Made by a program: the position numbers and the translations under genes | Assembly: GCA_964383765.1 (NCBI GenBank) | Contig: CAYLHT010000002.1 | Span: 62,774-126,773 of the forward strand | Reading direction: 5' to 3' | Source of the DNA: an uncultured Gammaproteobacteria bacterium | GTDB lineage: Bacteria > Patescibacteriota > Patescibacteriia > SBBC01 > CAIJZX01 | Length of the DNA: 64,000 nucleotides | Part shown: in pieces, positions 1 through 64,000 of the stretch | Position numbering within the stretch: the stretch's first letter is position 1 | Layout: the number at the start of each line of letters is the position of its first letter | The notes under the pieces: model-generated | What the model was told of the DNA's origin: nothing | What the model saw: the letters and a program-made list of their open reading frames with translations, nothing else | Database searches by the model: none

Positions 1-3000
1 GACGCGCCTGACATCTCGCCGGCGTTGTTTACTCTTGGGCCGTTACAAATTGGAGGAAATAGTTTTCAAGGCGCGCAGTGGCAAGAACCGCGGGAGTGGC
101 AATTAGCGTCGGACGCGATTTTAACGGTTGGCGACGCGGACTTTACGGCCGACCAAACTGATGTGATTGAACCGCTCAAAGCCTCGTATCGACGCGACGA
201 AACGGTCGACGTCAAGATTTACAAAAGTGGGTATCGGTTCAAAGGAGATAAAGTCAAGAATGGCGTCGGGAAGAACCGGCCGGCCGCCGTCACGAAAATT
301 TCTCTCGTCCGACTCGCCACTGGCGAAGTTGAGAACTTCACGACGACCACGAACGATATAGTACGGAACGGTCGGGGATTGGAGTTGTTTCACCTCGCCC
401 CGCCCAGTCGGGATTTTCACCCTGGGCAATACATACTTCAACTGACACTCAGCGACGGCGCGACGACCTCCGTCGAGAGCCGCCCCTTTGCTTGGGGTGT
501 ACTCGCAGTCAACCTTCGGCGCTCAATTGAACGTCCAAATACCGCCACCCAAATCGGCCTAGCGGTCTTGAACAAGTATGGCCATACCGAGTGCGCAGTC
601 CCAATCACCCTCGTGGTGACTGATCCGGATGGCCAGTCAAAGACATTGACGACTAAGGACGGAAGCATTGTCCGGAGCGACACATGCGCGAACGGGAACA
701 TTACGAATGATTTTGATTTCGCCGCACCCTACACCACCGGCGGAGTTGGAACATACAGCTTGCATGTAAGCTCCAATACGGGCGAAGGTGATTTTTCCAT
801 TGATGATACGTTTGAGGTGCAAAACCAGGTTGATTTCGATGTCCAGCGCACCAAGTTCTCGATGCGGATTTACCCGTACGGTGATCCATACGACCAGCAG
901 TTCACGATCGTGGCCAACAAAGACTATCAAGGCCCAGTCACCGAACGAGTGCCATTGAGTTTTGACATAACCGCGATTTCAGACAACGGCAATGTGGTCG
1001 TCAGTGCCGATCACCAAGACGTGACGTGGACCGTTGACTGGAAAGCCGGAGAAACGCATACCCTCGGCTACACCGTCGACTTCCCCGATGTGTCTCCAGA
1101 ATTCTACCAACTTGGACCACTCACGATCGGAGATTTTCAGGAAGCTCGACAATGGCAAATTGCTTCAGACGCGACGTGCACGATCGCGAGTGGAACTGGT
1201 CTGAACTGGAGCACGGCAGGCTGGTCGGGCTGTACTGGCGGTGGCTACCCAGGGCAAAACGCTAGCGGCGACTCCGTTCAAATTAACACCGGCGTGACCA
1301 TTACGCTTAATGTTTCCCCGGCCAACACCGTCGCCAACGTGACTATAGGAACAAGTACATTCAACACAATCACCACGCTCACCTTCGGTGCCGGGAATAC
1401 CTTGCACGCGACCGGTACCACCACCATTGGCGCTACCAACGAAACTGCCAACTATACGATTGACGTGGCGGGCGGAACCTATACCGCAGACGGGGCGATT
1501 ACCATCAATGGCGGTAGTTCAAGTTCGCGTTTAGGGAAACTGAATGTCGGGAATGGCGCACAAGCGGCTGGTACCATTACCGCGGGCGGGGGAGTCACGT
1601 GCGCCGGGACTGCCGCCGATGCACAGATTGCCATGACTGCGCCAAGCAGCGGGACGAACTTGTTCAACGTGACGAGCGGGGCTTTTGGATCTGGCGGTGC
1701 GGTTGAGTGTACGTTGAACGCCAGCGCATCTGGCAACGTCAAAATGAGTGGTAGTGCAACCCAAACGATGGTCAACTCCGCGAACTACCCCGCAGTTGAG
1801 ATTGCGACCACCAGCTCAGCCACGGCCCAAAATGCGACCACAGCCGCGGCCTTCACCTTTGCTTCTCTGACGATCGATAGTGGCGGGAAGTTCACAAAAG
1901 TTGGCGCCACGTCTGCCAACATGACCGTGACCGGCACGTCGTCAATCACCGGGACATTCACCACCGCCACCGCCGCGACCGGAACGCTGACGTTCACTGG
2001 CGCGGTCACCGTGAGTGATCCGGGGGTGCTTGATCTGTCCGGACAGAATCCGACAGTCACGTTTACGAATGCAACCCTGACCAACAACAGTAATACCGCC
2101 GGCTCGTTCAAAACTGGGACTGGCACACTGACGTTGGCAGCGAGCCCGACATTTGCTGGGAGTGGTACCGGCGGTATTAACCTGCAACAAGCGACCGTCA
2201 CGATTGCATCCGGATCAGTGTTCACGAATAGCATTACGAACGGCACCTTAACCTTCAGCGGATCCACCGGCTTGACGTTCTCCAATCCCACCGTCGCCAA
2301 TACGTTGTCACTCACAACCGGTTCAACCACGTCGGTCACCAATACGATGCTGTTCACCGCCAATTCCAGCGGCACCGTAAAGACTATGGTGCAAATGAAC
2401 GGTAATGCCAACATCACCGTCGGGACATTGACTTTGCAAGCTCCGTCCGGAGCTGGCAACACCAATGTGTCCGAACAAGTAACCTGTAATGCAGGTTCGG
2501 GCACCTTTACGGCGACGACGGTCAATGTGACTGGTAATTCGACCTCAACCGGTGATGCGGAACTCGATATGCAGGGCTGTACATTTACCGCTAATGGTCT
2601 TGTCACTCTAACCGGCGGGACGAATGCAACTGGAGTGGCCTTGCTGAAAGGTTCGAACGGGACCATGAACATCAATGCAGGGCTAAGCGAGGTGGCGGGA
2701 GGAACAATTACCAACGCGAAACTGACGACTTCAAGTACCGAAACGATCAATTTCGTCGGTACTTGGACCGGGGCCGGGACGTTGAGCTTAAACTCAGGTA
2801 CGCTGACAAAGTTTACTGGCGCGTCGACTGCGCTCAATGCAGCTTTCGGAACAAGCACCTGGGCGAAATGGGAAGTAGTGTCAGGTACTACCACGTTGGG
2901 CGCAACCCAGACAATTACCGGGCTACAAGTTGACGCAGGTGCAACCCTCGCGGGCGCGACATTCTTACTGACTGACAAATGCTCCGGTGCCGATACGTCT

Positions 3001-6000
3001 GGATTTAGAATTGATGGAACATTCAGTGGTACCTCTGGTGGGGCGGCCCTAGATACTGCGAGTTGTGTCATTGACGGTCGGACGAGCGGCGGCGGTGCAG
3101 CCTCGATTGCCTTCACTACCGGCACGGTGACTGTGAGTGCCACGATGTCGATCGGTTCGAATGCTAACTTATCAGTTTCAAGCACCACGAGCTTTGCGAT
3201 TTCTGGGGCAGTAACCCTAACGAACAACGGAACAGTAACGACTACTGGCACGAGTGGTATCACCGGTTCAGTTGCAGGTTCGACTTGGACCCAAGGTACG
3301 AATGCGGTTCTGCATTTTGGCGGTAACACTACCACCTTGATGTCAGGCGCTACCCTGGACGCTAACACGAACAGCGGCAACACAGTTGACTACAGTCAGA
3401 ACGGCGCACAAACCTGCAAAGTCACTAATTATCAGACCTTGAAATTCAGCGGGGGCGGAACGAAGACTTGTACCATTACGGCTGGAACGAATACCATTCA
3501 AGATTTGAAAATGACGGCTGGATCGTGGAGTCCTGGACAGAATGTGACGGTGGCGAACACCCTGACAGTTGAAGGGGGAACACTCACAACTGGAAACTTC
3601 AATTTAACTATTACCGGCACGACCAGCATCACCAGCGGTACTTTGCAGCTCGACGGAACCGGTACAAAAACACTCCAGGGTTTAGTTACGCTGAATGGCA
3701 CTGGCAACCTGACCGGAGCGAGTGCGGGTATTGTCTTGGGCAGCGGTGCAACTGCTGGTGGTATTACAAATACCTCCGGCACCGTGACGATCACCGGCAC
3801 AGTCACGATGAGCACGAACAACGGGGCATTGGTCTCGACGACCGCCATGTCAATTACGACCCTGACGGCAAATACGGCTTCAGCCTTTACCCATTCGGGA
3901 GCCGGCGGACTAACCGTCAGCGGAACATTGACGGTCACGAGTCCGGCGGTGCTGACCAACACCGGTCTCGTGACCAGCACCGGAACGCTCGCCGGCACCG
4001 GGAACTTTACCAATGGCAATGGCGGAACGTTGCACCTGGCTGCCACCCCAACCATTACAACCCTGAGCGCTAGTACGAATGCTAATACCGTCGACTTTAA
4101 CGGCGACGCGGGCATTACCATCCCCCTGGTGACCTACTGGAACTTGACGATGACCCCAACGTTCAATGCAACCGACCGAACCTATACAATGGGAACCGGT
4201 ACGACCACAATTAGCAACAACTTCACCATCAACCCGACCGACAGCACTGGCAGCGGAAATACCTTAACGGTCACCATGGCTGGGGCGATCAATGTGACTG
4301 GACTGACCACGATTGATGGTTCAGGCACAGTCAATGGCGTGGGCAAACTTGATGCCGTTGGCTCAAATAACTTAACCACCGGCACCCTTGATATTGAAAG
4401 TTTCGGTACATTCCTGGCCCAAACGTCAACAGTTACCCTCAACACCTCGACGGCTTCTTCGACGCTATTTACTTTGGCCTCGAGTAACGCGACGTTTACT
4501 GCCGGCACCTCGACACTGAAAATGTCATCTGACGCTGCCGAAACGTTAACCTCCGGAACGTTTACGAGCGGCAACGCGTTTAGCACACTCCAACTGGTTC
4601 CGGCCATTACGGCCAACCGGACCTACACCTTTGGTACAGGCGCAATCGCAGCTACAACGTTCACGATCCAGCCAACGAATACTGCGAACACGTTGACCGT
4701 GAATATGGCTGGTAACATCACAACCACCGGCCTGACCACGATTGACGGTACAACCGCCACCGGCAAACTCGATACCGTGGCTGATACAAACTCATTAACG
4801 TCGGGGACGCTGACGGTCGGCGCCAAAGGTAATCTGACGATGACTGGAACTGCGCCGGTTCTGACTCTGAACACCTCAACCGGTAGTTCGACGCTCTTCA
4901 CGTTGACCTCCGGCGGCGTGTTCAGCGCTGGTACCAGCACTGTCACGATTCAGTCTGATGGGGCGACCGAAAACCTGACCGGCGGCACCGGATCGTTCAC
5001 GTCGTCTAATGCGTTCAATACGCTGACCTTGAGTCCAACGATGACCAGCGGTCGCGCGTATTCCTTTGGATCGAATGCCGTCACTATCAATTCCGGGTTC
5101 AACGTTACTCCGGCCGCCGGCTCAGCTTTAGCACTGACCGTGAACCTTGGCTCAGGCGGACTGACGGTTAGTGGTACGACGACGATTGCGCCGACCAGCA
5201 GTGCCACCGCCAACCTGACAACGACCGCCAGTAACTATGCATTGACCACAAATGCTCTAACTATTTCGAATGCTGGCACATTCACGGGGAATGCAACGAC
5301 CACCGTGACTGTCACCACCGATGTGACGATCAACGCCGGTGGAACGTTGTCGAGCACGTCCGGCAACCTGTCCGTCGGCGGAAATTTCACCGTCAATTCA
5401 ACCGGCGCCTATACACATAACAGTGGCTTGCTGACGATGACCAATACCGTCGCCAAGAGTATGAACGGTACCTCGACCACAACGTTGTCTTTGTACAAGT
5501 TAACCGTCAATGTATCTGGCACCTCGGCCGTGACGTTGAATGGCAGTTATGACGTAACGGTGAATAATGCTTTGAATGTCGGTGACTCCGATTCCCTGAC
5601 GATTGCTACCGGTCGAACCATGACCGCTGCTAATACGATTACCATGAACACCAGTGGTACCATAGCCAGTTCCGGAACCGGGTTGTTTGTGATTAAGGAC
5701 ACATCCACCAGCGGCCCGGTGGGCGGGACGCTGAGCGCGTCTGTTCGGTTTGATGCTTCGGCGGCCAATATTCCGAGTACCATCTTTATCGCCCGCACTT
5801 ACGGCGGTGCAGTTGAGCTGTATAACAGCAGCGGGGCACACTCGATAACCGCGGCAGCTGGAGCCTACACATTCTCGTCTACATTAACAACGACGGAAAG
5901 CGGCGGGACATCACTCAGCGCAACTCTAAGCGCGGCTACCGGCAGCCCAGCCGTGGCTGTGACTGGTACTGTTACGATCGGCGTCAACACCACCCTGACC

Positions 6001-9000
6001 GCTCCGGCATCCGCGATCATGACGGCCGGCGGGGCTTGGTCAAATTCCGGTACCTTTACGAGCAATAGCGGCACGGTCAAATTCATTGGTACGTCGTCAT
6101 ATACGGTTGATGTCGGTGGAGGCAGCAATACTTTTAACAACGTTATTTTTGATGGCATTGGGGGAGCGTGGCGTCCAAATGCAAACAATTTTCGGATTGA
6201 TGGCGACTTCACCCTGACCAACGGAACCATTCAGGGTAACGGTGGCAACTGGATCATTGTGAAGGGAAATATTGCTTGCGGCGCCACCTGTGGATCAATC
6301 GACATGACCTTGAATTCCGGGACTGGTGTCTTTGAGCACTTGCTGACCAGTGGCAGTAAGAACTTCGGTACCAGCGTATCGGGCGACACGACGAACTGGA
6401 AGTTCTACGATTTGATGTTCGATGGTAACGCCACGGCAACTACCAGCACCACCCCCACCTCGCCAGGTACGATTACCATCACGCACCAAATGACGATCGC
6501 TATTGCCGGTACGACGTTAGATGCTGGCAATCGTACTTGGATTTTATCGGGTACTGGCACCGGCGCTTCTGCCCCGTTGATCAACGCCGGAACGTTGACT
6601 GGCAATGCATCGACGTTCAAGTACACCGGCGCAGACGCCACGACCGATATTAAAGGTACTACCTACTACAATTTAACCCTCGCGCCGACCATCACCACTG
6701 CCACCGCCTATAATGCCAATGGCGCGATCACCGCAACTGGCGCGCTATCAATCAACCCGACCTCCTCCGGTGCCAATGCGCTAACGTTCACCCTGGGCGG
6801 CACCACCAGCTTTACCGGGTTAACTACCATCACGCGTACAACTTCCGCCACGTCCGAACTGAATACAAGCGCTGCGTCACATTACAATTTTACGACCGGC
6901 GGCTTGACCATCAATGCCGGCGGGACATTTACCGGCAATACGAGCACGACGGTGACCGTGAACGGCGACATTACGATTGCTTCAAGCGGGACCTTGACCA
7001 GCACGTCCGGTAACGTAACCACCTCTGGGACATTCTCAAACAGTGGAGTATTCACCCACAACAGTGGAACGCTCACCATGACCGGCAGTGGCAAGACGTT
7101 AACCTCGGGTGGGAGCACCTTGAATAATGTCACCTTGTCTGGCTCGATCACCTTGGCGAACGCTACGCATACTATTGCCGGCAACTTGAGTTTGACCGGC
7201 GGCACGATTACAGCCGGAACATCGCTGATTGATATGACCGGGACCACGAAAACTATCGATGGTGGTTCGCAAACCTTGTACGATTTGACCATCGATGGGA
7301 CCACGACCTTGCAAACGGCGGCGATGAGTGTCTCGCATGTGCTGACGATTAGTGGCACAAAACAACTCACCATTAATCAGGACCTGACATTAACCAGTAA
7401 TGCTGGGACGCCATTTGTTTTATCCGGCACATTGGCCGGATCAAATTCACTGTATTACCAAAAAGGCGATACCTCATCGGCCTCATTCCCGACCTCCGGC
7501 ACAATTACAGCCAACATTGTGTTTGATACGATCAATGGGAACGGCGGAGACAGCTTTAGTCTGATCCCGAACCGAACCGCCTCGGCGCCATTCGGAGGCA
7601 ACGTCACCTGCTATGATAACCCCTCCGGCGTCACGCCGATTTGTAAATTCCTGACCGGCACGCCCACGATTTCTGGGAACTTGTTGGTGGCCGATAATGG
7701 TAACGGGGCGTCGCTGGATGCCAGTTCAAATCATCCGGATATAACCATTTCGGGCAATGTCTCGGCTACTGGCACGGGTGGATCATTGAGCATGGGTTCT
7801 GGTACCTGGACAGTGGGCGGTAATTTTGACCTGACGAATTTTGCTTCATTCGCCAACAATTCGGGAACCATTGTCCTCAACGGCAACTCGAAAACCTTAA
7901 CGACCAACGGCCAAACATTATTCAACCTGACTTTTTCCGGCGGCGGAACTGACACGCTCTCCGGGACTGTCACCGCCGCTGGCAACGTGGTGTTGAACAC
8001 GTCAGTGGCCGCCGGTTCGCTGACGATGACCGGGACCAAGAACCTGACCGGCGGAACGGCGACGCTCGACAATTTGACGGTCTCCGGTTCGCCCGTAACG
8101 CTGCAAACCAGCAATCTAACCGTTGGCACCCTGCTGACCGTCTCTTCGAGCAAGTCGTTAACCATTAACTCAGGGATCGTCCTGACCCTGTCTAAAACCT
8201 CGGGCACAAGCCTCACCATGACGAGTGCGACCATCAATGGCCCTGGCAAACTGATCTACCAAAGCACCTCGACCTTCCCGTCCGATGGCACGCTGGCCAG
8301 CATCCCGATTGTCCGGTTTGACCTGGTCAACGTGGCCGCGAATGGCAGCATGGTCATTCCGCAACGGTCAGACTATGGGGCGGTCGAAGTCTACAACAAC
8401 TCGGCGAGTAATAAGACGCTCAAAACCAATTCGAATACAACCTACACACTGAACGGTATCACCGCCAACCTGTACATCTACGCCGATGGCGGCGGCAACA
8501 CTACCTTCGATGCAACGGGCGCCGGAACCGTCAACTCGCCAATGACGGTTCCCGGTAACCTCGACTTCCTTGGTACCGGTGCGGGCAGTGAAATCATCAC
8601 CTCCGGTACGGGTACGTGGACGGTCACGGGTACCGTCGACTTCTCGGCGGCTGGCGGAGGAGCCGGAACGTACACAGCGACGAGCGGCAACACCTTTGTG
8701 ATGAACGGCCTGACCAAGACCCTGACGAGTAATGGCAACGCCTTTTCAAATCTGACGTTCTCAGGTAGCGGTACGACGACCATGGCGGATAGCATTTCAG
8801 CCAGCGGTGATGTGGTGTTGAATGGCAGTATTGGTGGCGGTTCCCTGACCATGTCTGGCGTCGGGAAAAACCTAACGGGCGGTTCGGCTACGTTGGCCAA
8901 CCTAACCATTTCCAATTCATCTGGGACTATCACCTTGACCGCCTCAAACCTGACCGTCAATACCGTGTTGACCATTAACTCGGGTGCTAACCTAACGTTA

Positions 9001-12000
9001 GGGTCGGGTCGAACCTTGACCCTGTCCCGCAATAACGTCAGCGCTTCCTTCAGCTTGAGCGGAACCTTGACCGGTACAGGCACCTTGATCTATCAGAATT
9101 TCTTGGCTGATAATGGCGGCACGTACTTCCCGACAACCGGGACCTTGGCTGCTTCGCCGAATGCTCCCACCATTCGATTTGATACTGCGAACGGTACGTT
9201 ACACGTGCCCGCTCGGACGGATTACGGGACGATTGAGGCCTACAAGAATGGCATCGCGAATGTCAGTGTCGTTTTGGGAACAGCCGCGTCTCAGAGTCTG
9301 AGTTTGTCCGGCAACCTCGACATCCAGAATGCAAATGCGACAAACACCTTGACGCTGGATGGAAACACCAACACTCCGGTGACCATGACGATCACCGGCA
9401 ACGTCACGAACTCAGTCGGCACCGGGAACACGACGTTCACCATGGGCGCCGGAACATGGACTGTGTCCGGCAACTTCGACCTGACGAATATTGATTCCTT
9501 CAGCAATAACAGCGGCACACTCGCGTTGAATGGCTCCTCAGCGAAGGCCCTAACCTCAAATGGCCAAACGGTCTTTAACCTGACCATCTCAGGGGCGGGA
9601 GCGACGACGCTCTCAGACGCCGCGATTGCGGCCGGGGACGTGATCCTGAATAGCACGGTGAGCGCCGGTTCCTTGACGATGAACGGCGCTGGCAAGAACC
9701 TGACGGGTGGTAGCGCGACCCTCGCGAACCTTACCATTTCGAATGGGTCCGGTACCATCACGTTGACTGGATCTGATCTGACCGTTAGTACCGTCTTGGC
9801 GATCAGCGCGAATGCCAATCTCACCTTAGCTTCCGGCCGAGTTTTGACCTTGTCTCGTAACAATGCCAGTGCTTCCTTTACGTTGCCAACGAATGCCACG
9901 CTGACTGGTCCGGGGACACTGGTGTACCAAAACTTCACCGCTGACAACGGCGGCACGTATTTCCCGACGACGGGGACTTTGGCTTCTAATCCCATCATCC
10001 GGTTTGATACGTTGAATGGTAACCTCCACGTCCCAGCCCGTACGGACTATGGCTCGATCGAGGCGTATGGTGACGCCGGAATCAGCGCCGCTCGGACCGT
10101 TACTCTGGGTACGGCCTCATCACAAACTATTACGACCAGTGGCTACCTCGACGTGATCGCCAACAGCAACACTGGCGGCCGGAACGTCACCCTGAACGGC
10201 AGTACCAATGATCCAACCTTGAACGTGGGTGGAGACTTTGCGTTCACCGGGACTGGAAGTACAAGTGAAGCCGTAACCGCGCCGGATGCAAGCGCGACCT
10301 GGACAGTGACCGGAAATTTCGACCTGACGAACGGCACGTGGACGGCTGGTGCTGAAACGCTGAAAATGAATGGAACGGCCAACTTGAAAGCCGCCGGTCA
10401 AACCATCAAGAATGTCACGATTGACGGAACGAATAGCACGGTCACGGTCACCGGATCAGACCTGACGGTCTCAGGAACGCTGACCATCGGCGGCGATGCG
10501 GCGGCGAATACCGACGTGCTCTCGATTGGCTCAGGTCGCCAAGTTCTGTCCGGCACGGCCGGGGCGGTGACGCTGACGGATGCAACCGATACCATTAGTG
10601 GATCTGGGACCCTGAACGTTGAGAATAGTAACCTTAGCGATCAGGGGACCTTGAGTGCCAATGTCACCTATACGATAGTTTCGAGTGACATCAACGCCAC
10701 CGCTCGCACGTATGGTGCGAATCTGACGTTTGATAATACGAATGGGGGAGGCTCAGTCTTTCTCAGCACTGGGACATTCGCGGTCACTGGGAACATGTCC
10801 TATGTTTGTAGCTTCAACTGTGACGCCGTCTTCCTGGACGGAGGAGATTTTAACCCCTTTGTGACGATTGGCGGATCCTTTAGTGTGACAGACCCAGGTA
10901 ACGCATCAAGCATGAGCATGGGCAACCAGACCTGGACAGTGAGTGGTAGCTTCAATTTGACCGGTCTGGGTAGTCTAAGCGCGACGGGCACGCTGCTTAT
11001 GAATGGAACCGGGACGCTGACCTCTAATAGTCTGTCTCTCAACAATGTTACTCTTGATACGTCGGGCGGAGGGACGATTACACTCGCGAACGCGGCTCAG
11101 AGTATTGCCGGTAACCTAGTGCTCACATCTGGCGGGACACTTACCGATGCCGGAACCTCGACCGAGGTCGACATGACGGGAACCAATAAAACAATTACCG
11201 GCGCCGGTAAAACGCTGCGTAACCTGACCATCGCCGGCACGATTACGTTACAAACGACTGACCTGACCGTCAGTACCCTATTGACCGTCAACACTTCGAA
11301 ATCACTGACGATCAACAGCAGCCGAACGTTAACCCTGTCAGGCAATAGCGGCACCACCCTATCACTCTCCGGGACGATCAATGGCCCTGGAACTCTGACC
11401 TACCAAAATAGCGCCACCGCCTTCCCAGCCGGAGGGGCGCTCGCCAGTATTCTGATTGCTCGTTTCGACCTGGTGAATGTCTCATCCGGCGGAAGCATGG
11501 TGATTCCGCAACGGGCGGACTATGGCGCGGTCGAAGCCTACAATAATTCTTCAAACAACAAGACCCTCAAGACCAATTCCAACTCGACATACACCTTGAC
11601 CGGCTCAACCGCCAATCTGTACATCTATGCCGATGGCACAGGCAATACCACCTTCGATGCGACGGGCGCGACCACGGTCAATTCGCCGATGACGATTGGC
11701 GGTAACCTTGATTTCCGCGGAACGGGGAGTGGCAGTGAAGCGATTACTTCAGGTACTGGCACCTGGACCGTCTCGGGCAGTGTCGACTTCTCAGCGGCCG
11801 GAGGCGGCAGCGGCACCTACACCGCGACGAGTGGTAATACACTGGTTATGAATGGTACCTCAAAAACGCTGACGACGAATGCGAACAGCCTCGACAACGT
11901 AACATTCTCGGGTAGCACGACCACGACCTTGGCTGACAGCGTGACAGCCACCGGCAACGTCGTCTTGAATAACACCATCTCAGCCGGATCGACAACCATG

Positions 12001-13488
12001 ACGCTGAGCGGCACGAGTAAAACCCTGACCGGCGGATCAGCCACGCTCAACAACCTAACCGTTTCCGGAACCATTACGATTCAAACCAGCGGCGTCACCG
12101 TTGGAAGCACCTTATCGGTGACCGGTACCCTAAGCGGCACGCAAAACGTCACGGTTAATGGTACCGCCAGCGGTTCAGGCACAGTCACCTTGACCGGCGG
12201 GACCTTCGAACAACGAGTCGGGGCCGCACAAAACTTCGGTTCAACCTCGGGGAGTAACGATTGGACGTTCAATAATCTGACCTTCTCGAACTCGTCTGGT
12301 TCCGATCGGACCGTAACTTTTGCCTCAACCGGATCAGGACAAGTGATTGTCAGCGGTACCTTGACCATCGGTAACGGGAGCGATTCGAACGTCACGACCG
12401 TGGATAATGAAACGAATGACCGGGTGATTGACGCGAATGGAGCCGTGGCGATCACGGCCAAGGGTTCGTTGACGGCTTCATCCACGGCCAGCTTCACCGT
12501 GGCTGGCAATTGGACCTTAACAAGCGGGGGAGTCTTTACGGCGGGAACCGGTACGGTCACCATCGACGGGGCCAGCCAGCAAACCCTCACCGGCACGATG
12601 ACCGGTTCGAACAAGTTCAATAATCTGACCATCACGAACAATTCTGGATCCGACCCGGATTCGTCACCATCCGTTATCTTCGCAAATGATCTTGCCACCG
12701 GCGCCACCTTGACCGCGGCGACCGCCGGTACCAAGTTGCGCTTCAACGCCGGTAGTACCTACACCCCAACCGCTATCAACCTGAATGGGCAAAGCACAAG
12801 CACGCCCGTCGTCTTACATAGTTCAAACGCCGGCACCACCTTTACATTCAGCGCCGGCACGGGGAGTCGGACAGTTTCGAATACGTTCGAAAAAGATTCC
12901 GACGCGTGCGGGAGCGACGGGGGAAAGATTGACGCTTCGGACGGAACGAATCATGATGAAGGGAACGATAAATGTTGGGTGTTTGGTAAACTGACCGTCA
13001 GTTTGTCGGCCACCAGTGTCAATTTAGGAGCGCTCAGCTCATCCACCAACAGTTTTGCTGGAATTAGTTCAACCGTCTCGACGACTGCTGCGAACGGGTA
13101 TGTCTCGTTTGTCAAATACGGAGCTACCTTGACTTTTGGCTCAAACACGATCGCGGATGTTTCCGGCTCCGGGGCGGATAATCAAACCGCGGGCATGAAC
13201 CCGGTTGTCAACGGCGGCGCCTTCGGCGTCAACACCTCAAAATCAGGCCAGACAATTACCTTGGCTGATTCCGACACTTCGGGATGCTCTACGAATGGCA
13301 CTGCTGCCACGACGAACAACGCGGTCAGTTCTAAAGCCTTGACCACCAGCTTCCAACAGTATGCCTCGAACTCGAGCGCCACTAACAATGATCCATCTAC
13401 CTTGTGTTTTATCTCGACCGTGGGCGTCTTGAACGTACCGGGTACCTACACTAGCACTGCCACGCTAGTCACGACTGCCAAATTCTGA
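1..13488 (+). CDS. Giant secreted repeat surface protein / adhesin-like, more than 4487 aa. 5' end lies outside the window. The frame is open from nt 1, and the tracked ORF starts at TTG 25.
   Basis: Single uninterrupted ORF. Composition is extremely T/G/S/N-rich with recurring GTGTWTVSGNFDLTN and LTGGSATLxNLT units typical of beta-helix or Ig-like adhesin repeats. The N-terminal ~360-aa domain motif LGPLxIGxFQxAxQWQ recurs at aa ~1 and ~365. Many overlapping antisense ORFs are spurious. Confidence 0.8.
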   Translation, partial: DAPDISPALFTLGPLQIGGNSFQGAQWQEPREWQLASDAILTVGDADFTADQTDVIEPLKASYRRDETVDVKIYKSGYRFKGDKVKNGVGKNRPAAVTKISLVRLATGEVENFTTTTNDIVRNGRGLELFHLAPPSRDFHPGQYILQLTLSDGATTSVESRPFAWGVLAVNLRRSIERPNTATQIGLAVLNKYGHTECAVPITLVVTDPDGQSKTLTTKDGSIVRSDTCANGNITNDFDFAAPYTTGGVGTYSLHVSSNTGEGDFSIDDTFEVQNQVDFDVQRTKFSMRIYPYGDPYDQQFTIVANKDYQGPVTERVPLSFDITAISDNGNVVVSADHQDVTWTVDWKAGETHTLGYTVDFPDVSPEFYQLGPLTIGDFQEARQWQIASDATCTIASGTGLNWSTAGWSGCTGGGYPGQNASGDSVQINTGVTITLNVSPANTVANVTIGTSTFNTITTLTFGAGNTLHATGTTTIGATNETANYTIDVAGGTYTADGAITINGGSSSSRLGKLNVGNGAQAAGTITAGGGVTCAGTAADAQIAMTAPSSGTNLFNVTSGAFGSGGAVECTLNASASGNVKMSGSATQTMVNSANYPAVEIATTSSATAQNATTAAAFTFASLTIDSGGKFTKVGATSANMTVTGTSSITGTFTTATAATGTLTFTGAVTVSDPGVLDLSGQNPTVTFTNATLTNNSNTAGSFKTGTGTLTLAASPTFAGSGTGGINLQQATVTIASGSVFTNSITNGTLTFSGSTGLTFSNPTVANTLSLTTGSTTSVTNTMLFTANSSGTVKTMVQMNGNANITVGTLTLQAPSGAGNTNVSEQVTCNAGSGTFTATTVNVTGNSTSTGDAELDMQGCTFTANGLVTLTGGTNATGVALLKGSNGTMNINAGLSEVAGGTITNAKLTTSSTETINFVGTWTGAGTLSLNSGTLTKFTGASTALNAAFGTSTWAKWEVVSGTTTLGATQTITGLQVDAGATLAGATFLLTDKCSGADTSGFRIDGTFSGTSGGAALDTASCVIDGRTSGGGAASIAFTTGTVTVSATMSIGSNANLSVSSTTSFAISGAVTLTNNGTVTTTGTSGITGSVAGSTWTQGTNAVLHFGGNTTTLMSGATLDANTNSGNTVDYSQNGAQTCKVTNYQTLKFSGGGTKTCTITAGTNTIQDLKMTAGSWSPGQNVTVANTLTVEGGTLTTGNFNLTITGTTSITSGTLQLDGTGTKTLQGLVTLNGTGNLTGASAGIVLGSGATAGGITNTSGTVTITGTVTMSTNNGALVSTTAMSITTLTANTASAFTHSGAGGLTVSGTLTVTSPAVLTNTGLVTSTGTLAGTGNFTNGNGGTLHLAATPTITTLSASTNANTVDFNGDAGITIPLVTYWNLTMTPTFNATDRTYTMGTGTTTISNNFTINPTDSTGSGNTLTVTMAGAINVTGLTTIDGSGTVNGVGKLDAVGSNNLTTGTLDIESFGTFLAQTSTVTLNTSTASSTLFTLASSNATFTAGTSTLKMSSDAAETLTSGTFTSGNAFSTLQLVPAITANRTYTFGTGAIAATTFTIQPTNTANTLTVNMAGNITTTGLTTIDGTTATGKLDTVADTNSLTSGTLTVGAKGNLTMTGTAPVLTLNTSTGSSTLFTLTSGGVFSAGTSTVTIQSDGATENLTGGTGSFTSSNAFNTLTLSPTMTSGRAYSFGSNAVTINSGFNVTPAAGSALALTVNLGSGGLTVSGTTTIAPTSSATANLTTTASNYALTTNALTISNAGTFTGNATTTVTVTTDVTINAGGTLSSTSGNLSVGGNFTVNSTGAYTHNSGLLTMTNTVAKSMNGTSTTTLSLYKLTVNVSGTSAVTLNGSYDVTVNNALNVGDSDSLTIATGRTMTAANTITMNTSGTIASSGTGLFVIKDTSTSGPVGGTLSASVRFDASAANIPSTIFIARTYGGAVELYNSSGAHSITAAAGAYTFSSTLTTTESGGTSLSATLSAATGSPAVAVTGTVTIGVNTTLTAPASAIMTAGGAWSNSGTFTSNSGTVKFIGTSSYTVDVGGGSNTFNNVIFDGIGGAWRPNANNFRIDGDFTLTNGTIQGNGGNWIIVKGNIACGATCGSIDMTLNSGTGVFEHLLTSGSKNFGTSVSGDTTNWKFYDLMFDGNATATTSTTPTSPGTITITHQMTIAIAGTTLDAGNRTWILSGTGTGASAPLINAGTLTGNASTFKYTGADATTDIKGTTYYNLTLAPTITTATAYNANGAITATGALSINPTSSGANALTFTLGGTTSFTGLTTITRTTSATSELNTSAASHYNFTTGGLTINAGGTFTGNTSTTVTVNGDITIASSGTLTSTSGNVTTSGTFSNSGVFTHNSGTLTMTGSGKTLTSGGSTLNNVTLSGSITLANATHTIAGNLSLTGGTITAGTSLIDMTGTTKTIDGGSQTLYDLTIDGTTTLQTAAMSVSHVLTISGTKQLTINQDLTLTSNAGTPFVLSGTLAGSNSLYYQKGDTSSASFPTSGTITANIVFDTINGNGGDSFSLIPNRTASAPFGGNVTCYDNPSGVTPICKFLTGTPTISGNLLVADNGNGASLDASSNHPDITISGNVSATGTGGSLSMGSGTWTVGGNFDLTNFASFANNSGTIVLNGNSKTLTTNGQTLFNLTFSGGGTDTLSGTVTAAGNVVLNTSVAAGSLTMTGTKNLTGGTATLDNLTVSGSPVTLQTSNLTVGTLLTVSSSKSLTINSGIVLTLSKTSGTSLTMTSATINGPGKLIYQSTSTFPSDGTLASIPIVRFDLVNVAANGSMVIPQRSDYGAVEVYNNSASNKTLKTNSNTTYTLNGITANLYIYADGGGNTTFDATGAGTVNSPMTVPGNLDFLGTGAGSEIITSGTGTWTVTGTVDFSAAGGGAGTYTATSGNTFVMNGLTKTLTSNGNAFSNLTFSGSGTTTMADSISASGDVVLNGSIGGGSLTMSGVGKNLTGGSATLANLTISNSSGTITLTASNLTVNTVLTINSGANLTLGSGRTLTLSRNNVSASFSLSGTLTGTGTLIYQNFLADNGGTYFPTTGTLAASPNAPTIRFDTANGTLHVPARTDYGTIEAYKNGIANVSVVLGTAASQSLSLSGNLDIQNANATNTLTLDGNTNTPVTMTITGNVTNSVGTGNTTFTMGAGTWTVSGNFDLTNIDSFSNNSGTLALNGSSAKALTSNGQTVFNLTISGAGATTLSDAAIAAGDVILNSTVSAGSLTMNGAGKNLTGGSATLANLTISNGSGTITLTGSDLTVSTVLAISANANLTLASGRVLTLSRNNASASFTLPTNATLTGPGTLVYQNFTADNGGTYFPTTGTLASNPIIRFDTLNGNLHVPARTDYGSIEAYGDAGISAARTVTLGTASSQTITTSGYLDVIANSNTGGRNVTLNGSTNDPTLNVGGDFAFTGTGSTSEAVTAPDASATWTVTGNFDLTNGTWTAGAETLKMNGTANLKAAGQTIKNVTIDGTNSTVTVTGSDLTVSGTLTIGGDAAANTDVLSIGSGRQVLSGTAGAVTLTDATDTISGSGTLNVENSNLSDQGTLSANVTYTIVSSDINATARTYGANLTFDNTNGGGSVFLSTGTFAVTGNMSYVCSFNCDAVFLDGGDFNPFVTIGGSFSVTDPGNASSMSMGNQTWTVSGSFNLTGLGSLSATGTLLMNGTGTLTSNSLSLNNVTLDTSGGGTITLANAAQSIAGNLVLTSGGTLTDAGTSTEVDMTGTNKTITGAGKTLRNLTIAGTITLQTTDLTVSTLLTVNTSKSLTINSSRTLTLSGNSGTTLSLSGTINGPGTLTYQNSATAFPAGGALASILIARFDLVNVSSGGSMVIPQRADYGAVEAYNNSSNNKTLKTNSNSTYTLTGSTANLYIYADGTGNTTFDATGATTVNSPMTIGGNLDFRGTGSGSEAITSGTGTWTVSGSVDFSAAGGGSGTYTATSGNTLVMNGTSKTLTTNANSLDNVTFSGSTTTTLADSVTATGNVVLNNTISAGSTTMTLSGTSKTLTGGSATLNNLTVSGTITIQTSGVTVGSTLSVTGTLSGTQNVTVNGTASGSGTVTLTGGTFEQRVGAAQNFGSTSGSNDWTFNNLTFSNSSGSDRTVTFASTGSGQVIVSGTLTIGNGSDSNVTTVDNETNDRVIDANGAVAITAKGSLTASSTASFTVAGNWTLTSGGVFTAGTGTVTIDGASQQTLTGTMTGSNKFNNLTITNNSGSDPDSSPSVIFANDLATGATLTAATAGTKLRFNAGSTYTPTAINLNGQSTSTPVVLHSSNAGTTFTFSAGTGSRTVSNTFEKDSDACGSDGGKIDASDGTNHDEGNDKCWVFGKLTVSLSATSVNLGALSSSTNSFAGISSTVSTTAANGYVSFVKYGATLTFGSNTIADVSGSGADNQTAGMNPVVNGGAFGVNTSKSGQTITLADSDTSGCSTNGTAATTNNAVSSKALTTSFQQYASNSSATNNDPSTLCFISTVGVLNVPGTYTSTATLVTTAKF
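7780..12100 (+). repeat. Intragenic tandem array of about five ~0.83-kb (~275-aa) repeat units, with near-identical blocks ~3.15 kb apart (8300-8720 vs 11450-11870; 8880-9250 vs 9705-10080).
   Basis: Peptide stretches recur with few substitutions, for example PQRSDYGAVEVYNNSASNKTLKTNSNTTYTL...GTGTWTVTGTVDFSAAGGG and LTGGSATLANLTISNSSGTITLT...TDYGTIEAY. The same periodicity is visible at nucleotide level. Confidence 0.7.
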
Positions 13489-13495
13489 TCGGGCT

Positions 13496-13524
13496 TTGAC
13501 CTTTTTTCAAAAACATGCTATACT
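13496..13524 (+). promoter_or_regulatory. Sigma70-like promoter candidate TTGACC-17 bp-TATACT upstream of the 13585 gene.
   Basis: TTGACC at 13496-13501, a 17-nt spacer, and TATACT at 13519-13524. The TATACT hexamer recurs upstream of several genes in the window. Confidence 0.5.
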
Positions 13525-13584
13525 GTGAATAAGTTTCAACATAAACAAAAAGAAAAAAGTTTTTTTATGGCTAATCTTAGCGTC

Positions 13585-14643
13585 ATGACCAAACACCAAC
13601 GGTTTGTACTCGCCCGTATCGTGGCTGGACTCAGTGCAGCGGCATTGTTGTTTTCGTTGAGCCCACAAGTCACGTTTGCGACTGGGGTTCTGACCACACC
13701 GCGTATTTATCTTGGCCGTGAGCAAGCCGGGTTAACGACCGGTGAATCGTTCCAGATTTTCTTCACCCCAGCCACCGCCGTCAGCGGGGGGGCCGGCAAC
13801 AATAAAGTTATCCTCGTCTTCACCGGTGCAAACGGGACCTGGTGTAATACCGTCGGAACTGGCGATTTAGTCGTCACCGGTATCGCTAACCCAACCGGTG
13901 CGACGGAAAGCGCCACGAGTTTACCCGGCGCCTCACTTACCGGAGCGTGTACGAAGAACCCTGACACCTTTACTCTCAGCGGGGTCAACAACCTGAGCGG
14001 CGGCGGAGCAACCAAGTATGGGGTCCAGGTTGTCGAAGCCAGCTCAACCAAGATCGGAAGCGCATCAGCGGCGAACGATATTCAAGTCACGATCAAGACG
14101 AACAACGGGTCAGCTGACGTCGACACCGGTACGCTTGCCCTATCGACAATTACTAGCGATCAAGTTGCCGTTACAGCTACGGTCAACCCCTCACTGACGG
14201 TCACCTTAAGTCCGACGTCGGCCGCCCTCGGAACTCTGGACCTAACCCATGTCAACCAAGCCGGCGTGACCAGTACTGTCACCACCAATGCCTCCAGCGG
14301 GTATAACTCATCGGTCAAATATGACGCCACCCTCACGTCCGGCTCGGATACCATCGGCGACGCTTCGGGTGGAACGATTGTGGCCGGTACCGATTCTGAA
14401 TTTGGCGCGTCCTCATCACAATCTGGAAATACTATTGCCCAGTGGAATCCGACGAGTTGTTCAACCACAACCACAACCTCGAACGCGACGGCCTTATCGA
14501 CCTCCTTCAAGACTTTTGCCTCGGGGACCGGTCCGGTGAACGCCGAAGGGACAACACTGTGTTTCTTAGCCGGAATTAATGTCAGCACTAAAGCAGGCAG
14601 CTATACCAGCACGGCGACGGTCGTCGCCACGGCTAAATTTTAG
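13585..14643 (+). CDS. Secreted surface protein (~352 aa). Its C-terminal ~150 aa is homologous to the C-terminus of the giant protein, and its N-terminal domain is homologous to the N-terminus of the 15653 protein.
   Basis: Signal peptide MTKHQRFVLARIVAGLSAAALLFSLSPQVTFA (alternative ATG at 13567). The C-terminus SLTVTLSPTS...AGSYTSTATVVATAKF parallels the giant protein SLSATSV...PGTYTSTATLVTTAKF. Confidence 0.7.
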   Translation: MTKHQRFVLARIVAGLSAAALLFSLSPQVTFATGVLTTPRIYLGREQAGLTTGESFQIFFTPATAVSGGAGNNKVILVFTGANGTWCNTVGTGDLVVTGIANPTGATESATSLPGASLTGACTKNPDTFTLSGVNNLSGGGATKYGVQVVEASSTKIGSASAANDIQVTIKTNNGSADVDTGTLALSTITSDQVAVTATVNPSLTVTLSPTSAALGTLDLTHVNQAGVTSTVTTNASSGYNSSVKYDATLTSGSDTIGDASGGTIVAGTDSEFGASSSQSGNTIAQWNPTSCSTTTTTSNATALSTSFKTFASGTGPVNAEGTTLCFLAGINVSTKAGSYTSTATVVATAKF

Positions 14644-14652
14644 ACCAAGTCC

Positions 14653-15645
14653 ATGTCACGGAGGATTGCCTGGCCCATCTCGGTACTGGCGGTTGTGTCC
14701 CTGGCGGTTGCTTTTAGCAAGCCGGCCCGAGCCTTAACCCTGGTCCCGCCGAGTCTTGAATTTTCTGTTCAAAAAGGCGAAACCGTAAAAACTGAGATTA
14801 AGCTCTACAATGAGACGAGTCAGCCTCAGACCCTCTTCCCGTCGACGGCCAATTTTACCGCCGGGGATGAAGACGGAACACCGAATTTTGATCCTGATTC
14901 AAAGCAGGTTGACCTAGCCAGCTGGATCAAAGTCGACAAAGCATCATACACGCTCGACAGTAATCAACAGGTGACCGTGGCAGTCACGATCGCGGTTCCG
15001 GCCAACGCCGATCCCGGCGGGCACTACGCCGCCCTGTTCTTTGGCAATGCACCGGCGGCGACCACCGGTTCAGGCGTGGCAGTCCAATCCAAAATCGGCA
15101 CCTTGGTCATCTTGCGCGTTGAAGGTCAAATTAACGAATCGGCCTCCGTCACGAGCTTTGTGATCAAAGGTCAGAAGAAAACTCTGACTCGGCCGCCGGT
15201 CTCGCTCGAAGCCGTCATCCAAAACCAGGGTAACGTTCACGTCCGACCCGAAGGCACCATCACGATTCACAATATGATTGGCGGGCAAACAACCAGCCTG
15301 GTCTTCAATAGTGCTCGGGGAGCAATTCTACCGAATTCGTCCCGGCGCTTTGACGTTACCTGGCAAAAGGGCACTATTGATGAAACCCCGGGCAGCTTCT
15401 TCCATGAAGTCGCGGCCGAATGGCACAATTTCGCCCTCGGGACGTACACGGCCTCATTGGCGGTGACCTACGGAACGAATCAGCAAGCCTTATCGAGTGA
15501 TGTCCGCTTCACGATTTTCCCCTGGCAACTCCTACTGGTCTTGCTGATTATCATCGTGGCGGTCGTGATCTTGCTGACTCTCGGGATTCGCAATTACAAC
15601 GCCATGATCATCAAGCGGGCCGAACGGGGTCCGGGCAAAGGCTAA
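14653..15645 (+). CDS. Signal-peptide protein with beta-sandwich-like domains and a C-terminal TM anchor (330 aa). The architecture resembles DUF916/DUF3324 (CscA-like) or PapD-like surface-assembly proteins.
   Basis: N-terminal signal AVVSLAVAFSKPARA. C-terminal hydrophobic stretch WQLLLVLLIIIVAVVILLTLGI followed by a basic tail. A beta-strand-rich sequence lies between them. Confidence 0.7.
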   Translation: MSRRIAWPISVLAVVSLAVAFSKPARALTLVPPSLEFSVQKGETVKTEIKLYNETSQPQTLFPSTANFTAGDEDGTPNFDPDSKQVDLASWIKVDKASYTLDSNQQVTVAVTIAVPANADPGGHYAALFFGNAPAATTGSGVAVQSKIGTLVILRVEGQINESASVTSFVIKGQKKTLTRPPVSLEAVIQNQGNVHVRPEGTITIHNMIGGQTTSLVFNSARGAILPNSSRRFDVTWQKGTIDETPGSFFHEVAAEWHNFALGTYTASLAVTYGTNQQALSSDVRFTIFPWQLLLVLLIIIVAVVILLTLGIRNYNAMIIKRAERGPGKG

Positions 15646-15652
15646 ATTTTCC

Positions 15653-16966
15653 ATGGTCGGACGGTCACGAGTCGCGTGGTCGCTCGTGGTTACCGCCGCC
15701 ATGTTGGTGTTGGCTCGACCGGCCATGGCAGGCAGTTTGAACCACCTGCGGGATTACGTTAGTCGTCAACAAGCCAATCTGACCAGCGGTGAACGACACC
15801 AAGTGTTTTTTAGTCCGATCACCTCCTTGCCCGGCAGTAGTAATACGGTGGTCTATCAGTTTCCTGATGCCGATGACGGATCGTGGTGTCGGGGCGCGGG
15901 CAGCGATCTGGTCGTAGTCGGAATCACCGATCCGGAAGGGGCAACTGAGGGTGCGACTGCCTTGCCCGGAACGTTGACCGGCGCCTGCACGATCGGGAGT
16001 GGGACGGGGAGTTTCGATACCATTACGATTACTGGCGTAGGGCCGCTGACCGCCGGAACTGTGTATGGGTGGTCAGCCAGTGATGGCTCAAGTGCCAAGC
16101 TCGGCACGCCGCCCCCTGCCCAAGGGATCATGGTCACACTCAGTACCACCAATGGCGTCTCCACCGTGGACACAGAAACCTTTTTTATCTCGGTCACCAC
16201 CAATGATCAAGTGCTAGTGACTGCGACGGTTGCCAATACCACGCCTCCATCACCCACCAATCCGGTGATAACCTTCTCTGGATTCAGCGCGCCAGATGCT
16301 CGCGTGACCATTAGCCGGGATGATCAAGCGCTGCAAACGAGTTCCGCCGACAGCCAAGCGAACTTTTCCATCACCTTGTCCGACCAGCCGACGGGCAGTC
16401 ATGTGTATGTGGTCAGTGGGCGTGATGCTGACGGCCATACCCTCGCCAGCGTGACCTTCGCCCTGAGTTTACAACTCAGCACAACGACACTTGTCAACGG
16501 TGTCTTTCTCGGGCCCTCAATCGGCATTGATCATGCTTCGGTTTTGCTCGGTTCACCGGTCACCATTTTTGGTACGACTGTGCCGTCGAGTGCGGTGACG
16601 TTGACGGTCAATTCAGTGTCGGCCAAGTCGGTGACTGTCACGGCTGGCAGCACCGGAGCCTGGTCAGCCGTCATTCAAACCAGCGACTTGAGCGTTGGAA
16701 CGCATACCGCCAAGGCCCGGAGCGTGTCGGCCGGAACAGTTTCCAGCTTTAGCCAGATCATTAGTTTTAGCGTGGGCAGCAATCCCGCCTTTGGCAAACT
16801 CCCATCTGACATTAATGTCGATGGCCACGTCAATATTGTCGATTTTAGTATCATGTTGTTCTACTGGTTACAGCGCGCGCCAGCCAATGTTCGCGTCGAT
16901 ATTAATGGCGACGGGATCGTGAACCTGATTGACTTTAGTATTCTCTTGTACCAATGGACCGACTAA
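15653..16966 (+). CDS. Secreted dockerin-containing protein (437 aa). It has an N-terminal domain paralogous to 13585, Ig-like middle domains and a C-terminal type-I-like dockerin.
   Basis: The C-terminus carries two calcium-binding loop plus helix segments, DINVDGHVNIVDFSIMLFYWL and DINGDGIVNLIDFSILLYQW, matching the dockerin D-x-N-x-D-G-x-x-N-x-x-D pattern. The N-terminus FFSPITSLPG...WCRGAGSDLVVVGITDPEGATEGATALPGTLTGACT aligns with 13585 FFTPATAVSG...WCNTVGTGDLVVTGIANPTGATESATSLPGASLTGACT. Confidence 0.75.
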   Translation: MVGRSRVAWSLVVTAAMLVLARPAMAGSLNHLRDYVSRQQANLTSGERHQVFFSPITSLPGSSNTVVYQFPDADDGSWCRGAGSDLVVVGITDPEGATEGATALPGTLTGACTIGSGTGSFDTITITGVGPLTAGTVYGWSASDGSSAKLGTPPPAQGIMVTLSTTNGVSTVDTETFFISVTTNDQVLVTATVANTTPPSPTNPVITFSGFSAPDARVTISRDDQALQTSSADSQANFSITLSDQPTGSHVYVVSGRDADGHTLASVTFALSLQLSTTTLVNGVFLGPSIGIDHASVLLGSPVTIFGTTVPSSAVTLTVNSVSAKSVTVTAGSTGAWSAVIQTSDLSVGTHTAKARSVSAGTVSSFSQIISFSVGSNPAFGKLPSDINVDGHVNIVDFSIMLFYWLQRAPANVRVDINGDGIVNLIDFSILLYQWTD

Positions 16967-18078
16967 AACTGCTTGCCATCGGAGTGGTTATCGGTGGGTT
17001 GGCAATCTGGACCCGACCGGCTATGGCGGCGACCCCGACAACCCGCCTGGTTGGACCAACCGGCATTATTCGGAGCGGTGATACGATTGCGGTGGAGGTC
17101 AGGATTGATAGCGCTGGACGACTGGTGAACACGATTGACCTCCACGTGGCCTATAGTCCGACCTATCTGCAGATTATCCGGGTGGAACGCCAAGATCGTA
17201 TCTGGACGCTGTGGCCGAATAGTCCCAGTTGGGATAACCACACCGGGCAACTCGAACTGAGCGCCGGTCGTCCGCATGGGTTAGTGGCGATTGACGCCAG
17301 CGTCGCGACCGTTTTGTTTCGAGTCATGGCCGCCGGCTTGACGTCTGTGATTATCTCCCAACCCGCTTCAGCCGTGTACTTGAATGATGGGTTGGGAACC
17401 CGAGTCGGCGCGACCGGCGCCCATCTAGATGTCCCGATTGGAGATAGTCTCGTGCCGGTCATTCAACTTGATCCCGCAACTACCCCAGTCCCGGATGCCT
17501 GGTCTGCCAACGATCGGGTCAAGATTGTTTGGCCGGTTGAATCAGGCACGGTCTATAGTTATCGCTGGTCGAATGTGGTTGAAGATCAACCGGACGATAC
17601 TCCGGAAACCAATCCCGGTACCTTTGTTCAAGACCAGGTGGATGATGGCGTCTATTTCTTTACCATCAAAAGCAAGCTCGGGGATGGGTTATGGTCGCGG
17701 GTCAGTCAATTTCGCTTTCTGATTGACCGCCAACCACCGGCCGCGTTCGAGATCTTCGCTCTCCCGGCCTATCAAACCGGCGGCCAAGCCACGATTAGCT
17801 GGTCAACCACAGACCAGACGTCTGGAGTGGCAGAGTATCGTGTATTGATCAATGGCCATGATCGGGGTTCGGTCACCAGCCCGTTGGTGCTCGATCCCGA
17901 ATGGTCGGGCACGCGGCTAACCATTCGGGCGCTGGATGGCGCCGGTAACGAACGTCTGGCTGAGTTCAAGGTACCCGGGATTCGTCAATCCTGGGCGGGC
18001 GCGATTGCCGCTGGGGCGAGCCTCGCGATCGGCATCAGCGCGTGGGCGATCAGGCGAAAATCTCGCCGGGCAGTGTGA
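16954..18078 (+). CDS. Membrane-anchored cohesin-like domain protein 1 (374 aa): signal peptide, cohesin-like beta-sandwich, Fn3-like domain, C-terminal TM.
   Basis: The N-terminal region TIAVEVRIDSAGRLVNTIDLHVAYSPTYLQII...ATVLFRVMAAGLTSVIISQPASAVYLNDG fits the cohesin pattern (x-I-x-V-x-I, a named interface loop, FxV at the end). C-terminal TM AGAIAAGASLAIGISAWAI followed by RRKSRRAV. Confidence 0.7.
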   Translation: MDRLKLLAIGVVIGGLAIWTRPAMAATPTTRLVGPTGIIRSGDTIAVEVRIDSAGRLVNTIDLHVAYSPTYLQIIRVERQDRIWTLWPNSPSWDNHTGQLELSAGRPHGLVAIDASVATVLFRVMAAGLTSVIISQPASAVYLNDGLGTRVGATGAHLDVPIGDSLVPVIQLDPATTPVPDAWSANDRVKIVWPVESGTVYSYRWSNVVEDQPDDTPETNPGTFVQDQVDDGVYFFTIKSKLGDGLWSRVSQFRFLIDRQPPAAFEIFALPAYQTGGQATISWSTTDQTSGVAEYRVLINGHDRGSVTSPLVLDPEWSGTRLTIRALDGAGNERLAEFKVPGIRQSWAGAIAAGASLAIGISAWAIRRKSRRAV

Positions 18079-18094
18079 TATACTCAAGGTGAGT

Positions 18095-19552
18095 ATGCGC
18101 CGACTCGAAAGCATCTTGACGCATCGCTGGTTGCTCAAACCAGCCGTAACTGGCGGAGTGGTCGCCGCAATTTTTTTGTTGAATGTCCACGGGGCTGACG
18201 CGACTGGAGCCAGTTTGAAAATTTCTCCGCTGACCGGAACCTATGAAGTCGGGAGTACGGTCGATGTTTCGTTTTTAGTAGACACCGGCGGCGACGCGAT
18301 CAATGCTGTCCAAGCTGATATTCAATTTCCGGCCGATAAACTCCAAGTGGTCAACCCGGTGGCCAGTACCTCGTTCATTTCGATCTGGGTGACGACGCCG
18401 ACTTATTCGAATACCGACGGGACCATTCACTTCCAAGGCGGTTTACCCAACCCCGGAATCAAGACCGGCGGTGGCGTCATTAGTACAGTTACATTTCGGG
18501 TCAAAACTCCGGGGCAGGCTATCATTAAGTTTGCGCCCACCTCGCAGGTCTTACGCAACGACGGTCAGGGGACCAATATTCTGACCAGCACCGGTACGGC
18601 CGAGTATACGCTCAAGACGCCGCCACCAGCCGGGCCGGTGGTCTCGAGTCCAACCCATCCGGATGGTAACCAGTGGTACAGCAATCCGGACATTCAGTTT
18701 ACCTGGGAAGCGATCGATGGAGCGGTAGGCTATAGTTATAGCTTTGATCAAGTAGCAAAATCGACACCAGATGAGAGCATTGATACGGCCCAGTCAGCCA
18801 CCAGCGTGAAAGCTACTGGCGACGGCGTCTGGTATTTCCATGTTCGCGCTCGAACGACCAGTTGGGGCGGGACCACAACCTATCCCGTGCAGATTGATAC
18901 CACGCCGCCAGCCGCCTTCACGCCGAAACTGGACAGTGAAACGATTGTCCCGGACGATTCAACCACCTTACGTTTTTTGACTTCAGATGCCGCCTCCGGA
19001 ATTGATCATTACGAGGTCAGACAGGTGACGGTTGATGCTGGGCCCGATATCAATACCTTGTTCGTCGAAGCCAGTAGTCCGTACGTCGTCAAACCCGTCG
19101 CGGCCGGTAAGTATGAACTTCAAGTCCGAGCCTTTGATCGGGCCGGCAATTCGACGGATGGGACCGTCCGTTTGTCCGTCGTGGCGGGAGGTTTGCCATT
19201 CTTTGCGCGCGTCCCACTCTTGAAGAATCCGGCCATTGCCAACGCCGCCATGTTGGGGTTGCTGATCGCGGTGGTCCTAATGCTCGGATATTTAGTCGTC
19301 CGGCGTCTCCGTCTGCGCACGACGGTCCAGCGTGACGTGGCGGCCCTCGAACGGGATGCCGAGAAAAAAGCGGCTGCCCTCCAACGCGAGTTGGATGCCT
19401 TGCGGCAAGCCCAGCAAATGATTCAACCGGCCGTCGGCGCTCCCGCCCCATCGAGTGGAACCATGACGACGACGCCGTCCGCCCCGGTGCCCCCAACTGT
19501 GCCACCGTCCGCTCCAGTCGTCCCACCCCCACCCCCAGTGCCATCGCTATGA
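18095..19552 (+). CDS. Membrane-anchored cohesin-like domain protein 2 (485 aa): signal peptide, cohesin-like domain, two Fn3-like domains, TM, coiled-coil and Pro-rich tail.
   Basis: Start chosen at ATG 18095 (MRRLESILTHRW...signal) with AAGGTGAG upstream, because the tracked ORF start at 17936 overlaps the previous gene. Cohesin-like region SLKISPLTGTYEVGSTVDVSFLVDTGGDAINAVQADIQFPADKLQVVNPV...VISTVTFRVKTPGQAIIKF. TM LGLLIAVVLMLGYLVV. Confidence 0.7.
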   Translation: MRRLESILTHRWLLKPAVTGGVVAAIFLLNVHGADATGASLKISPLTGTYEVGSTVDVSFLVDTGGDAINAVQADIQFPADKLQVVNPVASTSFISIWVTTPTYSNTDGTIHFQGGLPNPGIKTGGGVISTVTFRVKTPGQAIIKFAPTSQVLRNDGQGTNILTSTGTAEYTLKTPPPAGPVVSSPTHPDGNQWYSNPDIQFTWEAIDGAVGYSYSFDQVAKSTPDESIDTAQSATSVKATGDGVWYFHVRARTTSWGGTTTYPVQIDTTPPAAFTPKLDSETIVPDDSTTLRFLTSDAASGIDHYEVRQVTVDAGPDINTLFVEASSPYVVKPVAAGKYELQVRAFDRAGNSTDGTVRLSVVAGGLPFFARVPLLKNPAIANAAMLGLLIAVVLMLGYLVVRRLRLRTTVQRDVAALERDAEKKAAALQRELDALRQAQQMIQPAVGAPAPSSGTMTTTPSAPVPPTVPPSAPVVPPPPPVPSL

Positions 19553-21228
19553 CGAAGTCATCGGCAATCGTCATTGTGTCTGTGGTGCTCCTGTGGTTTG
19601 GCTTGCATCCTGCCCGAGCCTCGGCGGCCAGCCTGTATTTTAGTCCTAGTCAAAAATCAGTTGTCACCGGGGGTCGAGTAACCGTGACACTCAAGGTCAA
19701 TGCTCAAGGTCAAGCAATCAATGCTGCGGAGGGCAGTATCCGGTTCTCCAATTCGCTGCTGCGGCTGGTCTCCATCAGCAAAAGCGGATCAATTTTTACT
19801 TTTTGGCCAGTCGAACCATATGGTTCGACTACTGCAGGCACAGTCAGCTTCTCTGGCGGTCTCCCGAATCCGGGCTACGCTGGTTCAAGCGGCACACTTG
19901 TCAGCCTCAGTTTTGAAGCGCTCAGTAGCGGTACCGCCGAACTTTCCATTTCGGGCGCGAAAGTTTTAGCCAACGACGGTCAAGGCACAAATGTCCTCAC
20001 TACCTATGGTTCAGCTAGCCTGACCATCGGCGCCGCCAGCGCTCCTCCGCCCACCCCGCCAACTGACTCACCGCGACCAGCCCCAATCGTGAGTTCGACA
20101 ACGTTCCCAGACCAAAGTACCTGGTATACATCCGAGCAGGGGAACGTGAGTTGGACGAAACCAAGCGGAGTCACCGGCTTCAGCTTTCATCTCAGTCAGG
20201 ATCTGAACGATGTCGTCGATGAAACGGTTGACACCACCTCGACCACGACGTCGATTGATGTCTTGACCGATGGCGTGTGGTACTTTGCCGTTCGGGCCAA
20301 GTCTGCAAGCGGATGGAGCGCGCCCAGCCGCTTCCGCATTCAGCGCGACCATACTCCGCCCGCCGACTTCACCATACAGATCCAGCGCGATCGTGGAGTG
20401 ACCGACCCCTCTCCCCACGTTGTGTTTACCGCCACTGATGAAACCAGCGGGATTGATCACTACACCTTATCGCTTGATGGTGGGACGGCCACTGAAGTGA
20501 GCAGTCCGGCCAATTTGGCTAATCTGACTGCCGGCCACCACCACGTCATGGTCATCGCTTTTGATCGAGCCGGTAATCAGACGACTAGTCAGACTACTTT
20601 CGATCAGGTCGGTTATCCGGCTCCGATCATCACCAATCTGACGAGCCCACTATTGCTACTGGATCGACTGATTGTTAAAGGGACTGCCACGGCCGGCGAC
20701 ACCGTGACCGTCTTTATAGACAATCAACCGATTGGCCAAGCCATTGCTGGTCAGGTTGATACGAGTGCTCAGGCGGAAGGAGTGACGGTCCGGGCGCCGT
20801 GGATTCTGACGACCGACCATATCTTTCGGCCAGGGCACTATCAGGTGACCGCCCAAGCCGCGGGAGTCAACGGCGAACTCAGCGTAATGACCGATCCGAG
20901 CCCGCTCCTCGTATCGGGGCACTCAATTTGGCTGAGTGGCCAACCGATTGCGACGATCGCCCTGGCCCCGGTGGCCGCGATCGGGTTTGTGGTCTTAGTT
21001 GGTTTGATCACCTTGAGCATGGCGCAGCTACTGTGGACAGTCAGACGCATGCATCTGCGGGAAGTAACCGTCGAACGCGAACTTGAAGATTTACGACGGC
21101 GGGTCAAACGTGGGCAAACCACCTCGGTTGGCCTGGACGAATCATTGGAGGATATAGAACGAGACTTAGTTCGGCCTCGGCGCTCGACCGTTCGTCGGCC
21201 TCGACGCACTGGCCGTCGCCGATCGTAA
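19549..21228 (+). CDS. Membrane-anchored cohesin-like domain protein 3 (559 aa): signal peptide, cohesin-like domain, Fn3-like domains, Ig-like domain, TM and basic tail.
   Basis: Cohesin-like region ASLYFSPSQKSVVTGGRVTVTLKVNAQGQAINAAEGSIRFSNSLLRLVSISKSGS...TLVSLSFEALSSGTAELSI, paralogous to 16954 and 18095. TM AIGFVVLVGLITLSMAQLLW followed by an Arg-rich tail. Confidence 0.7.
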   Translation: MTKSSAIVIVSVVLLWFGLHPARASAASLYFSPSQKSVVTGGRVTVTLKVNAQGQAINAAEGSIRFSNSLLRLVSISKSGSIFTFWPVEPYGSTTAGTVSFSGGLPNPGYAGSSGTLVSLSFEALSSGTAELSISGAKVLANDGQGTNVLTTYGSASLTIGAASAPPPTPPTDSPRPAPIVSSTTFPDQSTWYTSEQGNVSWTKPSGVTGFSFHLSQDLNDVVDETVDTTSTTTSIDVLTDGVWYFAVRAKSASGWSAPSRFRIQRDHTPPADFTIQIQRDRGVTDPSPHVVFTATDETSGIDHYTLSLDGGTATEVSSPANLANLTAGHHHVMVIAFDRAGNQTTSQTTFDQVGYPAPIITNLTSPLLLLDRLIVKGTATAGDTVTVFIDNQPIGQAIAGQVDTSAQAEGVTVRAPWILTTDHIFRPGHYQVTAQAAGVNGELSVMTDPSPLLVSGHSIWLSGQPIATIALAPVAAIGFVVLVGLITLSMAQLLWTVRRMHLREVTVERELEDLRRRVKRGQTTSVGLDESLEDIERDLVRPRRSTVRRPRRTGRRRS

Positions 21229-21351
21229 ACGGGATGATCAAGGTCGCAACCACCTCAGGGTACCAGTCTTGCCAACGGAAGAAAAAGCTGATATCCTGTG
21301 GCTATTCTTGTGTCAGCTAAGGCATTTCTAACCTGACCAAGCCTGAACCGC

Positions 21352-21429
21352 GGGTGATTAGCTCAGCCCGGTTAGAGCGTTCCGTTCACATCGGAAAGGT
21401 CTCAGGTTCAAATCCTGAATCACCCACCA
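21352..21429 (+). tRNA. tRNA-Val (anticodon CAC) with genomically encoded CCA.
   Basis: Manual cloverleaf: acceptor GGGTGAT/ATCACCC, D-arm GCTC...GAGC, anticodon stem TTCCG/CGGAA with loop TTCACAT, T-arm TCAGG-TTCAAAT-CCTGA, discriminator A, CCA. The tracked ORF 21354 overlaps it and is spurious at its 5' end. Confidence 0.85.
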
Positions 21430-22127
21430 TGCCCACCCCCAACTCCCAGCAGCCACCCGAAAATCCCCTTGGCGACCCGCGCCGTTTTAAGGGCCTGAGT
21501 ACCGATCTCAAGAAATTGGCGGCCACCGAGCCGCGATCAGAGTTTTTACCAAGCTTTCAACGTTCAGTTGGCGGTTTTGCAAGTGAACTGATCAAGATTA
21601 TTCTGATCGCGTTCGCGATCATTATCCCACTTCGGTTTTTTATCCTGCAGCCGTTCTATGTCAAAGGGGCCTCGATGGAACCAAATTTTCACGATAATGA
21701 ATACTTAATCATTGATGAACTCTCCTATCGCCTGCACGCGCCCCAACGCGGTGATGTGATCGTGCTGAAAAACCCCAGCCAACCGTCAGAATTTCTGATT
21801 AAACGTATTATTGGTTTACCGAATGAGCGTCTGACGATTGCGGATGGTGCCGTCACGATTTATAACGCGACCTGGCCAGACGGCGGAGTGCTCGACGAAT
21901 CAAGTTACTTACCGACCGGTCGAGAAACCTTTGGGCAACTCGATGTCACCTTAGGGCCGGGAGAATACTATGTCCTGGGTGATAACCGGCCGGCCAGCTT
22001 GGACTCACGCGTATTTGGACCGGTCCTTCGGTCGGCGATTATCGGCCGGACGGCAGTCCGGGCTTGGCCGTTATATCGGGCGCGGACATTTAGCACACCC
22101 ACCATCGATCGAAAAGTCGTCAAGTAA
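21429..22127 (+). CDS. lepB: Signal peptidase I (LepB family).
   Basis: Catalytic and box motifs GASMEPN, GDVIVLKNP, IKRIIGLPNERL and YYVLGDNRPASLDSR. The start ATG overlaps the terminal A of the tRNA-Val CCA. Confidence 0.85.
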   Translation: MPTPNSQQPPENPLGDPRRFKGLSTDLKKLAATEPRSEFLPSFQRSVGGFASELIKIILIAFAIIIPLRFFILQPFYVKGASMEPNFHDNEYLIIDELSYRLHAPQRGDVIVLKNPSQPSEFLIKRIIGLPNERLTIADGAVTIYNATWPDGGVLDESSYLPTGRETFGQLDVTLGPGEYYVLGDNRPASLDSRVFGPVLRSAIIGRTAVRAWPLYRARTFSTPTIDRKVVK

Positions 22128-22129
22128 TC

Positions 22130-23542
22130 ATGCCCAAAGATTCTGCCGCTCCGCCGCAGTTATTACGGGGCATGAAAGATATCATGCCTGCCGACCAGTC
22201 CTACTGGTGGTGGTTATTTGACGTGGTGCGGGAAATGGCTGAACGGTACAGTTTTGAACGAATTGAGACCCCGGTGCTCGAAGCCACCAATCTTTTTACC
22301 CGTTCAGTTGGAGAAACGACTGACATTGTTTCGAAAGAGATGTACACTTTCACCGATAAAAACGGTGATAATGTCAGTTTACGCCCCGAGAACACGGCCA
22401 GTATCGCCCGGGCCTATATCGAGCACGGCATGCTCAACCTCCCGCAGCCGGTCAAGCTGTGGTACTTCGGGCCGTTCTTCCGACACGATCGACCGCAAGC
22501 CGGCCGCTACCGCCAGTTTTGGCAATTTGGATTTGAAGTCCTGGGTGCCCCGCAGTCGGTGATCGACGCCCAACTGATCCTGATCGGTCGTGGGATTTAC
22601 CAAGCCCTAGGTTTGGAGACGACGATCCAAATTAACAGCTTGGGTGACAAAGCTTCCCGCCAACAGTACATCAAGGCGCTGCAGAATTACTTCCGGACCA
22701 AAAAGTCAGAATTGTCTGAAGAACAGAGACTACTGCTCCAGAAAAATCCGCTGCGTTTGTTGGATAGTAAAGATCCGGCTGTGCAGACACTCTTAACCGA
22801 CGCGCCGCAAATGATTGATTATTTGGATGAAGCCGCAAAGCAGCACTTTCAAGAGGTGGTTGGTTACTTGGATGAAGTTGAGGTCGCCTTTACCCTCAAC
22901 CCGCGTCTGGTGCGTGGTCTCGATTATTACAATCGCACGGTCTTCGAATTCTGGCCGCTCGGGGACGACACCGGCCAGAGCAGCTTGGGCGGCGGCGGGC
23001 GCTATGATACCCTCGTTGAAACGCTGGGCGGACGACCAACCCCGGCCGCTGGCTTTGCGGGCGGCATTGAACGAGTGCTACTGAAAGCCAAGGAACTGCA
23101 ATTACAGCCCCCGACAGCGGCCCGCCCAGAAATTTTCCTGGCCCAGCTCGGCGATCCGGCTCGCCGCAAAATGTTGAAACTGTTTGAACAACTCCGAACC
23201 GCCGGAGTGCGCGTCGCAGAGAATCTGGTGAAAGATGGTCTGAAAGCCCAACTCGAAATGGCCAATAAACTTGGGGCGCATTACACGCTGATCATCGGTC
23301 ATAAAGAATTGATGGACAGCACGATTCTCATCCGTGACATGGAGAACGGAATTCAAGAGGTGATTGATTTTGCCAAAGTGGTTGGCGAAATCAAGAAGCG
23401 CCTGGAAAAATCCAAGAGTAATGGCACTGCGCCGGTGGTCGGTCAAGTTGCACCGGAACGTTTGGAGAAGTACAGTCAGCCCGACGACGACCAAGAAGAA
23501 ACCCGGATGCCGCCGATCGATGATGGCGCCGACGATGCGTGA
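22130..23542 (+). CDS. hisS: Histidine--tRNA ligase.
   Basis: Class II aaRS HisRS motifs: LRPENTASIARAY, WYFGPFFRHDRPQAGRYRQFWQFGFEVLG, GGGGRYD. The C-terminus carries an anticodon-binding domain. Confidence 0.9.
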   Translation: MPKDSAAPPQLLRGMKDIMPADQSYWWWLFDVVREMAERYSFERIETPVLEATNLFTRSVGETTDIVSKEMYTFTDKNGDNVSLRPENTASIARAYIEHGMLNLPQPVKLWYFGPFFRHDRPQAGRYRQFWQFGFEVLGAPQSVIDAQLILIGRGIYQALGLETTIQINSLGDKASRQQYIKALQNYFRTKKSELSEEQRLLLQKNPLRLLDSKDPAVQTLLTDAPQMIDYLDEAAKQHFQEVVGYLDEVEVAFTLNPRLVRGLDYYNRTVFEFWPLGDDTGQSSLGGGGRYDTLVETLGGRPTPAAGFAGGIERVLLKAKELQLQPPTAARPEIFLAQLGDPARRKMLKLFEQLRTAGVRVAENLVKDGLKAQLEMANKLGAHYTLIIGHKELMDSTILIRDMENGIQEVIDFAKVVGEIKKRLEKSKSNGTAPVVGQVAPERLEKYSQPDDDQEETRMPPIDDGADDA

Positions 23543-23888
23543 TCCGAATTGCCTGTTTTGTAAAATTGCGGGACACGACATTCCGAGCGAAATTGTTTTT
23601 GAAGACGACAGTTTGATCGCTTTCAAGGATATTCACCCAAAAGCTCCGGTGCATGTGCTCATCATTCCTAAAGATCACGTGATGAAATCGGTCGCCGACA
23701 TGACTGAAGATCAGGCAGCGATGCTTGGTCAGATGATGTGGCGGGCGAAACTGGTGGCGGCCGAGCAGGGGATTGAGGCCGATGGGTACCGGTTAGTGTT
23801 CAATGTCCGGAAACACGGCGGCCAAGAAGTCGATCATGTGCATTTGCATTTACTGGGCGGCGAGCCGCTCGGGCCACTTCGTGCTTAA
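23535..23888 (+). CDS. HIT-family (histidine triad) nucleotide hydrolase.
   Basis: CLFCKI N-terminus and HVHLHLLGG histidine triad. Start taken at the ATG overlapping the hisS stop (alternative ATG at 23523). The 5' part of the tracked ORF is out-of-frame overlap. Confidence 0.8.
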   Translation: MRDPNCLFCKIAGHDIPSEIVFEDDSLIAFKDIHPKAPVHVLIIPKDHVMKSVADMTEDQAAMLGQMMWRAKLVAAEQGIEADGYRLVFNVRKHGGQEVDHVHLHLLGGEPLGPLRA

Positions 23889-23894
23889 GACAAT

Positions 23895-23923
23895 TTGACG
23901 AATCATCGAAAAGGTGGTACAGT
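23895..23923 (+). promoter_or_regulatory. Promoter candidate TTGACG-17-TACAGT upstream of rpsU.
   Basis: TTGACG at 23895-23900, a 17-nt spacer, TACAGT at 23918-23923. RBS GAAGGAGG lies 8 nt before the rpsU ATG. Confidence 0.4.
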
Positions 23924-23974
23924 CGCACTGCCGAATTTCGGTTCGGCGTATCCTGTTGAAGGAGGTGTCCCTCA

Positions 23975-24256
23975 ATGATTGAAGTCAAAAAACGCGACAA
24001 CGAATCGAGTGAAAGTCTGGTTCGCCGCTTTACCAAGCGTGTCCAGCAATCCGGCGTTCTGCTGAGGGCAAAAAAACGCCGTTTTTACGAACCCGCGCCG
24101 AATAAGCGCGAACTTCGGGTTGATGCGCTGCGCCGCAACCACATCCGGCAAGAACGGGAAATTCTCCGCAAACTCGGCAAACTCGAAGAGTACGACCTGA
24201 AGAAACGGGGCAAACCGCGTAAGCGATTACCGTCAATTCCACGGACGACCGCGTAA
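23975..24256 (+). CDS. rpsU: 30S ribosomal protein S21.
   Basis: Basic 93-aa protein, ...RRFTKRVQQSGVLLRAKKRRFYEPAPNKRE..., typical of bS21, with a strong SD. Confidence 0.8.
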   Translation: MIEVKKRDNESSESLVRRFTKRVQQSGVLLRAKKRRFYEPAPNKRELRVDALRRNHIRQEREILRKLGKLEEYDLKKRGKPRKRLPSIPRTTA

Positions 24257-24258
24257 TC

Positions 24259-24699
24259 ATGCCGCTGCTACAAAAAATCGAGGACGACTACAAAGTTGCA
24301 TTTAAGGCACACCAGGATGCCAAGGTGAATGTCTTGCGGATGGTCAAAGCGGCTATCAAAAACGCGGAAATTCAAGCTCGGCACACCTTGAACGATGACG
24401 AAATTATCGCAGTCATGACCAAGGAAGCCAAGCGGCGGCGCGAAGCCATAGCGATGTATCAACAAGCTAACCGTCAGGATCTCGTCACATCGGAAAATGC
24501 GGAACTGCAGGAATTGATGTATTACCTGCCGACCGAGATGAGTGACAGTGAGCTCGATCAGGTTGTGACCGGAGTGATCGCGGAGCTCAAACCCACGCCC
24601 AAAGATTTCGGAAAAGTTATGTCGGCGGTGATGGCCAAAGTTAAAGGCCAAGCCGACGGTAGCCGCGTCTCCGCTCGCGTGAAAGCCAACCTTCATTAA
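24259..24699 (+). CDS. yqeY: GatB/YqeY domain protein.
   Basis: YqeY-like sequence: AFKAHQDAKVNVLRMVKAAIKN...FGKVMSAVMAKVKGQADGSRV. The rpsU-yqeY adjacency is common. Confidence 0.8.
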   Translation: MPLLQKIEDDYKVAFKAHQDAKVNVLRMVKAAIKNAEIQARHTLNDDEIIAVMTKEAKRRREAIAMYQQANRQDLVTSENAELQELMYYLPTEMSDSELDQVVTGVIAELKPTPKDFGKVMSAVMAKVKGQADGSRVSARVKANLH

Positions 24700-24726
24700 A
24701 CAGACGTAACGCCAATCCACCTCAGG

Positions 24727-27700
24727 ATGCTTGCCCTGAGAAAAACTACAATTTCAAGACTGTTCATCGTCGGTGTGATCACCGCCGCTGTGATCGTGGT
24801 CGGCGGATGGTTCGTGGTTCCGCGTGTCACGTCGGCCTTGAGCATCGAACCGGTTGGCAACACTCTCGGCCTGGCTTCGACTGACCTGGTTGATATTGCG
24901 ATCAATGTCGTCAAGTGGGCGCTCGGATTTGTGTCGCTCGTGGCTGTCTCATATCTTATCTACGGCGGGTATTTGTGGTTGACGGCGGCCGGCAATGAAC
25001 AGCGCGTCGAAAAAGCTAAACAAGTCATTCTCCAAGCCGTGATTGGGATTGTGATTATCATCCTGGCCTGGGCGATTGTCCTGTTTGCCGCGCGCACGGC
25101 CAGTAACGTCACAAGTGGCAGTAACACGAACTCCGGTGGCGGACCACCCTGCCCATTATGCACCGGCGGAACATTTAACCTGACCGCCGTGACGTCGTGT
25201 TCTGCGGCGCCGAACTATGCCGACAACGTACCGCGTTCGAGCGCGATTTCCATGACGTTCAATACTGATGTCGATAGTCAATCTGTCAAAAAAGCGGTGG
25301 AGGCGAGCGGTGCAGCCAACAATCCGAAGCTCCAGATTGAGTTTTGTGGAACTGACCCGAATTGCGGAACACCGAGCACGCCCAAACCGCTCAACCAGCA
25401 AATATACTCCGGCGCAACCACCACCGGTGCCCAGGGTAGTCCCAAGCAGGAATGGGTCGCCAGCGGTAATACCGTCACCTTCTATCATTTATCGTTCTCC
25501 ACCGATCCAGCCAGTTCCGATAACCAGTATTTTGAAGCTGGAAAATATTACCGCTTGACTATTCCCCGTCACACCTCGAACACGGCCCTACTCGACATGC
25601 AGTCCCGGGTGTTAGAGAACTGTGGTGACGATCCGCTGAGCGGGATCGTTGGCGATCACTGCGACACGTCGAATCCGGACCTGATCCGTTGGACGTTCCA
25701 AACCGGAAGTGATACCGATGGTCCAGCTCTGCAAGTCACGTCGACCCAACCGAGTTCCACGTACCTGGTCGCATCCTCCAACACCAAGCCCGATCGCAAT
25801 ATTCCGCGCAACGCCGCGCTCAATGTCAGCTTTTCCACCGCGATTGATCCGGCCTCAGTCAGCACGGCGAACTTCCGGGTCTACAAGTTTACAACTCCGC
25901 CTGACCCCAATACGGGCAACGGGGGCGTGACGGATACGAACCCGCTCGATCCGGCCACCTTTGACATTCGCGTCAGCCCTGATGGTCGGGGTGCTTGGCT
26001 GCAGCTGAAAACGACACTGTTTGAAAGTTTCACGTGGTATAAAGTCGTGGTTGAAAAAATTCGCAATTTGTGCGGAACAGCCATGGCGAATCCCTACACC
26101 TGGGTATTTGAAACGAGTGACGCCGCTCCGGGCGTGGCCCAAGTGTACCCGAGCGACCAATTTTCCCATGCTTGTCCGTCCACGAAAGTCTTCATTCAGT
26201 ACACCACCTCGATGTGGAAGGTGGGCAGCGGTAGTTTCAACTGTTCCCCCAGTGCAGCCGGTTCCTACGTGACGAATGGCGCGATGTCGCCGACTCCCGC
26301 CGGGCGAGGGTTTACTGTGGTTGATCAATTCAATCAAGCCGACCCCTATAACACCTGTAAGATGTACAGCTTCACGCCGGAGAGCGCGAACCTCACCCCC
26401 GGCACGACGTACCATGTTGGAGTCGACTCTTCCTTGGTGTATGACGCGAACGGCACGAAGCTCAACTATGGCGACACGCCGCCGGCCAGCACGCCGTCCA
26501 AGGGGCCGTGGAGTTTCACCGTCGACCCGGCCGACAAGTGCTACCAACCGCCGGTGATTACCGCCGTTCAACCCAACCAGGGACAAGCCGGGCAGTGCGT
26601 GTCCGTCATTGGCGATTACTTCCTCAAGCCGAATACCACTTCCCCGGGTACGAATGACAAGCTGACTCTTGGCAGCCAGAATCAAGCTGTTCAGTCCGGA
26701 GCCTGGAATCGACAATCGATTGTCTCGAAAGTCGACGCGACGAATTTAGCGGCCGGCCAATCCCATCCCTACCAAGTGACAGTTGATTACGGCGGGCAGA
26801 TTGGGTTGCTCAAGAGCAACGCTATGAACTTCTTGTTGAACAGCGGGACCAACACGAATGGTGTGTGCTTGTACTCGCTCAATCCCAACCAAGGTCAAAC
26901 CGGGTCAGGCCTAGTTGCGTCGGGAGAAGGTTTTGGGTCGTATGTTGTGAATCAAAGTAAAATCTTGGCGAGTCCGTCCACAACTGGAGCATGGCCAATC
27001 TCCAGCAGTAACGATTGGACTGCTACCCAAATCAATAATATTTCGGCGGCCACGAATGTACCCGTCGGACAAAGTCAGATTACTGCGCAGATTAGTGTTC
27101 AACGATCCGATGGGGCGACCAGCAATGCATTACCGTTTACCGTCCAAGCGCCAACCACCGGTACGCCCACGGTCGAAGAAAATGCTAGTTGCGACATTGC
27201 CCAAAACATCACCCCCAGTCCAAACCCGCGCCGGGGGGACACTGAGGTTTGTAAGAATGCCCTGGTCTCAGCCCGGTTTACCATGCCGATGGATTTAGCA
27301 ACCCTGACTGCTGCCAATATCACTCTGCGTTCATGCACCAGCTCAACGAGCTGCACAAATCCGGTCACCGCCCCGGTCAATCAGCTAGGGAATAATGGTT
27401 TCACGATGACTCCGAATGGGGGTTTTGGAAGAAATACCCTGTACGAAGTGACCATCTCGACCGGGGTCAAATCCGATATCTCCGTTGGGAATAAACCAAT
27501 GGCGAGTCCGTATACCTGGCAATTCAAGACGGCGGACACGAACGACAATTGTCCAGTCGCCGGGGTGACAATCACGCCAGCCGGACCGTTGGTCGAGCGT
27601 ACCACTCCATATGGGATCAATGGAAACGGTGAACCACTGACCGCGCTAACCGTTGATCAATCGTGCCGGGTCTTAAATCCTGGGACAGGCACTTTTACCT

Positions 27701-30700
27701 GGTCAATCACATCATCTCCGCACGTGGCTGATCTTCAACCCACGAACACGTCGTCGAGCAACGTGGCAACTGATCCACAACCCGGACCGCCGGATGTCGG
27801 ATCAGCTCAAATCAAAGTTGCGGTGGCCACCAAGACTTCAGCTCCAGTCACGATTACGTATGATCCGACGAGCTGCCAGACGAGCGCCGACTGTGCCAAG
27901 AATCGCTATGGCGAAACGTGCGGGGGCTCACAATGTGTGAACAACCATTGTACCCCAGTCGTGAATGGCGTCGATCCGACCAGTGGTTCAATCGGGACGT
28001 GGACTACGGTCAAGGGCTGCTGGTTTAGTGGATACGATCCGAACAAAAGCAAGGTGACGTTCCTCGGTGGCAGCGGAACGGCCGATGATCGAGATGGTGT
28101 AGTTCCGAGCACAACCATTTGTGGACCGGCCGGTTCAACCTGGGAGAACGAACGGATTATTACTGAGGTTCCGAAGGTTGATATCGGCCCAAATGACCCA
28201 AGTAATGATGCGGCCACTGGTCCAGTCCAAGTCACGCGCGATGATGGCAAAACCGCCGCCTCAACCGGCAGCTTTACCGTCAACACCACGGTCCACCCCG
28301 GCCTCTGTCGGATTGTGCCGGATAATGCCTTGCCAAATGCGAGTATCACCATCAATGGTATCCGATTTGGCCCTGACGAACCGGCCAAACGAACGGCCCA
28401 GGACCAAGCTAATCTAACCAAGATCGGAACATCGACTCCAGTGCTGATGACAACGTACACGGCCTGGTCCGACACCGGCACCAAAGCGTCAATTGACACG
28501 GCTGTACCGGCGACTGCCGGTTTGGGCGACAACGAAGCTCGGGTCAAGAATGATGGCCAAGATTCGAATCCCTGGCCGTTCCACGTCAATGACCCGAATG
28601 CAACTGGTCCGGGGAGCTGTCCGGCTGGTCAGCAATGTTTCACCGATAATGCGGCGAATTGCACGGCGCTGGGTTTGGGCTGTGGGTTAACCGACCAATG
28701 TTGCCACGCCATCCCCACGATTGTCAGCTTCCAACCGCCGCAAAACAGTACGAATGTCTGTCGGAATATCGCTCCCCAAGTCACGCTCAGTCAGCCGCTC
28801 GATCCGAGTACCGTCAACACCAACACCATCCGTTATTACAATGGCAATGCGCAAGCGTTACCGAGTGTGGGGCTCGATAATCAAAGCAATCAATCGACGA
28901 TTACGGTTAGCCCGGGCGTCCTCAGCCCGGGCGCGGCGCAAGAGCTTGATTTAACAACCGCCAACTCGGCCGCTGTGACCGTTGACAACCCGAGTTTTGA
29001 AAATGGCACGAATGGAGTGCCAGACCAATGGGGGTCAACCCTCGTCAAGCAATCAACTGATGTCCCGCCCGGACACTCTGGTGTATCCGCTTTAGGTGAT
29101 TGTAGCGCCTGCACCGGTGGTCAAGCGTTCGCTGCGCAAAATATTCCCGGTACATCGGCACCGAATATCACGTACCACCTGACCGGCTGGGTCAAGGCCG
29201 AGGTGTCGTTGGCCAGTTCGGCTGGGTTGATCACCCGATGCTCGGCGACTGGGAATGGTTGCGGTTATGACCTAGGCAGCTCTGCTCCGGGCTTGTTTGA
29301 CAGTCGTGGCAGCAATGGCTGGGTCAAAATTGATGTGATTATTTCTAAAACCCAAGCCAATACCGATCTGATCTCGATTGACTGTTTCGCGAATGCTGGC
29401 TCTAAGATTTGGTGCGATGATATTTCCCTGACCCGGGAAACTGGCGGCGGTACATTGTTGCGCAGTGACCATGGCGTATTGGCCGATGTCAGTGGCTCGC
29501 CGTTGAAATTTACTGCCGGAACAAACATCTGCACGATTGATCATGTTGGGGTGACGCAGAGTAGTTATCTGCTGACGGCCGTCAATCAACTGGCCAACCC
29601 AATTCCTCGGGCCTATGCGTACAGCCAGAATGGCTGGATACTCCAGAATTTATCCACCTATAGCTGGGATTGGTCGTGGTTGAGTGGGAACAGCACTATA
29701 GCCACCGCGACCATGACCACGTTGCCGAACAGTTCGACCAGTCAAGCCAACGTGACGGCGAAAGCGAATGGCCAAACAACCGCCCAAGCCAAGGCGAAAG
29801 TCACCTTTAACTCCGCCAACCAGAACGACAAGTCGGAGAGAACTGGACAATCGGACATCACCGTCAGTTTTTGCAACAACCCATGGATCTTCAAAGATGA
29901 TGTGAATGGGACGAGCTGCACGTCGGGAACCTGTAATGTCTATAACTATCAAATGTTCTATTGTCGGGATCAAAGTGGCTCCGCGTTGTTACCCGACTTC
30001 AGTTACAAGGTGATCGAGGGTGTCAACGCGGCTGATCCCACCCGGCTCAAAAGCTATTTCTTTAAAGAATCACAAACCAGCCGCGATACGATTGGGGTCC
30101 TGATTTTCAAGAATGATGCCTTGCTCTCACCCAGCGACTGGTTCGCGCAGCGGTTCCCGTTAGAAACCGGCGCCGCGTCAGCGACCGTTAATGGGTATCC
30201 GGCGGTGAAAACTGGCACGACGACCTATGTCGGCGTGACCAACAACACCGGTACAAAACTCCAAGGGTTAATGTTCGTCTTCGACTATAATTCGAACAAT
30301 GCCTCAGATACAACCAAGAATATCTACGGACAAATTATTGATCACCTCTTGTTCAATCGCAATGACAACTCGGCGAATCGACAAGCGATTATCAACGATA
30401 CCAAGCGGGGACAAGACTTGGCCAGCGTCAAAGTCGCTTTGGACAACTATAAAACTCTGCACGGCGGGTATCCAAAGCTCGACAGCGGTACCTATCTGCC
30501 CGGGTATTCGACCTCGGCTTGGCCATCATGGCAATCTACCCTTGGTCAGACCCTGAACAAGTCATTGTCGACGGATCCCTCGAATGACTTTGCGCAAAGC
30601 TGTCCGACCGACTATGCCGCCTCGACCTGTTGGAGTGAAGCCAACCACGCTTTCCAGTGTCCGGATGACTCGCACGTCTATCTGTATCATTCGGATGGCT

Positions 30701-30837
30701 CAACCTACAGTCTGTATGGTCACATGGAATACACCGGCGCGGGCGGCTTTGCCAACACCAACTCCAGCGATGACCCCTGTAGCAGTCAAGCTGGGTCAAA
30801 CTGCGGTTGTTTCAATTACAAATTGACGGGATCCTAA
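24727..30837 (+). CDS. Giant (2036 aa) multi-domain extracellular protein: N-terminal two-helix TM hairpin, SbsA-type Ig-like domains, IPT/TIG-like domains, a CBM_4_9-like carbohydrate-binding module, and a C-terminal pseudopilin/GspG-like segment.
   Basis: N-terminus VVKWALGFVSLVAVSYLIYGGYLWLTAAGNEQRVEKAKQVILQAVIGIVIIILAWAIV (TrbC/VirB2-like hairpin). Ig-like starts NVPRSSAISMTFNT and NIPRNAALNVSFST. IPT-like PVITAVQPNQGQAGQCVSVIGDYF. CBM-like NPSFENGTNG...WGS...YHLTGWVKAE...IWCDDISLT. C-terminus DLASVKVALDNYKTLHGGYPKLDSGTYLPGY, which is T2SS pseudopilin-like. Confidence 0.8.
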   Translation: MLALRKTTISRLFIVGVITAAVIVVGGWFVVPRVTSALSIEPVGNTLGLASTDLVDIAINVVKWALGFVSLVAVSYLIYGGYLWLTAAGNEQRVEKAKQVILQAVIGIVIIILAWAIVLFAARTASNVTSGSNTNSGGGPPCPLCTGGTFNLTAVTSCSAAPNYADNVPRSSAISMTFNTDVDSQSVKKAVEASGAANNPKLQIEFCGTDPNCGTPSTPKPLNQQIYSGATTTGAQGSPKQEWVASGNTVTFYHLSFSTDPASSDNQYFEAGKYYRLTIPRHTSNTALLDMQSRVLENCGDDPLSGIVGDHCDTSNPDLIRWTFQTGSDTDGPALQVTSTQPSSTYLVASSNTKPDRNIPRNAALNVSFSTAIDPASVSTANFRVYKFTTPPDPNTGNGGVTDTNPLDPATFDIRVSPDGRGAWLQLKTTLFESFTWYKVVVEKIRNLCGTAMANPYTWVFETSDAAPGVAQVYPSDQFSHACPSTKVFIQYTTSMWKVGSGSFNCSPSAAGSYVTNGAMSPTPAGRGFTVVDQFNQADPYNTCKMYSFTPESANLTPGTTYHVGVDSSLVYDANGTKLNYGDTPPASTPSKGPWSFTVDPADKCYQPPVITAVQPNQGQAGQCVSVIGDYFLKPNTTSPGTNDKLTLGSQNQAVQSGAWNRQSIVSKVDATNLAAGQSHPYQVTVDYGGQIGLLKSNAMNFLLNSGTNTNGVCLYSLNPNQGQTGSGLVASGEGFGSYVVNQSKILASPSTTGAWPISSSNDWTATQINNISAATNVPVGQSQITAQISVQRSDGATSNALPFTVQAPTTGTPTVEENASCDIAQNITPSPNPRRGDTEVCKNALVSARFTMPMDLATLTAANITLRSCTSSTSCTNPVTAPVNQLGNNGFTMTPNGGFGRNTLYEVTISTGVKSDISVGNKPMASPYTWQFKTADTNDNCPVAGVTITPAGPLVERTTPYGINGNGEPLTALTVDQSCRVLNPGTGTFTWSITSSPHVADLQPTNTSSSNVATDPQPGPPDVGSAQIKVAVATKTSAPVTITYDPTSCQTSADCAKNRYGETCGGSQCVNNHCTPVVNGVDPTSGSIGTWTTVKGCWFSGYDPNKSKVTFLGGSGTADDRDGVVPSTTICGPAGSTWENERIITEVPKVDIGPNDPSNDAATGPVQVTRDDGKTAASTGSFTVNTTVHPGLCRIVPDNALPNASITINGIRFGPDEPAKRTAQDQANLTKIGTSTPVLMTTYTAWSDTGTKASIDTAVPATAGLGDNEARVKNDGQDSNPWPFHVNDPNATGPGSCPAGQQCFTDNAANCTALGLGCGLTDQCCHAIPTIVSFQPPQNSTNVCRNIAPQVTLSQPLDPSTVNTNTIRYYNGNAQALPSVGLDNQSNQSTITVSPGVLSPGAAQELDLTTANSAAVTVDNPSFENGTNGVPDQWGSTLVKQSTDVPPGHSGVSALGDCSACTGGQAFAAQNIPGTSAPNITYHLTGWVKAEVSLASSAGLITRCSATGNGCGYDLGSSAPGLFDSRGSNGWVKIDVIISKTQANTDLISIDCFANAGSKIWCDDISLTRETGGGTLLRSDHGVLADVSGSPLKFTAGTNICTIDHVGVTQSSYLLTAVNQLANPIPRAYAYSQNGWILQNLSTYSWDWSWLSGNSTIATATMTTLPNSSTSQANVTAKANGQTTAQAKAKVTFNSANQNDKSERTGQSDITVSFCNNPWIFKDDVNGTSCTSGTCNVYNYQMFYCRDQSGSALLPDFSYKVIEGVNAADPTRLKSYFFKESQTSRDTIGVLIFKNDALLSPSDWFAQRFPLETGAASATVNGYPAVKTGTTTYVGVTNNTGTKLQGLMFVFDYNSNNASDTTKNIYGQIIDHLLFNRNDNSANRQAIINDTKRGQDLASVKVALDNYKTLHGGYPKLDSGTYLPGYSTSAWPSWQSTLGQTLNKSLSTDPSNDFAQSCPTDYAASTCWSEANHAFQCPDDSHVYLYHSDGSTYSLYGHMEYTGAGGFANTNSSDDPCSSQAGSNCGCFNYKLTGS

Positions 30838-31347
30838 ATGCCGGACGAATCCACCCCTGCTTCGGGCTATCCACAGCTGCCGGATGACGCGCCAACGTCT
30901 TGGTTGGCGCGGAATCGCCGATTCGCTATACTGAGTGGAGTAGTGGTGCTCTTGGGATTAGGCATCCTGATCCTGCCTCGACTGCGTAGGCATCAAGCCA
31001 ACGTCGCCAATCTCAACATCACGCCGACCGCCAACGCACCCATCGTCAACCGTCAAACCGCCCCGACCTTTGAACGGTTTACGGTGACCGCCTTACCCGA
31101 CCAAGATCGTGACGGTCTGACCGACGCTGAAGAAGAACGGCTGGGCACGAGTCCAACCAAATCGGACAGTGACGCTGATGGTTTGTCCGATTATGATGAG
31201 GTCAAAATCTACCACACCGATCCGCTCAAGTCTGATAGTGATAGCGACGGTGTCGCGGATGGAACGGAAGTTCGGCAAGGGACGAACCCCGCCGGTCCCG
31301 GCCCGCTCTACAATCTGAACCAAGCTATCAAACCAACCACTCATTAA
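30838..31347 (+). CDS. Membrane-anchored protein with thrombospondin type-3-like calcium-binding repeats (169 aa).
   Basis: N-terminal TM FAILSGVVVLLGLGILIL. Repeated D-x-D-x-DG-x-x-D units: DQDRDGLTDAEE, DSDADGLSDYDE, DSDSDGVADGTE. The ATG overlaps the stop of the upstream giant gene. Confidence 0.6.
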   Translation: MPDESTPASGYPQLPDDAPTSWLARNRRFAILSGVVVLLGLGILILPRLRRHQANVANLNITPTANAPIVNRQTAPTFERFTVTALPDQDRDGLTDAEEERLGTSPTKSDSDADGLSDYDEVKIYHTDPLKSDSDSDGVADGTEVRQGTNPAGPGPLYNLNQAIKPTTH

Positions 31348-31358
31348 ACCACCCGCCT

Positions 31359-32426
31359 ATGTTTGAAGATCAAACCCAACCCCAAGGTACGCCGCTCAAC
31401 CCGATCATGCCCGCTCCCGGCATGAGCCCCACTCCCACGCCACCGATGGCTCCGCCGGCTCCAACGCAAGCCGCGCCGATTCATACGATGCCGGAACGCT
31501 TCCGGGCCGCAGGCGGCGGCGGACAACCCAGCGGCGGGAAAGGTTCAACCAAGAAATTGGTGATTATTTTGGTAGTCGTATTGGTGGTCGGCGGTCTCGG
31601 ATTCGCCGGTTTGTATGTGTTCCGCAATGTCTTGAACAAGTCGAACGCGAACACGAATACGGTTGTCATCAATCGCACCAACCAAAATACGAACAATCTT
31701 AACTTGAGTAATTCCTCTAGCAACCTCAACCTCTCGAATGAGAATACCAATGGGAACGCGAATGCCAACGCGAACGGGAATCTGAATAGTAACACCGAAC
31801 CGAGCAATACGAACTCGACCGTCACTCCCGCCAGCCCGTTACCGTCCTCGTTGGACACTGATGCGGACGGATTGACCGACGTTGAGGAAGCGGTGTATGG
31901 CACGGATCCAGCCAAGGCCGATACAGATGGAGACACGTTTATTGATGGTGAGCAGAAGCGTTCAGACGGTTCAATCGTTGGAGAACTTTACCTTGGATAC
32001 AATCCTAAAGGCACCGGTCCGTTAGAGGGCTCAGGTCTGGTCAAGCGGGTTGAGAATGCCACCAAAACCTACAGCCTGCTCATGCCGAGTAGTTGGACCG
32101 GCACCGCCGATCAGTCCGGAGGCATCCTCATCAATCCGACTCAGCAAACTGGAGAATTCTTTCAGACCAACATCAGCGACAACCCAAACAAGCTCAGCCC
32201 GAAAGATTGGTACAAGACGAATAACCCAACGGCCAACGTCGATCAACTCATGACCATCGCGGTGAATGGCTTGGATGGAGTCTACAGTGAAGACCTGAGC
32301 ACCGTGTACCTGTTGAAAGACACCAAGGTCTACAGCATTCATTATGACCCAGGTTCGCTGACGCAGGTCAACTACCGGACGACGTTCGATATGATGGTCC
32401 GGAGCTTCCGACTTGTCGCGAGCTAA
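31359..32426 (+). CDS. Paralogous TSP3-repeat protein (355 aa) with Pro-rich N-terminus, TM, Asn-rich low-complexity linker and a C-terminal globular domain.
   Basis: TM LVIILVVVLVVGGLGFAGLYVF. Linker NLNLSNSSSNLNLSNENTNGNANANANGN. Repeats DTDADGLTDVEE and DTDGDTFIDGEQ, as in the 30838 protein. Confidence 0.6.
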   Translation: MFEDQTQPQGTPLNPIMPAPGMSPTPTPPMAPPAPTQAAPIHTMPERFRAAGGGGQPSGGKGSTKKLVIILVVVLVVGGLGFAGLYVFRNVLNKSNANTNTVVINRTNQNTNNLNLSNSSSNLNLSNENTNGNANANANGNLNSNTEPSNTNSTVTPASPLPSSLDTDADGLTDVEEAVYGTDPAKADTDGDTFIDGEQKRSDGSIVGELYLGYNPKGTGPLEGSGLVKRVENATKTYSLLMPSSWTGTADQSGGILINPTQQTGEFFQTNISDNPNKLSPKDWYKTNNPTANVDQLMTIAVNGLDGVYSEDLSTVYLLKDTKVYSIHYDPGSLTQVNYRTTFDMMVRSFRLVAS

Positions 32427-32856
32427 GACTTTCCGACCCGAGACCGTTGCCGTTCGACAACTCAGTCCGAGCGGTGTGAGTGACCGTACCATTGTGACGT
32501 GGGTCCGTTCAGCTCGCGAACGTTTACCGGCGCGGTCGGGAACGATTTCCGTGGTCATGGTCGGACCGAAGCAGAGCCGCCATTTGAATCGACACTATCG
32601 TCGACACGACCGAGCCACGAACGTACTCTCCTTCAGCTTAGGAGATCGCCTGGCCAAATTAGGAAATGAAGTCGCTTGGGGTGAGTTGATTCTGTGTCCG
32701 GCGGTTATTCGACGAGAAGTCCGACAGTTCGGCGGAACGTATCGTGCGTACCTGCGATTTCTCATTCACCATGGCATGATTCACCTCCTAGGACTCGACC
32801 ATCAGACACCGGTCCAACAGCGTCGGTGGAATGTCTTCGAACGACGTTTAGCATGA
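32413..32856 (+). CDS. ybeY: Endoribonuclease YbeY (rRNA maturation factor).
   Basis: Zinc-binding motif HHGMIHLLGLDH (H-x-x-x-H-x-x-G-x-D-H). 147 aa. Confidence 0.8.
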   Translation: MSRAKTFRPETVAVRQLSPSGVSDRTIVTWVRSARERLPARSGTISVVMVGPKQSRHLNRHYRRHDRATNVLSFSLGDRLAKLGNEVAWGELILCPAVIRREVRQFGGTYRAYLRFLIHHGMIHLLGLDHQTPVQQRRWNVFERRLA

Positions 32857-33212
32857 CGCCGATCAGCTGGTCCAGGTTTTGGAAAAGCTTCGGCTACGCC
32901 CGCCAAGGCTTGCGACGTGCCTTAGCCAGTGAAAATAGTTTTCGCATTCACGTGCTGGTAGCCGGGCTGGTCATCATTGGGATGTTTGTCTTCCGGGTGC
33001 CGCGAATTGAAGCGGCGATTCTGATTCTGGTGATTAGTACGATTCTCAACTTGGAGTTGGTGAATACCATTGTTGAGCGTTTCGTCGGTTTATTGGAGCC
33101 ACGGGTGCATACCTACGTTGGCATCATCAAGGACCTGATGGCGGCGGCGGTGCTCATCACGACGATCGCGGCGGTCATCATCGGGCTGCTGATTTTTTAC
33201 CCAACGCATTGA
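32853..33212 (+). CDS. dgkA: Diacylglycerol/undecaprenol kinase family membrane protein.
   Basis: Three TM helices plus ILNLELVNTIVERFVG and AAAVLITTIAAVIIGLLIFYP, typical of DgkA. The ATG overlaps the ybeY stop (ATGA). The tracked ORF 32694 overlaps ybeY in another frame. Confidence 0.75.
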   Translation: MTPISWSRFWKSFGYARQGLRRALASENSFRIHVLVAGLVIIGMFVFRVPRIEAAILILVISTILNLELVNTIVERFVGLLEPRVHTYVGIIKDLMAAAVLITTIAAVIIGLLIFYPTH

Positions 33213-33219
33213 CGAGGCC

Positions 33220-33236
33220 GAACACCAAAAGTGTTC
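33220..33236 (+). repeat. Conserved small hairpin family D copy (GAACAC-CAAAA-GTGTTC) after dgkA.
   Basis: Same stem-loop as 34577-34597 after ftsA. No strong T-run. Confidence 0.45.
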
Positions 33237-33319
33237 AGTTTGATTTATCCACAACCTCGTCAATTTCCACCCAATATTGTATACTAAAGCCACTATGCGA
33301 CAGTGGTTAGACCTTCACT

Positions 33320-34564
33320 ATGGCTCGGTCTGAACTCTATACCGGTCTTGACGTTGGTTCATCGGCCATCCGAGTGGTGGTCGCTCAACGCGAGCCCCAG
33401 CAGGAAGGTTTGCATATCCTCGGTGCAGCCGAAGGGCCGGCCGAAGGGATGAGCAAGGGGACGATCACGAGTATTGATGATGCGGTCAGCGCGTTGTCGT
33501 CAACGCTGGAGAAGGTTGAACGAATGACTGGCGTACCGGTCGAACATGCGACCGTGGCCATCAACGGTCCCCAAGTCGCCTCTCAGGAGAGTCATGGTAT
33601 TGTCGCGGTCGCAAAAGCGGACGGTGAAATTCGGCAAAACGATGTTGACCGAGTACTGGAAGCGGCTCAGGCGGTCGCGACGCCGCCCAATTACGAAATT
33701 CTGCACGTCGTGCCGCGCTCGTTCACGGTTGATAACCAACATGGCGTCAAAGATCCGGTGGGCATGTCAGGGATGCGACTCGAAGTTGATGCCCAGATCA
33801 TCCAGGGCCTGAGCGCGAATATCAAGAATCTTCAAAAAGCGATCTATCGCACCGGGGTCAGTATCGATGACCTGGTCTTGGCCGTTTTAGCATCGTCGGT
33901 GGCCTGCGTCAGTAAGCGTCAGAAAGAGCTGGGCGTAGCCCTGCTCAATATTGGTGCCAGCACGACCAGCCTGATGGTCTTTGAAGAGGGCGACGTGCTG
34001 CACACCAAAATTTTCCCGGTCGGTGCCGCCCACATTACGAACGACGTAGCGATTGGTTTGCGGATCGGCATTGACCTGGCTGAGAAAGTGAAAACAGAAT
34101 TTGGTACGGCCTTGCCGGAAGAGGTTGGTAAACACGATGAGGTGAATTTGCACGACGTCGGCGGTGATGATGCAAGCGTCTCCCGTAAACATGTGGCCGA
34201 CATTATTGCCGCGCGCGTGGAAGAATTGTATGCCTTGGCCGATCGCGAACTTCAACAGATTGATCGGGCCGGTCTCTTGCCGGCTGGAATTATTCTGACC
34301 GGCGGCGGCGCGAAGCTGCCTGGTATGGTTGACGTCGCGAAGCGATCATTCCGATTACCAGCCAGCGTTGGTTTCCCCGTCGGTTATCTGAGCGCGATTG
34401 ATAAAATTAATGATCCGGCCTTTACGACCGCCCTGGGCTTAGCGAGTTGGGCGGCTAGTACCAGCGGCGATGGCGGTGTCTTCAGTCGTTTACCAGGTCG
34501 CCTGTCAGCAGTGACGGACTCCGTCGACACCATGCGTCGCTGGTTTAAAAGTTTTTTACCCTAA
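33320..34564 (+). CDS. ftsA: Cell division protein FtsA.
   Basis: Actin-like ATPase. GLDVGSSAIRVVVAQ N-terminus. Conserved FtsA order, with ftsZ immediately downstream. Confidence 0.9.
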   Translation: MARSELYTGLDVGSSAIRVVVAQREPQQEGLHILGAAEGPAEGMSKGTITSIDDAVSALSSTLEKVERMTGVPVEHATVAINGPQVASQESHGIVAVAKADGEIRQNDVDRVLEAAQAVATPPNYEILHVVPRSFTVDNQHGVKDPVGMSGMRLEVDAQIIQGLSANIKNLQKAIYRTGVSIDDLVLAVLASSVACVSKRQKELGVALLNIGASTTSLMVFEEGDVLHTKIFPVGAAHITNDVAIGLRIGIDLAEKVKTEFGTALPEEVGKHDEVNLHDVGGDDASVSRKHVADIIAARVEELYALADRELQQIDRAGLLPAGIILTGGGAKLPGMVDVAKRSFRLPASVGFPVGYLSAIDKINDPAFTTALGLASWAASTSGDGGVFSRLPGRLSAVTDSVDTMRRWFKSFLP

Positions 34565-34576
34565 GGATTTATTCGA

Positions 34577-34597
34577 CTGAACACCGAAAGTGTTCAG
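34577..34597 (+). repeat. Conserved small hairpin family D copy (CTGAACAC-CGAAA-GTGTTCAG) between ftsA and ftsZ.
   Basis: Perfect 8-bp stem. The sequence is nearly identical to the 33220 copy. Confidence 0.45.
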
Positions 34598-34650
34598 CTC
34601 CCGTGGCCGGGGTTGCTGGCCTGAACTGAGTTTGATAGACTATCCACATC

Positions 34651-35823
34651 ATGCCCTCCCGTTCGACCATGGAAGTCAAACCTGAGATCGAAACCTTCGC
34701 CAAGATCAAAGTTGTCGGCGTCGGCGGTTCCGGCGGCTCGGCCATTAACCGGATGATGCAACATCGCATCCGGGGGATTGAATTTGTGGCGATTAATACC
34801 GATGCGCAGGCTCTGCACCACAATGCGGCTCCGACCAAACTCCACATCGGGAAGAGCGCCACGCGCGGATTAGGCGCCGGGATGGATCCGGAAGTCGGTC
34901 GGAAAGCCGCCGAAGAAGATCAAGAACAAATTCATGAACTGCTCAAAGGCAGCGACATGGTCTTCATCACCTGTGGCATGGGCGGCGGTACCGGTACCGG
35001 CGCCGCGCCGCTGGTGGCCGAGATCGCGCGCGACGTTGGCGCATTGACGGTGGCAGTCGTGACCAAACCATTTTCCTTCGAAGGCGCCCAGCGTCGACAG
35101 ATTGCCGATCAAGGTCACGCCGCCTTATCCGAACAGGTCGACACGATTATCACGATCCCGAACGACCGACTGCTCCAGATCATCGATAAAAAAACTTCGC
35201 TGCTTGAATCGTTCCAAGTCGTGGACGATGTCCTGCGCCAAGGGATTCAAGGTATCGCCGAACTCATCACTGTTCCAGGTTTAATCAACGTCGACTTTGC
35301 GGACGTCAAAGCCATCATGAAAGACCAAGGCACTGCGCTGATGGGCATCGGTCAATCCAAGGGTGATACCCGAGCCGTTGACGCCGCCAAAGCCGCGGTC
35401 GATTCGCCGCTGCTGGAAATGCCAATTGACGGCGCCAAGGGTATTCTGTTCACCATCACCGGCGGTCAGAACTTGAGCATGTACGAGGTCAATGAAGCCG
35501 CCCGGGTGATCACCCAATCCGCTGACCCGAATGCCAAAATCATTTTCGGCGCAGTCATCGACGAAGCCTTGAAAGATGACCTGAAGATTACCGTGATTGC
35601 TACCGGTTTCGGCAAAGGTGGCCGACCAGCCAAGAAAATCATGAGCAGCGGTCAAACCACACCGGCCGCGTTTGAACCGATGACCTTCCCGGAACGGCCG
35701 AAGGCACAGGCCGCGCCGGTCTCAACCCCGCTGCCAACCGTTCCGCGCACTCCCACCCCAGCTCCCAAAGCGCCGGAAGATGACCTGGAGATCCCAGCCT
35801 TCATCCGGAAGAAAATGCTGTAA
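34651..35823 (+). CDS. ftsZ: Cell division GTPase FtsZ.
   Basis: Tubulin signature GGGTGTGAAPLVAEIAR. IKVVGVGGSGGSAINRM N-terminus. C-terminal conserved peptide DDLEIPAFIRKK. Confidence 0.95.
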   Translation: MPSRSTMEVKPEIETFAKIKVVGVGGSGGSAINRMMQHRIRGIEFVAINTDAQALHHNAAPTKLHIGKSATRGLGAGMDPEVGRKAAEEDQEQIHELLKGSDMVFITCGMGGGTGTGAAPLVAEIARDVGALTVAVVTKPFSFEGAQRRQIADQGHAALSEQVDTIITIPNDRLLQIIDKKTSLLESFQVVDDVLRQGIQGIAELITVPGLINVDFADVKAIMKDQGTALMGIGQSKGDTRAVDAAKAAVDSPLLEMPIDGAKGILFTITGGQNLSMYEVNEAARVITQSADPNAKIIFGAVIDEALKDDLKITVIATGFGKGGRPAKKIMSSGQTTPAAFEPMTFPERPKAQAAPVSTPLPTVPRTPTPAPKAPEDDLEIPAFIRKKML

Positions 35824-35840
35824 AATTAGAAAGATCGTCT

Positions 35841-35864
35841 GCTCTCGGTTTGAGAGTTGTTTTT
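35841..35864 (+). terminator. Intrinsic terminator candidate after ftsZ.
   Basis: Stem GCTCTC / GAGAGT with loop GGTTT, followed by TTGTTTTT. Confidence 0.5.
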
Positions 35865-35883
35865 AGCTTAACGTGATATACTT

Positions 35884-36801
35884 TTGATCATGAAGACTGT
35901 ATCCGGAAAAGATATTTCGAAAATTGGTATCGGCAGTTACGGTGTTGGCGGGCGCGGCCATCGCGACATGGAAATCACCGAAAAGGGTGAAGATAAAGTC
36001 TACGTTAAAGCTCTAACCTATACCCTCAAACAGGGTGTCAATTTCTCTGAGATAGCTCTTGGGTACGGGCACGGTCAGTCTTTGAGATTATTCAAACGAG
36101 CTTTGGATCAGAGTGGCGTCGATCGCAGAGATATTTTTCTGACCCATTCTTTGTATCCGAGGGACCTTGCAACGGAGGACATCATTCAGAAGGATGTCGC
36201 CGATTTCTACACAGTCATGGACACCAGCTACGCTGACTCAACGCTGGTGACGGAATCACTCATACGTAAATTCGGCCAAGACCAAGTGTTCTCATTATTA
36301 CATCAACTATTAACTGAAAAGAAATCGCGATATGTCAGTCTCTCCAACGCTAGGCCGGAAGCAATTCAGGAATTTCACCGAGAGTTTGGAGAATCCTTTT
36401 GTGCCCACGAGGGCCATCTGAGTTTTGAAATCCGCGTACTGCAAGATAAGGGGATATTTGACCTATGCAACCAGCTCGGAGTCACGAATATTATTTGGCG
36501 CCCTTTACGACGCGGTAAAACATCACAACACAATTGGGACTTGCTGAGGGAGTTAGCCGAGACGTACGAACGGACGCAAAACCAAATTGTTCTGAATTGG
36601 ATGAGTCATTTAGGCTATCACCCAATGGTGATGTCGACCAACAAAAAGCACATCGATGAGAACATTGCGGCCACGGATTTCCTTATGTCGAATCAAGATT
36701 ATCAACGCCTAACCGACTTCCGGCCAAAATTTTCAAAAGACACCCTAGATGAGAATGACATTGTTACTCTGGCAAATGATTTTGAGAAATATGAGTCATA
36801 G
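35884..36801 (+). CDS. Aldo/keto reductase-like oxidoreductase (305 aa), in an AT-rich island.
   Basis: IGIGSYGVGG ... NFSEIALGYGHGQS resembles the AKR N-terminal signature. GC is clearly lower than in the neighbours. Assignment is tentative. Confidence 0.5.
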   Translation: MIMKTVSGKDISKIGIGSYGVGGRGHRDMEITEKGEDKVYVKALTYTLKQGVNFSEIALGYGHGQSLRLFKRALDQSGVDRRDIFLTHSLYPRDLATEDIIQKDVADFYTVMDTSYADSTLVTESLIRKFGQDQVFSLLHQLLTEKKSRYVSLSNARPEAIQEFHREFGESFCAHEGHLSFEIRVLQDKGIFDLCNQLGVTNIIWRPLRRGKTSQHNWDLLRELAETYERTQNQIVLNWMSHLGYHPMVMSTNKKHIDENIAATDFLMSNQDYQRLTDFRPKFSKDTLDENDIVTLANDFEKYES

Positions 36802-36810
36802 TTTAACAAC

Positions 36811-38400
36811 GTGATTTTATCTCGATTTTTCGTTCCCGATCTTCGGTCTGAGACGCTAACGCAGCCGACGTGGCGTCAACATCGCTGGCCCCAAATAGTC
36901 GTTTTCACATTGGCGACGATTTTTGCTCTCTGGTTTTCGTGGTTCACCATTCAGCGGGCCCAGAATTTCAACGCCGGGTGGTATGACTTGGGCATTATGG
37001 CCCAGACGGTCTGGCGGACTAGCCATGGGTTTGGATTTACGTTTACCAACCCAGAACTTGGTCCAGGTGGGGCGCATGGCTGGACAGCGCCGCGGACGAG
37101 TATTCATACCGACTATTTTCTGATTCTCCTTGCGCCGTTGAGTTGGTTTGGCAACACGGTCGCCGGACTACTGATCATCCAAGCTGCCGTGGTTGCACTC
37201 GGCGCCTGGTTTGCTTGGCGGATTGCGACTCGGTTGATTGGGCGGCCGTGGTTAGCTGTGATTGTAGCCGGGCTATTCTTGTCAGCGCCCCCGCTCGAGT
37301 TCGCGGCCATGTTTGAGTTTCATAGTGTCACGCTGGCGATCACGTTCATCTTGGCGGCCGTTGATGCACTATTGGCTCGCCGTAATCGCGCGTTTTGGAT
37401 GTGGGCAGGGTTAGCGTTGATCACGAAAGAAAACACAGGCATCACGCTAGGACTGATTAGCTGGTTGGTGTTGTGGTGGCAAAGTCGCCGAAAACTTGCT
37501 TGGTGGGCACTGGGCGTGTGTTGGGCGTGGGTGATCATCCAGATCGGCGCCGTGATTCCGCTCTCTCGGCAACATGTGTCCGCGAGCTTCACGAACAAAT
37601 TCTACGGCGGGGGAGAAGGGCAATCTGGTCTTGCCTTCTTGAAACGTCTCTTCAACCCCAGCCTGGCTTGGCACAAACTCGCCACAGCAGTTCACCTGAA
37701 CTCTGGTTTTCAATTACTCTTACCCGGCGGGCTTCTGTTAGCGCTGCTTAGCCCAATGATACTGCTAGCAATTCCAGAACTGCTGCTCTATTGGCTGTCG
37801 GACAGCCCGAACCAGCAAACGGTGGTATTGCATTATCACGCCCTGGTTATTCCAGTGGTGTTCTTGGCATCAATGTTTGCTTGGCGATGTTTCCGGACAG
37901 TGGGATTTGGGCGCGGGAGGGGAAAAAACTTGGTTGATGGAGTCTGGATTGGCGCACTGGTTCTGTCGACAAGCTGGGCTGCAGTCCGATTGGGGCCGTT
38001 ACCCGGCGCTGGACAGACGCGGTGGCCGTTGGTGGCTTGGAAAGAGCATTTGGCACCGAACGTTACTGAGGCGCTGAACATCATTCCAGCTCGCGCCAGT
38101 GTAGCCACGACCCAAAACCTCGGTCCAGCCCTGGCTGAACGGCCGACGGTGTATTTGTTGCCCAGTGGCGTCAAGCAAGCGGACTACATTGTCGTTTTAG
38201 AGCGCCAATTTCCAGCTGACCTGAAGACGAGCGACAAACGGTTGGCGGAAAAAATCATGCTGGAGCGGCTGCAGGACTGGCTAGCCAGTTCCAGCGCTTA
38301 TACCAAACGATATCAGGTCGACCGCGTCTGGGTTTGGCAGAGAATAGGGGATGAGCCTCGACCACTGCCAGCTTGGCCCGATCATTTGCTCGGTCAGTAG
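36811..38400 (+). CDS. Polytopic integral membrane protein (529 aa), GT-C-like / DUF2079-like putative glycosyltransferase.
   Basis: About 12 predicted TM helices with extracytoplasmic loops, and a C-terminal soluble domain. Family assignment is by architecture only. Confidence 0.5.
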   Translation: MILSRFFVPDLRSETLTQPTWRQHRWPQIVVFTLATIFALWFSWFTIQRAQNFNAGWYDLGIMAQTVWRTSHGFGFTFTNPELGPGGAHGWTAPRTSIHTDYFLILLAPLSWFGNTVAGLLIIQAAVVALGAWFAWRIATRLIGRPWLAVIVAGLFLSAPPLEFAAMFEFHSVTLAITFILAAVDALLARRNRAFWMWAGLALITKENTGITLGLISWLVLWWQSRRKLAWWALGVCWAWVIIQIGAVIPLSRQHVSASFTNKFYGGGEGQSGLAFLKRLFNPSLAWHKLATAVHLNSGFQLLLPGGLLLALLSPMILLAIPELLLYWLSDSPNQQTVVLHYHALVIPVVFLASMFAWRCFRTVGFGRGRGKNLVDGVWIGALVLSTSWAAVRLGPLPGAGQTRWPLVAWKEHLAPNVTEALNIIPARASVATTQNLGPALAERPTVYLLPSGVKQADYIVVLERQFPADLKTSDKRLAEKIMLERLQDWLASSSAYTKRYQVDRVWVWQRIGDEPRPLPAWPDHLLGQ

Positions 38401-38797
38401 GGTTGTCCACAGTTTTTGAGAAGTGAGTGTCGGAAAAGATTGTCGAATGAACGCCGTTGAGGCGCATTTGCGATCAAAATGGCCGTTTTGGCTCATCTTG
38501 ACCACCACAAGATCTAGTAGTATACTGCTTGTGAGATCCACTACATCTAGTAGTTGAACCACCCGCGCCAGTCTAGAACATCACAGGCTGGCCGGCGAAG
38601 ACCAAAAGGCGAGAACATTCAACAATTCAACGGCCTTCAACCGTCGTCCCGTCAGGGCCGGCGGGTCCTGTCGAGGCGAGGGAGGCTTGTTTTACTGAGA
38701 TTTTGTGATGGATTGATGATGGGCCTATGCCCTCAGCTACGTCTAACTCTCCACCCATTCAAGCTATGCTATACTGTTCAGCCCGCGAGCGCCGATC

Positions 38798-38936
38798 ATG
38801 ATCCCGTTAGAGGTTCGGCTTGAAATCGATGTCTCGACAACGCCTCAAGCCATGCCCGGAGGATAAGTACGGTGTTCAGTCATGCCGGCGGGGTACGCGC
38901 AAGCTTTGATCATCAGTCTGAACCTCTAACGGGATG
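38798..38936. repeat. Inverted-repeat element family A, copy 1 (~139 nt): ATCCCGTTAGAGGTTC ... GAACCTCTAACGGGAT.
   Basis: 16-bp terminal inverted repeats seen directly. The 3' arm ends ...CGGGATGAAG, supplying the nrdR start codon. Confidence 0.6.
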
Positions 38937-39407
38937 AAGTGTCCATCTTGTCATCATGCCGAAACTAGCGTCACGGACTCGCGCGTGACCGATGAAGGCT
39001 TGGCCATTCGCCGTCGCCGCGAATGCGATCGTTGCGGTTACCGTTTTTCGACGGTTGAGGAGGTTGAAATCCTCAACTTGACGGTTATCAAGCGCGACGG
39101 CCGGCGCGAACCCTACCATCGCGAGAAATTGGAGTCCGGGTTGCACAAGGCCATGGAAAAACGACCGATCACTGCTCAAGCTTTCAAGAAGTTGGTCGGT
39201 CAAATCGAACGCGATATCCAAGTTCGTGGTCGGACCGAGATCACCTCGCAACAAATTGGCGAGATTATCATGAAACGGCTGCAACGCGTCGATCAAGTCG
39301 CCTACATTCGCTTCGCCTCAGTCTATCGCCAGTTCCAAGACGTCCAATCCTTCCAACGCGAGCTCAGCCGAATGGCCAAAGGCCGCTCCAGCAAGTCGAA
39401 AACCTAA
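38934..39407 (+). CDS. nrdR: Transcriptional repressor NrdR.
   Basis: [18 protein letters not shown]...[10 protein letters not shown] zinc ribbon plus ATP-cone. It directly precedes nrdJ. Confidence 0.9.
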
Positions 39408-39438
39408 CCTCTTCTTCATTCACTCATCTTCCGGTCCC

Positions 39439-42400
39439 ATGCCCGAGACGACGACTACCTCTGAACGCTTGCGCCAAAGCGCGGCGATTGTTGATCAACC
39501 GGTTGCAGTAGTTCCGAAGCGTCGCGGACCTGGCATGAAAATCCAGCGAGTGTTCACCATGGCCGGGCAAGATCCGCTCGAGCAGCTCCAGTATGAGAAC
39601 CGCTCGTCGGTCATCAAGAATCCGGATGGAACGGTGGTGAAAGAGATTAAAGAGGTGGAAGTGCCGGTCACCTGGAGCCAGGTTGCAACCGACATTTTAG
39701 CGCAGAAGTACTTCCGCAAGGCCGGTGTGCCGCAAACCCATCCTGACGGCCGGCCGATTCTCGGGACCGATGGTCGGCAAGTACTTGGTTCAGAACGCAG
39801 CGCTAAACAAGTTATCCGACGCTTAGCCGGCACGTGGCGCTGGTGGGGGCAAGAGCATGGCTACTTCTTCTCGCCTGATGATGCGCAAGCCTATCAAGAT
39901 GAAATGGAGCACATGCTCATTCGCCAAATGGGCGCTCCGAACTCGCCGCAGTGGTTCAACACGGGCTTGCAGTGGGCCTACAACATCACCGGTAGTCCGC
40001 AAGGCCACTTTTTCGTTGACCCGCAAACTGGCGTCTTGAAAGCTTCCACCGACGCCTACACGCACCCGCAACCGCACGCCTGCTTCATCCAGAAAATTAA
40101 CGATGACTTGGTGAATGAGGGTGGAATTTTTGACTTGGTCACTCGCGAGGCGCGCTTGTTCAAATTCGGATCCGGCACCGGCTCGAATTTTTCAAATTTG
40201 CGCGGCCGCGGTGAAAAACTGTCGGGCGGCGGCGGGAGTTCCGGCTTAATGTCCTTCCTGCGAATTTTTGATCGCAGCGCTGGCGCGATTCAATCCGGCG
40301 GGACGACGCGTCGAGCGGCAAAAATGGTGGTGGTCGATGTTGATCATCCGGACGTCGAAGAATTTATTGATTGGAAAGTTCAGGAAGAACAGAAAGTCGC
40401 GGACCTGGTCGCCGGCAGCAAAATCAATTCGGTTGAACTCAACCGAATTATGGAAACGGCCGTAACGGAGAATACCATCGACTACCACAAAAATGTTCGA
40501 CTCGGTCAAACGGTTCGACATGCACTGCAAAGACACGTGCCGCTCAACTACATCATGCGGGCATTAGCCTTGGTTGAGCAGGGTCATGATCAGCTCGATT
40601 TCCCGAGCTTCACTACGCACTTTGAAGGGGAAGCCTACCAAACGGTCTCCGGTCAAAACTCAAATAATACTGTTCGCGTCACCAATGCCTATATGGATTC
40701 CGTTGAACGCGATCAGCCGTGGAATCTGCTGTGGCGCACCACTCGTGATGTGGCCAAAACCATTCCGGCCCGACGGGTCTGGGAAGAAATCGCGTACGCG
40801 GCTTGGGCCTGCGCAGATCCGGGCTTGCAATTTGACACCACGATCAACGAATGGCATACCTGTCCCGAGGACGGCCGGATCAATGGTTCGAACCCGTGTT
40901 CGGAGTATATGTTCTTGGACGATACGGCTTGCAACCTAGCCTCGATTAATTTAGCGCACTTCTATAATGCTGACACCGGGACGTTCAACGTCGAAGCCTA
41001 CAAGCATGCCACCCGGCTGTGGACGATCACCTTGGAAATTTCGGTGTTGATGGCCCAGTTCCCCGGAAAAGAAATTGCGCGGCTGTCCTACATTTTCCGA
41101 ACGCTTGGCCTTGGATACGCCAACCTCGGCACGATTTTGATGATGATGGGCGTACCGTACGACTCGCCCCAAGCTTTAGCGATTGCCGGTAGCTTGACCG
41201 CCATCATGTGTGGCGAATCCTACGCCGCCTCGGCGGAAATGGCCTCACACCTCGGGGCGTTCCCCGGGTACGATCGCAATAAAGAACACATGCTGCGGGT
41301 GATTCGCAATCATCGTCGCGCGGCCTACAACGCCCCGGCGAGTGAGTATGAGGGCCTGACCATTCTGCCGATGGGGATTGATCCGAAATCGGCGCCGGAG
41401 TATCTGGTCAAGGCCGGTCGCGACGCCTGGGACAAAGCCGTCCAGTGGGGGAATGAATACGGTTTCCGCAATGCCCAAGTCACGGTCATCGCTCCGACGG
41501 GCACGATCGGGTTACTGATGGACTGCGACACGACGGGTGTTGAACCGGACTTCGCGATTGTGAAATTCAAAAAACTGGCCGGCGGCGGTTACTTCAAAAT
41601 TGTGAACTCGTCTGTCCCGAAAGCGTTGAAGCGCTTAGGCTATGCCGATCAGCAGATCAAAGAAATTGAGCAATACTGCAAAGGCTCGGGCAGCTTGATT
41701 GGCGCGCCGCATGTGAATCATGAGACGTTGAAAGCTAAAGGCTTAACCGGTGAAGACCTAGCCAAGATCGAATTAGCCCTCGACGGTGCGTTCGATATTC
41801 GTTTCGTCTTCAACCGGGCCACCCTCGGTGACGATATGCTGGTGCGGATGGGGCTAGAAAAGCACATGGAGAACCCGGCCCTGAACGTTCTGGAAGCACT
41901 TGGATTCACTAAAGATCAGATTACGTTAGCGAATGAATACGTCGTCGGCACGATGACGATCGAAGGCGCGCCGCACCTGAAAGAAGAACACTACCCGATC
42001 TTTGATTGCGCCAACACGTGCGGCGTCAAAGGTAAGCGCTACATTGCCTATCCGGCGCACGTCAAAATGCTGGCGGCGACCCAACCATTCATCTCCGGCT
42101 CGATCTCAAAAACCATCAACATGCCGTCCTCGGCCACGATTGAAGAAGTCAAACAGGTGTACTGGGATTCATGGAAAATGATGCTCAAGGCTGTGGCCCT
42201 GTACCGAGATGGGTCAAAGTTGTCACAGCCACTCAACAGCGTCTCCGAAGATGATGAGATCGCGGCCTTGGGCGCGGCTGATGATGACGTGACCGAGGTC
42301 ACACCTAAGGTTGTGAACGATGCCGCGGCGATTCGTGCGGTCAAACAAAAACTTCCGCCGAAGCGCGTCGGCTGGACACAGGAAGCGATTGTCGGCGGCC

Positions 42401-42945
42401 ACAAAGTCTTCATCCGCACCGGCGAATATAACGACGGTCGCTTGGGCGAAGTCTTTATCGATATGTACAAAGACGGAGCCGCCTACCGCTCGCTGATCAA
42501 CTGCTTCGCGATTCTGGTCTCAAAGAGTTTACAGTACGGCATGCCGCTGGAAGAACTGGTTGACACGTTCACCTTCACGCGTTTTGATCCGGCCGGCCCA
42601 GTCATTGGTCATCCCAACATCAAGATGGCGACGTCAATTCTGGACTACATTTTCCGATTGCTCGGCTACGAGTACTTGAACCGCGACGACCTCGTTCAGG
42701 TCAAACCAAACACATCGGAACAACCTGTCCAAGCCCAACTTCCAGGCACTGCGGTGATTGAAAAACCGAAAAACGTAGCCGCCACGGCCATCTCCATGTC
42801 CCCGGCGCCGGACAACTCTTTGGCTGTCGCCAAGGCTCAAGGCTTTACCGGCGACACCTGTGGCAATTGCGGTTCGATGAAAATGAAGCGCAATGGGTCG
42901 TGCATGTTGTGCATTGAGTGCGGGACGACCACGGGGTGCTCGTGA
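39439..42945 (+). CDS. nrdJ: Class II (adenosylcobalamin-dependent) ribonucleoside-diphosphate reductase NrdJ (1168 aa).
   Basis: Active-site region [21 protein letters not shown]. Length and order match long monomeric NrdJ. C-terminal Cys-rich zinc ribbon [22 protein letters not shown]. Confidence 0.9.
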
Positions 42946-43040
42946 AGAAGGTTAGAGGTAACAGGTTGTAGGTTTTAGGTCGGATGGTATACTGAACCTC
43001 AACCCTTTCACCTATAACCTTTAACCTAAATCCTATTCCT

Positions 43041-43412
43041 ATGCCCGATCCAAAACCATCCGCCGCCGATAAAATCAAGGCTGAAGCCAAGAAAGCCGGC
43101 GCCGAAGTCAAACAAGAATTGAATAAAATTCCCTCGACTTCCGACCAGAATATGCTGGCGGCCTTGTCGTATGTGTGGTGGTTATCGATTGTCTTGTTGC
43201 TGATCAAACGCAACGACGAGTACGTTCATTTCCACGCTAAGCAAGCCGTGATTCTGACCTTCTTGACCATTTTCTGGTGGATCCCAATCCTCGGACAGCT
43301 GTTGTTCGTCCTCGCCATTATCGGGATGATCGTCGGCTTCATTCAAGCCTGGCAGGGGAAACGGTATCAGCTGCCCGTGGTGTACGGCTGGAGTCAGAAG
43401 ATACATTTCTAA
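43041..43412 (+). CDS. Small membrane protein, DUF4870-like (123 aa).
   Basis: Two TM helices around an HFHAKQAV motif. Preceded by a TATACT -10 at about 42987. Confidence 0.5.
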   Translation: MPDPKPSAADKIKAEAKKAGAEVKQELNKIPSTSDQNMLAALSYVWWLSIVLLLIKRNDEYVHFHAKQAVILTFLTIFWWIPILGQLLFVLAIIGMIVGFIQAWQGKRYQLPVVYGWSQKIHF

Positions 43413-43425
43413 TTTGTCATTTCGA

Positions 43426-43500
43426 CGAGCCTGCGAGGAGAAATCTGCGCGGCAGAATTCAGCAACATAGATTTCTCACCCGCCGCGGGTTCGAAATGAC
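43426..43500. repeat. Nested inverted-repeat element family B, copy 1 (75 nt).
   Basis: GTCATTTCGA...GGAGAAATCT...AGATTTCTC...TCGAAATGAC: outer 10-bp and inner 9-bp stems. Sits between the 43041 gene stop and the 43509 gene start. Confidence 0.55.
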
Positions 43501-43508
43501 AGAAGTCT

Positions 43509-44081
43509 ATGCGTCGCGCGCCAACCAAACTTCGTCCCGCTGATCGCGGCCTAACCCACGCCTACATCGGCGATGGCAAGGGTAAAACCACGGCCGCGGT
43601 CGGTACGGCGGTGCGGGCGGCTGGCTACGGTTGGAAAGTTTTGTATTTGCAATTCATGAAAGAACCGAAGTGGCCAAGCGGGGAGCGGGAGAGTCTGAGA
43701 AAACTTGGTATCGACGTTGATGTTCTCGGACAAGGCTGGTATAAAATTTTGAACGATAAGAAATCTGAACGCGAGCATAAAGAAGCAGCTTTGGGCGCAC
43801 TGAAAACCTTACGCGAAAAAATATTTTCCGGACAGTATCAACTCGTGGTAGCTGACGAACTGGGTTCAGCAGTGGAGGAGAAAATTTTGGATCGTAAACC
43901 CGTCGAGAAAATGCTCAAGGATCGACAGTCAAATGACCGCGCGAAGATAGTTCATCTGATTTGGACTGGCCACAAAAAAATCGGGTGGATGTTGAAGTAC
44001 GCGGATTTAGTGACGGAGATGAAGATGGTGAAACATCCGTATTACAAAGGGATTATTGCCACCCGAGGGTTAGATTACTGA
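43509..44081 (+). CDS. Cob(I)alamin/corrinoid adenosyltransferase (CobA/CobO/BtuR family).
   Basis: P-loop-like signature HAYIGDGKGKTTAAVGTAVRAAGYGWKVLYLQFMK. Size ~190 aa. Confidence 0.7.
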   Translation: MRRAPTKLRPADRGLTHAYIGDGKGKTTAAVGTAVRAAGYGWKVLYLQFMKEPKWPSGERESLRKLGIDVDVLGQGWYKILNDKKSEREHKEAALGALKTLREKIFSGQYQLVVADELGSAVEEKILDRKPVEKMLKDRQSNDRAKIVHLIWTGHKKIGWMLKYADLVTEMKMVKHPYYKGIIATRGLDY

Positions 44082-44902
44082 GCTGGCGCCGGTGGCGGAA
44101 CTGAAATCGATGTCTTGGCCTGGTCGGCCTGAAGTTTTTTGTGGATCGGCCAATACAGCAGAAGCATAATTCCCAAAATAATTGCGGTCCAGCTCGTTTT
44201 ACTGAGTGAGCCGATCGTCAGAACCATCAAGACGTAGAGAATTTTATGGACCCGTGTCGAAGTCATGATAATTTCCCAAAGAATCCAAACCGCAATCGCT
44301 ACATCGACGCCTGCTAGAATACTACCGAACGCACCGAGCGGCTTGGCCTTGTCAACCAAACCTTGTGCAGTTGCCAGTAATACGAGCAATGTCGCGAGGA
44401 CATACACTGACACAAAGAAAATATTAATGCCCCACAACCACTTGGTGTGATGGTCGGTTAATGCCACTCGGCGGCGATGGCGGACGCTTTCAGTTTCAAA
44501 ATGGGAAGCCGGTGACCAATACAGGAAGCGACCTTTCCAGGCGTACTGAATCAGACCAGCATATAGGATACATTCAAACAAAAATCCGAAGAGAGTATCA
44601 GTTGTCCAAAATGGTTTCCCATCAATTCGTGGTGAAAGAACGTTCAGGAAAATATCAACAATCGGAAATGCGACGGCATAGATTTTCCAGCCACGATCAC
44701 TCAGCCACCGGCGTCGGAACGCGATCAAGACTAACACGACATAGGAAGGAATTGAGACGAACACATTGGTCCAATCACTCCAATTGAGGTCTGTGTATGA
44801 AGCTGGGTTAAGGACATCGATCAAATACAAAACCGAAAAAATAATCCACGGCCAAGAGATTTTTTTGAACCAGCGGGTCGAGGGCAGCTGAGTATTCTCC
44901 AT
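44075..44902 (-). CDS. Hypothetical polytopic membrane protein (~276 aa).
   Basis: Start set at MENTQLPSTRWFKK. The first 64 codons of the tracked ORF run into a GC-rich hairpin repeat and lack coding character. About seven TM helices. Confidence 0.5.
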   Translation of the reverse strand: MENTQLPSTRWFKKISWPWIIFSVLYLIDVLNPASYTDLNWSDWTNVFVSIPSYVVLVLIAFRRRWLSDRGWKIYAVAFPIVDIFLNVLSPRIDGKPFWTTDTLFGFLFECILYAGLIQYAWKGRFLYWSPASHFETESVRHRRRVALTDHHTKWLWGINIFFVSVYVLATLLVLLATAQGLVDKAKPLGAFGSILAGVDVAIAVWILWEIIMTSTRVHKILYVLMVLTIGSLSKTSWTAIILGIMLLLYWPIHKKLQADQAKTSISVPPPAPAQ

Positions 44903-45012
44903 ACACTCAGTATACCATGGGTTCGTTGGAGCGACGTTGACGACCTCAATCGGGTCACGTACACTATCCACAAGGTAACCCGGCGCAATTCCGGGAGGGT
45001 CCCGCCACCGTG

Positions 45013-45086
45013 ACCTCACCCTAGCCCTCTCCTCAGGAGAGGAGAGGGGAGGAACTCGGACACCGTCTCCGCCTCGTCCGCGGAGT
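45013..45086. repeat. GC-rich hairpin repeat family C, copy 1.
   Basis: CCTCACCCTAGCCCTCTCCTC-AGGA-GAGGAGAGGG...GAACTCGG plus a second hairpin CTCCGC-CTCGTCC-GCGGAG. Homologous to 50700-50745 (CCTCACCTAACCTCTCCTCTGCAAGGAGAGGAACTGCGGG). Confidence 0.5.
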
Positions 45087-45174
45087 AAAGACAAGACCTT
45101 CGTGGAAAGGCTGGCATTCTCAGAATGCCTGCTGTTCTACGACGGCAGGGGATTTATTCATTAGCTTCACTCTT

Positions 45175-45588
45175 ATGAAGCTCCGCAAAATCCTGCTGCC
45201 CGCCCGCGCCAAGCGCCTGTGGCGGTTGGGCGGACCCGTCGTCCTGAGCCTGGTCGTGCTCGGCGCCGGTTGCAGCCTAATGCAAACTATTAACGTCAAC
45301 GGATCGGCCGGGAATACCAACACCGCAGTCAACGCCAGCGCCAACGCGAACATCAGCGCGTCAATTACCTACAGTGGACAAGCCGGCAAAAATGCTCTAG
45401 AGTTACTCACCGCCAGTCATAAGGTCGACACGTCCGCACAGGGCTTTGTCAACGCCATTGATAGCATCAAGCCGGGCGACCACCAGTACTGGGCCTTCTA
45501 CATCAACGGTAAATTATCCGATGTCGGTGCGAAAGACTACCAAACGAAAACCACAGACGCGATCGAGTGGAAACTCGAAAGCTTCTAG
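45175..45588 (+). CDS. Secreted or lipoprotein-like DUF4430-like protein (transcobalamin-like B12-binding fold candidate).
   Basis: Signal/lipobox-like VVLGAGCS. C-terminus GFVNAIDSIKPGDHQYWAFYINGKLSDVGAKDYQTKTTDAIEWKLESF matches the DUF4430 pattern (WxYxVNG...GA..Y.l.dGD.i.w). Confidence 0.55.
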   Translation: MKLRKILLPARAKRLWRLGGPVVLSLVVLGAGCSLMQTINVNGSAGNTNTAVNASANANISASITYSGQAGKNALELLTASHKVDTSAQGFVNAIDSIKPGDHQYWAFYINGKLSDVGAKDYQTKTTDAIEWKLESF

Positions 45589-45790
45589 GGCTGGAAAAAC
45601 GGGCGCCGCGCGCAGAGCGCGCGGCGCCCACAAGCCAATCCGTCGCTCAGTCCGGCTAACGGTTCAACGCGGATCACGGGCTGTGCCGATTGCACAAGCT
45701 CTCAGCAGCTTAGTGCCGGCAGTGCACCACCACGAAACCGTGACCGCCGAAGCCGTTCATCAACTCCCGACGTCGGTCGGATGGACGCCG

Positions 45791-46258
45791 ATGGTGGAGA
45801 ATCCACCCCGACCAACAGTCCAATTGAGCCAACCGCGGGCTTGGCAAATTTCTTGGATTGGGGCCGCGGTCGCTGTGGCTAGTCTGATGGTGATTTCCGT
45901 GGCGGTCGCCGGATGGTACCAGTCACCGCAGTCAACGACCCAAGGACACATTTTGGGTGTTTCAGCTACGCAACCACTGCAGGTCACCGTCACCGTCTCT
46001 GCGCCATTCTCACACGCTAGCGCCACGACTATTCTGTCGACGGGCACGTTGACCGAAGCACTGGCGCGAGCCGCCTCGGCTCTCAACTCATCACTCGGGT
46101 ACACCAGTCGCGGTTCGTCGATCTACCTAACGAGTTTTCTTGAGACTTCGAATAGTCCAGCTGGGCATTGGGGGATTGCCGTCAACGGGGCACCGGTGAC
46201 CGACTTGAGTCTAGTCACCCTGAATCAAGGTGACCAGGTGACGGCTACTTGGCAATGA
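45791..46258 (+). CDS. Second DUF4430-like protein with N-terminal TM anchor.
   Basis: Start chosen at MVENPPRP... because the upstream part of the tracked ORF overlaps the previous gene. TM WIGAAVAVASLMVISVAVAGW. C-terminus GYTSRGSSIYLTSF...GHWGIAVNGAPVTD...GDQVTATWQ. Confidence 0.5.
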   Translation: MVENPPRPTVQLSQPRAWQISWIGAAVAVASLMVISVAVAGWYQSPQSTTQGHILGVSATQPLQVTVTVSAPFSHASATTILSTGTLTEALARAASALNSSLGYTSRGSSIYLTSFLETSNSPAGHWGIAVNGAPVTDLSLVTLNQGDQVTATWQ

Positions 46259-46433
46259 TCCCGTTAGAGACTGTTCCAGCTGGTGGTCGCCAACTCAATG
46301 ACCAAACGAGTCCATTTACAAATTCACCTGTGTTTTCAGCCAACTACTCATCAGTCGCAACCTACGGTGGTCGTGAGTCATGCCCATGTTGTATGTTCAG
46401 CTTCTATTCATTCGAGCAATCTCTAACGGGATG
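46256..46433. repeat. Inverted-repeat element family A, copy 2 (~178 nt): ATCCCGTTAGAGAC ... ATCTCTAACGGGAT.
   Basis: Same terminal repeats as copy 1. Internal shared 9-mer AGTCATGCC. The 5' end overlaps the stop of the 45791 gene (TGATCCCG). The 3' arm ends CGGGATGAAA, supplying the start of the 46431 gene. Confidence 0.6.
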
Positions 46434-46982
46434 AAAATAATTTCTGCCCTGACCTGGTACGCCCTGGGACTGATTGTGATTGGGGCTGGATTACGTGTAG
46501 TTCGGCATTTTGGTTACCTGCCCTTGCCCCCAAACGTGGCACCGGTCAGCGCGCTGGCGATGTTCAGCGCTATTGGTTTGCCGCGGCGATATGCCTTTGT
46601 GGTACCGCTGGGATTAATGCTGGTAGCCGACATGGTCATCGGTTTTGATCTGCTACCTATCACCCTGAGCATTTACGCTTGCTTTGCCGTTAGTTACTTG
46701 ATTGGCCGTTGGATCAATCGACAGTTCAGCGTCACTCGTTTGGTGATCGGAACGTTGACTGGTTCAATTATTTTTTTTCTGGTCACCAACGCCGCGGTTT
46801 GGGCGTTCAGTTCGATTTATGTGCAGACTGGGACTGGACTACTGCAGGCATATATTGCCGGCCTGCCGTTTTTCCGCAACACGGTGCTCGGCGACCTCGG
46901 CTACACCGGCCTGTTCTTTGGCCTGTACCAGTTAGCCGTGGTATACTCTCGTCGACGGGCACCCGTCGCCGTGCATGACTGA
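46431..46982 (+). CDS. Small polytopic membrane protein (184 aa), ECF-transporter S-component-like (CbrT-like candidate).
   Basis: About six TM helices, size typical of ECF S components. Adjacent to DUF4430 genes. The start ATG lies inside the 3' arm of inverted-repeat element A2. Family call is contextual. Confidence 0.4.
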   Translation: MKIISALTWYALGLIVIGAGLRVVRHFGYLPLPPNVAPVSALAMFSAIGLPRRYAFVVPLGLMLVADMVIGFDLLPITLSIYACFAVSYLIGRWINRQFSVTRLVIGTLTGSIIFFLVTNAAVWAFSSIYVQTGTGLLQAYIAGLPFFRNTVLGDLGYTGLFFGLYQLAVVYSRRRAPVAVHD

Positions 46983-47865
46983 ATTTAAGCGCTATCAACC
47001 TCGTCGCAGTGCGCCGGCCTTTCCCTGGCGGAAATGGCTGGTGTGGGCGGTGATTGTCGTCGTCCTATTTCTGATTGGCAAGGCCATCTTTAGTCACGGC
47101 GGATCAAAGAAGCGAGCGACCACGAATAGGAACCAAGTCGACATTGCGTTGGTCAACGACAACACGAACGCCTCAGACCTACCACTCAACGGCAACAGCA
47201 ATGCCAACACCAATAGCGCACCGGTCGTGAGCGAGTCATGGGCGAATTTTTCGGTCAGCAGTTGCAGCGGAACAATCGGGACGGTGACGACCACCAAGAA
47301 GTATGTGGCTTTGACCTTTGATTTGGCGGCCGCCAACGATCAAGCCAAGCAGCTCATCGGTTACTTACAGCAACAGAAAATCCCGGCTAGCTTCTTCAGT
47401 AGTGGCAGCTTCGCCGACACCAACGCGGACTTCGTGAAATCAGTCGCCAGCTCAGGGTTCTCAGTCTACAGCCGCGGACAAAAAACCGTGGACATGACGA
47501 CGCTGGCTAAAGCCGAGGTGGTGACATCCCTAACCTCGGCTGAAGAGAACATTAGCGCCGCCACGGGTCAAACGACTAAACCTTTGTTCCGACCGCCGTT
47601 TGGCAACACCAGTACTGATTTGGTGGCTACTGCCAAAGAACAAGGCTACTGCGCGATCACCTGGACGGTGGATGGACTCGACTGGAAAGATGGGGTGACG
47701 GCTGACCAGGTCAATCAGCGGGTGGCTGACAAACTTCAAGCCGGCGCAGTGATTGACTTGCACGCCGGGTACGACGTTACCCAAACGGCAGTCACCATGA
47801 TTGTGGCCAAGCTCAAAACGCTCGGCTACACGCCGGTCAGTTTGGCCACCTTATTACAATCGTAA
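46975..47865 (+). CDS. Polysaccharide deacetylase (NodB homology domain) with N-terminal TM.
   Basis: YVALTFDLAA...ASFFSSG and PLFRPPFGNTS...AITWTVDGLDWKD are NodB-domain motifs. N-terminal TM plus an Asn-rich linker. Confidence 0.75.
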   Translation: MTEFKRYQPRRSAPAFPWRKWLVWAVIVVVLFLIGKAIFSHGGSKKRATTNRNQVDIALVNDNTNASDLPLNGNSNANTNSAPVVSESWANFSVSSCSGTIGTVTTTKKYVALTFDLAAANDQAKQLIGYLQQQKIPASFFSSGSFADTNADFVKSVASSGFSVYSRGQKTVDMTTLAKAEVVTSLTSAEENISAATGQTTKPLFRPPFGNTSTDLVATAKEQGYCAITWTVDGLDWKDGVTADQVNQRVADKLQAGAVIDLHAGYDVTQTAVTMIVAKLKTLGYTPVSLATLLQS

Positions 47866-47951
47866 GCCCAACGCAGCAGGCGGCGGCGTCAGAACCGCTG
47901 ATTTGACAGCTCAGCATTGCTACTACATACTGTAGTAGAAAGGACCACACC

Positions 47952-49154
47952 ATGTCTGAATTTCCACAACCGCCACGCGTTTCCCTCGGATTACCACTGC
48001 TGATTGCCGCGCTCGTCGGCGGTCTGATTGGAGGTGCCTTTGGCTATCGTTTAGCTAGTTCGGCCCTGGGTGGAACGCATTCTGCGGCCACCTCCGCCTC
48101 AACCAAGACTCAAACCTTGGCGGTGCAGGAAGACTCGGCCTCGGTGGACGTCGTCCAGAAAGCCAACCCGGCGGTCGTTAGCATTATCATCAGCAAAGAC
48201 TTCTCGAAAATTTACGGCCAACAACCGTCCTCGCCATTTGATAACTTTTTCGGATTTCCCCTCGGCCAGCAAGTCCCCCAAGGTCAACAAGATATTGGCG
48301 GCGGGAGTGGTTTCATTGTTGGGTCGGACGGGTTGATTGTCACCAATAAACACGTCGTCGACGATGACCAGGCGACCTACACTGTCGTCATGAACGACGG
48401 CAAACGTTACGATGCCAAAGTCCTGGCCAAAGATCCGACAAACGATATTGCCATTGTCAAAATCGAGGCAACCGGATTGACGACCTTGCAACTCGACGAT
48501 TCGGATAAGGTCGTGATTGGCGAAACCGTGATCGCGATCGGCAATGCCCTAGGCGAATATCGTAACACCGTCACGAAAGGCATCATCTCCGGAAAATCCC
48601 GAACCATCACCGCCGGCGATTCAACCACCGGCCAATCGGAAACGCTGGAAGATGTCTTCCAAACCGACGCGGCGATTAACCCCGGCAACTCCGGCGGACC
48701 GTTGCTGAACTTGGCTGGCCATGTGATTGGCATGAATAGCGCGGTCAATTCATCCGGTCAACTGATTGGCTTTGCCATTCCGATCAACGCCGTCAAACGC
48801 GACCTCGATAGCGTGAATGCGTCAGGAAAAATTGTAAAGCCGTTCCTGGGTGTGCGCTATGTCTTAGTCTCAAAAGCATTAGCGCAGAATAACAAACTGC
48901 CCGTTGATCATGGGGCGCTGATCCAAGCCGACGACAGTACGAATAATCCAGCGGTCGTGTCTGGTTCACCGGCCGATAAAGCTGGCTTAGTCGCCGGTGA
49001 TATCATCGTGTCGCTGAATGGTACGGACATTAGCACTGATCATACGTTGGCCGGCTTACTGGGCACATACAACGTCGGCGATACCGTGACGTTAAAGGTC
49101 TACCACCAAGGGAAGGTGAAAGACGTGCAGGTGAAATTGGAAGAGCGGAAGTAG
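47952..49154 (+). CDS. htrA: HtrA/DegP-family serine protease with PDZ domain.
   Basis: Trypsin-like triad context GSGFIVGSDGLIVTNKHVV, DIAIVKI, GNSGGPLLN. C-terminal PDZ-like domain. N-terminal TM. Confidence 0.85.
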   Translation: MSEFPQPPRVSLGLPLLIAALVGGLIGGAFGYRLASSALGGTHSAATSASTKTQTLAVQEDSASVDVVQKANPAVVSIIISKDFSKIYGQQPSSPFDNFFGFPLGQQVPQGQQDIGGGSGFIVGSDGLIVTNKHVVDDDQATYTVVMNDGKRYDAKVLAKDPTNDIAIVKIEATGLTTLQLDDSDKVVIGETVIAIGNALGEYRNTVTKGIISGKSRTITAGDSTTGQSETLEDVFQTDAAINPGNSGGPLLNLAGHVIGMNSAVNSSGQLIGFAIPINAVKRDLDSVNASGKIVKPFLGVRYVLVSKALAQNNKLPVDHGALIQADDSTNNPAVVSGSPADKAGLVAGDIIVSLNGTDISTDHTLAGLLGTYNVGDTVTLKVYHQGKVKDVQVKLEERK

Positions 49155-49242
49155 CCTGCGTTTCTTCTCTACCCTGCGGGCTTACGCCCGCCGGGTAGCT
49201 TTATGGTATACTCATATTGAAACCAATAACCAAGAAGGACCT

Positions 49243-50406
49243 ATGCATACCCGCCGAGGCAATCTGATTCCAGCGGTGATTGTGATTTTGGCGATCTCAG
49301 CATTGATTGCAGTCTATGCCTTTTCCATTTGGCCCAAGTCGGACGAGTTTAAGGTGAGTGTGCCGGTAATTAAAACCAAAGCTACAAATGCAGGGTCGAA
49401 TATTTCAACCGGAAACGCAAACACGAATACTACCGCTGAAACCCTGCCGGCTGGGGTGAAAAGATTTACCTCGGACGACCTAGGGATAACGTTCACTTAT
49501 TTGGCAACGGGTAAAGACTATACCACAACCGTTCAAGAAATCGGCGATAAAGTCTACGTCGCACAAAATCTTCGGGCGAACGAATCTATAACCACTGGCC
49601 AATGGGTTGAGGTGATATCAAAAGATACCAACGACACCCTCGCTCAAGCCATCGAAAAAAAATTCCTCGTCAACTACGACTCAAAGAAATGTTTTGTGAA
49701 AGCGACCGTTTCTACCGGTTACCCCTCGACCTATTCGACTGCCAGGATTTCTTTTCCATACGCAAATAACAACGTCGATCCGTGGTTTGCGCCCGGGGAA
49801 AATTGTCCGCCGAACTACACTGAAACGAATGGCGAGAACTACTTTATGATGGATAGCGCCCACCCCGATAGATTTCTATTTTTCAGTATCGGCCAATACG
49901 GTATTTGGGGGTCGAACGATCAGAAAACCACTTGGCAAGGAACGCTGAGAGTCACTCATACGAACCCCACCGCCGGATGGAAGACGTATACGAATACCGT
50001 GAATCATTATTCAATCCAGTATCCGCCGAACTACACGCAACAAGTTAATGGTGGCACGATAGAATTCGAAAAAAATGGTTCCCCGCAGCAAAGTGCGCTT
50101 CAAGCTGTGAATATTATTGTTTTCTCAGAAACGGATCAAAACATCAACTCCAACGAAGACCTCTACACCTGGGCAAAAAATGGATTTTCTAGAACAGCAA
50201 GCCTGGTGGCGTATCACAATAATCCTCGGGAAGTTACCCTCGGAGCCAACACGTTTATTCAGACCGATGGCGATCAAGGGAGCTCCGGCATCCCAGAATA
50301 TTTCATCTTCCACAACAACGTTTTATATGAACTAACCGATCTGCATGGTGATATAGTTGGAAGCGAAAACCCTAGCATTATTTCCACCTTTACCTTCACG
50401 AAATAA
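49243..50406 (+). CDS. Hypothetical secreted protein (387 aa), in an AT-rich island.
   Basis: N-terminal TM/signal LIPAVIVILAISALIAVYAF. No recognisable motifs. Lower GC than the flanks. TATACT -10 at about 49207. Confidence 0.5.
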   Translation: MHTRRGNLIPAVIVILAISALIAVYAFSIWPKSDEFKVSVPVIKTKATNAGSNISTGNANTNTTAETLPAGVKRFTSDDLGITFTYLATGKDYTTTVQEIGDKVYVAQNLRANESITTGQWVEVISKDTNDTLAQAIEKKFLVNYDSKKCFVKATVSTGYPSTYSTARISFPYANNNVDPWFAPGENCPPNYTETNGENYFMMDSAHPDRFLFFSIGQYGIWGSNDQKTTWQGTLRVTHTNPTAGWKTYTNTVNHYSIQYPPNYTQQVNGGTIEFEKNGSPQQSALQAVNIIVFSETDQNINSNEDLYTWAKNGFSRTASLVAYHNNPREVTLGANTFIQTDGDQGSSGIPEYFIFHNNVLYELTDLHGDIVGSENPSIISTFTFTK

Positions 50407-50409
50407 GAC

Positions 50410-50646
50410 GTGCGATCTCGAACTGAGTTAACTCCAATCCTCATCACTTTTCTAGCTGTAACAGCGTTTTTGCTCGTGCTGAATTTAGCCATCCCCGCAC
50501 CAGCCGCCACTCCTAAAACTATTTTTGGCTGGCGCACCTACACCAATCAAACGATTTATTGCGCGGCCGACGTCAAAACCTGCTCGGATGGATCACGCGT
50601 GGCACGCCAAGCACCAACCTGTGAGTTTGCGGCGTGTCCAAAATAA
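50410..50646 (+). CDS. Small secreted Cys-containing protein (78 aa).
   Basis: Signal peptide, then four Cys (CAADVKTCSDG...CEFAACPK). Followed by a GC-rich hairpin and T-run. Confidence 0.4.
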   Translation: MRSRTELTPILITFLAVTAFLLVLNLAIPAPAATPKTIFGWRTYTNQTIYCAADVKTCSDGSRVARQAPTCEFAACPK

Positions 50647-50688
50647 GTGCCGGCTAGAGAGATTACACCACGGGTGTTGAAGACGGTC

Positions 50689-50760
50689 GGCGGCCCGCTC
50701 CTCACCTAACCTCTCCTCTGCAAGGAGAGGAACTGCGGGCCGCCGCCCTCGACGTTTTTT
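50689..50760 (+). terminator. GC-rich nested hairpin (family C repeat copy) followed by a T6 run. Probable intrinsic terminator for the 50410 gene.
   Basis: Outer stem CGGCGGCCCGC / GCGGGCCGCCG (11 bp), inner CCTCTCC-TCTGCAA-GGAGAGG, then CCCTCGACGTTTTTT. Confidence 0.45.
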
Positions 50761-50783
50761 AGCAACTGTGATAATCTTGCGAC

Positions 50784-50873
50784 ATGAACGACCTGGTCAG
50801 AAAACTGGAGACCCTACGCGACAAAATTTCTGCGTCGCGTAGGCTATCCTTCGACAGGCTCAGGACAGCCTAA
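50784..50873 (+). other. Duplicated, diverged copy of the prfB 5' leader: 29-codon mini-ORF MNDLVRKLETLRDKISASRRLSFDRLRTA.
   Basis: Same reading frame and 102-bp spacing relative to the true prfB 0-frame leader MNDLVKKLEHLRERIGVSRRLL*. Protein-level similarity, but the CTT TGA C shift site is replaced by an in-frame TCC TTC GAC. Confidence 0.5.
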
Positions 50874-50885
50874 CGATTACTTTGT

Positions 50886-52005
50886 ATGAATGATTTAGTA
50901 AAAAAACTGGAACACCTTCGTGAGCGCATTGGCGTTTCGCGAAGGCTGCTTTGACGTAGATCAGAAACGACAACAGATCGGGGAACTCGAGGAGGCGATG
51001 AGCCAGCCAGACTTTTGGTCTGATCGGAAAGCCGCTGAGGCCAAAAGCAAACACTTGAGCGAGCTGAAAGAAGAAATCGAAGGTTGGCAAAAGATTGACC
51101 ATGACGTGACAAGTTGGATTGAGCTGGCGGGCATGGCTGAAGAGTCACAGCGCAAAGAAGTTGAGATGCATGTGGCTGAGCTGGAGGAACAGTATCGTCA
51201 ACTCGAGTTTCGATTGCTGTTGAATGCAGAACACGACGAAGCCAACGCGATCGTCAGCATTCATGCCGGCACGGGGGGAACGGACGCGCAGGACTGGGCG
51301 GAGATGTTATCACGGATGCTGCTGAGGTTTTGTGAACAACGTAAGTGGAAAGCGAAAATCGTCGACGAATCAAAGGGGAATGAGGCCGGCATCAAGAGTA
51401 TGACCTTCGAAGTCACGGGTCGCTACGCTTTTGGATATTTGAAGTCAGAGGCGGGGGTACATCGGCTGGTGCGAATTTCACCGTTTGATGCCGAGAAAAT
51501 GCGGCATACGTCGTTCGCGCTAGTGGAAGTTATGCCGGAGCTTGAAGATATGGAAGAAATTCAGATTGACCCTAAAGACTTGCGAATCGATACCTTCCTG
51601 TCTTCTGGCCACGGTGGGCAAAGCGTCCAGACAACGTATTCCGCCGTGCGCGTCGTCCACTTGCCGACGAAAATTATGGTCTCGGTCCAAAACGAACGTT
51701 CCCAAACCCAGAATAAAGAAACGGCGTTGAAAATTCTCAAAGCTAAACTCCACCACCTCGAAGAACAAAAACGTGCCGACGAAAAAGCCAAACTGCGCGG
51801 GGAGTATCATGAAGCTGCTTGGGGCAACCAAATCCGATCGTATGTTTTGCAACCCTATCGGATGGTCAAAGATCATCGGACCAAGCACGAAACGTCGCAA
51901 GTCGACCAGGTATTGGACGGTGACTTGTTGCCGTTTATGGAGGCGTATTTGAGATGGGTCAAGGCCGGAAGGCCAAACCTCAAAGGGGGTGAAGATGAAG
52001 CATAA
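50886..52005 (+). CDS. prfB: Peptide chain release factor 2, with programmed +1 ribosomal frameshift.
   Basis: The 0-frame leader ends ...AGG CTG CTT TGA C at 50943-50955, the canonical CUU UGA C shift site with an upstream SD-like AAGG. The +1 frame continues DVDQKRQQIGELEE. Downstream SPF and GGQ region (SSGHGGQSVQTT). Confidence 0.85.
50949..50955 (+). promoter_or_regulatory. prfB: prfB +1 frameshift site CTT TGA C.
   Basis: Seen directly. The in-frame TGA at 50952-50954 is bypassed by the +1 shift into the long ORF frame. Confidence 0.8.
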
Positions 52006-52504
52006 GATTAGTATCCCCACTGCAGAACAACACGTGAGGATGCGACAGATTGCCGAGCAATATTTTGGAACGGCTCAAGATCCGGATCAAATCTTGATTA
52101 ATCAGGCGGCCGAAAAGAAGTTACGACAACTCGACTCAAGTGCAGTTTTGTGTGCTGAAGTCGATGGTCAGCCGGTCAGCTGGGTCGTTGCAGTTCCGAC
52201 GACGAAAGAACTGGCCAGAAAATTTCTCGATGGCGGGATCACGGAACGAGAATTATTTGCATTGACGAAACCACAACCGCGTTACGAAGCACTGTACTTT
52301 AGCGCGGTCTTCACACTCCCGGAATACCGAAAACAAGGTTTGGCAGAAGATGTCTTGCGCGAAGTTGTGCAGCGGGTTCCCTTGGTCGATGACCCCCTCT
52401 TATTTGGGTGGACCTACAGTCAAGATGGCATCAGCCTGTATGAGGCGGTTACTAAAAAATATGGTCGCCACGTCGAACTTCGTCGAGACCAATCCGCGTC
52501 TTGA
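51989..52504 (+). CDS. Hypothetical protein (171 aa), possibly acetyltransferase-like fold.
   Basis: Overlaps the prfB end by 17 nt. No strong motif. Followed by hairpin TTGACGttcacgtgCGTCAA plus TTTT. Confidence 0.5.
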   Translation: MKMKHKISIPTAEQHVRMRQIAEQYFGTAQDPDQILINQAAEKKLRQLDSSAVLCAEVDGQPVSWVVAVPTTKELARKFLDGGITERELFALTKPQPRYEALYFSAVFTLPEYRKQGLAEDVLREVVQRVPLVDDPLLFGWTYSQDGISLYEAVTKKYGRHVELRRDQSAS

Positions 52505-52757
52505 AGAAGCTCTACCAGTATGGATTGCCGGTGTAGATGATCGAGTGTACATTGAATGTCTTTTCGACCGGAGGGAGAAAATTACAGTGTGTCAAGATAC
52601 CGCGCAGATTTCTCCTCGCAGACTTGTCGAAATGAAAGTTTGTATTACAGTTTGACGGACTCGGACAAGTCTGGCATTCTTAGCCGACTGTAGTTCTGGC
52701 TCGTTCATTGACGTTCACGTGCGTCAATTTTGACGCGACCTGAGAAGGGAGTAGTGC

Positions 52758-54656
52758 ATGTGCGGAATCATTGGGTATGTTGGCCATCAACCGGTGGTCA
52801 AGTTGCTGCTGAGGGGCTTGGATTTGTTGGACTACCGTGGGTACGACTCGGCCGGTATCGCGGTGCTCGACCACGACGAGTTGAAGGTAGTCAAGACGGC
52901 TGATCCTCCTCGCCCCGGCGGTCAGGGTGGCCAGGGCGTGACCAAGCTTGAGCGGCTGGTCGAGGCCAAGGAATTGGTCGCCACCGTTGGCATCGGTCAC
53001 ACCCGCTGGGCGACGCATGGACTCAAGACGGACCTCAACGCCCATCCGCATGCTGACTGTCAGGGTCGGCTGGCGGTTGTCCACAACGGCCAAATCACCA
53101 ACCACGCCACGCTCCGGATTCGTCTCGAGCGGCAGGGTCACACGTTCCGTTCGGAGACCGATACGGAAGTCATCGTGCACCTGGTCGAGCAGTTCATCCG
53201 CGAGGGCGATCAGTTGTTCCCGGCGGTTCTGAAGACCGCCAAGTTGCCCGAAGGGGCATTCGCTTTCGGGGTGATCCGTCAGGAACATCCGCGCTCACTG
53301 ATCGGAGCCCGGAACGGCAGCCCGCTGGTGATCGGCCTGTCGGACCACGGCACGTTCTTGGCCTCGGACGCCGAGGCCTTCCGCGCCTCGACCGACCGGT
53401 TCGTCAATGTGGCGGACGGCGAAGTCGCGCTGGTTGAGGACCAAGCGTACCGAGTCTTCACGTTCGACAATGCTGTGATCGAACGGTCGGTGCAGCAGGT
53501 GCAGTATGAACTGGAGGCGCTGTCGAAAGGCGCCTATCGGACGTTCATGGAGAAGGAGATCCATGAGCAGCCGGACGTCGTCGAGCGGGTCTTGGAAGGT
53601 CGACTCAGTCTGGATGGCACGATCCGGCTGGGTGGGATCGAGCGTCAGCCAGACTTCCAGCGTTTCGTCCGCGACGAGCTGACGGATATCGTCATCCTCG
53701 GCTGCGGCACCTCGCTCTACGCTGGCTACGCGATCACCCGGTTCCTGTGGGAACTGGGTTTCCGAGCCCAGGCCATCGACGCGGCCGAATTCACCTACGC
53801 GCCGATGACGCTTCATCCCGGAACTTTGGTGGTGCCGATCTCGCAGTCCGGCGAAACCAAAGATCTGCTCGAGGCTATGGATCGGGTGCGAGCCGCTGGT
53901 TTGTGGAGCTTCGCGCTGTGCAACAAGCCTCACACCCAGCTGACCAGTTTCGGCTCGGGCATGTACTTGATGGCCGGCACCGAGAAAGCCGTTGCTTCGA
54001 CCAAGGCCTTCATGGCCCAAGTCATCAGCGGCGGACTACTTGGTCTGGCCCTGGCGCAGTTGCGTCAGCAGGTCAACACCCGCACCGTCACCGAGTTCGG
54101 CCATGCGGCGACTCAACTCAAGGCGGCCGTCGCGCACCAACTCAACCGCGCCGACGACTATCAGGCCATCGGGGCATCACTGCGGGAGGTCCAGCGGATG
54201 TTCTACATCGGTCGGGGATTCAACCGACCGGTGGCGCTCGAAGGGGCGCTCAAGATGATGGAAATCGCCGAGATGGATGCCCACGGGATGTCGGCCGCGG
54301 CTATGAAGCACGGGCCGTTGGCCCTGGTCCATCCGGAGATGGTGGTCGTCGCCATCGGCATGCCCGACCCGCGTCGACCGGAGATCGAAGCGGCCACGCT
54401 CGACAACGTCAACCAAGTCCTCAGCAACGGCGGGCATTTGATCGCTGTCGGCGCTGAGCACAGTTCCTTCCTCAAGCAGATCGACGCAGCCAACTCGCAG
54501 GTGCGAGCAGTCATCTCGGTGCCAGATCTGCAGCATGGGCTCTTGTCCGCACTGGCCGTTGTGCCACTCCAGTTGATGGCGCTCGGCGCGGCCGAAGCCC
54601 GGCACAAGAATCCGGATCGACCGCGCGGCCTGGCGAAAGCCGTAACCGTGCGCTAG
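52758..54656 (+). CDS. glmS: Glutamine--fructose-6-phosphate aminotransferase (isomerising).
   Basis: N-terminal MCGIIGYVG Ntn nucleophile, DYRGYDSAGIAV, and two SIS domains. 632 aa. RBS GGGAG. Confidence 0.9.
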   Translation: MCGIIGYVGHQPVVKLLLRGLDLLDYRGYDSAGIAVLDHDELKVVKTADPPRPGGQGGQGVTKLERLVEAKELVATVGIGHTRWATHGLKTDLNAHPHADCQGRLAVVHNGQITNHATLRIRLERQGHTFRSETDTEVIVHLVEQFIREGDQLFPAVLKTAKLPEGAFAFGVIRQEHPRSLIGARNGSPLVIGLSDHGTFLASDAEAFRASTDRFVNVADGEVALVEDQAYRVFTFDNAVIERSVQQVQYELEALSKGAYRTFMEKEIHEQPDVVERVLEGRLSLDGTIRLGGIERQPDFQRFVRDELTDIVILGCGTSLYAGYAITRFLWELGFRAQAIDAAEFTYAPMTLHPGTLVVPISQSGETKDLLEAMDRVRAAGLWSFALCNKPHTQLTSFGSGMYLMAGTEKAVASTKAFMAQVISGGLLGLALAQLRQQVNTRTVTEFGHAATQLKAAVAHQLNRADDYQAIGASLREVQRMFYIGRGFNRPVALEGALKMMEIAEMDAHGMSAAAMKHGPLALVHPEMVVVAIGMPDPRRPEIEAATLDNVNQVLSNGGHLIAVGAEHSSFLKQIDAANSQVRAVISVPDLQHGLLSALAVVPLQLMALGAAEARHKNPDRPRGLAKAVTVR

Positions 54657-54778
54657 CTCCATACACCCCGACAGTTTCAGGGGTGTTTTTCTCTACGGCC
54701 CCGAACACTGTCCAGTCTTGACAGTCTGCAGGATTTCGTTTAGGGTCGAAGTGACTTTCTGGTGGCCGAATTGCGTCT

Positions 54779-56206
54779 ATGCGTCGGTCATTTTTGTTTT
54801 CATTACTGATTGGATTTTGCGGCGGGATTGGCCTGGCCGAGCTTTGGCATGTGCCGATGATCATCGTCGCGATTGGCGTTGGTGCTGGTTTGATTGTGAC
54901 GTCAGCTCCACGAACGAGGTTGATCGGATTACTGGTGATCGGGTTGTGTCTCGGATCGTGGCGGTGGACAGTTTCCACCAACCCGAAATCAAACAGCGTC
55001 GTTCAGTTCCTCGATCACTCTATCGAAGCGACTGGGGATGTTCTTGAAATGCCGATCGTCGACACCCAGCAGACTGTACTTCTAACGAATATTGAAACGA
55101 AGAATGCACGCTGGTCAGGAAAAGTACAAATCTCTTTGCCTCGATTTCCGGAATACCACCTGGGCCAACATTTGACCGTGCGCTGCACGCCGATGGGATT
55201 TACTCCGACTCAACGTTGGCGCCAATGGTCGCACGGAGTTCAAGTACGATGTTTCAACGCGACGGTTGTTCATCTGACTTCAGTTGCGCCGTCCCTTCGT
55301 TTACAGCTCGGAAAAATCGAAGCGGCGGTGGTTACGTATATTCATCGATCGTACAACGAACCACAAGCGTCGCTACTCGCCGGAATTATTTTGGGAAATC
55401 AGAATGGCATGCCGGCTGAACTGACTCAAGCATTCCAAGCCACCGGCACAACGCACATTATCGCCCTCTCCGGTTTCAACGTGACGATTATCGTCAGCTC
55501 AGTGATGGTCGTCTTGGTGCGGTTAATCGGCCGGCGGTGGGCCTGGATTCCGGGCCTACTGTTGGTGATCCTGTTTGTGGTTATGTCAGGGGCGTCGGCA
55601 TCGGTCGTGAGAGCAGCGGTCATGGCAGTCATTGTCCAGCTCGGTTTGTTCCTTGGTCGGCCGATTCATCCGGCACGGCTCTTGTCGTATACCGCCCTGA
55701 TCATGCTCTGGGAGAATCCGCTGATCCTACTCCACGATTTAGGATTTCAGTTGTCCTTTCTCGCGACTTTTGGACTCGTGTTCTTGTCGAAGCCGCTAGC
55801 TACGAAGCTGACAAGAATTCCTGAAACTCTAGGGCTTCGAGAAAATTTAGCGACGACGCTCTCGGCCATTATCGCGACTGAGCCGTTGTTGTTGTGGCGC
55901 TTCGGTCGGCTGTCACTGATTGCGCCGCTGGTCAATATTGTCGTCCTGCCGATGATCCCATTGGCGATGGGATTGGGTACACTGAGCTTGGTTGGAATGG
56001 CGGTTCCTCTGATCGCCACGCCAATCGTAGCAACCACGGACGCGTTATTGCGAATTATTCTCATATGCATAACGACCGGCTCCAGATTACCGATCGCGTT
56101 AGTGTACTTGCCAGCAGTACTGACGAGTTTGGCCGGTTTAGCATTCCTCTTGATTACCATTCGTCTTATTCATAGTCCATGTGTAGATGAAACTCATCCT
56201 GCTTAG
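54779..56206 (+). CDS. comEC: Competence protein ComEC/Rec2: N-terminal DUF4131 plus competence (channel) domains.
   Basis: Polytopic. Contains LSGFNVTIIVSSVMVV...SASVVRAAVMAVIVQLG, the typical ComEC core. It lacks the MBL domain, which is encoded by the next ORF. Confidence 0.8.
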   Translation: MRRSFLFSLLIGFCGGIGLAELWHVPMIIVAIGVGAGLIVTSAPRTRLIGLLVIGLCLGSWRWTVSTNPKSNSVVQFLDHSIEATGDVLEMPIVDTQQTVLLTNIETKNARWSGKVQISLPRFPEYHLGQHLTVRCTPMGFTPTQRWRQWSHGVQVRCFNATVVHLTSVAPSLRLQLGKIEAAVVTYIHRSYNEPQASLLAGIILGNQNGMPAELTQAFQATGTTHIIALSGFNVTIIVSSVMVVLVRLIGRRWAWIPGLLLVILFVVMSGASASVVRAAVMAVIVQLGLFLGRPIHPARLLSYTALIMLWENPLILLHDLGFQLSFLATFGLVFLSKPLATKLTRIPETLGLRENLATTLSAIIATEPLLLWRFGRLSLIAPLVNIVVLPMIPLAMGLGTLSLVGMAVPLIATPIVATTDALLRIILICITTGSRLPIALVYLPAVLTSLAGLAFLLITIRLIHSPCVDETHPA

Positions 56207-57050
56207 CCTGGTAGTGGTCGTGTTTTTAGCGGCCTGGGCAATACCCAAACCGCGGCATCAGGGCTGCGCGTTTACCGCGCTCGATATCGGCCAAGGGGAT
56301 AGTCTGCTGATTCAAACCCCTGATCACCAAGACATTCTGATTGACGGCGGACCGAGCGATCAGGTCGTAGAGAAACTAGGAAAATACTTGCCATTCGGCG
56401 ATCGTGATCTTGAGCTGGTGGTCTTAACTCATCCCCATGCCGATCATGTGAATGGTCTGGTGGCCGTGACGCAGAGATTCACGGTTCGACAGGTTATACT
56501 GACCGAGGTGAAATTTCAACAAGGCGCCTACGCCGCCTGGCTGGATGAACTTTCCCAGCAACATATTCCTGAGCACGTCGCCGTGTCAGGCCAACGCTAT
56601 GTGATTGGTGCGGCCACGTTGGATGTACTGTGGCCGAATCGTGATTTGTCTCACGACTCGATCGAGAAAGATAATGCGGCCAATGGTGGGGGAGTGAACG
56701 ACAGCTCGATTGTCTTGCGGCTGACCTGTGACCGTAGCCGGGCGATGCTGATGGGCGATGCATCGAGTGAGATTGAAGACAGAATTCTCGAACGTGGCGG
56801 AGATGTTCGGGCCGATTTGCTCAAAGTCGGTCACCACGGTTCTCGATTTTCGTCGGGTGTGAAATTCTTGGCGTCAGTTCAACCAGTGTGGGCGGTGATT
56901 TCCGATGGTGTCAACAACCGGTATCATCATCCACACCCGACTGCGCTTCTGCGCCTTCAACAGGTTGGAGCGAAGATTCTACGGACAGACCTAAGCGGAG
57001 ATATTAGACTAGAGACTGATGGGTTTGGGCATTGGCAAAGGCGCAAGTAG
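56187..57050 (+). CDS. comEC: ComEC C-terminal metallo-beta-lactamase domain, as a separate overlapping ORF.
   Basis: HPHADHVNGL and DGGPSD motifs. Overlaps the upstream ORF by 20 nt in another frame. This is either a genuinely split gene or a frameshift. Confidence 0.7.
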   Translation: MKLILLSLVVVVFLAAWAIPKPRHQGCAFTALDIGQGDSLLIQTPDHQDILIDGGPSDQVVEKLGKYLPFGDRDLELVVLTHPHADHVNGLVAVTQRFTVRQVILTEVKFQQGAYAAWLDELSQQHIPEHVAVSGQRYVIGAATLDVLWPNRDLSHDSIEKDNAANGGGVNDSSIVLRLTCDRSRAMLMGDASSEIEDRILERGGDVRADLLKVGHHGSRFSSGVKFLASVQPVWAVISDGVNNRYHHPHPTALLRLQQVGAKILRTDLSGDIRLETDGFGHWQRRK

Positions 57051-57077
57051 GGTGTTTGCCTACGTCAAAAAGTGCAT

Positions 57078-57103
57078 TGGCGGGCCCAAGGGGATTTGAA
57101 CCC
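57078..57103 (-). other. tRNA-Asp-like 3' segment (T-arm plus acceptor plus CCA) lacking an adjacent 5' half. Its complementary 5' half lies at 57283-57308.
   Basis: GGGTTCAAATCCCCTTGGGCCCGCCA (- strand) differs from the tRNA-Asp 3' end by one acceptor base. The matching 5' segment GGGCCCATGGTGTAGCCCGGTTAACC at 57283-57308 carries the compensatory change. Confidence 0.5.
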
Positions 57104-57151
57104 GTCTCGTTCCGCTGGGCGGAACTCGACTCCTCCGTGCCGCTTCGCTCC

Positions 57152-57229
57152 TGGCGGACCCAAGGGGATTTGAACCCCTGATCTTCTCCGTGACAGGGAG
57201 ACGTGTTAACCGGGCTACACCATGGGTCC
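57152..57229 (-). tRNA. tRNA-Asp (anticodon GUC) with encoded CCA.
   Basis: Manual fold of the reverse complement: acceptor GGACCCA/TGGGTCC, D-arm GTGT...ACAC, anticodon stem TCTCC/GGAGA with loop CTGTCAC, T-arm AGGGG-TTCAAAT-CCCCT, discriminator G, CCA. Confidence 0.85.
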
Positions 57230-57368
57230 CCAGGAGCGAAGCGGATTGAAAATGTGTTTGGCGTGCCTGCCCAGCTTCACATCGAGTCTCGAGATGTGGG
57301 GCTGGGTTAACCGGGCTACACCATGGGCCCAAAAAGAAATGCCGGACCAGCGTAGCACCGAAAGGCTG

Positions 57369-57408
57369 TTTTGTCTAGACAAAACACACCCCGCGAGGCG
57401 GGGTGTGT
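57369..57408 (-). terminator. Terminator hairpins downstream of the NHL-repeat gene, with bidirectional potential.
   Basis: Perfect palindrome TTTTGTCTAGACAAAA, then stem ACACACCCCGC-GAG-GCGGGGTGTGT. On the - strand the GC stem is followed by TTTTGTCT. Confidence 0.5.
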
Positions 57409-57420
57409 TTGTTGGCTGAA

Positions 57421-59424
57421 TTACTTCAGACTGATCGACCGGATCAAATCGTTCAGTTGGTCAGCCACCAAGACGGTCTTATTCGAGAGCAACAGGACGC
57501 CACGCGGGGTGTTGAAGGTGGCATGCGTTTGGTCAGCGTTGAAGTTGCCGCGCTTGCCTGACCCGGCGAGCAACGAGATCGTTTTCTTGGCGAGGTCAAT
57601 CACGCGGACGGTATTACTCCCCGTTTCAGTCAGCAGCAAGGTGTTGCCCAGGCCCCGGGCTAAAGTTTGAGGATAGGCCAGGACTGCCTGAGACCACTTC
57701 CCATTCTGCAATCCAACGTTGCCATTGCCCATGAGCTTCGTGACTTGCTTGGTCTTCAGGTTCAAGCTATCGACCGTATTGCCAGTTTCATCAGCGATGT
57801 ACAGGGTTTTCTGGTCGGTGCTCAAGACCAAGCTGTTCGGTCGTTTGAAGCGAGCTTTTGATCCGATCCCGTCTTTAATGCCAGCAGTACTGTTGCCCGC
57901 CAGAAGCTTGGTATTACCGGTGGCGACGTCGACGCTACGAATCCGGTGGTTAAAACTATCGGCCACGTAGAGAGTTTTCCCGTTGGCACTGATGGCGATG
58001 CCGGTCGGTCGGTCAAAGTAGGCACACCCAGCCACACCGGTGTCGGTCATTCCCGGGCAAGGGGTACCCTCAGCGTAGCCGTTGGCGGTACCACTGAAAA
58101 CATTGAATTTGCCGGCGCCAGTCAGCGTGGTGATTTCATTGTTGGCCAAGTTCAGAACCCGAATGCGGTTGTTATTTCGATCGGCGAAGTAAATTTTGGT
58201 GCCGCCCGGGTTGATGGCAATTTGCTGGGGACCGCTGACGCGAGCAAGAGTGCCGATCCCATCCACGAAGTTGTCGTCTTGATGTCCGGCTAAGAACGTC
58301 AGGGTTTTGGCGGTCAGGTCAATGACTTTGAACTGATCGTTTTCCAGCAGGTAGATCTTTTTCTTGTCCGTTGATAATACCATTGCGACTGGCCGACCAG
58401 TGAGCGCTTGTGACAATGCTCCGTCGCGCTGGTTGCGACGATGGGCTCCGGCGATCTTGATTGGGTTAGCGCCGTCGAGGTCAGCGGTATACACGCTCGA
58501 TCCGGACTTGAACAACAAGTACATTTTTCCACCGCAGAAGGTGAGATCGGAGGCGTGATTATACCATTCAGTTTCAGCCACGGCCTGCAGCTGGGTGATC
58601 ACACCAGTACCCGGCACGTATTTCCAGATGTAATTGGTGGTGCCGTTCGTTCCGGAGACGAAGTAGACATCGCCGTTGTAGACCGTCACCCCCTCAGCGT
58701 CGACCATCCCAGTTTTCAAGTCCGTCACACTGCCGGTCGTTAGGTCAACGCTGGCAAAGGTCGAGGAGTTGTTGTGCATGACGTACAGCGTCGAACCAAG
58801 GATGTCCATCTTGCCGGGAGTCGTCAACGTCGCAAGCGTACTGCTGGCTTGCGTGACCAGGTTGACTTTCAGGATTTTATTGTGTCCGGTGTCGGCGACA
58901 AAGAGTGAGGTGCCATCAGTGGCCACGCCCTGCGGATTTTTTAATCCCGTCAGCCAGGCTGAAACTCCAATGCCATTCATCTTTCGCACCCGGTTATTGT
59001 CGGCATCGCTGACGTAGAATTCACCGGCTGGCCCCATCACGATGTCAGTTGGGGTGGTGAATTTGCTGCTGGCCAGTACACCATTCTTGAAACCATACTG
59101 TCCGGAGCCAGCGTAGGTGGTGATGACGTTACTGGTGTCGATTTTGCGGATGACGAAATTGCCAGTATCAGCGATGTACAGGTTGCACGAACTGTCCGCG
59201 ACAAAACCCTGGGGGGTGTCGAGGAAGGCGCTGTTGGCGTCCCCACCGTCGCCGTCGTACGTTTTACTGAAATACGTCTTGACGTCACCGTACTTGGCCT
59301 GGGCCGGAATGGCGGTGGTGAGAGAAACCAAAACGACGGTCAGCAGGGCTGACGCGCGAGTGAGATGTCGCATAGGCATGTTGTTCGTTAGTTTGTAGAC
59401 GCTAGTATAGCATGGCGGAGACAA
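57421..59424 (-). CDS. Secreted NHL-repeat (six-bladed beta-propeller) protein (667 aa).
   Basis: Signal peptide. Repeated YxADxxNxRIRxx units: YVSDADNNRVRKM, YFADRNNNRIRVL, YVADSFNHRIRSV, and more. Confidence 0.75.
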   Translation of the reverse strand: MSPPCYTSVYKLTNNMPMRHLTRASALLTVVLVSLTTAIPAQAKYGDVKTYFSKTYDGDGGDANSAFLDTPQGFVADSSCNLYIADTGNFVIRKIDTSNVITTYAGSGQYGFKNGVLASSKFTTPTDIVMGPAGEFYVSDADNNRVRKMNGIGVSAWLTGLKNPQGVATDGTSLFVADTGHNKILKVNLVTQASSTLATLTTPGKMDILGSTLYVMHNNSSTFASVDLTTGSVTDLKTGMVDAEGVTVYNGDVYFVSGTNGTTNYIWKYVPGTGVITQLQAVAETEWYNHASDLTFCGGKMYLLFKSGSSVYTADLDGANPIKIAGAHRRNQRDGALSQALTGRPVAMVLSTDKKKIYLLENDQFKVIDLTAKTLTFLAGHQDDNFVDGIGTLARVSGPQQIAINPGGTKIYFADRNNNRIRVLNLANNEITTLTGAGKFNVFSGTANGYAEGTPCPGMTDTGVAGCAYFDRPTGIAISANGKTLYVADSFNHRIRSVDVATGNTKLLAGNSTAGIKDGIGSKARFKRPNSLVLSTDQKTLYIADETGNTVDSLNLKTKQVTKLMGNGNVGLQNGKWSQAVLAYPQTLARGLGNTLLLTETGSNTVRVIDLAKKTISLLAGSGKRGNFNADQTHATFNTPRGVLLLSNKTVLVADQLNDLIRSISLK

Positions 59425-59470
59425 AAAATCAACGCCAGTACTGCTAACTGACGCTGCTCACTTCGAATTC

Positions 59471-59815
59471 TTACTTGGCCGCTTGTTTGACGATGGCGGC
59501 GAAAACTTCCGGCTGTGTGGCGGCCAGATCCGACAAAACTTTTCGATCCAGTTCAATCTTGGCCACCTTGAGTTTATGCATCAATTGACTATAGCTCATA
59601 TCGTGTTGCCGGGCGGCTGCGCCGATTCGAATTTGCCAGAGGGCGCGGAAATCACGTTTTTTCAGACGGCGATGGCGATAGGCGTGCACGCCAGCGCGGG
59701 TGGCGGCTTGGCGACCAAGCCGAATCGAAGATTTCCGTTTCCAGCGGAAGCCTTTAACGCGCTTGAGAAGATTTTTTCGCCGCTTGAGGTGGGCGACACC
59801 GCGTTTGACGCGCAT
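59471..59815 (-). CDS. rplT: 50S ribosomal protein L20.
   Basis: MRVKRGVAHLKRRKNLLKRVKGFRW... is characteristic bL20. Confidence 0.9.
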   Translation of the reverse strand: MRVKRGVAHLKRRKNLLKRVKGFRWKRKSSIRLGRQAATRAGVHAYRHRRLKKRDFRALWQIRIGAAARQHDMSYSQLMHKLKVAKIELDRKVLSDLAATQPEVFAAIVKQAAK

Positions 59816-59818
59816 AGG

Positions 59819-60022
59819 TTACGACGAATAGGGTAACAAGCGCTTCACGGCTGGGACATTGACCTCAGCCACCGACTCATCGCGTCGTTTACTCATGGTC
59901 CGGACGCCGCGGTCGCGCGAGTTAAAGTGGTCCTGGCCGGCGTGCCGTTTCAGGAATTTCTTACCCGCGGTTTGGCGAAAACGCTTGGCCGTTGCTTGGT
60001 GGGTCTTGAGCTTCAATTTCAT
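59819..60022 (-). CDS. rpmI: 50S ribosomal protein L35.
   Basis: MKLKLKTHQATAKRFRQTAGKKFLKR... is characteristic bL35. Canonical infC-rpmI-rplT order. Confidence 0.85.
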   Translation of the reverse strand: MKLKLKTHQATAKRFRQTAGKKFLKRHAGQDHFNSRDRGVRTMSKRRDESVAEVNVPAVKRLLPYSS

Positions 60023-60062
60023 AGCCGCGCTAGTGTACCGGAACTGGAACTACCCGTCAAGT

Positions 60063-60554
60063 CTACTTCTTCTTGCCGACAATCATCGTCAGCCGGTTGC
60101 CGAGCTGGCTGAGCGCCGATTCGACCACGACTTTATCACCCAAGTCAGTCGCAAATTGATCCATGGATTTCTTGGCTACGTCTTTCAAGGCATTTTCTCG
60201 GCCGCGCAGACGCATTTCCAACTGGACTTTATGACCTTCCTCTAAAAATTTCAGGGCCTGGGCTTTGCGGGTATCACGATCGTGCGGACCCATTTTGAAG
60301 GTAAGACGAATTCCTTTGAGATCGACTTTTTTCTGATGCGCCTTCGCCTTCCGTTCTTTCTTTTCTTGCTGGAATTGAAAAGCACCAAAATCCAAAATCT
60401 TAACGACTGGCGGCTTAGCCATCGGTGCGATCTCGACCAAATCCAAGCCCCGCTGCTGGGCCAAGGCTAAGGCCTGAGCGGTCTCCATCACACCGGCGTG
60501 TTTTCCCGTTTCGTCGATGACCGAGACCGGGGAGACCCGGATCTGGGCGTTCAC
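60063..60554 (-). CDS. infC: Translation initiation factor IF-3.
   Basis: ...IRVSPVSVIDETGKHAGVMETAQALALAQQRGLDLVEIAPMAKPPVVKILDFG... The true start may be a non-ATG codon nearby, as is typical for infC. Confidence 0.85.
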   Translation of the reverse strand: MNAQIRVSPVSVIDETGKHAGVMETAQALALAQQRGLDLVEIAPMAKPPVVKILDFGAFQFQQEKKERKAKAHQKKVDLKGIRLTFKMGPHDRDTRKAQALKFLEEGHKVQLEMRLRGRENALKDVAKKSMDQFATDLGDKVVVESALSQLGNRLTMIVGKKK

Positions 60555-60736
60555 CCGATAGTGTTTAGGCGGAATAGTGTTTTTGTGATTGGCTAAATCG
60601 CCCCTTTGCAGGGCTCAGGGCGCTCGACCCGAAGAACGGATGAGGCGTCAAGCGGCTAATTGTCGTGCGGGTTACTAGTCAAGGCAGAAAAGGTGTAGGG
60701 AAAGTATAGAGTAAAGTCTTGACGATCGCAAGCTGG

Positions 60737-60765
60737 TTGACAAAATGGTGTTTTTGCGCTAGTCT
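60737..60765 (+). promoter_or_regulatory. Promoter candidate TTGACA-17-TAGTCT upstream of the tmRNA gene.
   Basis: TTGACA at 60737-60742, a 17-nt spacer, TAGTCT at 60760-60765. It would place element B2 in the pre-tmRNA 5' leader. Confidence 0.4.
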
Positions 60766-60801
60766 CAGCCGTACTGAACCTTCGCCGGCCTGCACTTATC
60801 T

Positions 60802-60881
60802 GTCATTTCGAGGAGCGTAGCGACGAGAAATCTGCTTTGGAACCTGTTGATCATAGATTCCTCGCTAGAGCTCGGAATGAC
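60802..60881. repeat. Nested inverted-repeat element family B, copy 2 (80 nt), 18 nt upstream of the mature tmRNA 5' end.
   Basis: GTCATTTCGAGG...GAGAAATCT...AGATTCCTC...CTCGGAATGAC. Same architecture as copy 1. The outer stem keeps pairing through a U-G wobble. Confidence 0.55.
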
Positions 60882-60898
60882 ACTATGGGTACTGGCCG

Positions 60899-61300
60899 GG
60901 GGATGTTCAAACGTCGAACGATCGTTGAGAACTCAAGACTATCGTGCCGACACGCCAACAACGTCGTAAAAATGTTGGAATGAGATACGTGCCAAAACAC
61001 TTCTCAGCAGACTTCGGGACAGCGTAGCTTCGGCTTTCGCCCAACCGTCGTTTGTTCCTGCCGTCGCCTAAACCGCGACTGCCATCCGTCCAGGCGACTC
61101 CGACTAGCCTGATCGCGGGTGTCATTTCTGTCGGGCCGGTGGGAGACTGTTCAGCGCTCTCACTGCGTACTGCCTGAACGCCGTCAGCAGGATTCTGGCC
61201 GACTCTGATCCTGGTGACGTAACTTGAGCCGGCTGCGCACGGGACCAGTAGTCTTCGGTTCTTCGTCGCCACGCGGGTGCAAGACCCGCCATCTCCACCA
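60899..61300 (+). ncRNA. ssrA: tmRNA (ssrA), ~402 nt.
   Basis: 3' end ACGCGGGTGCAAGACCCGCCATCTCCACCA parallels E. coli ACGCGGGUUCAACUCCCGCCAGCUCCACCA. The 5' GGGGATG pairs with CATCTCC including the G3-U70 wobble. A candidate tag frame ends ...FAQPSFVPAVA-TAA. An intrinsic terminator follows. Confidence 0.75.
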
Positions 61301-61304
61301 CAAG

Positions 61305-61335
61305 TCACCGTCTATGCTGACGGTGGTTTTTGTTT
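61305..61335 (+). terminator. Intrinsic terminator after tmRNA.
   Basis: Stem TCACCGTC-TATGCT-GACGGTG followed by GTTTTTGTTT. Confidence 0.6.
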
Positions 61336-61515
61336 GGGAGATAGTTTCTTAGGGAAAACATAGATCGAAGCCAACGCGATCACCGCGCTAATACCGCCGA
61401 AGAAAACGACATTGACCAGCAGATTCGCATCGGTACGCCAAGGCATCAACACCCGGCCCAAACCTGAGACAAGAAAGTAACATATGAGAAAAGTTATCCA
61501 AAATCTTTTTTTCAT
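61312..61515 (-). CDS. Small hypothetical membrane protein (67 aa).
   Basis: Two hydrophobic helices. Translationally coupled (ATGA overlap) with the upstream GNAT gene. Its 3' end overlaps the tmRNA terminator. Weak support. Confidence 0.35.
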   Translation of the reverse strand: MKKRFWITFLICYFLVSGLGRVLMPWRTDANLLVNVVFFGGISAVIALASIYVFPKKLSPKQKPPSA

Positions 61516-61994
61516 GGTTTGAGTCTTTTCCTTTTCGGCGCGCCCAAGCGTCCGCGTCGTGGTCGAGTTGCAAGTCCTTTAGTCCACTCGCGAGTCACGT
61601 GGTTGGATTGCCAACCAAGTCGACGATGAAGTTTTTGAATATATGGGTTGTTCGTGACCGCGTAGGCTAGCAGGAAGTAAGCTTTGCGTCGTCGTGCCTC
61701 GCTTTCCATCGCTTCCAACAACGTTCGACCGATTCCCTGACTGCGGTATTTTTTTGACACGACAATATACTGAGATAAATATCCGGCCACGATTTTTTCG
61801 GCAATCGTAAATCCAATGATTTGTTTATTCATCACCGCTATCAGAAAAATGTGTTTACCTTTCACTACGCGTTGGTAATATTCCAGCGGCAGGTACCACC
61901 CCGGCGCAATCGCGATTTCCGGAACTCGGCCGAGTCTTTCGACGGCACGGCAATCAGACAGACGGGCAGCGCGAATTGAAAATGTAATTTTCAT
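61512..61994 (-). CDS. GNAT-family N-acetyltransferase.
   Basis: Acetyl-CoA binding motif region VVSKKYRSQGIGRTLLE. Confidence 0.7.
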   Translation of the reverse strand: MKITFSIRAARLSDCRAVERLGRVPEIAIAPGWYLPLEYYQRVVKGKHIFLIAVMNKQIIGFTIAEKIVAGYLSQYIVVSKKYRSQGIGRTLLEAMESEARRRKAYFLLAYAVTNNPYIQKLHRRLGWQSNHVTREWTKGLATRPRRGRLGAPKRKRLKP

Positions 61995-62437
61995 GCTTTC
62001 ACCCTCATCGCCCGTCGAATTTTCCTTTCGACCTCACGTTTTTTGATCGATGCACGTTTATCAAATTGTTTTTTCCCCCGCGCCAACCCGAGTTCAACCT
62101 TCACTAATCCTTGCTTATCGTAAATTGAAAGCGGCACTAAGGTCAAACCCTGACTTCGTAAACTTCCAATGAGCCTATCGATGTCCCGACGTCGAACCAG
62201 TAACCGGCGACTACGGGTGGGATCATGTTTCATTTGTGAAGCCGGTTTGTAGGCGCCGACATGGGCGTTGATTAACCACAGTTCGCTATTGCGAATCGTG
62301 GCGTAGCTGCCTTTCAAACTGGTGTTGCCGCCCTTGATTGATTTGACCTCGGGTCCGGTCAAGGAAATGCCGGCTTCCATTGTTTCAAGTATCTGGAATT
62401 TATGGCGGGCGTCGCGATTGGTGGCGAAGGTAGGCAT
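61991..62437 (-). CDS. smpB: SsrA-binding protein SmpB.
   Basis: ...ATNRDARHKFQILETMEAGISLTGPEVKSIKGG...LLVRRRDIDRL... Start set at MPTFATN; the upstream 19 codons of the tracked ORF are unlikely. About 1 kb from ssrA. Confidence 0.85.
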   Translation of the reverse strand: MPTFATNRDARHKFQILETMEAGISLTGPEVKSIKGGNTSLKGSYATIRNSELWLINAHVGAYKPASQMKHDPTRSRRLLVRRRDIDRLIGSLRSQGLTLVPLSIYDKQGLVKVELGLARGKKQFDKRASIKKREVERKIRRAMRVKA

Positions 62438-62659
62438 GCGGAAAGTGTACCAGAAAAGTAGCTTCGCCGCTGTCATGGTGCCTGCCCGCCGCATGGCTTC
62501 GGCAGGCGGGAGCCCGCTCCACTGACCCTTCGACTAGGGTCCTCCGCTGTGCTTCGGACCCTCGCCTCTCGTTAGCCTCGGGTCGGCTCAGGGTGACAGT
62601 GGAGCGGAGCCACGCAGTGGCTAGTCGAACCATCAGCGGCGATAGTGTATACTTTCGGT

Positions 62660-64000
62660 ATGATTCTGCCCGACCAGCATCTCCGAAAACTTCTTGAGAA
62701 AGCCATTGCCAAGGCCTACTCGCAGGTGGGGGAGATTGAAATTCCGATCGAACCGACGGCTGAGGCGCGGTTCGGAGACTATACCTCAACTGTGGCTTTG
62801 AAATTAGCGAAGCAACTCAATGAACAACCGCGCGAAGTCGCTCAGCATTTGATCGCACAACTCGGAACCCTGGCCCCGATGATTGAAAAAGCCGACGTGG
62901 CTGGTGCCGGATTTATAAATTTCACGCTCAAACCGTTGTGGTTATTGAAGCAAATCGACGGGGTGGCCAAAGAAAAAAAGTTCGGCGCTAGTACGATTGG
63001 CGGCGGGAAAAAAGTGTTGCTGGAGTTTGTGTCGGCTAATCCAACCGGCCCAGTCACGCTTGGCAATGGTCGGGCGGCGTTTTCGGGTGATACGTTGTCG
63101 AATATCCTCTCACTACTTGGCTGGAAAGTTATACGTGAGTACTACATTAACGACTCGGGCAACCAAGTAGAAATCTTGGCTGAATCAGTGCTTCGCCGAT
63201 ATTGGCAACAACAAGGCATTAAAACTGAGTACCCGGACTACTGCTACCAAGGAGAGTACGTTAATGACTTGGCTAAGCACTTGAAGCTCCAGATGTACAA
63301 AGTGCAAAGTGTGGCGATCTTACGCGATCGGATCAAAGGCCGCGTTCTCGAAATGATGATTAAGGATCACATGCGCGTGATGAGAAAGATAGGTGTCAAA
63401 TACTCGACGTGGTTTCGAGAAAGCACTCTCCATAAGCGCAAGCTGACGGAAAAAATGATCGACTACCTCGATCAACACGGTCTGCTATTTCAGCAAGACG
63501 GCGCCGCCTGGTTTAAGACCACCGCTTTTGGCGATGATAAAGATCGGGTGCTTGTCAAAAAAGATGGCAGCATGACCTATCTGGTTGCAGACGTGGCGTT
63601 GCGCTGGAATAGATTTATGGAGCGCAAGATTGACCGGGAAATTATTTACCTCGGGGCTGATCACCATGGGTACATCGGCCGACTGAATGCGATTGCAGCC
63701 GCTTTGGGCCATGCCCGCGCGATCGATGTTTTGATTCTGCAACTCGTCCGATTAATGAAAGACGGACAAGAAGTCAAAATGTCCAAGCGAGCTGGAACCT
63801 ACGTGACACTGGAAGAAGTTGTTGATGAGGTGGGTGTGGATGCCGCTCGGTTCTTTTTCCTGATGCACGGCGGCAATACCCACATGGATTTCGATCTCAA
63901 CTTAGCCAAGGAAAAATCCGAAAAAAATCCAGTCTACTACGTCCAATATGCTCACGCGCGAATCGCGAGTATCCTGACGAAAACGAAAAAATTGCCGGTG
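62660..64000 (+). CDS. argS: Arginine--tRNA ligase, 5' partial (runs off the window end).
   Basis: Open frame from ATG 62660 to the window end. N-terminal Arg_tRNA_synt_N-like domain. Class I HIGH-like region SANPTGPVTLGNGR. HMDFDL and YVQYAHAR motifs. Confidence 0.85.
   Translation, partial: MILPDQHLRKLLEKAIAKAYSQVGEIEIPIEPTAEARFGDYTSTVALKLAKQLNEQPREVAQHLIAQLGTLAPMIEKADVAGAGFINFTLKPLWLLKQIDGVAKEKKFGASTIGGGKKVLLEFVSANPTGPVTLGNGRAAFSGDTLSNILSLLGWKVIREYYINDSGNQVEILAESVLRRYWQQQGIKTEYPDYCYQGEYVNDLAKHLKLQMYKVQSVAILRDRIKGRVLEMMIKDHMRVMRKIGVKYSTWFRESTLHKRKLTEKMIDYLDQHGLLFQQDGAAWFKTTAFGDDKDRVLVKKDGSMTYLVADVALRWNRFMERKIDREIIYLGADHHGYIGRLNAIAAALGHARAIDVLILQLVRLMKDGQEVKMSKRAGTYVTLEEVVDEVGVDAARFFFLMHGGNTHMDFDLNLAKEKSEKNPVYYVQYAHARIASILTKTKKLPV

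Follow-up and report, generated by a model that had tools for sequence, protein, structure and literature searches.

The locus raises the question of how a bacterium with a small genome supplies adenosylcobalamin (AdoCbl) to a ribonucleotide reductase (RNR) that depends on it. The window, a 64-kb stretch of DNA analysed here as a whole, belongs to a tiny-genome, groundwater-type bacterium of Candidatus Kerfeldbacteria. With biosynthetic abilities reduced to a minimum, Patescibacteria must take their cofactors from hosts or neighbours. In the literature searched, there is no description of vitamin B12 import serving a class II RNR in Patescibacteria, and nothing on B12 riboswitches or ECF transporters in this group. 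Within the 64-kb window, neither cob/cbi genes nor a second RNR were found. The suggestion in the original prediction that the organism may be a B12 auxotroph with NrdJ as its only RNR concerns the whole genome, of which the window covers a small part. The original prediction proposed that the region contains a B12 uptake and activation cluster for NrdJ, like that of Lactobacillus, and this proposal is strengthened by the riboswitches, synteny, fusion protein and fold described below. With a probability of roughly 0.78, the region represents a two-unit vitamin B12 salvage system, with uptake and activation serving NrdJ. Its features are listed in Table 1.

Table 1. Features of the putative B12 salvage region; positions are those of the 64-kb window.
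Feature	Position	Strand	Basis
Sigma70-like promoter TTGACC-17-TATACT and two 17-nt direct repeats	38498-38554	+	Read from sequence; repeat search
nrdR, transcriptional repressor of RNR genes	38934-39407	+	TIGR00244, PF22811 and PF03477
nrdJ, AdoCbl-dependent class II RNR, long form, 1168 aa	39439-42945	+	NF005736, Pfam
Small membrane protein, DUF4870-like	43041-43412	+	Sub-threshold PF09685; synteny
CobA/CobO/BtuR-type ATP:co(I)rrinoid adenosyltransferase	43509-44081	+	PF02572; PDB CobA matches
Orphan membrane ORF	44075-44899 or beyond	-	Between cobA and riboswitch
Leader of uptake operon: promoter-like site, putative divergent cobalamin riboswitch, terminator	44937-45165	+	RF00174, alignment
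Promoter-like site in leader	44937-44965	+	
Putative cobalamin riboswitch aptamer core, divergent	about 44952-45075	+	RF00174 and alignment to relatives
Intrinsic-terminator-like hairpin, then T-rich tail	45128-45149	+	
DUF4430 protein a, 137 aa	45175-45588	+	PF14478
DUF4430-like protein b, 155 aa	45791-46258	+	hhalign, Foldseek
DUF6580 membrane protein, proposed corrinoid transporter	46425-46982	+	PF20221; fold; synteny

Ribonucleotide reductase and adenosyltransferase unit

The genes nrdR, class II nrdJ and corrinoid adenosyltransferase, named in the original prediction, are all present on the plus strand. NrdR scores 187.6 bits against TIGR00244 (cut-off 124.65) and contains the Zn_ribbon_NrdR (PF22811) and ATP-cone (PF03477) domains. 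NrdJ exceeds the equivalog cut-off of NF005736 (1800 bits, cut-off 1737) and comprises the class II N-terminal domain (PF08471, E 3.4e-36), PF02867 and the TSCPD domain (PF12637). The adenosyltransferase, with a readable P-loop GDGKGKTT, belongs to PF02572 (166.5 bits, E 8.6e-49) and matches the Salmonella CobA structures 1G5R and 4HUT in the PDB (E 2e-19); its score against TIGR00708 is below the stricter NCBIfam equivalog cut-off (131.8 against 167.75). The enzyme is of the CobA type rather than of the PduO type. Between nrdJ and cobA lies a gene for a small membrane protein scoring 22.3 bits against PF09685, under the gathering score of 25; a DUF4870-like gene is kept in this position in five Kerfeldbacteria-type loci (L001, L002, L003, L005, and L006).

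Upstream of nrdR, within positions 38505-38554, the 17-nt sequences CCACAAGATCTAGTAGT and CCACTACATCTAGTAGT form a pair of direct repeats with a spacing of 33 nt. The same layout of promoter and repeats is kept in L002, L005, and L006. The repeats, which we take to resemble the NrdR-box consensus, are probably tandem NrdR boxes controlling nrdR-nrdJ. The first unit would thus comprise nrdR-nrdJ-(small membrane protein)-cobA, transcribed from this promoter, and would provide the AdoCbl-dependent RNR together with a CobA-type enzyme predicted to make AdoCbl by adenosylating imported corrinoid. The NrdR-box-like repeats and the DUF4870-like gene, as well as the minus-strand ORF and the riboswitch-like leader considered below, had been overlooked by the earlier reader.

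Putative riboswitch leader and DUF4430 proteins

The second unit would be an uptake operon, consisting of a promoter, a cobalamin riboswitch with a terminator, and the genes for DUF4430a, DUF4430b and DUF6580. Its leader is situated immediately 5' of the DUF4430 genes. In a search of 351 nt, RF00174 matched the leader at 44977-45045 (E 6.5e-4) with 22.6 bits, under the Rfam gathering score of 31.5 bits for this family (clan CL00101). The leader core, GGTAACCCGGCGCAATTCCGGGAGGGTCCCGCCACCGTGA, aligns with elements that score above the threshold in L007 (47.1 bits), L008 (36.5 bits) and L011 (36.2 bits), and as judged from this alignment it is homologous to these elements, which occupy the syntenic position. 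Among 32 related loci scanned for riboswitches, a member of the cobalamin clan (RF00174, RF01482 or RF01689) was detected above the gathering score in 14, directly 5' of the operon that ends with the DUF6580 gene; no riboswitch reached the threshold in the remaining 18. Loci L003 and L005 gave no riboswitch match even at E <= 1, though both align with the other elements. From the MAFFT alignment of the riboswitches, RNAalifold recovered no more than a single short stem besides the P4/P5 hairpin. Several of the Kerfeldbacteria-type elements are devoid of the P6 extension. The leader in the window is predicted to be a cobalamin riboswitch with a terminator, responding to its ligand.

The minus-strand ORF preceding the leader has no Pfam or NCBIfam match. 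A homologue search returned only the ORF itself, and it is absent from all 80 related loci; its public 314-aa call would extend into the riboswitch. Having neither homologues nor synteny, it was rejected as a member of the system, and it probably lies outside the B12 pathway.

Of the two DUF4430 binders originally predicted, the first is recognized by Pfam and the second only by comparison of profiles and of structures. DUF4430a scores 51.7 bits against PF14478, for which the gathering score is 23.8. Its signal peptide, in which a Cys (GAGC) is conserved, makes it a probable surface lipoprotein, and it is a candidate corrinoid binder. Single-sequence searches of the PDB with DUF4430a and with the DUF6580 protein yielded nothing useful, and profiles were needed. 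The DUF4430 profile, built from the related loci, matches the beta-domains of haptocorrin, intrinsic factor and transcobalamin.

In protein b, a membrane anchor at the N terminus is followed by a divergent domain that resembles transcobalamin beta. The protein matches neither PF14478 nor any other Pfam model at E <= 1, either as a 270-aa ORF or as a 153-aa C-terminal fragment (45797-46258). Its C-terminal domain, modelled by AF2 with a pLDDT of about 80, is matched by the DUF4430 profile in hhalign (probability 89.9%, E 1.7e-6). The best Foldseek match of the model is the DUF4430 structure 3U7Z of Ruminococcus gnavus, and next come transcobalamin, haptocorrin and intrinsic factor with their beta-domains; 3U7Z and the transcobalamin beta-domains are matched with probability 1.0 and E 2e-4 to 1e-3. 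The model can be superposed on 5NO0, the beta-domain of transcobalamin in isolated form. Because hhalign and Foldseek indicate the same fold, protein b is probably a divergent member of DUF4430. It is a lineage-specific paralogue, with only three homologues among 5.8 billion proteins, and occurs in five Kerfeldbacteria-type loci. Its true start is at 45791, in agreement with the public 155-aa call; the 270-aa reading was rejected, since the 115 codons at its beginning run across DUF4430a and the intergenic stretch.

Membrane protein of the DUF6580 family

The membrane protein encoded after the DUF4430 genes has the six helices foreseen in the original prediction. Its AF2 model (pLDDT 89.4) consists of six long helices arranged in the S-component fold. 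The start adopted here, 46425, agrees with the homologues; the public call starts at 46386, with a further alternative at 46380. With 139.4 bits against PF20221 (gathering score 27), the protein belongs to DUF6580, a family to which 6276 of 1.84 billion representative proteins belong at E <= 1e-3. The invariant polar residues of DUF6580 are R37, N50, D82, N135, R164 and D170, numbered as in the 198-aa call. Neither DUF6580 nor PF20221 is mentioned in the literature searched.

Genomic context was analysed in 80 fetched DUF6580 loci, mostly from Patescibacteria. Closed chromosomes that carry DUF6580 include OY970382.1 and OY969116.1. In 68 of the 80 loci, a DUF4430 gene with the same orientation lies upstream of the DUF6580 gene at a distance of no more than 5 kb, and in 43 the two are adjacent. 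NrdJ is encoded nearby in 26 of the 80 loci and CobA in 23; in some loci (L030, L058, L062, and L077) the neighbours are unrelated. The same gene order is observed in many independent genomes and, therefore, the cluster is more than a chance arrangement. In the Bacteroidota loci L061 and L074, a riboswitch is followed by genes for a TonB-dependent receptor and DUF6580, without DUF4430. In one natural fusion protein, P0180, DUF6580 is joined to DUF4430 through a seventh transmembrane helix, a layout that places DUF4430 outside the cell. As judged from the present comparisons, the DUF6580 family is firmly linked to vitamin B12, and the protein is probably a corrinoid transporter.

The possibility that DUF6580 is not a transporter, serving the DUF4430 proteins instead as a membrane anchor or receptor, or being unrelated to B12 and associated by conserved synteny alone, appears most improbable. 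In 13 loci, synteny likewise extends to downstream genes for a polysaccharide deacetylase and HtrA, which have no logical tie to B12. However, the association of DUF6580 with B12 genes spans distant lineages with differing gene orders, is found behind three classes of riboswitches, and persists in the Bacteroidota loci that lack DUF4430; moreover, DUF6580 shares its fold with S components, which translocate vitamins.

The substrate deserves separate consideration. B12 riboswitches also govern transporters of cobalt and of B12 precursors. This would fit a DUF6580 protein carrying another B12-related substrate, such as cobinamide or another corrinoid precursor, a lower ligand, or cobalt, as would the transport of cobinamide by CbrT in addition to B12 (PMC5997447). 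Against it, no genes for corrinoid remodelling or assembly (cobS/T/U, cbiB/Z) were found in the window or among the recurrent neighbours, and the recurrent partners, NrdJ, CobA and the transcobalamin-beta-like binders, need or bind a complete corrinoid. Such a substrate is therefore considered improbable, and the transport of a complete corrinoid is preferred.

In a Foldseek search of the PDB, the best match of the DUF6580 model was BtuM with bound hydroxocobalamin (8OVV; probability 1.0, TM 0.57/0.63), followed only by the ECF S components PanT, RibU, FolT, and ThiT; these matches have weak E-values (0.023 in the case of BtuM), and the lead of BtuM over the other S components is marginal. BtuM of Thiobacillus denitrificans is a solitary S-component-like B12 transporter that operates without an ECF module (PMC6072759; PDB 6FFV, 8OVV). 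Its gene co-localises with btuR, encoding adenosyltransferase, and btuB, and its Cys80 is invariant, essential and cobalt-ligating (PMC6072759). The Bacteroidota DUF6580 loci resemble this context in that a TonB-dependent receptor is followed by a small membrane protein. BtuM is, however, found mostly in Proteobacteria, whereas the 80 DUF6580 loci are mostly patescibacterial and pair the protein with DUF4430 binders. No BtuM chain in the PDB was matched by phmmer or by the DUF6580 family profile at E <= 10. Cys80 has no counterpart in DUF6580: the 18 invariant columns of the family alignment contain neither Cys nor His, and the single Cys of the window protein occupies a variable position within a helix. 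Since this hallmark cysteine is missing, the binding chemistry must differ. Lacking both an invariant Cys and sequence similarity, DUF6580 was rejected as a member of the BtuM family.

The original prediction had assigned the protein as a putative ECF S component. It could, accordingly, be a true group II S component that docks on a shared EcfT-EcfA-EcfA' module encoded elsewhere and imports B12 at the expense of ATP, like CbrT. The fold agrees with this assignment, and so does the sole match of the DUF6580 family profile in the PDB, chain 6FNP_A of ECF-CbrT (E 7.7e-4 over 115 residues), which is weak and partial. In addition, the homologue P0165 shows a weak match to ECF-ribofla_trS (E 0.003). 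The genes of group II S components are usually not linked to those of the module, so that the missing nearby module is compatible with ECF dependence (PMC5997447). On the other hand, the protein of the window matched none of the Pfam S-component models at E <= 0.1, and the CbrT fragment itself is assigned by Pfam to PF12822, whereas the window protein falls into PF20221. CbrT relies on a shared ECF module (PDB 6FNP), but the 64 kb of the window contain none, and none lies at a distance of up to about 7 kb from any of the 80 DUF6580 loci; ABC-ATPase-like ORFs number only two among 949 neighbours in these loci and are absent from the window. The position of the Bacteroidota genes behind a TonB-dependent receptor is also typical of the module-independent BtuM. 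The label of ECF S component is thus unproven, because Pfam assigns the protein only to DUF6580 and no module lies nearby. A solitary mode of action, similar to that of BtuM, is no less likely: it is given about an even chance, while dependence on an ECF module seems rather unlikely.

Proposed uptake route and related systems

The cluster nrdJ-cbrS-cbrT-pduO of Lactobacillus delbrueckii, with which the original prediction compared the locus, was confirmed in the literature (PMC5997447). Like the window, it brings together a class II RNR, a membrane protein with the S-component fold, a corrinoid adenosyltransferase and an accessory exported protein. The parallel extends to the logic of the cluster but not to orthology of its parts. 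The adenosyltransferase of the window is of the CobA type, that of L. delbrueckii of the PduO type; the RNR of the window is a long NrdJ accompanied by NrdR, and its uptake genes are preceded by a putative cobalamin riboswitch. The two clusters are best described as analogous, with non-orthologous components.

According to the proposed mechanism, abundant coenzyme would cause the riboswitch to end transcription of the uptake operon. When the coenzyme is scarce, two surface-exposed transcobalamin-beta-like proteins, the lipoprotein-like DUF4430a and the membrane-anchored DUF4430b, would be produced. They may catch external corrinoid and pass it to DUF6580, which would move it across the membrane by toppling of its six-helix, S-component-like structure. 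DUF6580 would act like BtuM, without a dedicated ECF module, and the direction of uptake could be set by metabolic trapping, through adenosylation by CobA and binding to NrdJ. The identities of the genes, the fold, and the linkage to riboswitches and partner genes are observed, whereas the substrate, the transfer from one protein to the next and the way transport is energised are inferred.

A broader reading, offered tentatively and at somewhat less than even odds, joins two propositions. One is that DUF6580 represents a third independent family of B12 transporters with the S-component fold, after CbrT and BtuM, free of an ECF module and fed by tethered transcobalamin-beta-like binders. If true, this would be a third S-component-like type of B12 transporter, without the cysteine chemistry of BtuM. 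Riboswitch linkage, synteny, fusion and fold together give this family, which comprises more than 6000 sequence clusters, a specific function that can be tested.

The other proposition concerns the cobalamin carriers of animals. In other Patescibacteria, a separate SQHop_cyclase-like surface protein with an alpha/alpha-toroid is encoded between DUF4430 and DUF6580. When two such proteins were compared with the PDB, one resembled squalene cyclases and the other gave nothing relevant, and neither resembled transcobalamin. Within the same tentative reading, the alpha/alpha-toroid protein and DUF4430 may together correspond, in many lineages and as separate bacterial proteins, to the two domains of the animal carriers; if true, this would give a bacterial context to the DUF4430 domain of the latter. 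The C-terminal beta-domain of transcobalamin, haptocorrin and intrinsic factor corresponds to DUF4430, whereas the DUF4430 proteins of the window, tethered to the membrane, consist of a single domain and lack the alpha6/alpha6 domain.

Gene content and leaders of the vitamin B12 cluster

The sequence is assigned to a Candidatus Kerfeldbacteria-type Patescibacterium, since the closest homologues and loci are all labelled so. Its B12 cluster spans 38.9-47.0 kb, with the B12-related genes all on the + strand, and comprises an nrdR-nrdJ-cobA unit followed by a proposed uptake operon of two DUF4430-type genes and a DUF6580 gene (Table). The predicted nrdR-nrdJ pair is present, and the enzyme described as a CobO-like adenosyltransferase belongs to the CobA/CobO/BtuR family; it matches Salmonella CobA structures in the PDB (E 2e-19) and does not reach the TIGR00708 cut-off. 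The 64-kb window contains no cob/cbi gene and no ribonucleotide reductase other than nrdJ.

Features of the B12 cluster and of other parts of the window
Feature	Position	Strand	Evidence or remark
tRNAs	21352-21426; 57155-57229		
nrdR promoter with repeats	38498-38554		TTGACC-17-TATACT
Hairpin leader, first copy	38798-38936		
nrdR	38934-39407	+	TIGR00244, 187.6 bits
nrdJ	39439-42945	+	NF005736, 1800 bits, above equivalog cut-off; class II N-terminal domain present
Small DUF4870-like membrane protein	43041-43412	+	below Pfam threshold
CobA/CobO/BtuR adenosyltransferase	43509-44081	+	PF02572, E 8.6e-49
Orphan multi-helix membrane ORF	44075-44899 (public 314-aa call, 44075-45019)	-	between cobA and riboswitch
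Promoter-like site	44937-44965		precedes aptamer
Cobalamin riboswitch match	44977-45045		RF00174, 22.6 bits
Terminator-like hairpin	45128-45149		followed by T-rich tail
DUF4430 protein a	45175-45588	+	PF14478, 51.7 bits
DUF4430-like protein b	start 45791	+	155-aa public gene call
Hairpin leader, second copy	46255-46432		
DUF6580 membrane protein	start 46425	+	PF20221, 139.4 bits
Polysaccharide deacetylase	46975-47865		
HtrA	47952-49154		
tmRNA and smpB, adjacent	60899-61300 and 61991-62494	+ and -	tmRNA RF00023, 62.7 bits

The promoter upstream of nrdR bears two 17-nt direct repeats with a spacing of 33 nt, separated from the gene by a leader of about 370 nt, and the arrangement is kept upstream of nrdR in three other DUF6580-bearing loci (L002, L005, and L006). 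The repeats look like tandem NrdR boxes by comparison with the published consensus.

Two copies of one long hairpin leader share the identical 15-nt arms ATGATCCCGTTAGAG and CTCTAACGGGATGAA, between which lie about 105 and 150 nt. The last bases of the 3' arm are an ATG start codon, that of nrdR in the first copy and that of the DUF6580 gene in the second. Within the window, the 10-mer CCCGTTAGAG has exactly four occurrences, all in the hairpin arms; none of 80 related loci contains it. The paired leaders could serve the common control of translation, or could be a MITE-like repeat specific to this genome. In another Kerfeldbacterium (L004, 2266-8047), NrdJ is encoded in two matching pieces with an unrelated 1.5-kb ORF (4808-6346) in between, which could be an intein or intervening element.

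Probable riboswitch and DUF4430 proteins of the proposed uptake operon

The RF00174 match, 130 nt upstream of the gene for DUF4430 protein a, is below the gathering score of 31.5 bits (E 6.5e-4 in a 351-nt search). Its matched core GGTAACCCGGCGCAATTCCGGGAGGGTCCCGCCACCGTGA and the conserved stretch ACTCGGACACCG just downstream are common to the leaders of L002-L006, L008, and L011, the terminator-like hairpin is also conserved, and Kerfeldbacteria-type elements in the same position exceed the threshold in L007, L008, and L011 (47.1, 36.5, and 36.2 bits). In 14 of the 32 loci scanned, the operon that ends in DUF6580 is directly preceded by a cobalamin-clan riboswitch that reaches the gathering score, and all three Rfam models (RF00174, RF01482, and RF01689) occur among these. 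The two strongest (67.4 and 59.7 bits) belong to Bacteroidota MAGs.

The original prediction of two DUF4430-like binders holds. Protein a passes PF14478, and its signal peptide with a conserved Cys suggests a lipoprotein. Protein b, for which a 270-aa ORF proved too long, the true gene being the 155-aa call, has a short tail and a single membrane-spanning helix, which anchors it, followed by a domain of roughly 100 aa. It is not recognized by Pfam and has only three homologues among 5.8 billion proteins; its assignment stands because its domain aligns with a profile of DUF4430 proteins from 60 related loci (hhalign probability 89.9%, E 1.7e-6), and its AF2 model (pLDDT about 80 in the domain) is closest to 3U7Z, a DUF4430 structure from Ruminococcus gnavus; next come transcobalamin and its isolated beta-domain, haptocorrin and intrinsic factor, each with probability 1.0. 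The DUF4430 profile itself matches the beta-domains of transcobalamin, haptocorrin (E 3.6e-4) and intrinsic factor by sequence.

A scan of species-representative genomes yielded at least 561 confirmed DUF6580 loci. The 80 analysed are mostly from Patescibacteria of many classes, with a few Bacteroidota and Ignavibacteriota and one archaeon-labelled MAG. A DUF4430 gene lies upstream of DUF6580 on the same strand within 5 kb in 68 of them, directly adjacent in 43, while NrdJ, CobA and NrdR are encoded nearby in 26, 23, and 16 loci, respectively. A frequent order in many lineages is DUF4430, a large SQHop_cyclase-like surface protein, an optional second DUF4430 and DUF6580. These alpha/alpha-toroid proteins (L014, 7729-9969; L021, 7734-9443; L007, 827-2356), some also bearing a DUF4430-like stretch, lie behind cobalamin riboswitches in many Patescibacteria. 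Paired with DUF4430, they are reminiscent of the two domains, alpha and beta, of transcobalamin; PDB searches with two of these proteins gave squalene cyclases for one, nothing relevant for the other, and no direct sequence match to transcobalamin. In a metagenomic protein of 337 aa (P0180), DUF6580 is naturally fused, through a seventh transmembrane helix, to DUF4430; such a topology would be expected of a DUF4430 domain acting extracellularly on an S-component with its C terminus inside.

The DUF6580 protein and its proposed role in corrinoid uptake

The membrane protein, predicted to be a six-helix S component, does have six long helices and an S-component-like fold in its AF2 model (pLDDT 89.4), while in Pfam it matches DUF6580 alone and no S-component family. 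The model is closest to hydroxocobalamin-bound BtuM (8OVV, TM 0.57/0.63), followed by PanT, RibU, FolT and ThiT, with no other credible match; the fold E-values are modest. A 25-sequence family profile has exactly one match in the PDB, chain A of 6FNP (E 7.7e-4), a "Membrane protein" whose aligned fragment matches PF12822 and which, because of its length of 182 aa, is taken to be CbrT. Identity with BtuM itself is ruled out by the lack of a BtuM sequence match and of any invariant Cys or His in the DUF6580 alignment; in BtuM, Cys80 is invariant, essential and cobalt-ligating (PMC6072759).

The gene identities, the fold and the associations are observed, whereas substrate, hand-off and energy source are inferred in the following scheme. 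NrdR would control nrdR-nrdJ and probably cobA, and the riboswitch would turn the uptake operon off at sufficient coenzyme. Both DUF4430 proteins would bind corrinoid at the cell surface, DUF6580 would move it across the membrane by toppling, as S components do, and CobA would adenosylate it for use by NrdJ.

Transport could be energized through an ECF module, and group II S-component genes are normally unlinked to their module (PMC5997447). The window contains no such module, and only two ABC-ATPase-like ORFs occur among the 949 neighbouring ORFs of the 80 loci. In Bacteroidota (L061, 542-3403; L074, 3795-6647), the order is riboswitch, TonB-dependent receptor and DUF6580, without DUF4430; BtuM was originally predicted by the same genomic logic (PMC6072759). 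Because linked modules are wholly lacking, and in view of this Bacteroidota context, ECF dependence appears somewhat less likely, and ECF-independent transport by DUF6580 is tentatively favoured, with a probability of about 0.5.

The cluster was suggested to mirror nrdJ-cbrS-cbrT-pduO of Lactobacillus. It would work like that of L. delbrueckii (PMC5997447), though its parts are not orthologous: DUF6580 stands in for CbrT (PF12822), the adenosyltransferase is of the CobA rather than the PduO type, and a riboswitch is added. The association of DUF4430 with class II ribonucleotide reductase is not new, since DUF4430 proteins adjoining these genes, and "additional lipoprotein components" of cobalamin ECF transporters, have been annotated in lactobacilli (PMC9963975). 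A role for DUF6580 in B12 transport appears to be a new assignment; NCBI names the family merely "putative transport protein," and no mention of it was found in searchable literature.

Neighbouring genes and other features

The orphan ORF has no family in Pfam/NCBIfam, no homologue in a protein search and no synteny in the 80 loci; in its long version it would cover part of the riboswitch, which is on the other strand, indicating a later start (44899) or a spurious ORF. The genes for DUF6580 and the polysaccharide deacetylase overlap by 8 nt at the DUF6580 stop codon, and the deacetylase gene may be co-transcribed with the uptake genes, a functional link not being evident; deacetylase and HtrA genes follow DUF6580 in 13 loci. 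Downstream of DUF6580, 17 loci encode a conserved protein of some 470 aa, mostly on the opposite strand; the L014 member (10496-11902, - strand), the sole one tested, has no Pfam match. Elsewhere in the window (25-13488, 24727-30837, and 15653-21228), giant ORFs of 4487 and 2036 aa and proteins with dockerin-, cohesin- and Ig-like domains and TSP3 repeats form a typical Patescibacteria repertoire of large surface proteins.

Follow-up and report, generated by a model that had tools for sequence, protein, structure and literature searches.

The two inverted-repeat elements in the window, i.e. the whole 64,000-nt stretch of DNA analysed here, are most probably copies of a MITE-like, non-autonomous transposable family with the start codon as its niche and translational coupling as the presumed mechanism. 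This niche has apparently not been described before, and no publication describing the element family was found. The features by which MITEs are recognised, namely terminal inverted repeats, a target-site duplication when compared to the empty site, small size without a transposase gene and multiple dispersed copies, are all present, and from the combination of terminal inverted repeats and target-site duplications we infer mobilisation by a DDE transposase.

With respect to the window copies, the arm ATCCCGTTAGAG has four exact matches which form two inverted pairs (38801/38924 and 46258/46421), the mean number of chance matches being 0.12 per shuffle; a fifth site with one mismatch falls within a gene, and none of 100 shuffles contained five. 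The initial annotation was therefore right in describing two elements with shared arms (TCCCGTTAGAG/CTCTAACGGGA), while the sizes it gave, 139 and 178 nt, have to be corrected to 135 and 175 nt when measured on the arms as it had drawn them (ATCCC...GGGAT). Arms of 23 nt with 87% complementarity (16 perfect) are found in copy 1, and arms of 19 nt with 89% complementarity (13 perfect) in copy 2. As had been proposed, the right arm supplies the downstream ATG: both copies read CTCTAACGGGATGAA, and this ATG opens the genes for NrdR and for a DUF6580 protein, respectively. The NrdR start is backed by a Pfam zinc ribbon beginning at residue 1, and the DUF6580 protein is 75% identical to its orthologue in the relative L123, end to end over residues 1-183. 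Likewise, the left junction of copy 2 does overlap the TGA stop codon of an upstream 270-aa ORF (45446-46258), and the internal 9-mer reported for both copies, AGTCATGCC, is real and lies 36-37 nt 5' of the right arm in each. It is part of a longer common block, TACGGTGkTC(GTG)AGTCATGCC, which was reached in 4 of 1000 shuffles. The features are as follows.

38498..38526, + strand: promoter-like site TTGACC-17-TATACT; a consensus match only, and not element sequence
38802..38934, + strand: element copy 1, 133 nt, TCCCGTTAGAG...CTCTAACGGGA; ends in A38934, which serves as the A of the nrdR start codon
38868..38886, + strand: subterminal block TACGGTGTTCAGTCATGCC of copy 1, common to copy 2
38934..39407, + strand: nrdR, 157 aa, 3' of copy 1; Zn_ribbon_NrdR at residues 1-42, ATP-cone
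46259..46431, + strand: element copy 2, 173 nt; ends in A46431, which serves as the A of the DUF6580 start codon
46363..46384, + strand: subterminal block TACGGTGGTCGTGAGTCATGCC of copy 2, common to copy 1
46431..46982, + strand: gene for the DUF6580 membrane protein, 183 aa, 3' of copy 2; from the alignment with the L123 orthologue

The promoter-like site lies about 270 nt 5' of copy 1, so that the element falls within the presumed nrdR leader.

Comparison with four syntenic Kerfeldbacteria relatives (L120, L121, L123 and L124), which have in common the gene order nrdR, class II RNR, MamF-like, BtuR, DUF4430, an unnamed ORF, DUF6580, deacetylase and HtrA, reveals both sites without the element. 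In these four relatives, respectively, the nrdR site reads gcctATGAAGTG, ctcATGAAATG, gacgATGAAGTG and tctATGAAATG (ATGAAG/ATGAAA), and the DUF6580 site reads gctATGAtcc, gctATGAttc, gaATGAaac and atcATGAaac, i.e. an ATGA stop/start overlap. A single ATGA(A) in the relatives thus contrasts with ATGA, element and TGA in both window copies, and the flanking ORFs can be aligned with those of the relatives up to the element junction. The window copies are therefore recent, lineage-specific insertions, at the nrdR start codon and at the ATGA overlap before the DUF6580 gene, and not conserved leaders. Both are flanked by a direct repeat TGA that was overlooked in the initial annotation (left ATGA/TCCC..., right ...GGGA/TGAA, with the slash marking the junction).

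38799..38801, + strand: left target-site duplication TGA of copy 1; its TG and the preceding A38798 make up the old start codon ATG (38798-38800)
38935..38937, + strand: right target-site duplication TGA of copy 1; its TG completes the rebuilt nrdR ATG (38934-38936)
46256..46258, + strand: left target-site duplication TGA of copy 2; also the stop of the 270-aa ORF, the old ATG being 46255-46257
46432..46434, + strand: right target-site duplication TGA of copy 2; its TG completes the new ATG (46431-46433), and it is also the stop of the bridging ORF

A conserved cis-regulatory leader RNA or riboswitch for B12- and nucleotide-related genes, which had been considered earlier, is extremely improbable in view of these data. 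It is true that both copies precede genes in a cluster with a class II (B12-dependent) RNR, BtuR and the DUF6580 protein, and that they have a subterminal block in common. However, the empty sites in L120, L121, L123 and L124, where the same genes do without the element, already refute it, and the interiors of the elements cannot be aligned across the family. Neither the window nor 17 representative loci gave an Rfam match at gathering score, and around either copy there was no relevant Rfam match, cobalamin families included, even at E <= 10. Moreover, the other copies of the family precede genes of 138 unrelated Pfam families (among 87 downstream proteins), many of which are housekeeping, including topoisomerase I (Toprim from residue 2), EF-G-type GTPases, Mur ligases, L9, SHMT and tRNA synthetases. 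The location of the window copies in the B12/nucleotide cluster is coincidental.

The search for further arm pairs elsewhere and for the genes downstream of them, as suggested in the initial annotation, was performed with exact arms and gave many copies, mostly at start codons: at least 119 loci in genomes and at least 120 in metagenomes, compared to a handful expected by chance. Among the matches listed, nearly all hosts are Patescibacteria (CPR) and a few are Omnitrophota, with at least four copies each in DATDWZ01 and MHLS01 and three each in JAZDOX01 and JAUSES01; two copies lie within the 64-kb window. Near-identical subfamilies inside single genomes (e.g. L007/L012/L029) indicate bursts of copying. 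Element lengths range from 49 to 385 nt with a mode of 120-123 nt, and all copies have 11 bp of identical arms, in part because these were demanded by the search pattern. There is symmetry over the terminal 11-13 bp, and covariation at arm positions 12 and 13 (13 and 22 double changes in 46 sequences), while the interiors are variable across the family and leave no space for a transposase. The only ORFs inside the element are bridging uORFs, which are variable and have no conserved peptide. In about 1.7 Mb of sequence from these loci there was no arm pair 300-5000 bp apart enclosing an ORF, the largest pair spanning 385 nt, and no transposase-encoding partner with these ends.

Of the 241 copies in other genomes and metagenomes whose flanks were usable, 193 (80%; 89/120 and 101/120 in the two samples) have a terminal A that together with TG opens a real ORF, although these counts are not fully independent since the copies of a subfamily share descent. 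Where the left flank is ATGAA, 48 of 51 copies lie at ORF starts, as opposed to 187 background ATGAA pentamers at ORF starts, 686 outside and 1949 inside ORFs in the same loci. Left flanks GTGAA, TTGAA and CTGAA also occur and thus point to original NTG starts. A MITE with start-codon preference, the first of the two alternatives initially offered, hence generalises beyond the window. Random positions together with target-site duplications had been named as the mark of a plain MITE: the duplications are indeed present, but placement is far from random. In addition, the orientation relative to the gene is biased about 10:1 (59:5 and 52:6 in the two samples), which, given the symmetric ends, is not predicted by a plain cut-and-paste MITE.

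Direct repeats of 4 bp, mainly TGAA, bracket most of the 241 copies, and the consensus of the target duplication is TGAA or, more generally, T-N-N-A. In the first sample TGAA/TTCA was found 53 times, with TGGA/TCCA, TAAA/TTTA and TGA/TCA among others, and in the second TGAA/TTCA 49, TGA/TCA 13 and TGGA/TCCA 12 times. As these flanks are matched within each copy yet differ between copies, they are duplications and not element sequence. Their length varies: most are 4 bp long and a few 2 bp, while those of both window copies are 3 bp. Such inconstancy would be unusual if a single transposase were at work, and subsequent decay may account for it.

The same flanks bear on whether the element might be a single-stranded-DNA hairpin moved by a Y1/HUH enzyme, of the IS200/IS605-type PATE or REPIN/RAYT-like kind, with the left TGAA as recognised target and the right TGAA borne by the element. 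The long foldback with structure-preserving covariation, the subterminal hairpin at one end only and the strongly orientation-specific insertion with respect to the asymmetric target TGAA/TTCA would all be in line with this, and REPIN/RAYT and PATE also resemble the present family in the long hairpin, conserved stem bases, variable loop, multiple copies and location at gene boundaries. However, the flanking tetramers change together, even within one genome (TGAA/TGAA, TGGA/TGGA, TAAA/TAAA, TCAA/TCAA), which fits a duplication, whereas a fixed end carried by the element would not be expected to behave in this way. Furthermore, perfect terminal inverted repeats are foreign to IS200/IS605, and REPIN/RAYT and PATE have neither these nor a target duplication, whereas the present element has both, its direct-repeat flanks covarying. 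Movement by such an enzyme, including the proposed roles of the two TGAA, is thus very unlikely.

For the MITE-like family with its start-codon niche, the coding sequence is left untouched, since A is the last base of the element and TG are the first two of the duplicated target. Insertion into NTGAA keeps the old start codon to the left of the element and creates a new ATGAA to its right. Presumably, ribosomes then still initiate at the old start codon and translate into the element, thereby melting the arm-arm stem or blocking its co-transcriptional formation. They would terminate either at the TAA of the right arm (CTC TAA CGGG ATG) or where a TGA overlaps the new ATG. Re-initiation at the new ATG, i.e. 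termination-reinitiation coupling, would follow, and the downstream gene would probably stay expressed.

The distribution of reading frames is suggestive of this route. An ORF from the old start codon traverses the element in 43 of 148 copies, with 9% expected (binomial p = 3e-12). The stop of such bridging ORFs is either a TAA that precedes the new ATG by 4 nt or part of an ATGA overlap (-7 or +1). Read in the frame of the old ATG, 20/69 and 20/76 interiors lack a stop codon, compared to 7.7-9.5% of shuffles; the other five frames are stop-free in 4-17%, and the phase that would put the ORF in frame with the gene is open in 1 of 33. The excess of bridging ORFs suggests translational coupling. 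The two window copies carry the following ORFs.

38798..38866, + strand: copy 1, short ORF of 22 codons from the old start codon; TAA at 38864-38866, 70 nt before the nrdR ATG
46255..46434, + strand: copy 2, bridging ORF of 59 codons from the old ATG to the TGA overlapping the DUF6580 ATG; peptide MIPLET...EQSLTG

In the list of open reading frames, the latter is contained in an ORF at 46249..46434. With ATGA overlaps at both element ends, copy 2 shows exactly the arrangement proposed for termination-reinitiation coupling. The short ORF of copy 1 does not reach nrdR, and since it stops 70 nt early, copy 1 must use another route or be expressed less well. In fact, an early uORF stop is found in about 70% of the start-codon copies, and coupling is therefore not the sole route to expression.

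The predicted RNA folds pair the arms together with the A and U of the ATG, at -55.3 kcal/mol for copy 1 and -51.9 kcal/mol for copy 2 (z = -2.6 and -2.1, respectively), with 2/200 and 4/200 shuffles folding just as well. This strong predicted stem raises the question of exaptation, i.e. whether insertions were kept because the downstream gene is controlled through the transcribed stem, at the level of translation or of mRNA stability, be it by sequestration of the start codon, as an RNase III target, or by sensing temperature or translation rate. The covariation of arm positions 12 and 13 and a subterminal hairpin that keeps its pairing despite different sequences are consistent with such a role, and the 10:1 orientation and 80% start-codon placement would suggest selection after insertion. 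However, the downstream genes have no function in common, close relatives run the same operons without the element, and the arm covariation is equally expected from matching of the ends by a transposase or from pairing of single-stranded DNA. Exaptation by any of these routes is accordingly rated as unlikely, though it overlaps with the transposable-element explanation and does not exclude it.

Amongst known systems, Correia/NEMIS elements of Neisseria and ERIC/IRU of enterobacteria are bacterial MITEs that form part of gene transcripts, in which they fold into hairpins. Like the present family they are 100-180 nt long, have terminal inverted repeats, a short target duplication and many copies, lack a transposase, and reside inside transcription units with a long transcript foldback. 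However, the arms TCCCGTTAGAG are unrelated to theirs in sequence, the hosts here are CPR and Omnitrophota, and Correia elements duplicate TA and occupy varied intergenic positions; to our knowledge, none of these elements has been reported on a start codon or to rebuild one. Rickettsia palindromic elements survive inside genes through in-frame insertion and become part of the protein. They too are small palindromic mobile elements of reduced genomes whose persistence is tied to translation of the host gene, but the present element stays outside the protein, its in-frame phase is very rarely open, and what it rebuilds is the initiation codon. Integron attC sites overlap in size, and the GTTAGAG and CTCTAAC in the arms are near their core GTTRRRY and inverse core RYYYAAC. 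Yet attC has RYYYAAC 5' and GTTRRRY 3', whereas here GTT... is 5' and ...AAC is 3'; with this reversed order, and with single dispersed insertions with duplicated flanks at start codons instead of arrayed cassette boundaries, attC was rejected. The 'byps' of Magnusiomyces mitochondria and the gap in phage T4 gene 60 are bypassed inside ORFs by ribosome hopping. The analogy is one of principle only, an insert between matching codons, which translation has to cross if the gene is to be expressed, persisting via a translational trick; the present evidence points to a translated bridging uORF and re-initiation, at the start codon.

In its widest sense the finding might mean, although this is more tentative than the family assignment itself, that the start codon is the ecological niche of a mobile element tolerated or targeted there as 'translation-transparent': host initiation would drive the ribosome through, unzip the hairpin and hand over to the nearby rebuilt ATG. 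A transposon can settle on the three most sensitive bases of a gene and yet leave the gene intact, and has done so in hundreds of cases, before essential genes, among the smallest known bacterial genomes. In CPR bacteria, where a Shine-Dalgarno signal is near absent (about 17% of ORF starts), the family offers a testable handle on translation start, as a stem of 12-20 bp sits on the ATG and yet the genes must be expressed. For annotation, the true start codon begins at the last base of the repeat without an upstream signal, so that starts are at risk of being mis-set and spurious ORFs of about 40-60 aa of being called across the element. The presence/absence polymorphism between close relatives is both a strain-level marker and a natural expression experiment. 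If the translation-transparent reading is true, the elements would be a class of translation-dependent genomic parasite so far overlooked in CPR bacteria, and they may add genome-wide translational control before essential genes such as topA, tRNA synthetase genes and nrdR.

The arm sequence ATCCCGTTAGAG has four exact matches in the window, forming two inverted pairs (38801/38924 and 46258/46421), in contrast to a mean of only 0.12 matches in shuffles, none of 100 of which equalled the observed count, so that the two inverted-repeat pairs described in the initial annotation can be regarded as real. The two copies are located as follows.

Copy 1: window 38802-38934, on the start codon of nrdR
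Copy 2: window 46259-46431, on the start codon of the DUF6580 membrane protein gene

The arms can be extended to 23 nt with 87% complementarity (16 perfect) in copy 1 and to 19 nt with 89% complementarity (13 perfect) in copy 2; two further sites at 19346 and 30156, considered as a third arm, lie inside long ORFs without a partner arm and were set aside as chance matches. The right arm, i.e., the one next to the gene, reads CTCTAACGGGATGAA in both copies, and the ATG it contains is the genuine start of each gene, as NrdR has its zinc-ribbon domain from residue 1 and residues 1-183 of the DUF6580 protein align with an orthologue at 75% identity. The proposal that the 3' arm supplies the downstream start codon thus holds for both copies, as does the observation that the left arm of copy 2 overlaps an upstream stop codon: the junction covers the TGA of a 270-aa ORF ending in ...TATWQ*, which aligns with the C-terminal ...TVTWE* of its orthologue. 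The shared interior sequence could likewise be substantiated in the form of one significant block, TACGGTGkTC(GTG)AGTCATGCC, which lies at a constant distance from the right arm and whose score was attained by 4 of 1000 shuffles. In the predicted RNA folds (-55.3 kcal/mol, z = -2.6, for copy 1 and -51.9 kcal/mol, z = -2.1, for copy 2), arm-arm pairing would take in the A and U of the ATG. Overlooked in the initial annotation was a direct repeat bracketing both copies, ATGA/TCCC...GGGA/TGAA. An exact-protein look-up gave no record for the NrdR or the DUF6580 protein of the window, nor for the protein P0001 (99% identity).

By its NrdR protein the window is affiliated with Candidatus Kerfeldbacteria (Patescibacteria), and it shares with four relatives (L120, L121, L123 and L124; NrdR 82-85% identical) the gene order nrdR, class II RNR, MamF-like, BtuR, DUF4430, an unnamed ORF, DUF6580, polysaccharide deacetylase and HtrA. 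In all four of these syntenic relatives the element is absent from the nrdR and the DUF6580 sites. The empty nrdR sites read gcctATGAAGTG, ctcATGAAATG, gacgATGAAGTG and tctATGAAATG, and the empty DUF6580 sites are classic 4-nt stop/start overlaps (gctATGAtcc, gctATGAttc, gaATGAaac and atcATGAaac). The window therefore corresponds to the empty site with the element and one extra TGA added, which is the signature of transposition with target-site duplication, and the empty sites rule out a conserved leader for either gene. Judged from these sequence comparisons, both window elements are insertions. In addition, searches against Rfam with the whole window (gathering score), both copies (E <= 10) and 17 representative loci returned only tRNAs, one tmRNA and one chance lncRNA, and no family covering the window copies or the 17 representative copies. 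Given the Rfam result together with the empty sites, a cobalamin riboswitch or NrdR box was rejected, and so was a riboswitch or conserved leader in general, for which three defining features failed. Of the initial annotation, the observation itself and its reading as a MITE near start codons thus stand, whereas cis-regulation of B12 and nucleotide metabolism has to be abandoned in view of the empty sites in four relatives, the lack of an Rfam family and the varied downstream genes.

A consensus scan detected no promoter-like site inside either window copy. However, a TTGACC-17-TATACT site is found at 38498-38526, about 270 nt upstream of copy 1, which suggests that copy 1 probably lies within the nrdR leader. 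In three of the relatives, a TATACT -10-like box lies upstream of nrdR between repeated CTAGATGTAGT-type palindromes, about 200 nt before the ATG:

L121, 9730-9790: TATACT box with CTAGATGTAGT-type palindromes
L123, 9770-9815: TATACT box with CTAGATGTAGT-type palindromes
L124, 9715-9770: TATACT box with CTAGATGTAGT-type palindromes

By their sequence, these palindromes are possible NrdR boxes, and the distant promoter-like boxes in the relatives and the window together suggest that nrdR has a long leader. In L120 (GCA_041484505.1; 9743-9936, upstream of nrdR), a 10-bp direct repeat CTATGAAGTG, including the nrdR ATG, brackets about 174 nt in which a degenerate version of the 5' end of nrdR is found along with an internal inverted repeat of unrelated sequence, CCAGCGCCACTTTGG/CCAAAGTGGCGCTGG; from its sequence this stretch represents another, distinct insertion or duplication at exactly this start codon. 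An outward promoter giving rise to a leaderless mRNA was also considered for the element itself, as subterminal TTTACG-N16-TRYCTC-N7-ATG looked suggestive, but is unsupported because the candidate "-10" is not constant (TATCTC, TGTCTC, TACCTC, TGCCTC) but changes in concert with the other arm.

Elsewhere in the window, a perfect 15-bp inverted repeat brackets a tRNA gene exactly and could represent a processing stem or another inserted element:

57152-57229, minus strand: tRNA-Asp (gtc)
57140-57154: CCGCTTCGCTCCTGG, one arm of the 15-bp inverted repeat
57230-57244: CCAGGAGCGAAGCGG, the other arm

When one genome of each species was scanned for TCCCGTTAGAG...CTCTAACGGGA separated by 101-161 nt, at least 119 loci were obtained, and a metagenome scan with a shorter gap of 61-121 nt gave at least 120; no copy was found in the viral contigs scanned. 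The hosts among the genome loci listed comprise Saccharibacteria, many Parcubacteria/Paceibacterota lineages, Kerfeldbacteria, Levybacteria and others, as well as Omnitrophota, including the complete genome of Ca. Velamenicoccus archaeovorus, and among the matches listed several genomes contribute 3-4 loci each. The most frequent copy lengths are 120-123 nt; a smaller group measures 94-103 nt, and the distribution trails off to about 180 nt. In the first sample (120 genome copies), where the lower end of the lengths was bounded by the search pattern, lengths divisible by three were favoured, but this was not significant in the second (120 metagenome copies), which covered shorter lengths (43:46:30). 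The AT-rich interiors mostly resist alignment from one subfamily to another, although near-identical subfamilies are present inside single genomes. Two GC-rich matches with exact arms (L008 5271-5412 and L112 2698-2843, one of them from an Elusimicrobiaceae MAG) have interiors unlike the family and neither a flanking duplication nor a start codon, and may be chance or coding matches.

The copies are predominantly found on start codons. Counting those in which one terminal A and the flanking TG give the ATG of an ORF that is 60 or more codons long or runs off the contig, 89 of the 120 genome copies and 101 of the 120 metagenome copies qualify, or 193/241 (80%) after combination and deduplication; this supports and greatly extends the suggestion of a MITE with target preference near start codons. 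The usual junction is ...ATGAA/TCCC...GGGA/TGAA..., and the additional presence of GTGAA, TTGAA and CTGAA left flanks implies that the original site is an NTG start which the element turns into ATG. An ATGA stop/start overlap underlies the element, as in window copy 2, in 30 of the 193. The downstream genes are genuine and diverse, 87 proteins containing 138 Pfam families, and include topoisomerase I (Toprim domain from residue 2), EF-G-type GTPases, Mur ligases, ribosomal protein L9, SHMT, class I and II tRNA synthetases and CTP synthase. On a crude ORF map of the same loci, 187 ATGAA pentamers fall at ORF starts, against 686 outside and 1949 inside ORFs; 48 of 51 ATGAA-flanked copies nevertheless lie at ORF starts, so that the pattern is not just a residue after loss of lethal intragenic insertions. 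The exception are the Omnitrophota copies, which have TAAA or TTTG duplications and lie away from start codons. This subfamily (L009, L015, L034, L062, L098, L073/L082) shows TAAA/TTTA or TTTG duplications and internal partial arm repeats, and reaches 385 nt in L098 (183-567, TTTA duplication).

The flanking direct repeats are TGAA/TTCA in 53, TGGA in 4, TAAA/TTTA in 6, TGA/TCA in 11 and TG in 7 copies of the first sample, 25 having no repeat, and TGAA/TTCA in 49, TGGA/TCCA in 12 and TGA/TCA in 13 copies of the second. Since left and right flanks vary jointly from copy to copy, they are target duplications and not part of the element; their consensus is T-N-N-A, mostly TGAA, and the window copies, each with a 3-bp TGA repeat, fall into a minority class. 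Outside the constant 11 bp of the arms, covariation is seen at positions 12 and 13, where 46 sequences show 13 and 22 double changes. The major subfamily carries at one end, directly against the arm, a module yACGG-stem-loop-stem-CC-T-RY, the stem of which varies in sequence between copies but keeps its complementarity (GGAAACG/CGTTTCC, GGTTGCGAC/GTCGCAACC, GGATGCGC/GCGCATCC). Mini-palindromes with variant arms TCCCGTTAGAAG/CTTCTAACGGGA occur in the loop of this subterminal hairpin in some elements (L005 4712-4765, L006 3309-3349, L014 7230-7270, L030 436-475), and a 102-nt variant-arm copy without obvious duplication lies between genes in L124 (19620-19721). From its sequence, the arm motif could serve as a recurring site for protein binding.

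A symmetric cut-and-paste element is expected to insert both ways. However, the subterminal hairpin is at the gene-proximal rather than the distal arm in 59 vs 5 copies of the first sample and 52 vs 6 of the second, the remaining copies being unclassifiable, and the reversed copies are largely one subfamily, e.g., in the Lloydbacteria genome MHLS01. The shared TACGG...AGTCATGCC block, too, lies in the gene-proximal half of both window copies. Such a bias in a symmetric element requires that the transposition complex be asymmetric or that selection act on the inserted copies.

As to translation, the new ATG is located at the foot of a strong predicted stem. That the hairpin bridges a Shine-Dalgarno sequence to it was dropped, as SD-like motifs are rare both at old start codons beside elements (11/89, 12%) and at ORF starts (>=150 aa) in the fetched CPR loci (about 17%), where G is not enriched ahead of starts. 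Public NrdR calls are often 139-146 aa long (P0001, P0049, P0081 and many database hits), starting 11-18 codons late and losing the first zinc-ribbon CxxC; the element was rejected as the cause of such truncated (140-aa) calls because element-free relatives are mis-called alike, and the late starts probably reflect how gene callers handle the lack of a Shine-Dalgarno signal.

The interior is stop-free in the frame of the old ATG in 20/69 (first sample) and 20/76 (second) copies, against 7.7-9.5% in composition-preserving shuffles and 4-17% in the other five frames. Combined, ORFs bridging the element occur in 43/148 copies (p = 3e-12 vs 9% expectation), ending either at a TAA in the right arm (CTC TAA CGGG ATG, 4 nt before the new ATG) or at a TGA overlapping the new ATG.

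Phase of the old-ATG ORF and open frames, two samples summed
Ending at TAA in the right arm: 29/69 open
Ending at the ATGA overlap: 10/43 open
In frame with the gene: 1/33 open

The encoded peptides are alike only in their arm-encoded ends (MNPVRD... and ...SYL or ...SLTG), and so it seems to be the open frame and not the product that matters. Window copy 2 is a textbook example: the upstream stop overlaps the old ATG (ATGA), and the element is then traversed by a 59-codon ORF, the TGA of which overlaps the DUF6580 ATG (ATGA). Ribosomes from the old start codon might thereby be carried across the element toward the new ATG. However, copy 1 has only a 22-codon uORF stopping 70 nt early, and about 70% of the copies overall likewise lack a bridging ORF, so that such coupling would at best be one route to expression.

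By its anatomy (TIRs, target duplication with verified empty sites, small size, lack of a transposase, and many copies with subfamilies) the element is a MITE. An IS200/IS605-type or REPIN element is ruled out by the duplications and TIRs, and an attC site by the reverse order of the core motifs. No autonomous partner with the same arms was found in the fetched loci, and searching the literature for the arm sequence, or for MITEs or start codons in CPR, Patescibacteria or Saccharibacteria, gave nothing relevant; to our knowledge, no family has been reported that lies on start codons and rebuilds them. The closest likenesses are to Correia and ERIC as co-transcribed hairpin MITEs, and to the Rickettsia palindromic elements in the dependence on compatibility with translation.

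Follow-up and report, generated by a model that had tools for sequence, protein, structure and literature searches.

In Archaea and a few eukaryotes, tRNA genes can be split, permuted or interrupted by multiple bulge-helix-bulge (BHB) introns at non-canonical positions, and a tRNA intron can house a functional RNA, as the archaeal tRNA-Trp intron does with its C/D box RNA. In bacteria, group I introns interrupt the anticodon loop of cyanobacterial tRNA-Leu and similar genes, and genomic islands or prophages integrated at tRNA genes leave partial tRNA 3'-end repeats behind. REP and IS200/IS605-type elements combine a hairpin with a conserved tetranucleotide and are moved as single-stranded DNA, with a Y1 (TnpA/RAYT) transposase as a feature of these systems, and the leader/trailer processing stems of rRNA operons are RNase III substrates. 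The fragmentation of tRNA genes is an old question, and one idea is that it is driven by mobile elements that target tRNA genes. Here, we describe a complete tRNA-Asp gene nested within the pieces of a second tRNA-Asp copy. The 64-kb window (the whole stretch of DNA analysed) comes from a Kerfeldbacteria-like CPR bacterium and contains what is presumably its single tRNA-Asp locus; the nested form of this locus is seen again elsewhere in the group. Literature searches on Kerfeldbacteria, on tRNA introns in CPR bacteria and on bacterial tRNA genes that are nested or disrupted yielded nothing relevant, and the layout is apparently undescribed in these tiny uncultured bacteria.

The unit lies on the minus strand, spans approximately 253 nt (57078-57330) and is preceded by a promoter-like TAGACA/TACGCT pair. 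From 5' to 3' it comprises positions 1-24 of an outer tRNA, a palindrome with CAGGCACG, a linker, a helix-clamped inner tRNA-Asp, an anticodon-arm remnant, a GA-hairpin and outer positions 53-78, as follows.

57372-57377, minus strand: -35-like box TAGACA of the tRNA-Asp promoter, matching relatives in box and spacing
57349-57354, minus strand: -10-like box TACGCT, 18 nt upstream of the outer 5' end
57307-57330, minus strand: outer piece 1, GGGCCCATGGTGTAGCCCGGTTAA, a 24/24 match in the spliced alignment
57270-57306, minus strand: hairpin A, a palindromic insertion of 37 nt in the D-loop (CCCAGC..GCTGGG)
57262-57269, minus strand: insertion tail CAGG, then CACG (tRNA D-stem 3' strand and G26)
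57245-57261, minus strand: A/T-rich, unconserved linker, 39% identical among otherwise identical relatives
57230-57244, minus strand: leader arm CCGCTTCGCTCCTGG, pairing with CCA and trailer over 15 bp with 0 mismatches
57152-57229, minus strand: inner complete tRNA-Asp(GUC), CCA encoded, the working gene (ARAGORN; Rfam RF00005)
57140-57151, minus strand: trailer arm GGAGCGAAGCGG
57130-57139, minus strand: degraded outer anticodon-arm remnant CACGGAGGAG, aligning to tRNA positions 36-52 at 12/17
57104-57130, minus strand: GA-hairpin within the variable-loop region (GTCGAGT-stem-loop-ACGAGAC), fold -14.5 kcal/mol
57078-57103, minus strand: outer 3' piece GGGTTCAAATCCCCTTGGGCCCGCCA, tRNA-Asp positions 53-78, a 26/26 match
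57066-57077, minus strand: T-run ATGCACTTTTTG after the unit, a possible transcript end on a reading of the sequence

The anatomy of the nested unit is thereby established. An earlier sequence-only reading had described a tRNA-Asp within a tRNA-Asp-like remnant with an inverted repeat at its flanks, and the nested arrangement is real, but two of its coordinates were wrong. The complete tRNA-Asp(GUC) was correctly placed at 57152-57229 and is a canonical tRNA, called tRNA-Asp(gtc) by ARAGORN and scoring 67.7 bits against RF00005, for which the gathering threshold is 29. The 3' half-copy also lies where it had been located. The 5' half-copy GGGCCCATGGTGTAGCCCGGTTAACC exists, but at 57305-57330, the interval 57283-57308 first assigned to it being hairpin sequence; likewise, the perfect inverted repeat CCGCTTCGCTCC / GGAGCGAAGCGG is genuine, but its arms are at 57233-57244 and 57140-57151, 1 nt from the positions first given. 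The helix is truly 15 bp long, because the leader TGG pairs with the tRNA's own CCA, with G73 bulged. The proposed compensatory difference at 3:70 (A3-U70 inner, G3-C70 outer) holds, and the copies differ nowhere else. As had been claimed, there is no intact anticodon arm between the halves, where the degraded remnant covers the 3' side of the anticodon loop, the 3' strand of the stem and the variable region, and the 90-aa frame is present (ORF 57060-57332) and matches no protein family. To that description we add hairpin A with CAGGCACG on its 3' side, the remnant, the conserved GA-hairpin, covariation of the inverted repeat, a palindrome family in the outer copy and a conserved family of such arrangements.

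Outer piece 1 supplies the 5' strands of the acceptor and D-stem plus D-loop, and the outer 3' piece supplies the T-arm, the acceptor 3' strand, G73 and CCA, ending in GCCA and pairing 7/7 with the outer 5' strand in the minimum free energy (MFE) fold. The GA-hairpin has tandem G.A/A.G near the base of its stem. Folding of the whole unit gives -131.6 kcal/mol (z = -7.1) and pairs its outer ends, and the junction pattern is expected 0.00 times in shuffles. The only other tRNA in the window, a tRNA-Val, has neither partial copies nor arms; a 12-mer of tRNA-Asp beside it at 21461 is at chance level and belongs to no RNA family.

The same architecture is found at no fewer than eight other independent loci in CPR genomes and metagenomes, and recurrence is thus shown across at least nine independent loci including the window. 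The nested loci come from species-representative genomes (L018, L033, L034) and from metagenomes (L057, L058/L060, L059, L061), a small sample of about nine. All five pattern matches from the metagenome search contain an inner tRNA-Asp. The search pattern itself partly imposes the 5' conservation, including that of the CA(G/T)GCACG that all nested loci have 3' of hairpin A. Synteny extends across the neighbourhood (comEC ... tRNA-Asp ... L20/IF3 ... tmRNA ... GNAT), and the Pfam-checked genes around the unit are ordinary. Following synteny from ComEC-C led to just one simple locus (L002/L003) and to L001, which is rich in remnants. Intact GTCACGGAG(A/G)AGA occupies the position of the remnant in L018, L034, L037 and L057, the GTCGAGT...ACGAGAC module of the GA-hairpin recurs in L057, L059 and L001, and the GCCAGGAGCGAA junction at the trailer is common to the window, L033, L034, L059 and L001. 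Conservation is mosaic: among relatives, identity is 100% in outer piece 1 and its equivalents, in the arm and in the inner tRNA, next to 43% for upstream DNA and 39% for the linker. Conserved outer ends thus stand beside saturated linkers. The 3' side is highly variable between close relatives, and the trailer plus a partial tRNA are tandemly duplicated in L057.

The outer copy occupies the ancestral position of the gene. Its 5' end and the 5' ends of uninterrupted tRNA-Asp genes in relatives lie at equal distance from a conserved TAGACA-N17/18-TACACT promoter, the boxes of which are common to simple and nested loci. The TAGACA box precedes, with equal spacing, the nested units L034, L059, L058 and L033 and the simple genes L002, L012, L027 and L040, and at the -10 position relatives carry TACACT, TACGAT or TAGAAT. 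Because a strict sigma-70 scan of the window called no promoter, the TAGACA box included, the promoter assignment is a comparative inference. The outer acceptor is of the G3-C70 type, as in the simple orthologous gene of L002, which also has the same upstream TTTTT and promoter as the nested outer copy. In relatives, terminators follow the outer GCCA, with clear hairpin terminators 3' of the unit in L018, L033 and L057. The inner tRNA differs in type from the outer copy in L058 and L037, and in the window at position 3:70.

Pairing of the outer ends is widely retained. GCCA ends occur in 7/7 complete units and the ends pair in the MFE fold of six of these seven. In L058 the acceptor pairing is kept through two G.U pairs, and in L057 the inner tRNA has no encoded CCA, yet the outer acceptor is paired and ends in GCCA; terminal mismatches occur in the outer acceptor stems of L018, L059 and L057. 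The outer copy of L018 is broken by seven insertions into eight pieces, some of only 4-9 nt, which still match 75/78 of tRNA-Asp, and the outer pieces of L037 match at 52/53 and are of a different type from its inner tRNA. When joined, the outer pieces are called tRNA-Asp(GUC) by ARAGORN in L018, L034 and L057 and make no tRNA in the window, L033 and L058, where the anticodon arm or the T-arm is absent. Therefore, decoding cannot be the conserved role of the outer copy. For the window we show that the outer pieces cannot join into a tRNA: the second tRNA that was to be looked for is not called on the contiguous sequence (Rfam at E<=10), by ARAGORN in intron mode or by ARAGORN on the joined pieces. 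The outer parts match no known RNA family even at E<=10; a weak permuted-tmRNA match (11 bits) is noise.

Like archaeal disrupted tRNA genes, the outer copy consists of collinear pieces broken at the D-loop, anticodon loop, variable loop and T-loop, and in L018, L034 and L057 these add up to a canonical tRNA. Unlike them, the host is a bacterium with tmRNA and SmpB, one insertion holds a whole tRNA, the outer copy of the window is not reconstitutable, and the insertions belong to one palindromic DNA element in both orientations. Archaeal BHB introns, in which the exon-intron junctions carry two 3-nt bulges separated by 4 bp, were rejected on inspection of the junctions, which show continuous 7-14-bp stems abutting the tRNA and no paired bulges. 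A split or permuted gene is not supported either, as the pieces are collinear within 253 nt between one promoter and the outer GCCA. With group I-interrupted tRNA genes it shares a bacterial host, an interrupted anticodon region and, if co-transcription is right, a single precursor. However, no intron or ribozyme family matches 56950-57450 at E<=10, the insertions are hairpins of 30-45 nt or a tRNA, much too small for a catalytic core or not of its kind, and there are several insertion sites against one. As with RNAs housed in introns, a tRNA precursor would give up a stable functional RNA from within; here, in contrast, that RNA is itself a tRNA, with the identity of the copy that hosts it, the organism is a bacterium, and the hosting copy is apparently the dispensable one of the two.

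A perfect but sequence-variable helix clamps the inner tRNA, and we show that it is confined to loci with outer pieces: it is present in 8/8 of these and in 0/9 simple tRNA-Asp loci. It measures 11-21 bp with 0 mismatches, 5 G.U and 0 A.C, and represents at least five unrelated sequences, and it resembles an RNase III-type processing stem in that pairing is conserved and sequence is not. The likeness to the rRNA processing stems lies in a long perfect helix flanking a stable RNA; unlike those, it flanks a 78-nt tRNA and includes the CCA of that tRNA. The simple tRNA-Asp genes of relatives, unlike the nested ones, lack such a helix.

We further show that the palindromic insertions form one family, placed in both orientations and precisely at unpaired tRNA positions, with tRNA bases neither lost nor duplicated. 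Hairpin A is found at the same tRNA position in all nine nested loci, and the hairpins inserted elsewhere in the tRNA are its reverse complement; 71/72 cross-class comparisons align better as reverse complement. Seven of the 11 pairs of hairpin A change on both sides, a score reached by 0/500 shuffles, and this covariation is purely Watson-Crick, without G.U intermediates. Hairpin A is more stable as antisense (-24.1 kcal/mol) than as sense (-18.0 kcal/mol), and across the family stability follows the orientation of the element 12:1 (p = 0.003). Selection of the hairpins as sense-strand RNA is unsupported, with stability against the sense strand at 6:7. Since the strand asymmetry follows the element and not transcription, the insertions are DNA-level elements and not introns of the archaeal or group I type. 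They resemble REP and IS200/IS605 elements: each is an imperfect palindrome of approximately 36-42 nt headed by a conserved tetranucleotide (CYTG), both orientations occur, insertion is precise and duplicates no target, and the hairpin is stabler on the element's own strand. They differ in that copies were found only inside tRNA-Asp units and not dispersed, the tetranucleotide is not that of known families, and no Y1/RAYT transposase was identified. No further copies were present in the 64-kb window or in approximately 100 kb of related loci, and a genome-wide REP/MITE family is therefore rejected for the sampled DNA. Two look-alikes are due to chance, one at 18451-18514 of the window within a 538-aa ORF, the other a hairpin before the tmRNA of L058 without counterpart at the tmRNA of the window.

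The relatives also demonstrate that the tRNA-Asp locus is an integration target. In L061 a serine-recombinase element sits at the 3' end of the inner tRNA, with a Resolvase-family gene and a ParB-like gene abutting it and with the trailer and outer 3' pieces gone. Arrays of serial 3' remnants are found in L001, L012 and L037, and an orphan remnant in L024. In the window itself the 3' part of the tRNA is directly repeated downstream of the complete copy (26 nt at 57078-57103), as at attachment-site scars, and there is no recombinase-bearing element between the repeats; L061 does have such an element. The serial remnants and the recombinase-bearing element of relatives add to that likeness. Unlike at attachment-site scars, the 5' half is duplicated too, the copies are only 48-100 nt apart (48 nt between the inner and outer 3' copies of the window) with no element body in between, each copy has its own matched 3:70 pair with no hybrids, and a selected helix clamps the inner tRNA. 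A viral attP was considered and rejected, as no viral contig carries the tRNA-Asp 3' end; BLAST searches of phages and plasmids matched only the inner tRNA, at ~80%, the level of generic tRNA similarity.

On balance, we regard it as probable that a resident tRNA-Asp gene was split by inserted DNA carrying a replacement tRNA, that everything is co-transcribed and that the clamp is insulating. An interruption by a tRNA-carrying insertion was also among the three explanations of the sequence-only reading and is the best fit of them; a recombination product of tandem tRNA-Asp genes finds no such tandem in any of the nine simple relatives, and a permuted or split gene disagrees with collinear pieces at one locus that make no tRNA when joined in the window. 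The ancestral transcription unit would have retained its promoter and both of its ends, 24 nt on the 5' side and 26 nt, GCCA included, on the 3' side, with its middle replaced by about 200 nt of inserted DNA, namely the 37-nt D-loop palindrome, the second tRNA-Asp(GUC) in its 15-bp helix and the GA-hairpin. The old promoter would transcribe the whole unit as a single ~270-nt precursor, in which the helix may prevent the inner cloverleaf from mispairing with the near-identical outer halves. Because the helix pairs the leader with the CCA, it probably needs to be cut first, by an RNase III-type, double-strand-specific nuclease like that acting on rRNA operons; RNase P and 3' trimming would then release the working tRNA, and the outer ends would pair with each other into a tRNA-like closed end on the precursor. 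As to origin, tRNA-Asp-carrying DNA may have inserted into the resident gene and, as it brought its own tRNA-Asp, would therefore have become indispensable, most of the insert being lost afterwards. As for the small palindromes, they may be single-strand DNA elements of a REP/IS200-like kind, inserted into the loops of DNA able to form the cloverleaf. Several observations sit awkwardly with this account. An outer conservation of 100% beside saturated linkers is unexpected for dead remnants; tracts of 22-43 nt could owe it to gene conversion from the inner copy, but the 4-9-nt pieces of L018 and the type-differing pieces of L037 could not. No element carrying a whole tRNA-Asp was caught, and the confinement of the palindromes to nested units is unlike REP or MITE families.

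The same conservation lends weight to an explanation that we consider unlikely, that the outer gene is functional, being either reconstituted, by removal of the insertions at the RNA level or by precise excision of the palindromes from the DNA, or kept as a tRNA-like scaffold RNA with paired acceptor ends, GCCA and hairpin expansions in a non-decoding role. Outer pieces conserved like a real tRNA next to saturated linkers would be expected of it, and it is favoured by the eight pieces of L018 that spell 75/78 of tRNA-Asp across seven insertions, the ARAGORN calls on joined pieces in three loci, the precise insertions at unpaired cloverleaf positions, each closed by a helix, and the paired outer acceptor with GCCA in all complete units, even L057 and, through its G.U pairs, L058. 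Yet the joined pieces give no tRNA in the window, L033 and L058, the acceptor stems of L018, L059 and L057 have terminal mismatches, no junction has bulge-helix-bulge geometry, no ribozyme family matched, and a palindrome in both orientations with an asymmetry that follows the element is hard to reconcile with a single RNA excision machinery. A second tRNA-Asp would also be unnecessary given the intact inner tRNA. That the Kerfeldbacteria group holds a bacterial counterpart of the archaeal disrupted tRNA genes, in which mobile palindromes at nearly every loop and a cassette holding a second tRNA interrupt a tRNA-Asp gene that is still used, reconstituted or as a tRNA-like RNA, strikes us as distinctly doubtful.

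The integration evidence raises the question of whether the unit is a mere scar, left at a tRNA attachment site by repeated rounds of integration, excision and local duplication, its inverted repeats and hairpins being leftovers of recombination sites or of template-switch (quasi-palindrome) mutation without an RNA role. The serine-recombinase element of L061, the serial and orphan 3' remnants, the tandem duplication in L057 and the variable 3' side of close relatives all fit, as do the Watson-Crick-only covariation of the hairpins and an asymmetry independent of the direction of transcription. Classical integration, however, duplicates only the 3' part of a tRNA and leaves hybrids, so that the upstream 5' half and the matched 3:70 partners in both copies are unexplained, as is a spacing of 48-100 nt without an element body; outer-end conservation is far above that of flanking DNA, and no attP-bearing viral contig was found. 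Moreover, selection on RNA pairing is indicated by clamps that are perfect at 8/8 loci, represent at least five unrelated sequences and, on the transcribed strand, contain G.U pairs and lack A.C pairs. This explanation, too, we hold to be improbable. An assembly or binning artefact, in which reads from two tRNA-Asp alleles of a metagenome were joined into a chimera, has a negligible chance of being correct. The source is apparently a metagenome-assembled genome of an uncultured lineage and near-identical inner and outer repeats can confuse assemblers, but the architecture occurs with different sequences in independent assemblies from GTDB genomes, JGI metagenomes, ENA and Logan, its covarying helices are lineage-specific, and an identical unit lies on two different contigs (L058 and L060).

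For genome annotation, standard pipelines see one normal tRNA and a spurious 90-aa ORF at this locus and miss the rest. For the biology of the group, one bacterial locus shows a series of stages, from intact genes, through loci with 3' remnants only and nested loci with an outer copy that can be reassembled on paper, to nested loci with a decayed outer copy, as in the window, and one case with a recombinase element attached. If the outer gene were still used, the locus would be a live example of mobile elements fragmenting a tRNA gene, and of a tRNA 'intron' whose passenger is itself a tRNA. The selected leader/trailer clamp bears on how stable RNAs are processed in minimal CPR cells.

A nested tRNA-Asp locus, in which a complete inner tRNA gene lies inside the disrupted pieces of an outer one, is present in the window; it is conserved and apparently undescribed. 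The whole unit is encoded on the minus strand. Both ARAGORN and Rfam find a single canonical tRNA-Asp(GUC) at 57152-57229 (-), where the sequence-only reading had placed it, and its nested observation is real once coordinates are corrected. The 3' half-copy does lie at 57078-57103, but the 5' half-copy, put at 57283-57308, is at 57305-57330 (GGGCCCATGGTGTAGCCCGGTTAACC), and the inverted repeat said to flank the tRNA exists with its arms at 57233-57244 and 57140-57151, 1 nt from the positions proposed. Inner and outer copies differ solely at paired positions 3 and 70, the compensatory change described earlier. When the inner tRNA is masked, a spliced alignment matches the outer pieces to tRNA-Asp positions 1-24 (24/24) and 53-78 (26/26); between them only the degraded GGCACGGAGGAGTCGAG resembles positions 36-52 (12/17), in line with the claim that no intact anticodon arm remains there. 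The suggested check with tRNA finders, run as ARAGORN in intron mode and Rfam at E<=10, calls no second tRNA in the unit, and the 90-aa ORF reported across it is present and has no protein family match. The unit has a predicted fold of -131.6 kcal/mol (z = -7.1), in which the outer ends pair mutually and the inner cloverleaf sits atop a long stem.

Features of the tRNA-Asp unit in the window
57372-57377, minus strand: -35 box, TAGACA
57349-57354, minus strand: -10 box, TACGCT
57307-57330, minus strand: outer piece 1
57270-57306, minus strand: palindromic hairpin A, inserted in the outer D-loop
57262-57269, minus strand: CAGGCACG
57245-57261, minus strand: linker
57230-57244, minus strand: leader arm
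57152-57229, minus strand: inner tRNA (ARAGORN, Rfam)
57140-57151, minus strand: trailer arm
57130-57139, minus strand: anticodon-arm remnant (spliced alignment)
57104-57130, minus strand: GA-hairpin
57078-57103, minus strand: outer 3' piece with GCCA end (spliced alignment)
57066-57077, minus strand: T-run

Neither partial copies nor a flanking helix accompany the other tRNA of the window (Val). A 12-mer identical to part of tRNA-Asp, AAATCCCCTTGG, lies 32 nt downstream of it at 21459-21472 (+); it was rejected as a tRNA-Asp piece, with about 0.5 chance matches expected and no RNA family match there.

The same architecture recurs in relatives. Among the CPR loci in a scan of species-representative genomes with the tRNA 3' end as query (53 loci), L018, L033 and L034 are nested; in L037, L012 and L001 an intact tRNA-Asp is trailed by outer 3' pieces or by a series of remnants; and L009, L027, L040, L050, L008, L026 and L032 have a simple tRNA-Asp. 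A D-loop junction pattern that had beforehand matched only the four nested loci then known gave five matches in metagenomes, 5/5 nested with an inner tRNA-Asp (L057, L058 = L060, L059 and L061). On a sample of about nine nested loci, part of them found via conserved patterns and from incomplete genomes, the nested tRNA-Asp locus is a family, not an accident. The nested unit of L033 lies on contig CAYNGY010000002.1 (246 kb), labelled 'uncultured Gammaproteobacteria', and its tRNA-Asp is of the type found in the Kerfeldbacteria loci L027 and L040; probably either the bin is mislabelled or the contig is misassigned.

At every locus with outer pieces, the sequence directly 5' of the inner tRNA pairs perfectly with that directly 3' of it, frequently beginning at the tRNA's own CCA. 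These clamp helices are 11-21 bp long, with no mismatches, five G.U pairs and no A.C pairs, and have at least five unrelated sequences (for example CCGCTTCGCTCCTGG in the window, GTTGGGCTTTCTCGACT in L018, AATAAAAAACTAAGC in L057, ACCCCGTATATG in L058 and CGTGCGCGGGG in L037); leader/trailer pairing above chance level occurs in 0/9 simple tRNA-Asp loci. Judged from these sequences, no other feature speaks as strongly for selection on RNA pairing as the clamp helix. Because it stacks on the acceptor stem and sequesters leader and CCA, it may insulate the inner cloverleaf from the near-identical outer halves, and may require a double-strand-specific cut before RNase P acts, as in rRNA operons, whose processing stems it would resemble, with a putative cleavage.

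The window's flanking genes are ordinary chromosomal ones (release factor, glmS, split comEC, NHL-repeat protein, L20, IF3, tmRNA, GNAT acetyltransferase and smpB); the named nearest ComEC-C homologues are from Patescibacteria/Kerfeldbacteria, and identity to the closest relatives is just 64-76%. One relative (L002/L003) shares the neighbourhood (comEC ... tRNA-Asp ... L20-L35-IF3 ... tmRNA ... GNAT) and holds one uninterrupted tRNA-Asp, whose acceptor (GGGCCCA/TGGGCCC) and upstream TTTTT are those of the window's outer pieces. TAGACA-N17/18-TACACT stands equally far upstream of simple tRNA-Asp genes (L002, L012, L027 and L040) and, in nested units, of the outer 5' end; L018, L033 and L057 have hairpin terminators beyond the outer GCCA. 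Together these point to the outer copy holding the ancestral gene position, and the whole nested unit looks like one transcription unit; a strict sigma-70 scan did not call the window promoter, so this point rests on comparison.

Nearby, at a distance of 3.6 kb, is a one-piece standard tmRNA (Rfam score 62.7 bits) with smpB adjoining (60899-61300 (+), 61991-62494 (-)), and the order tRNA-Asp ... L20/IF3 ... tmRNA is kept in L002 and L058. comEC consists of two overlapping ORFs, a Competence/DUF4131 part (54779-56206 (+)) and a separate metallo-beta-lactamase part (56187-57050 (+)); since it is split likewise in L001-L003, the split is a lineage feature rather than a frameshift error.

The completeness of the outer copy varies among loci. 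In L018 its eight blocks, split by seven insertions, together cover all 78 positions, 75/78 of them identical, and in L034 positions 1-27 and 34-76 match perfectly. Conservation across the unit is a mosaic.

Mean pairwise identity in four loci with identical inner tRNAs; in two of the four the search pattern dictated the CAGGCACG motif and some of piece 1, and piece 1 positions 1-11 and the arms are free of it
Upstream DNA: 43%
Outer piece 1: 100%
Hairpin A: 65%
Linker: 39%
5' arm: 100%
Inner tRNA: 100%
DNA 3' of the inner tRNA: 36%

All complete units (7/7) end in GCCA, including L057, whose inner tRNA has no encoded CCA, and in 6/7 the MFE fold pairs the two outer ends with each other. L058 retains its outer acceptor pairing via two G.U pairs; L018, L059 and L057 have terminal mismatches. 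Conservation, GCCA and end pairing together indicate that the outer ends are under some constraint. ARAGORN calls the joined outer pieces tRNA-Asp(GUC) in L018, L034 and L057, but makes no such call for L033, L058 or the window. The constraint does not extend to a complete outer tRNA, and in the window the outer copy is unable to decode; that the outer gene is itself functional we consider improbable.

The insertions that split the outer copies lie at unpaired cloverleaf positions (9/10 hinge, D-loop, 26/27 hinge, anticodon loop at 34/35, variable loop and T-loop), and the majority are precise, with tRNA bases neither lost nor duplicated. Most belong to one family, a CYTG head with a 30-40-nt palindrome (~YCCCGTAAAC..ACGCGAAGCG..GTTGTACGGGR), of which the D-loop copy is the reverse complement of copies at other sites (71/72 cross comparisons align better that way). 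Covariation supports the D-loop hairpin: 7/11 pairs changed on both sides and none on one side only, a score reached in 0/500 shuffles. Hairpin stability tracks how the element itself is oriented (12 better, 1 worse, 4 ties; p = 0.003), with no preference for the transcribed strand (6 versus 7); hairpin A of the window is the clearest case (sense -18.0, antisense -24.1 kcal/mol). This element-oriented asymmetry, the presence of both orientations and the precise sites argue against RNA-level introns of one kind. The insertions would fit small palindromic DNA elements in the style of REP/IS200-IS605, which enter DNA while it is single-stranded; in a strand able to fold as a cloverleaf, the loops would offer accessible targets. 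The dispersal that defines those families was looked for and not seen: neither the rest of the 64-kb window nor ~100 kb of DNA from related loci has comparable hairpins, and a transposase was not found either. A long imperfect palindrome at 18451-18514 with a CCTG-CCCCGG head, within a 538-aa ORF (17936-19552) and with a long irregular loop, looks like the hairpin family only on the surface and was judged chance.

A GA-hairpin module (GUCGAGU-stem-loop-ACGAGAC) with tandem G.A/A.G mismatches near its base occurs at 57104-57130 and in L057, L059 and L001, kept across distant loci at differing tRNA sites (variable loop or T-loop). It has no Rfam match and may be a protein-binding motif. L057 also carries a tandem duplication inside its unit (~3960-4375 (-)): the trailer CTTAGTTTTTTATT and the anticodon arm with its palindrome are in two copies, the first extending into a complete T-arm and 3' acceptor strand of inner type.

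The window's inner and outer copies differ in type at 3:70, and its inner type is native to L012; L058 and L037 combine a quite different inner tRNA-Asp with an outer copy that retains the common type. The inner tRNA sits within the stem of the anticodon-loop palindrome in L058 and at the 26/27 hinge in L018, L034 and L057. In L061 the trailer arm and outer 3' pieces are gone, and in their place a Resolvase-family and a ParB-like gene lie directly against the 3' end of the tRNA; serial 3' remnants (L001, L012 and L037) and an orphan one (L024) also occur. Differing inner types, the L061 element and the remnant series make this locus a recombination and integration hot spot.

Several of these loci have details of their own. 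The L061 genes (76-774 (+), 1197-1769 (+)) are a serine recombinase running into the inner tRNA-Asp 3' end and, next to it, a ParB-like/HTH gene; together they probably represent an integrated mobile element with this tRNA as attachment site. L001 (8575-10186 (-)) has a tRNA-Asp cut by the contig end and three successive 3' remnants, one with a T-loop insertion; a 260-aa ORF (8899-9681) without Pfam match lies between remnants 2 and 3. L012 (2230-2359) and L001 (~9970-10070) share a structured spacer before a 3' remnant (GGATTYGAAGGGCAG ... CTGCCCAGGACACRAATCCCC), with an upstream segment complementary to the remnant's T-loop and T-stem and a compensatory change in its inner hairpin (CGTCGA/TCGACG versus CGGCGA/TCGCCG). 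The L024 remnant (3674-3699, GGTTTCGAATCCCCTTGGGCTCGCCA), on L018's 495-kb contig, has a two-component system on one side and an unknown ORF on the other but no tRNA close by, and may represent the distal end of an old insertion.

Three explanations had been offered: interruption by an inserted tRNA-carrying element, recombination of tandem genes, and a permuted or split gene. The first is favoured; a permuted or split gene does not agree with the collinear outer pieces. The simplest origin is that DNA with its own tRNA-Asp entered the resident gene and the remainder of the insert would subsequently have been lost; no intact tRNA-Asp-carrying element was found in viral, phage or plasmid collections. 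A classical att-site scar shares the 3' repeat at the window unit, but the element body is absent and the att-site model leaves the 5' duplication unexplained; given also the paired clamp arms, we think it unlikely that the arrangement is merely a scar. Archaeal disrupted tRNA genes are the closest resemblance, with multiple loop insertions and pieces summing to a tRNA, although their BHB feature is not seen here and the host is a bacterium; a group I intron has no match in the unit. Full-text literature of incomplete coverage contained no account of nesting or disruption of tRNA genes in CPR bacteria, and a prior description is possible.

On balance we lean towards an inner gene that is a working tRNA on a selected clamp helix, within a resident gene disrupted by palindromic DNA insertions. 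In the window the ends of that outer copy are still constrained, and its capacity to make a tRNA is gone.
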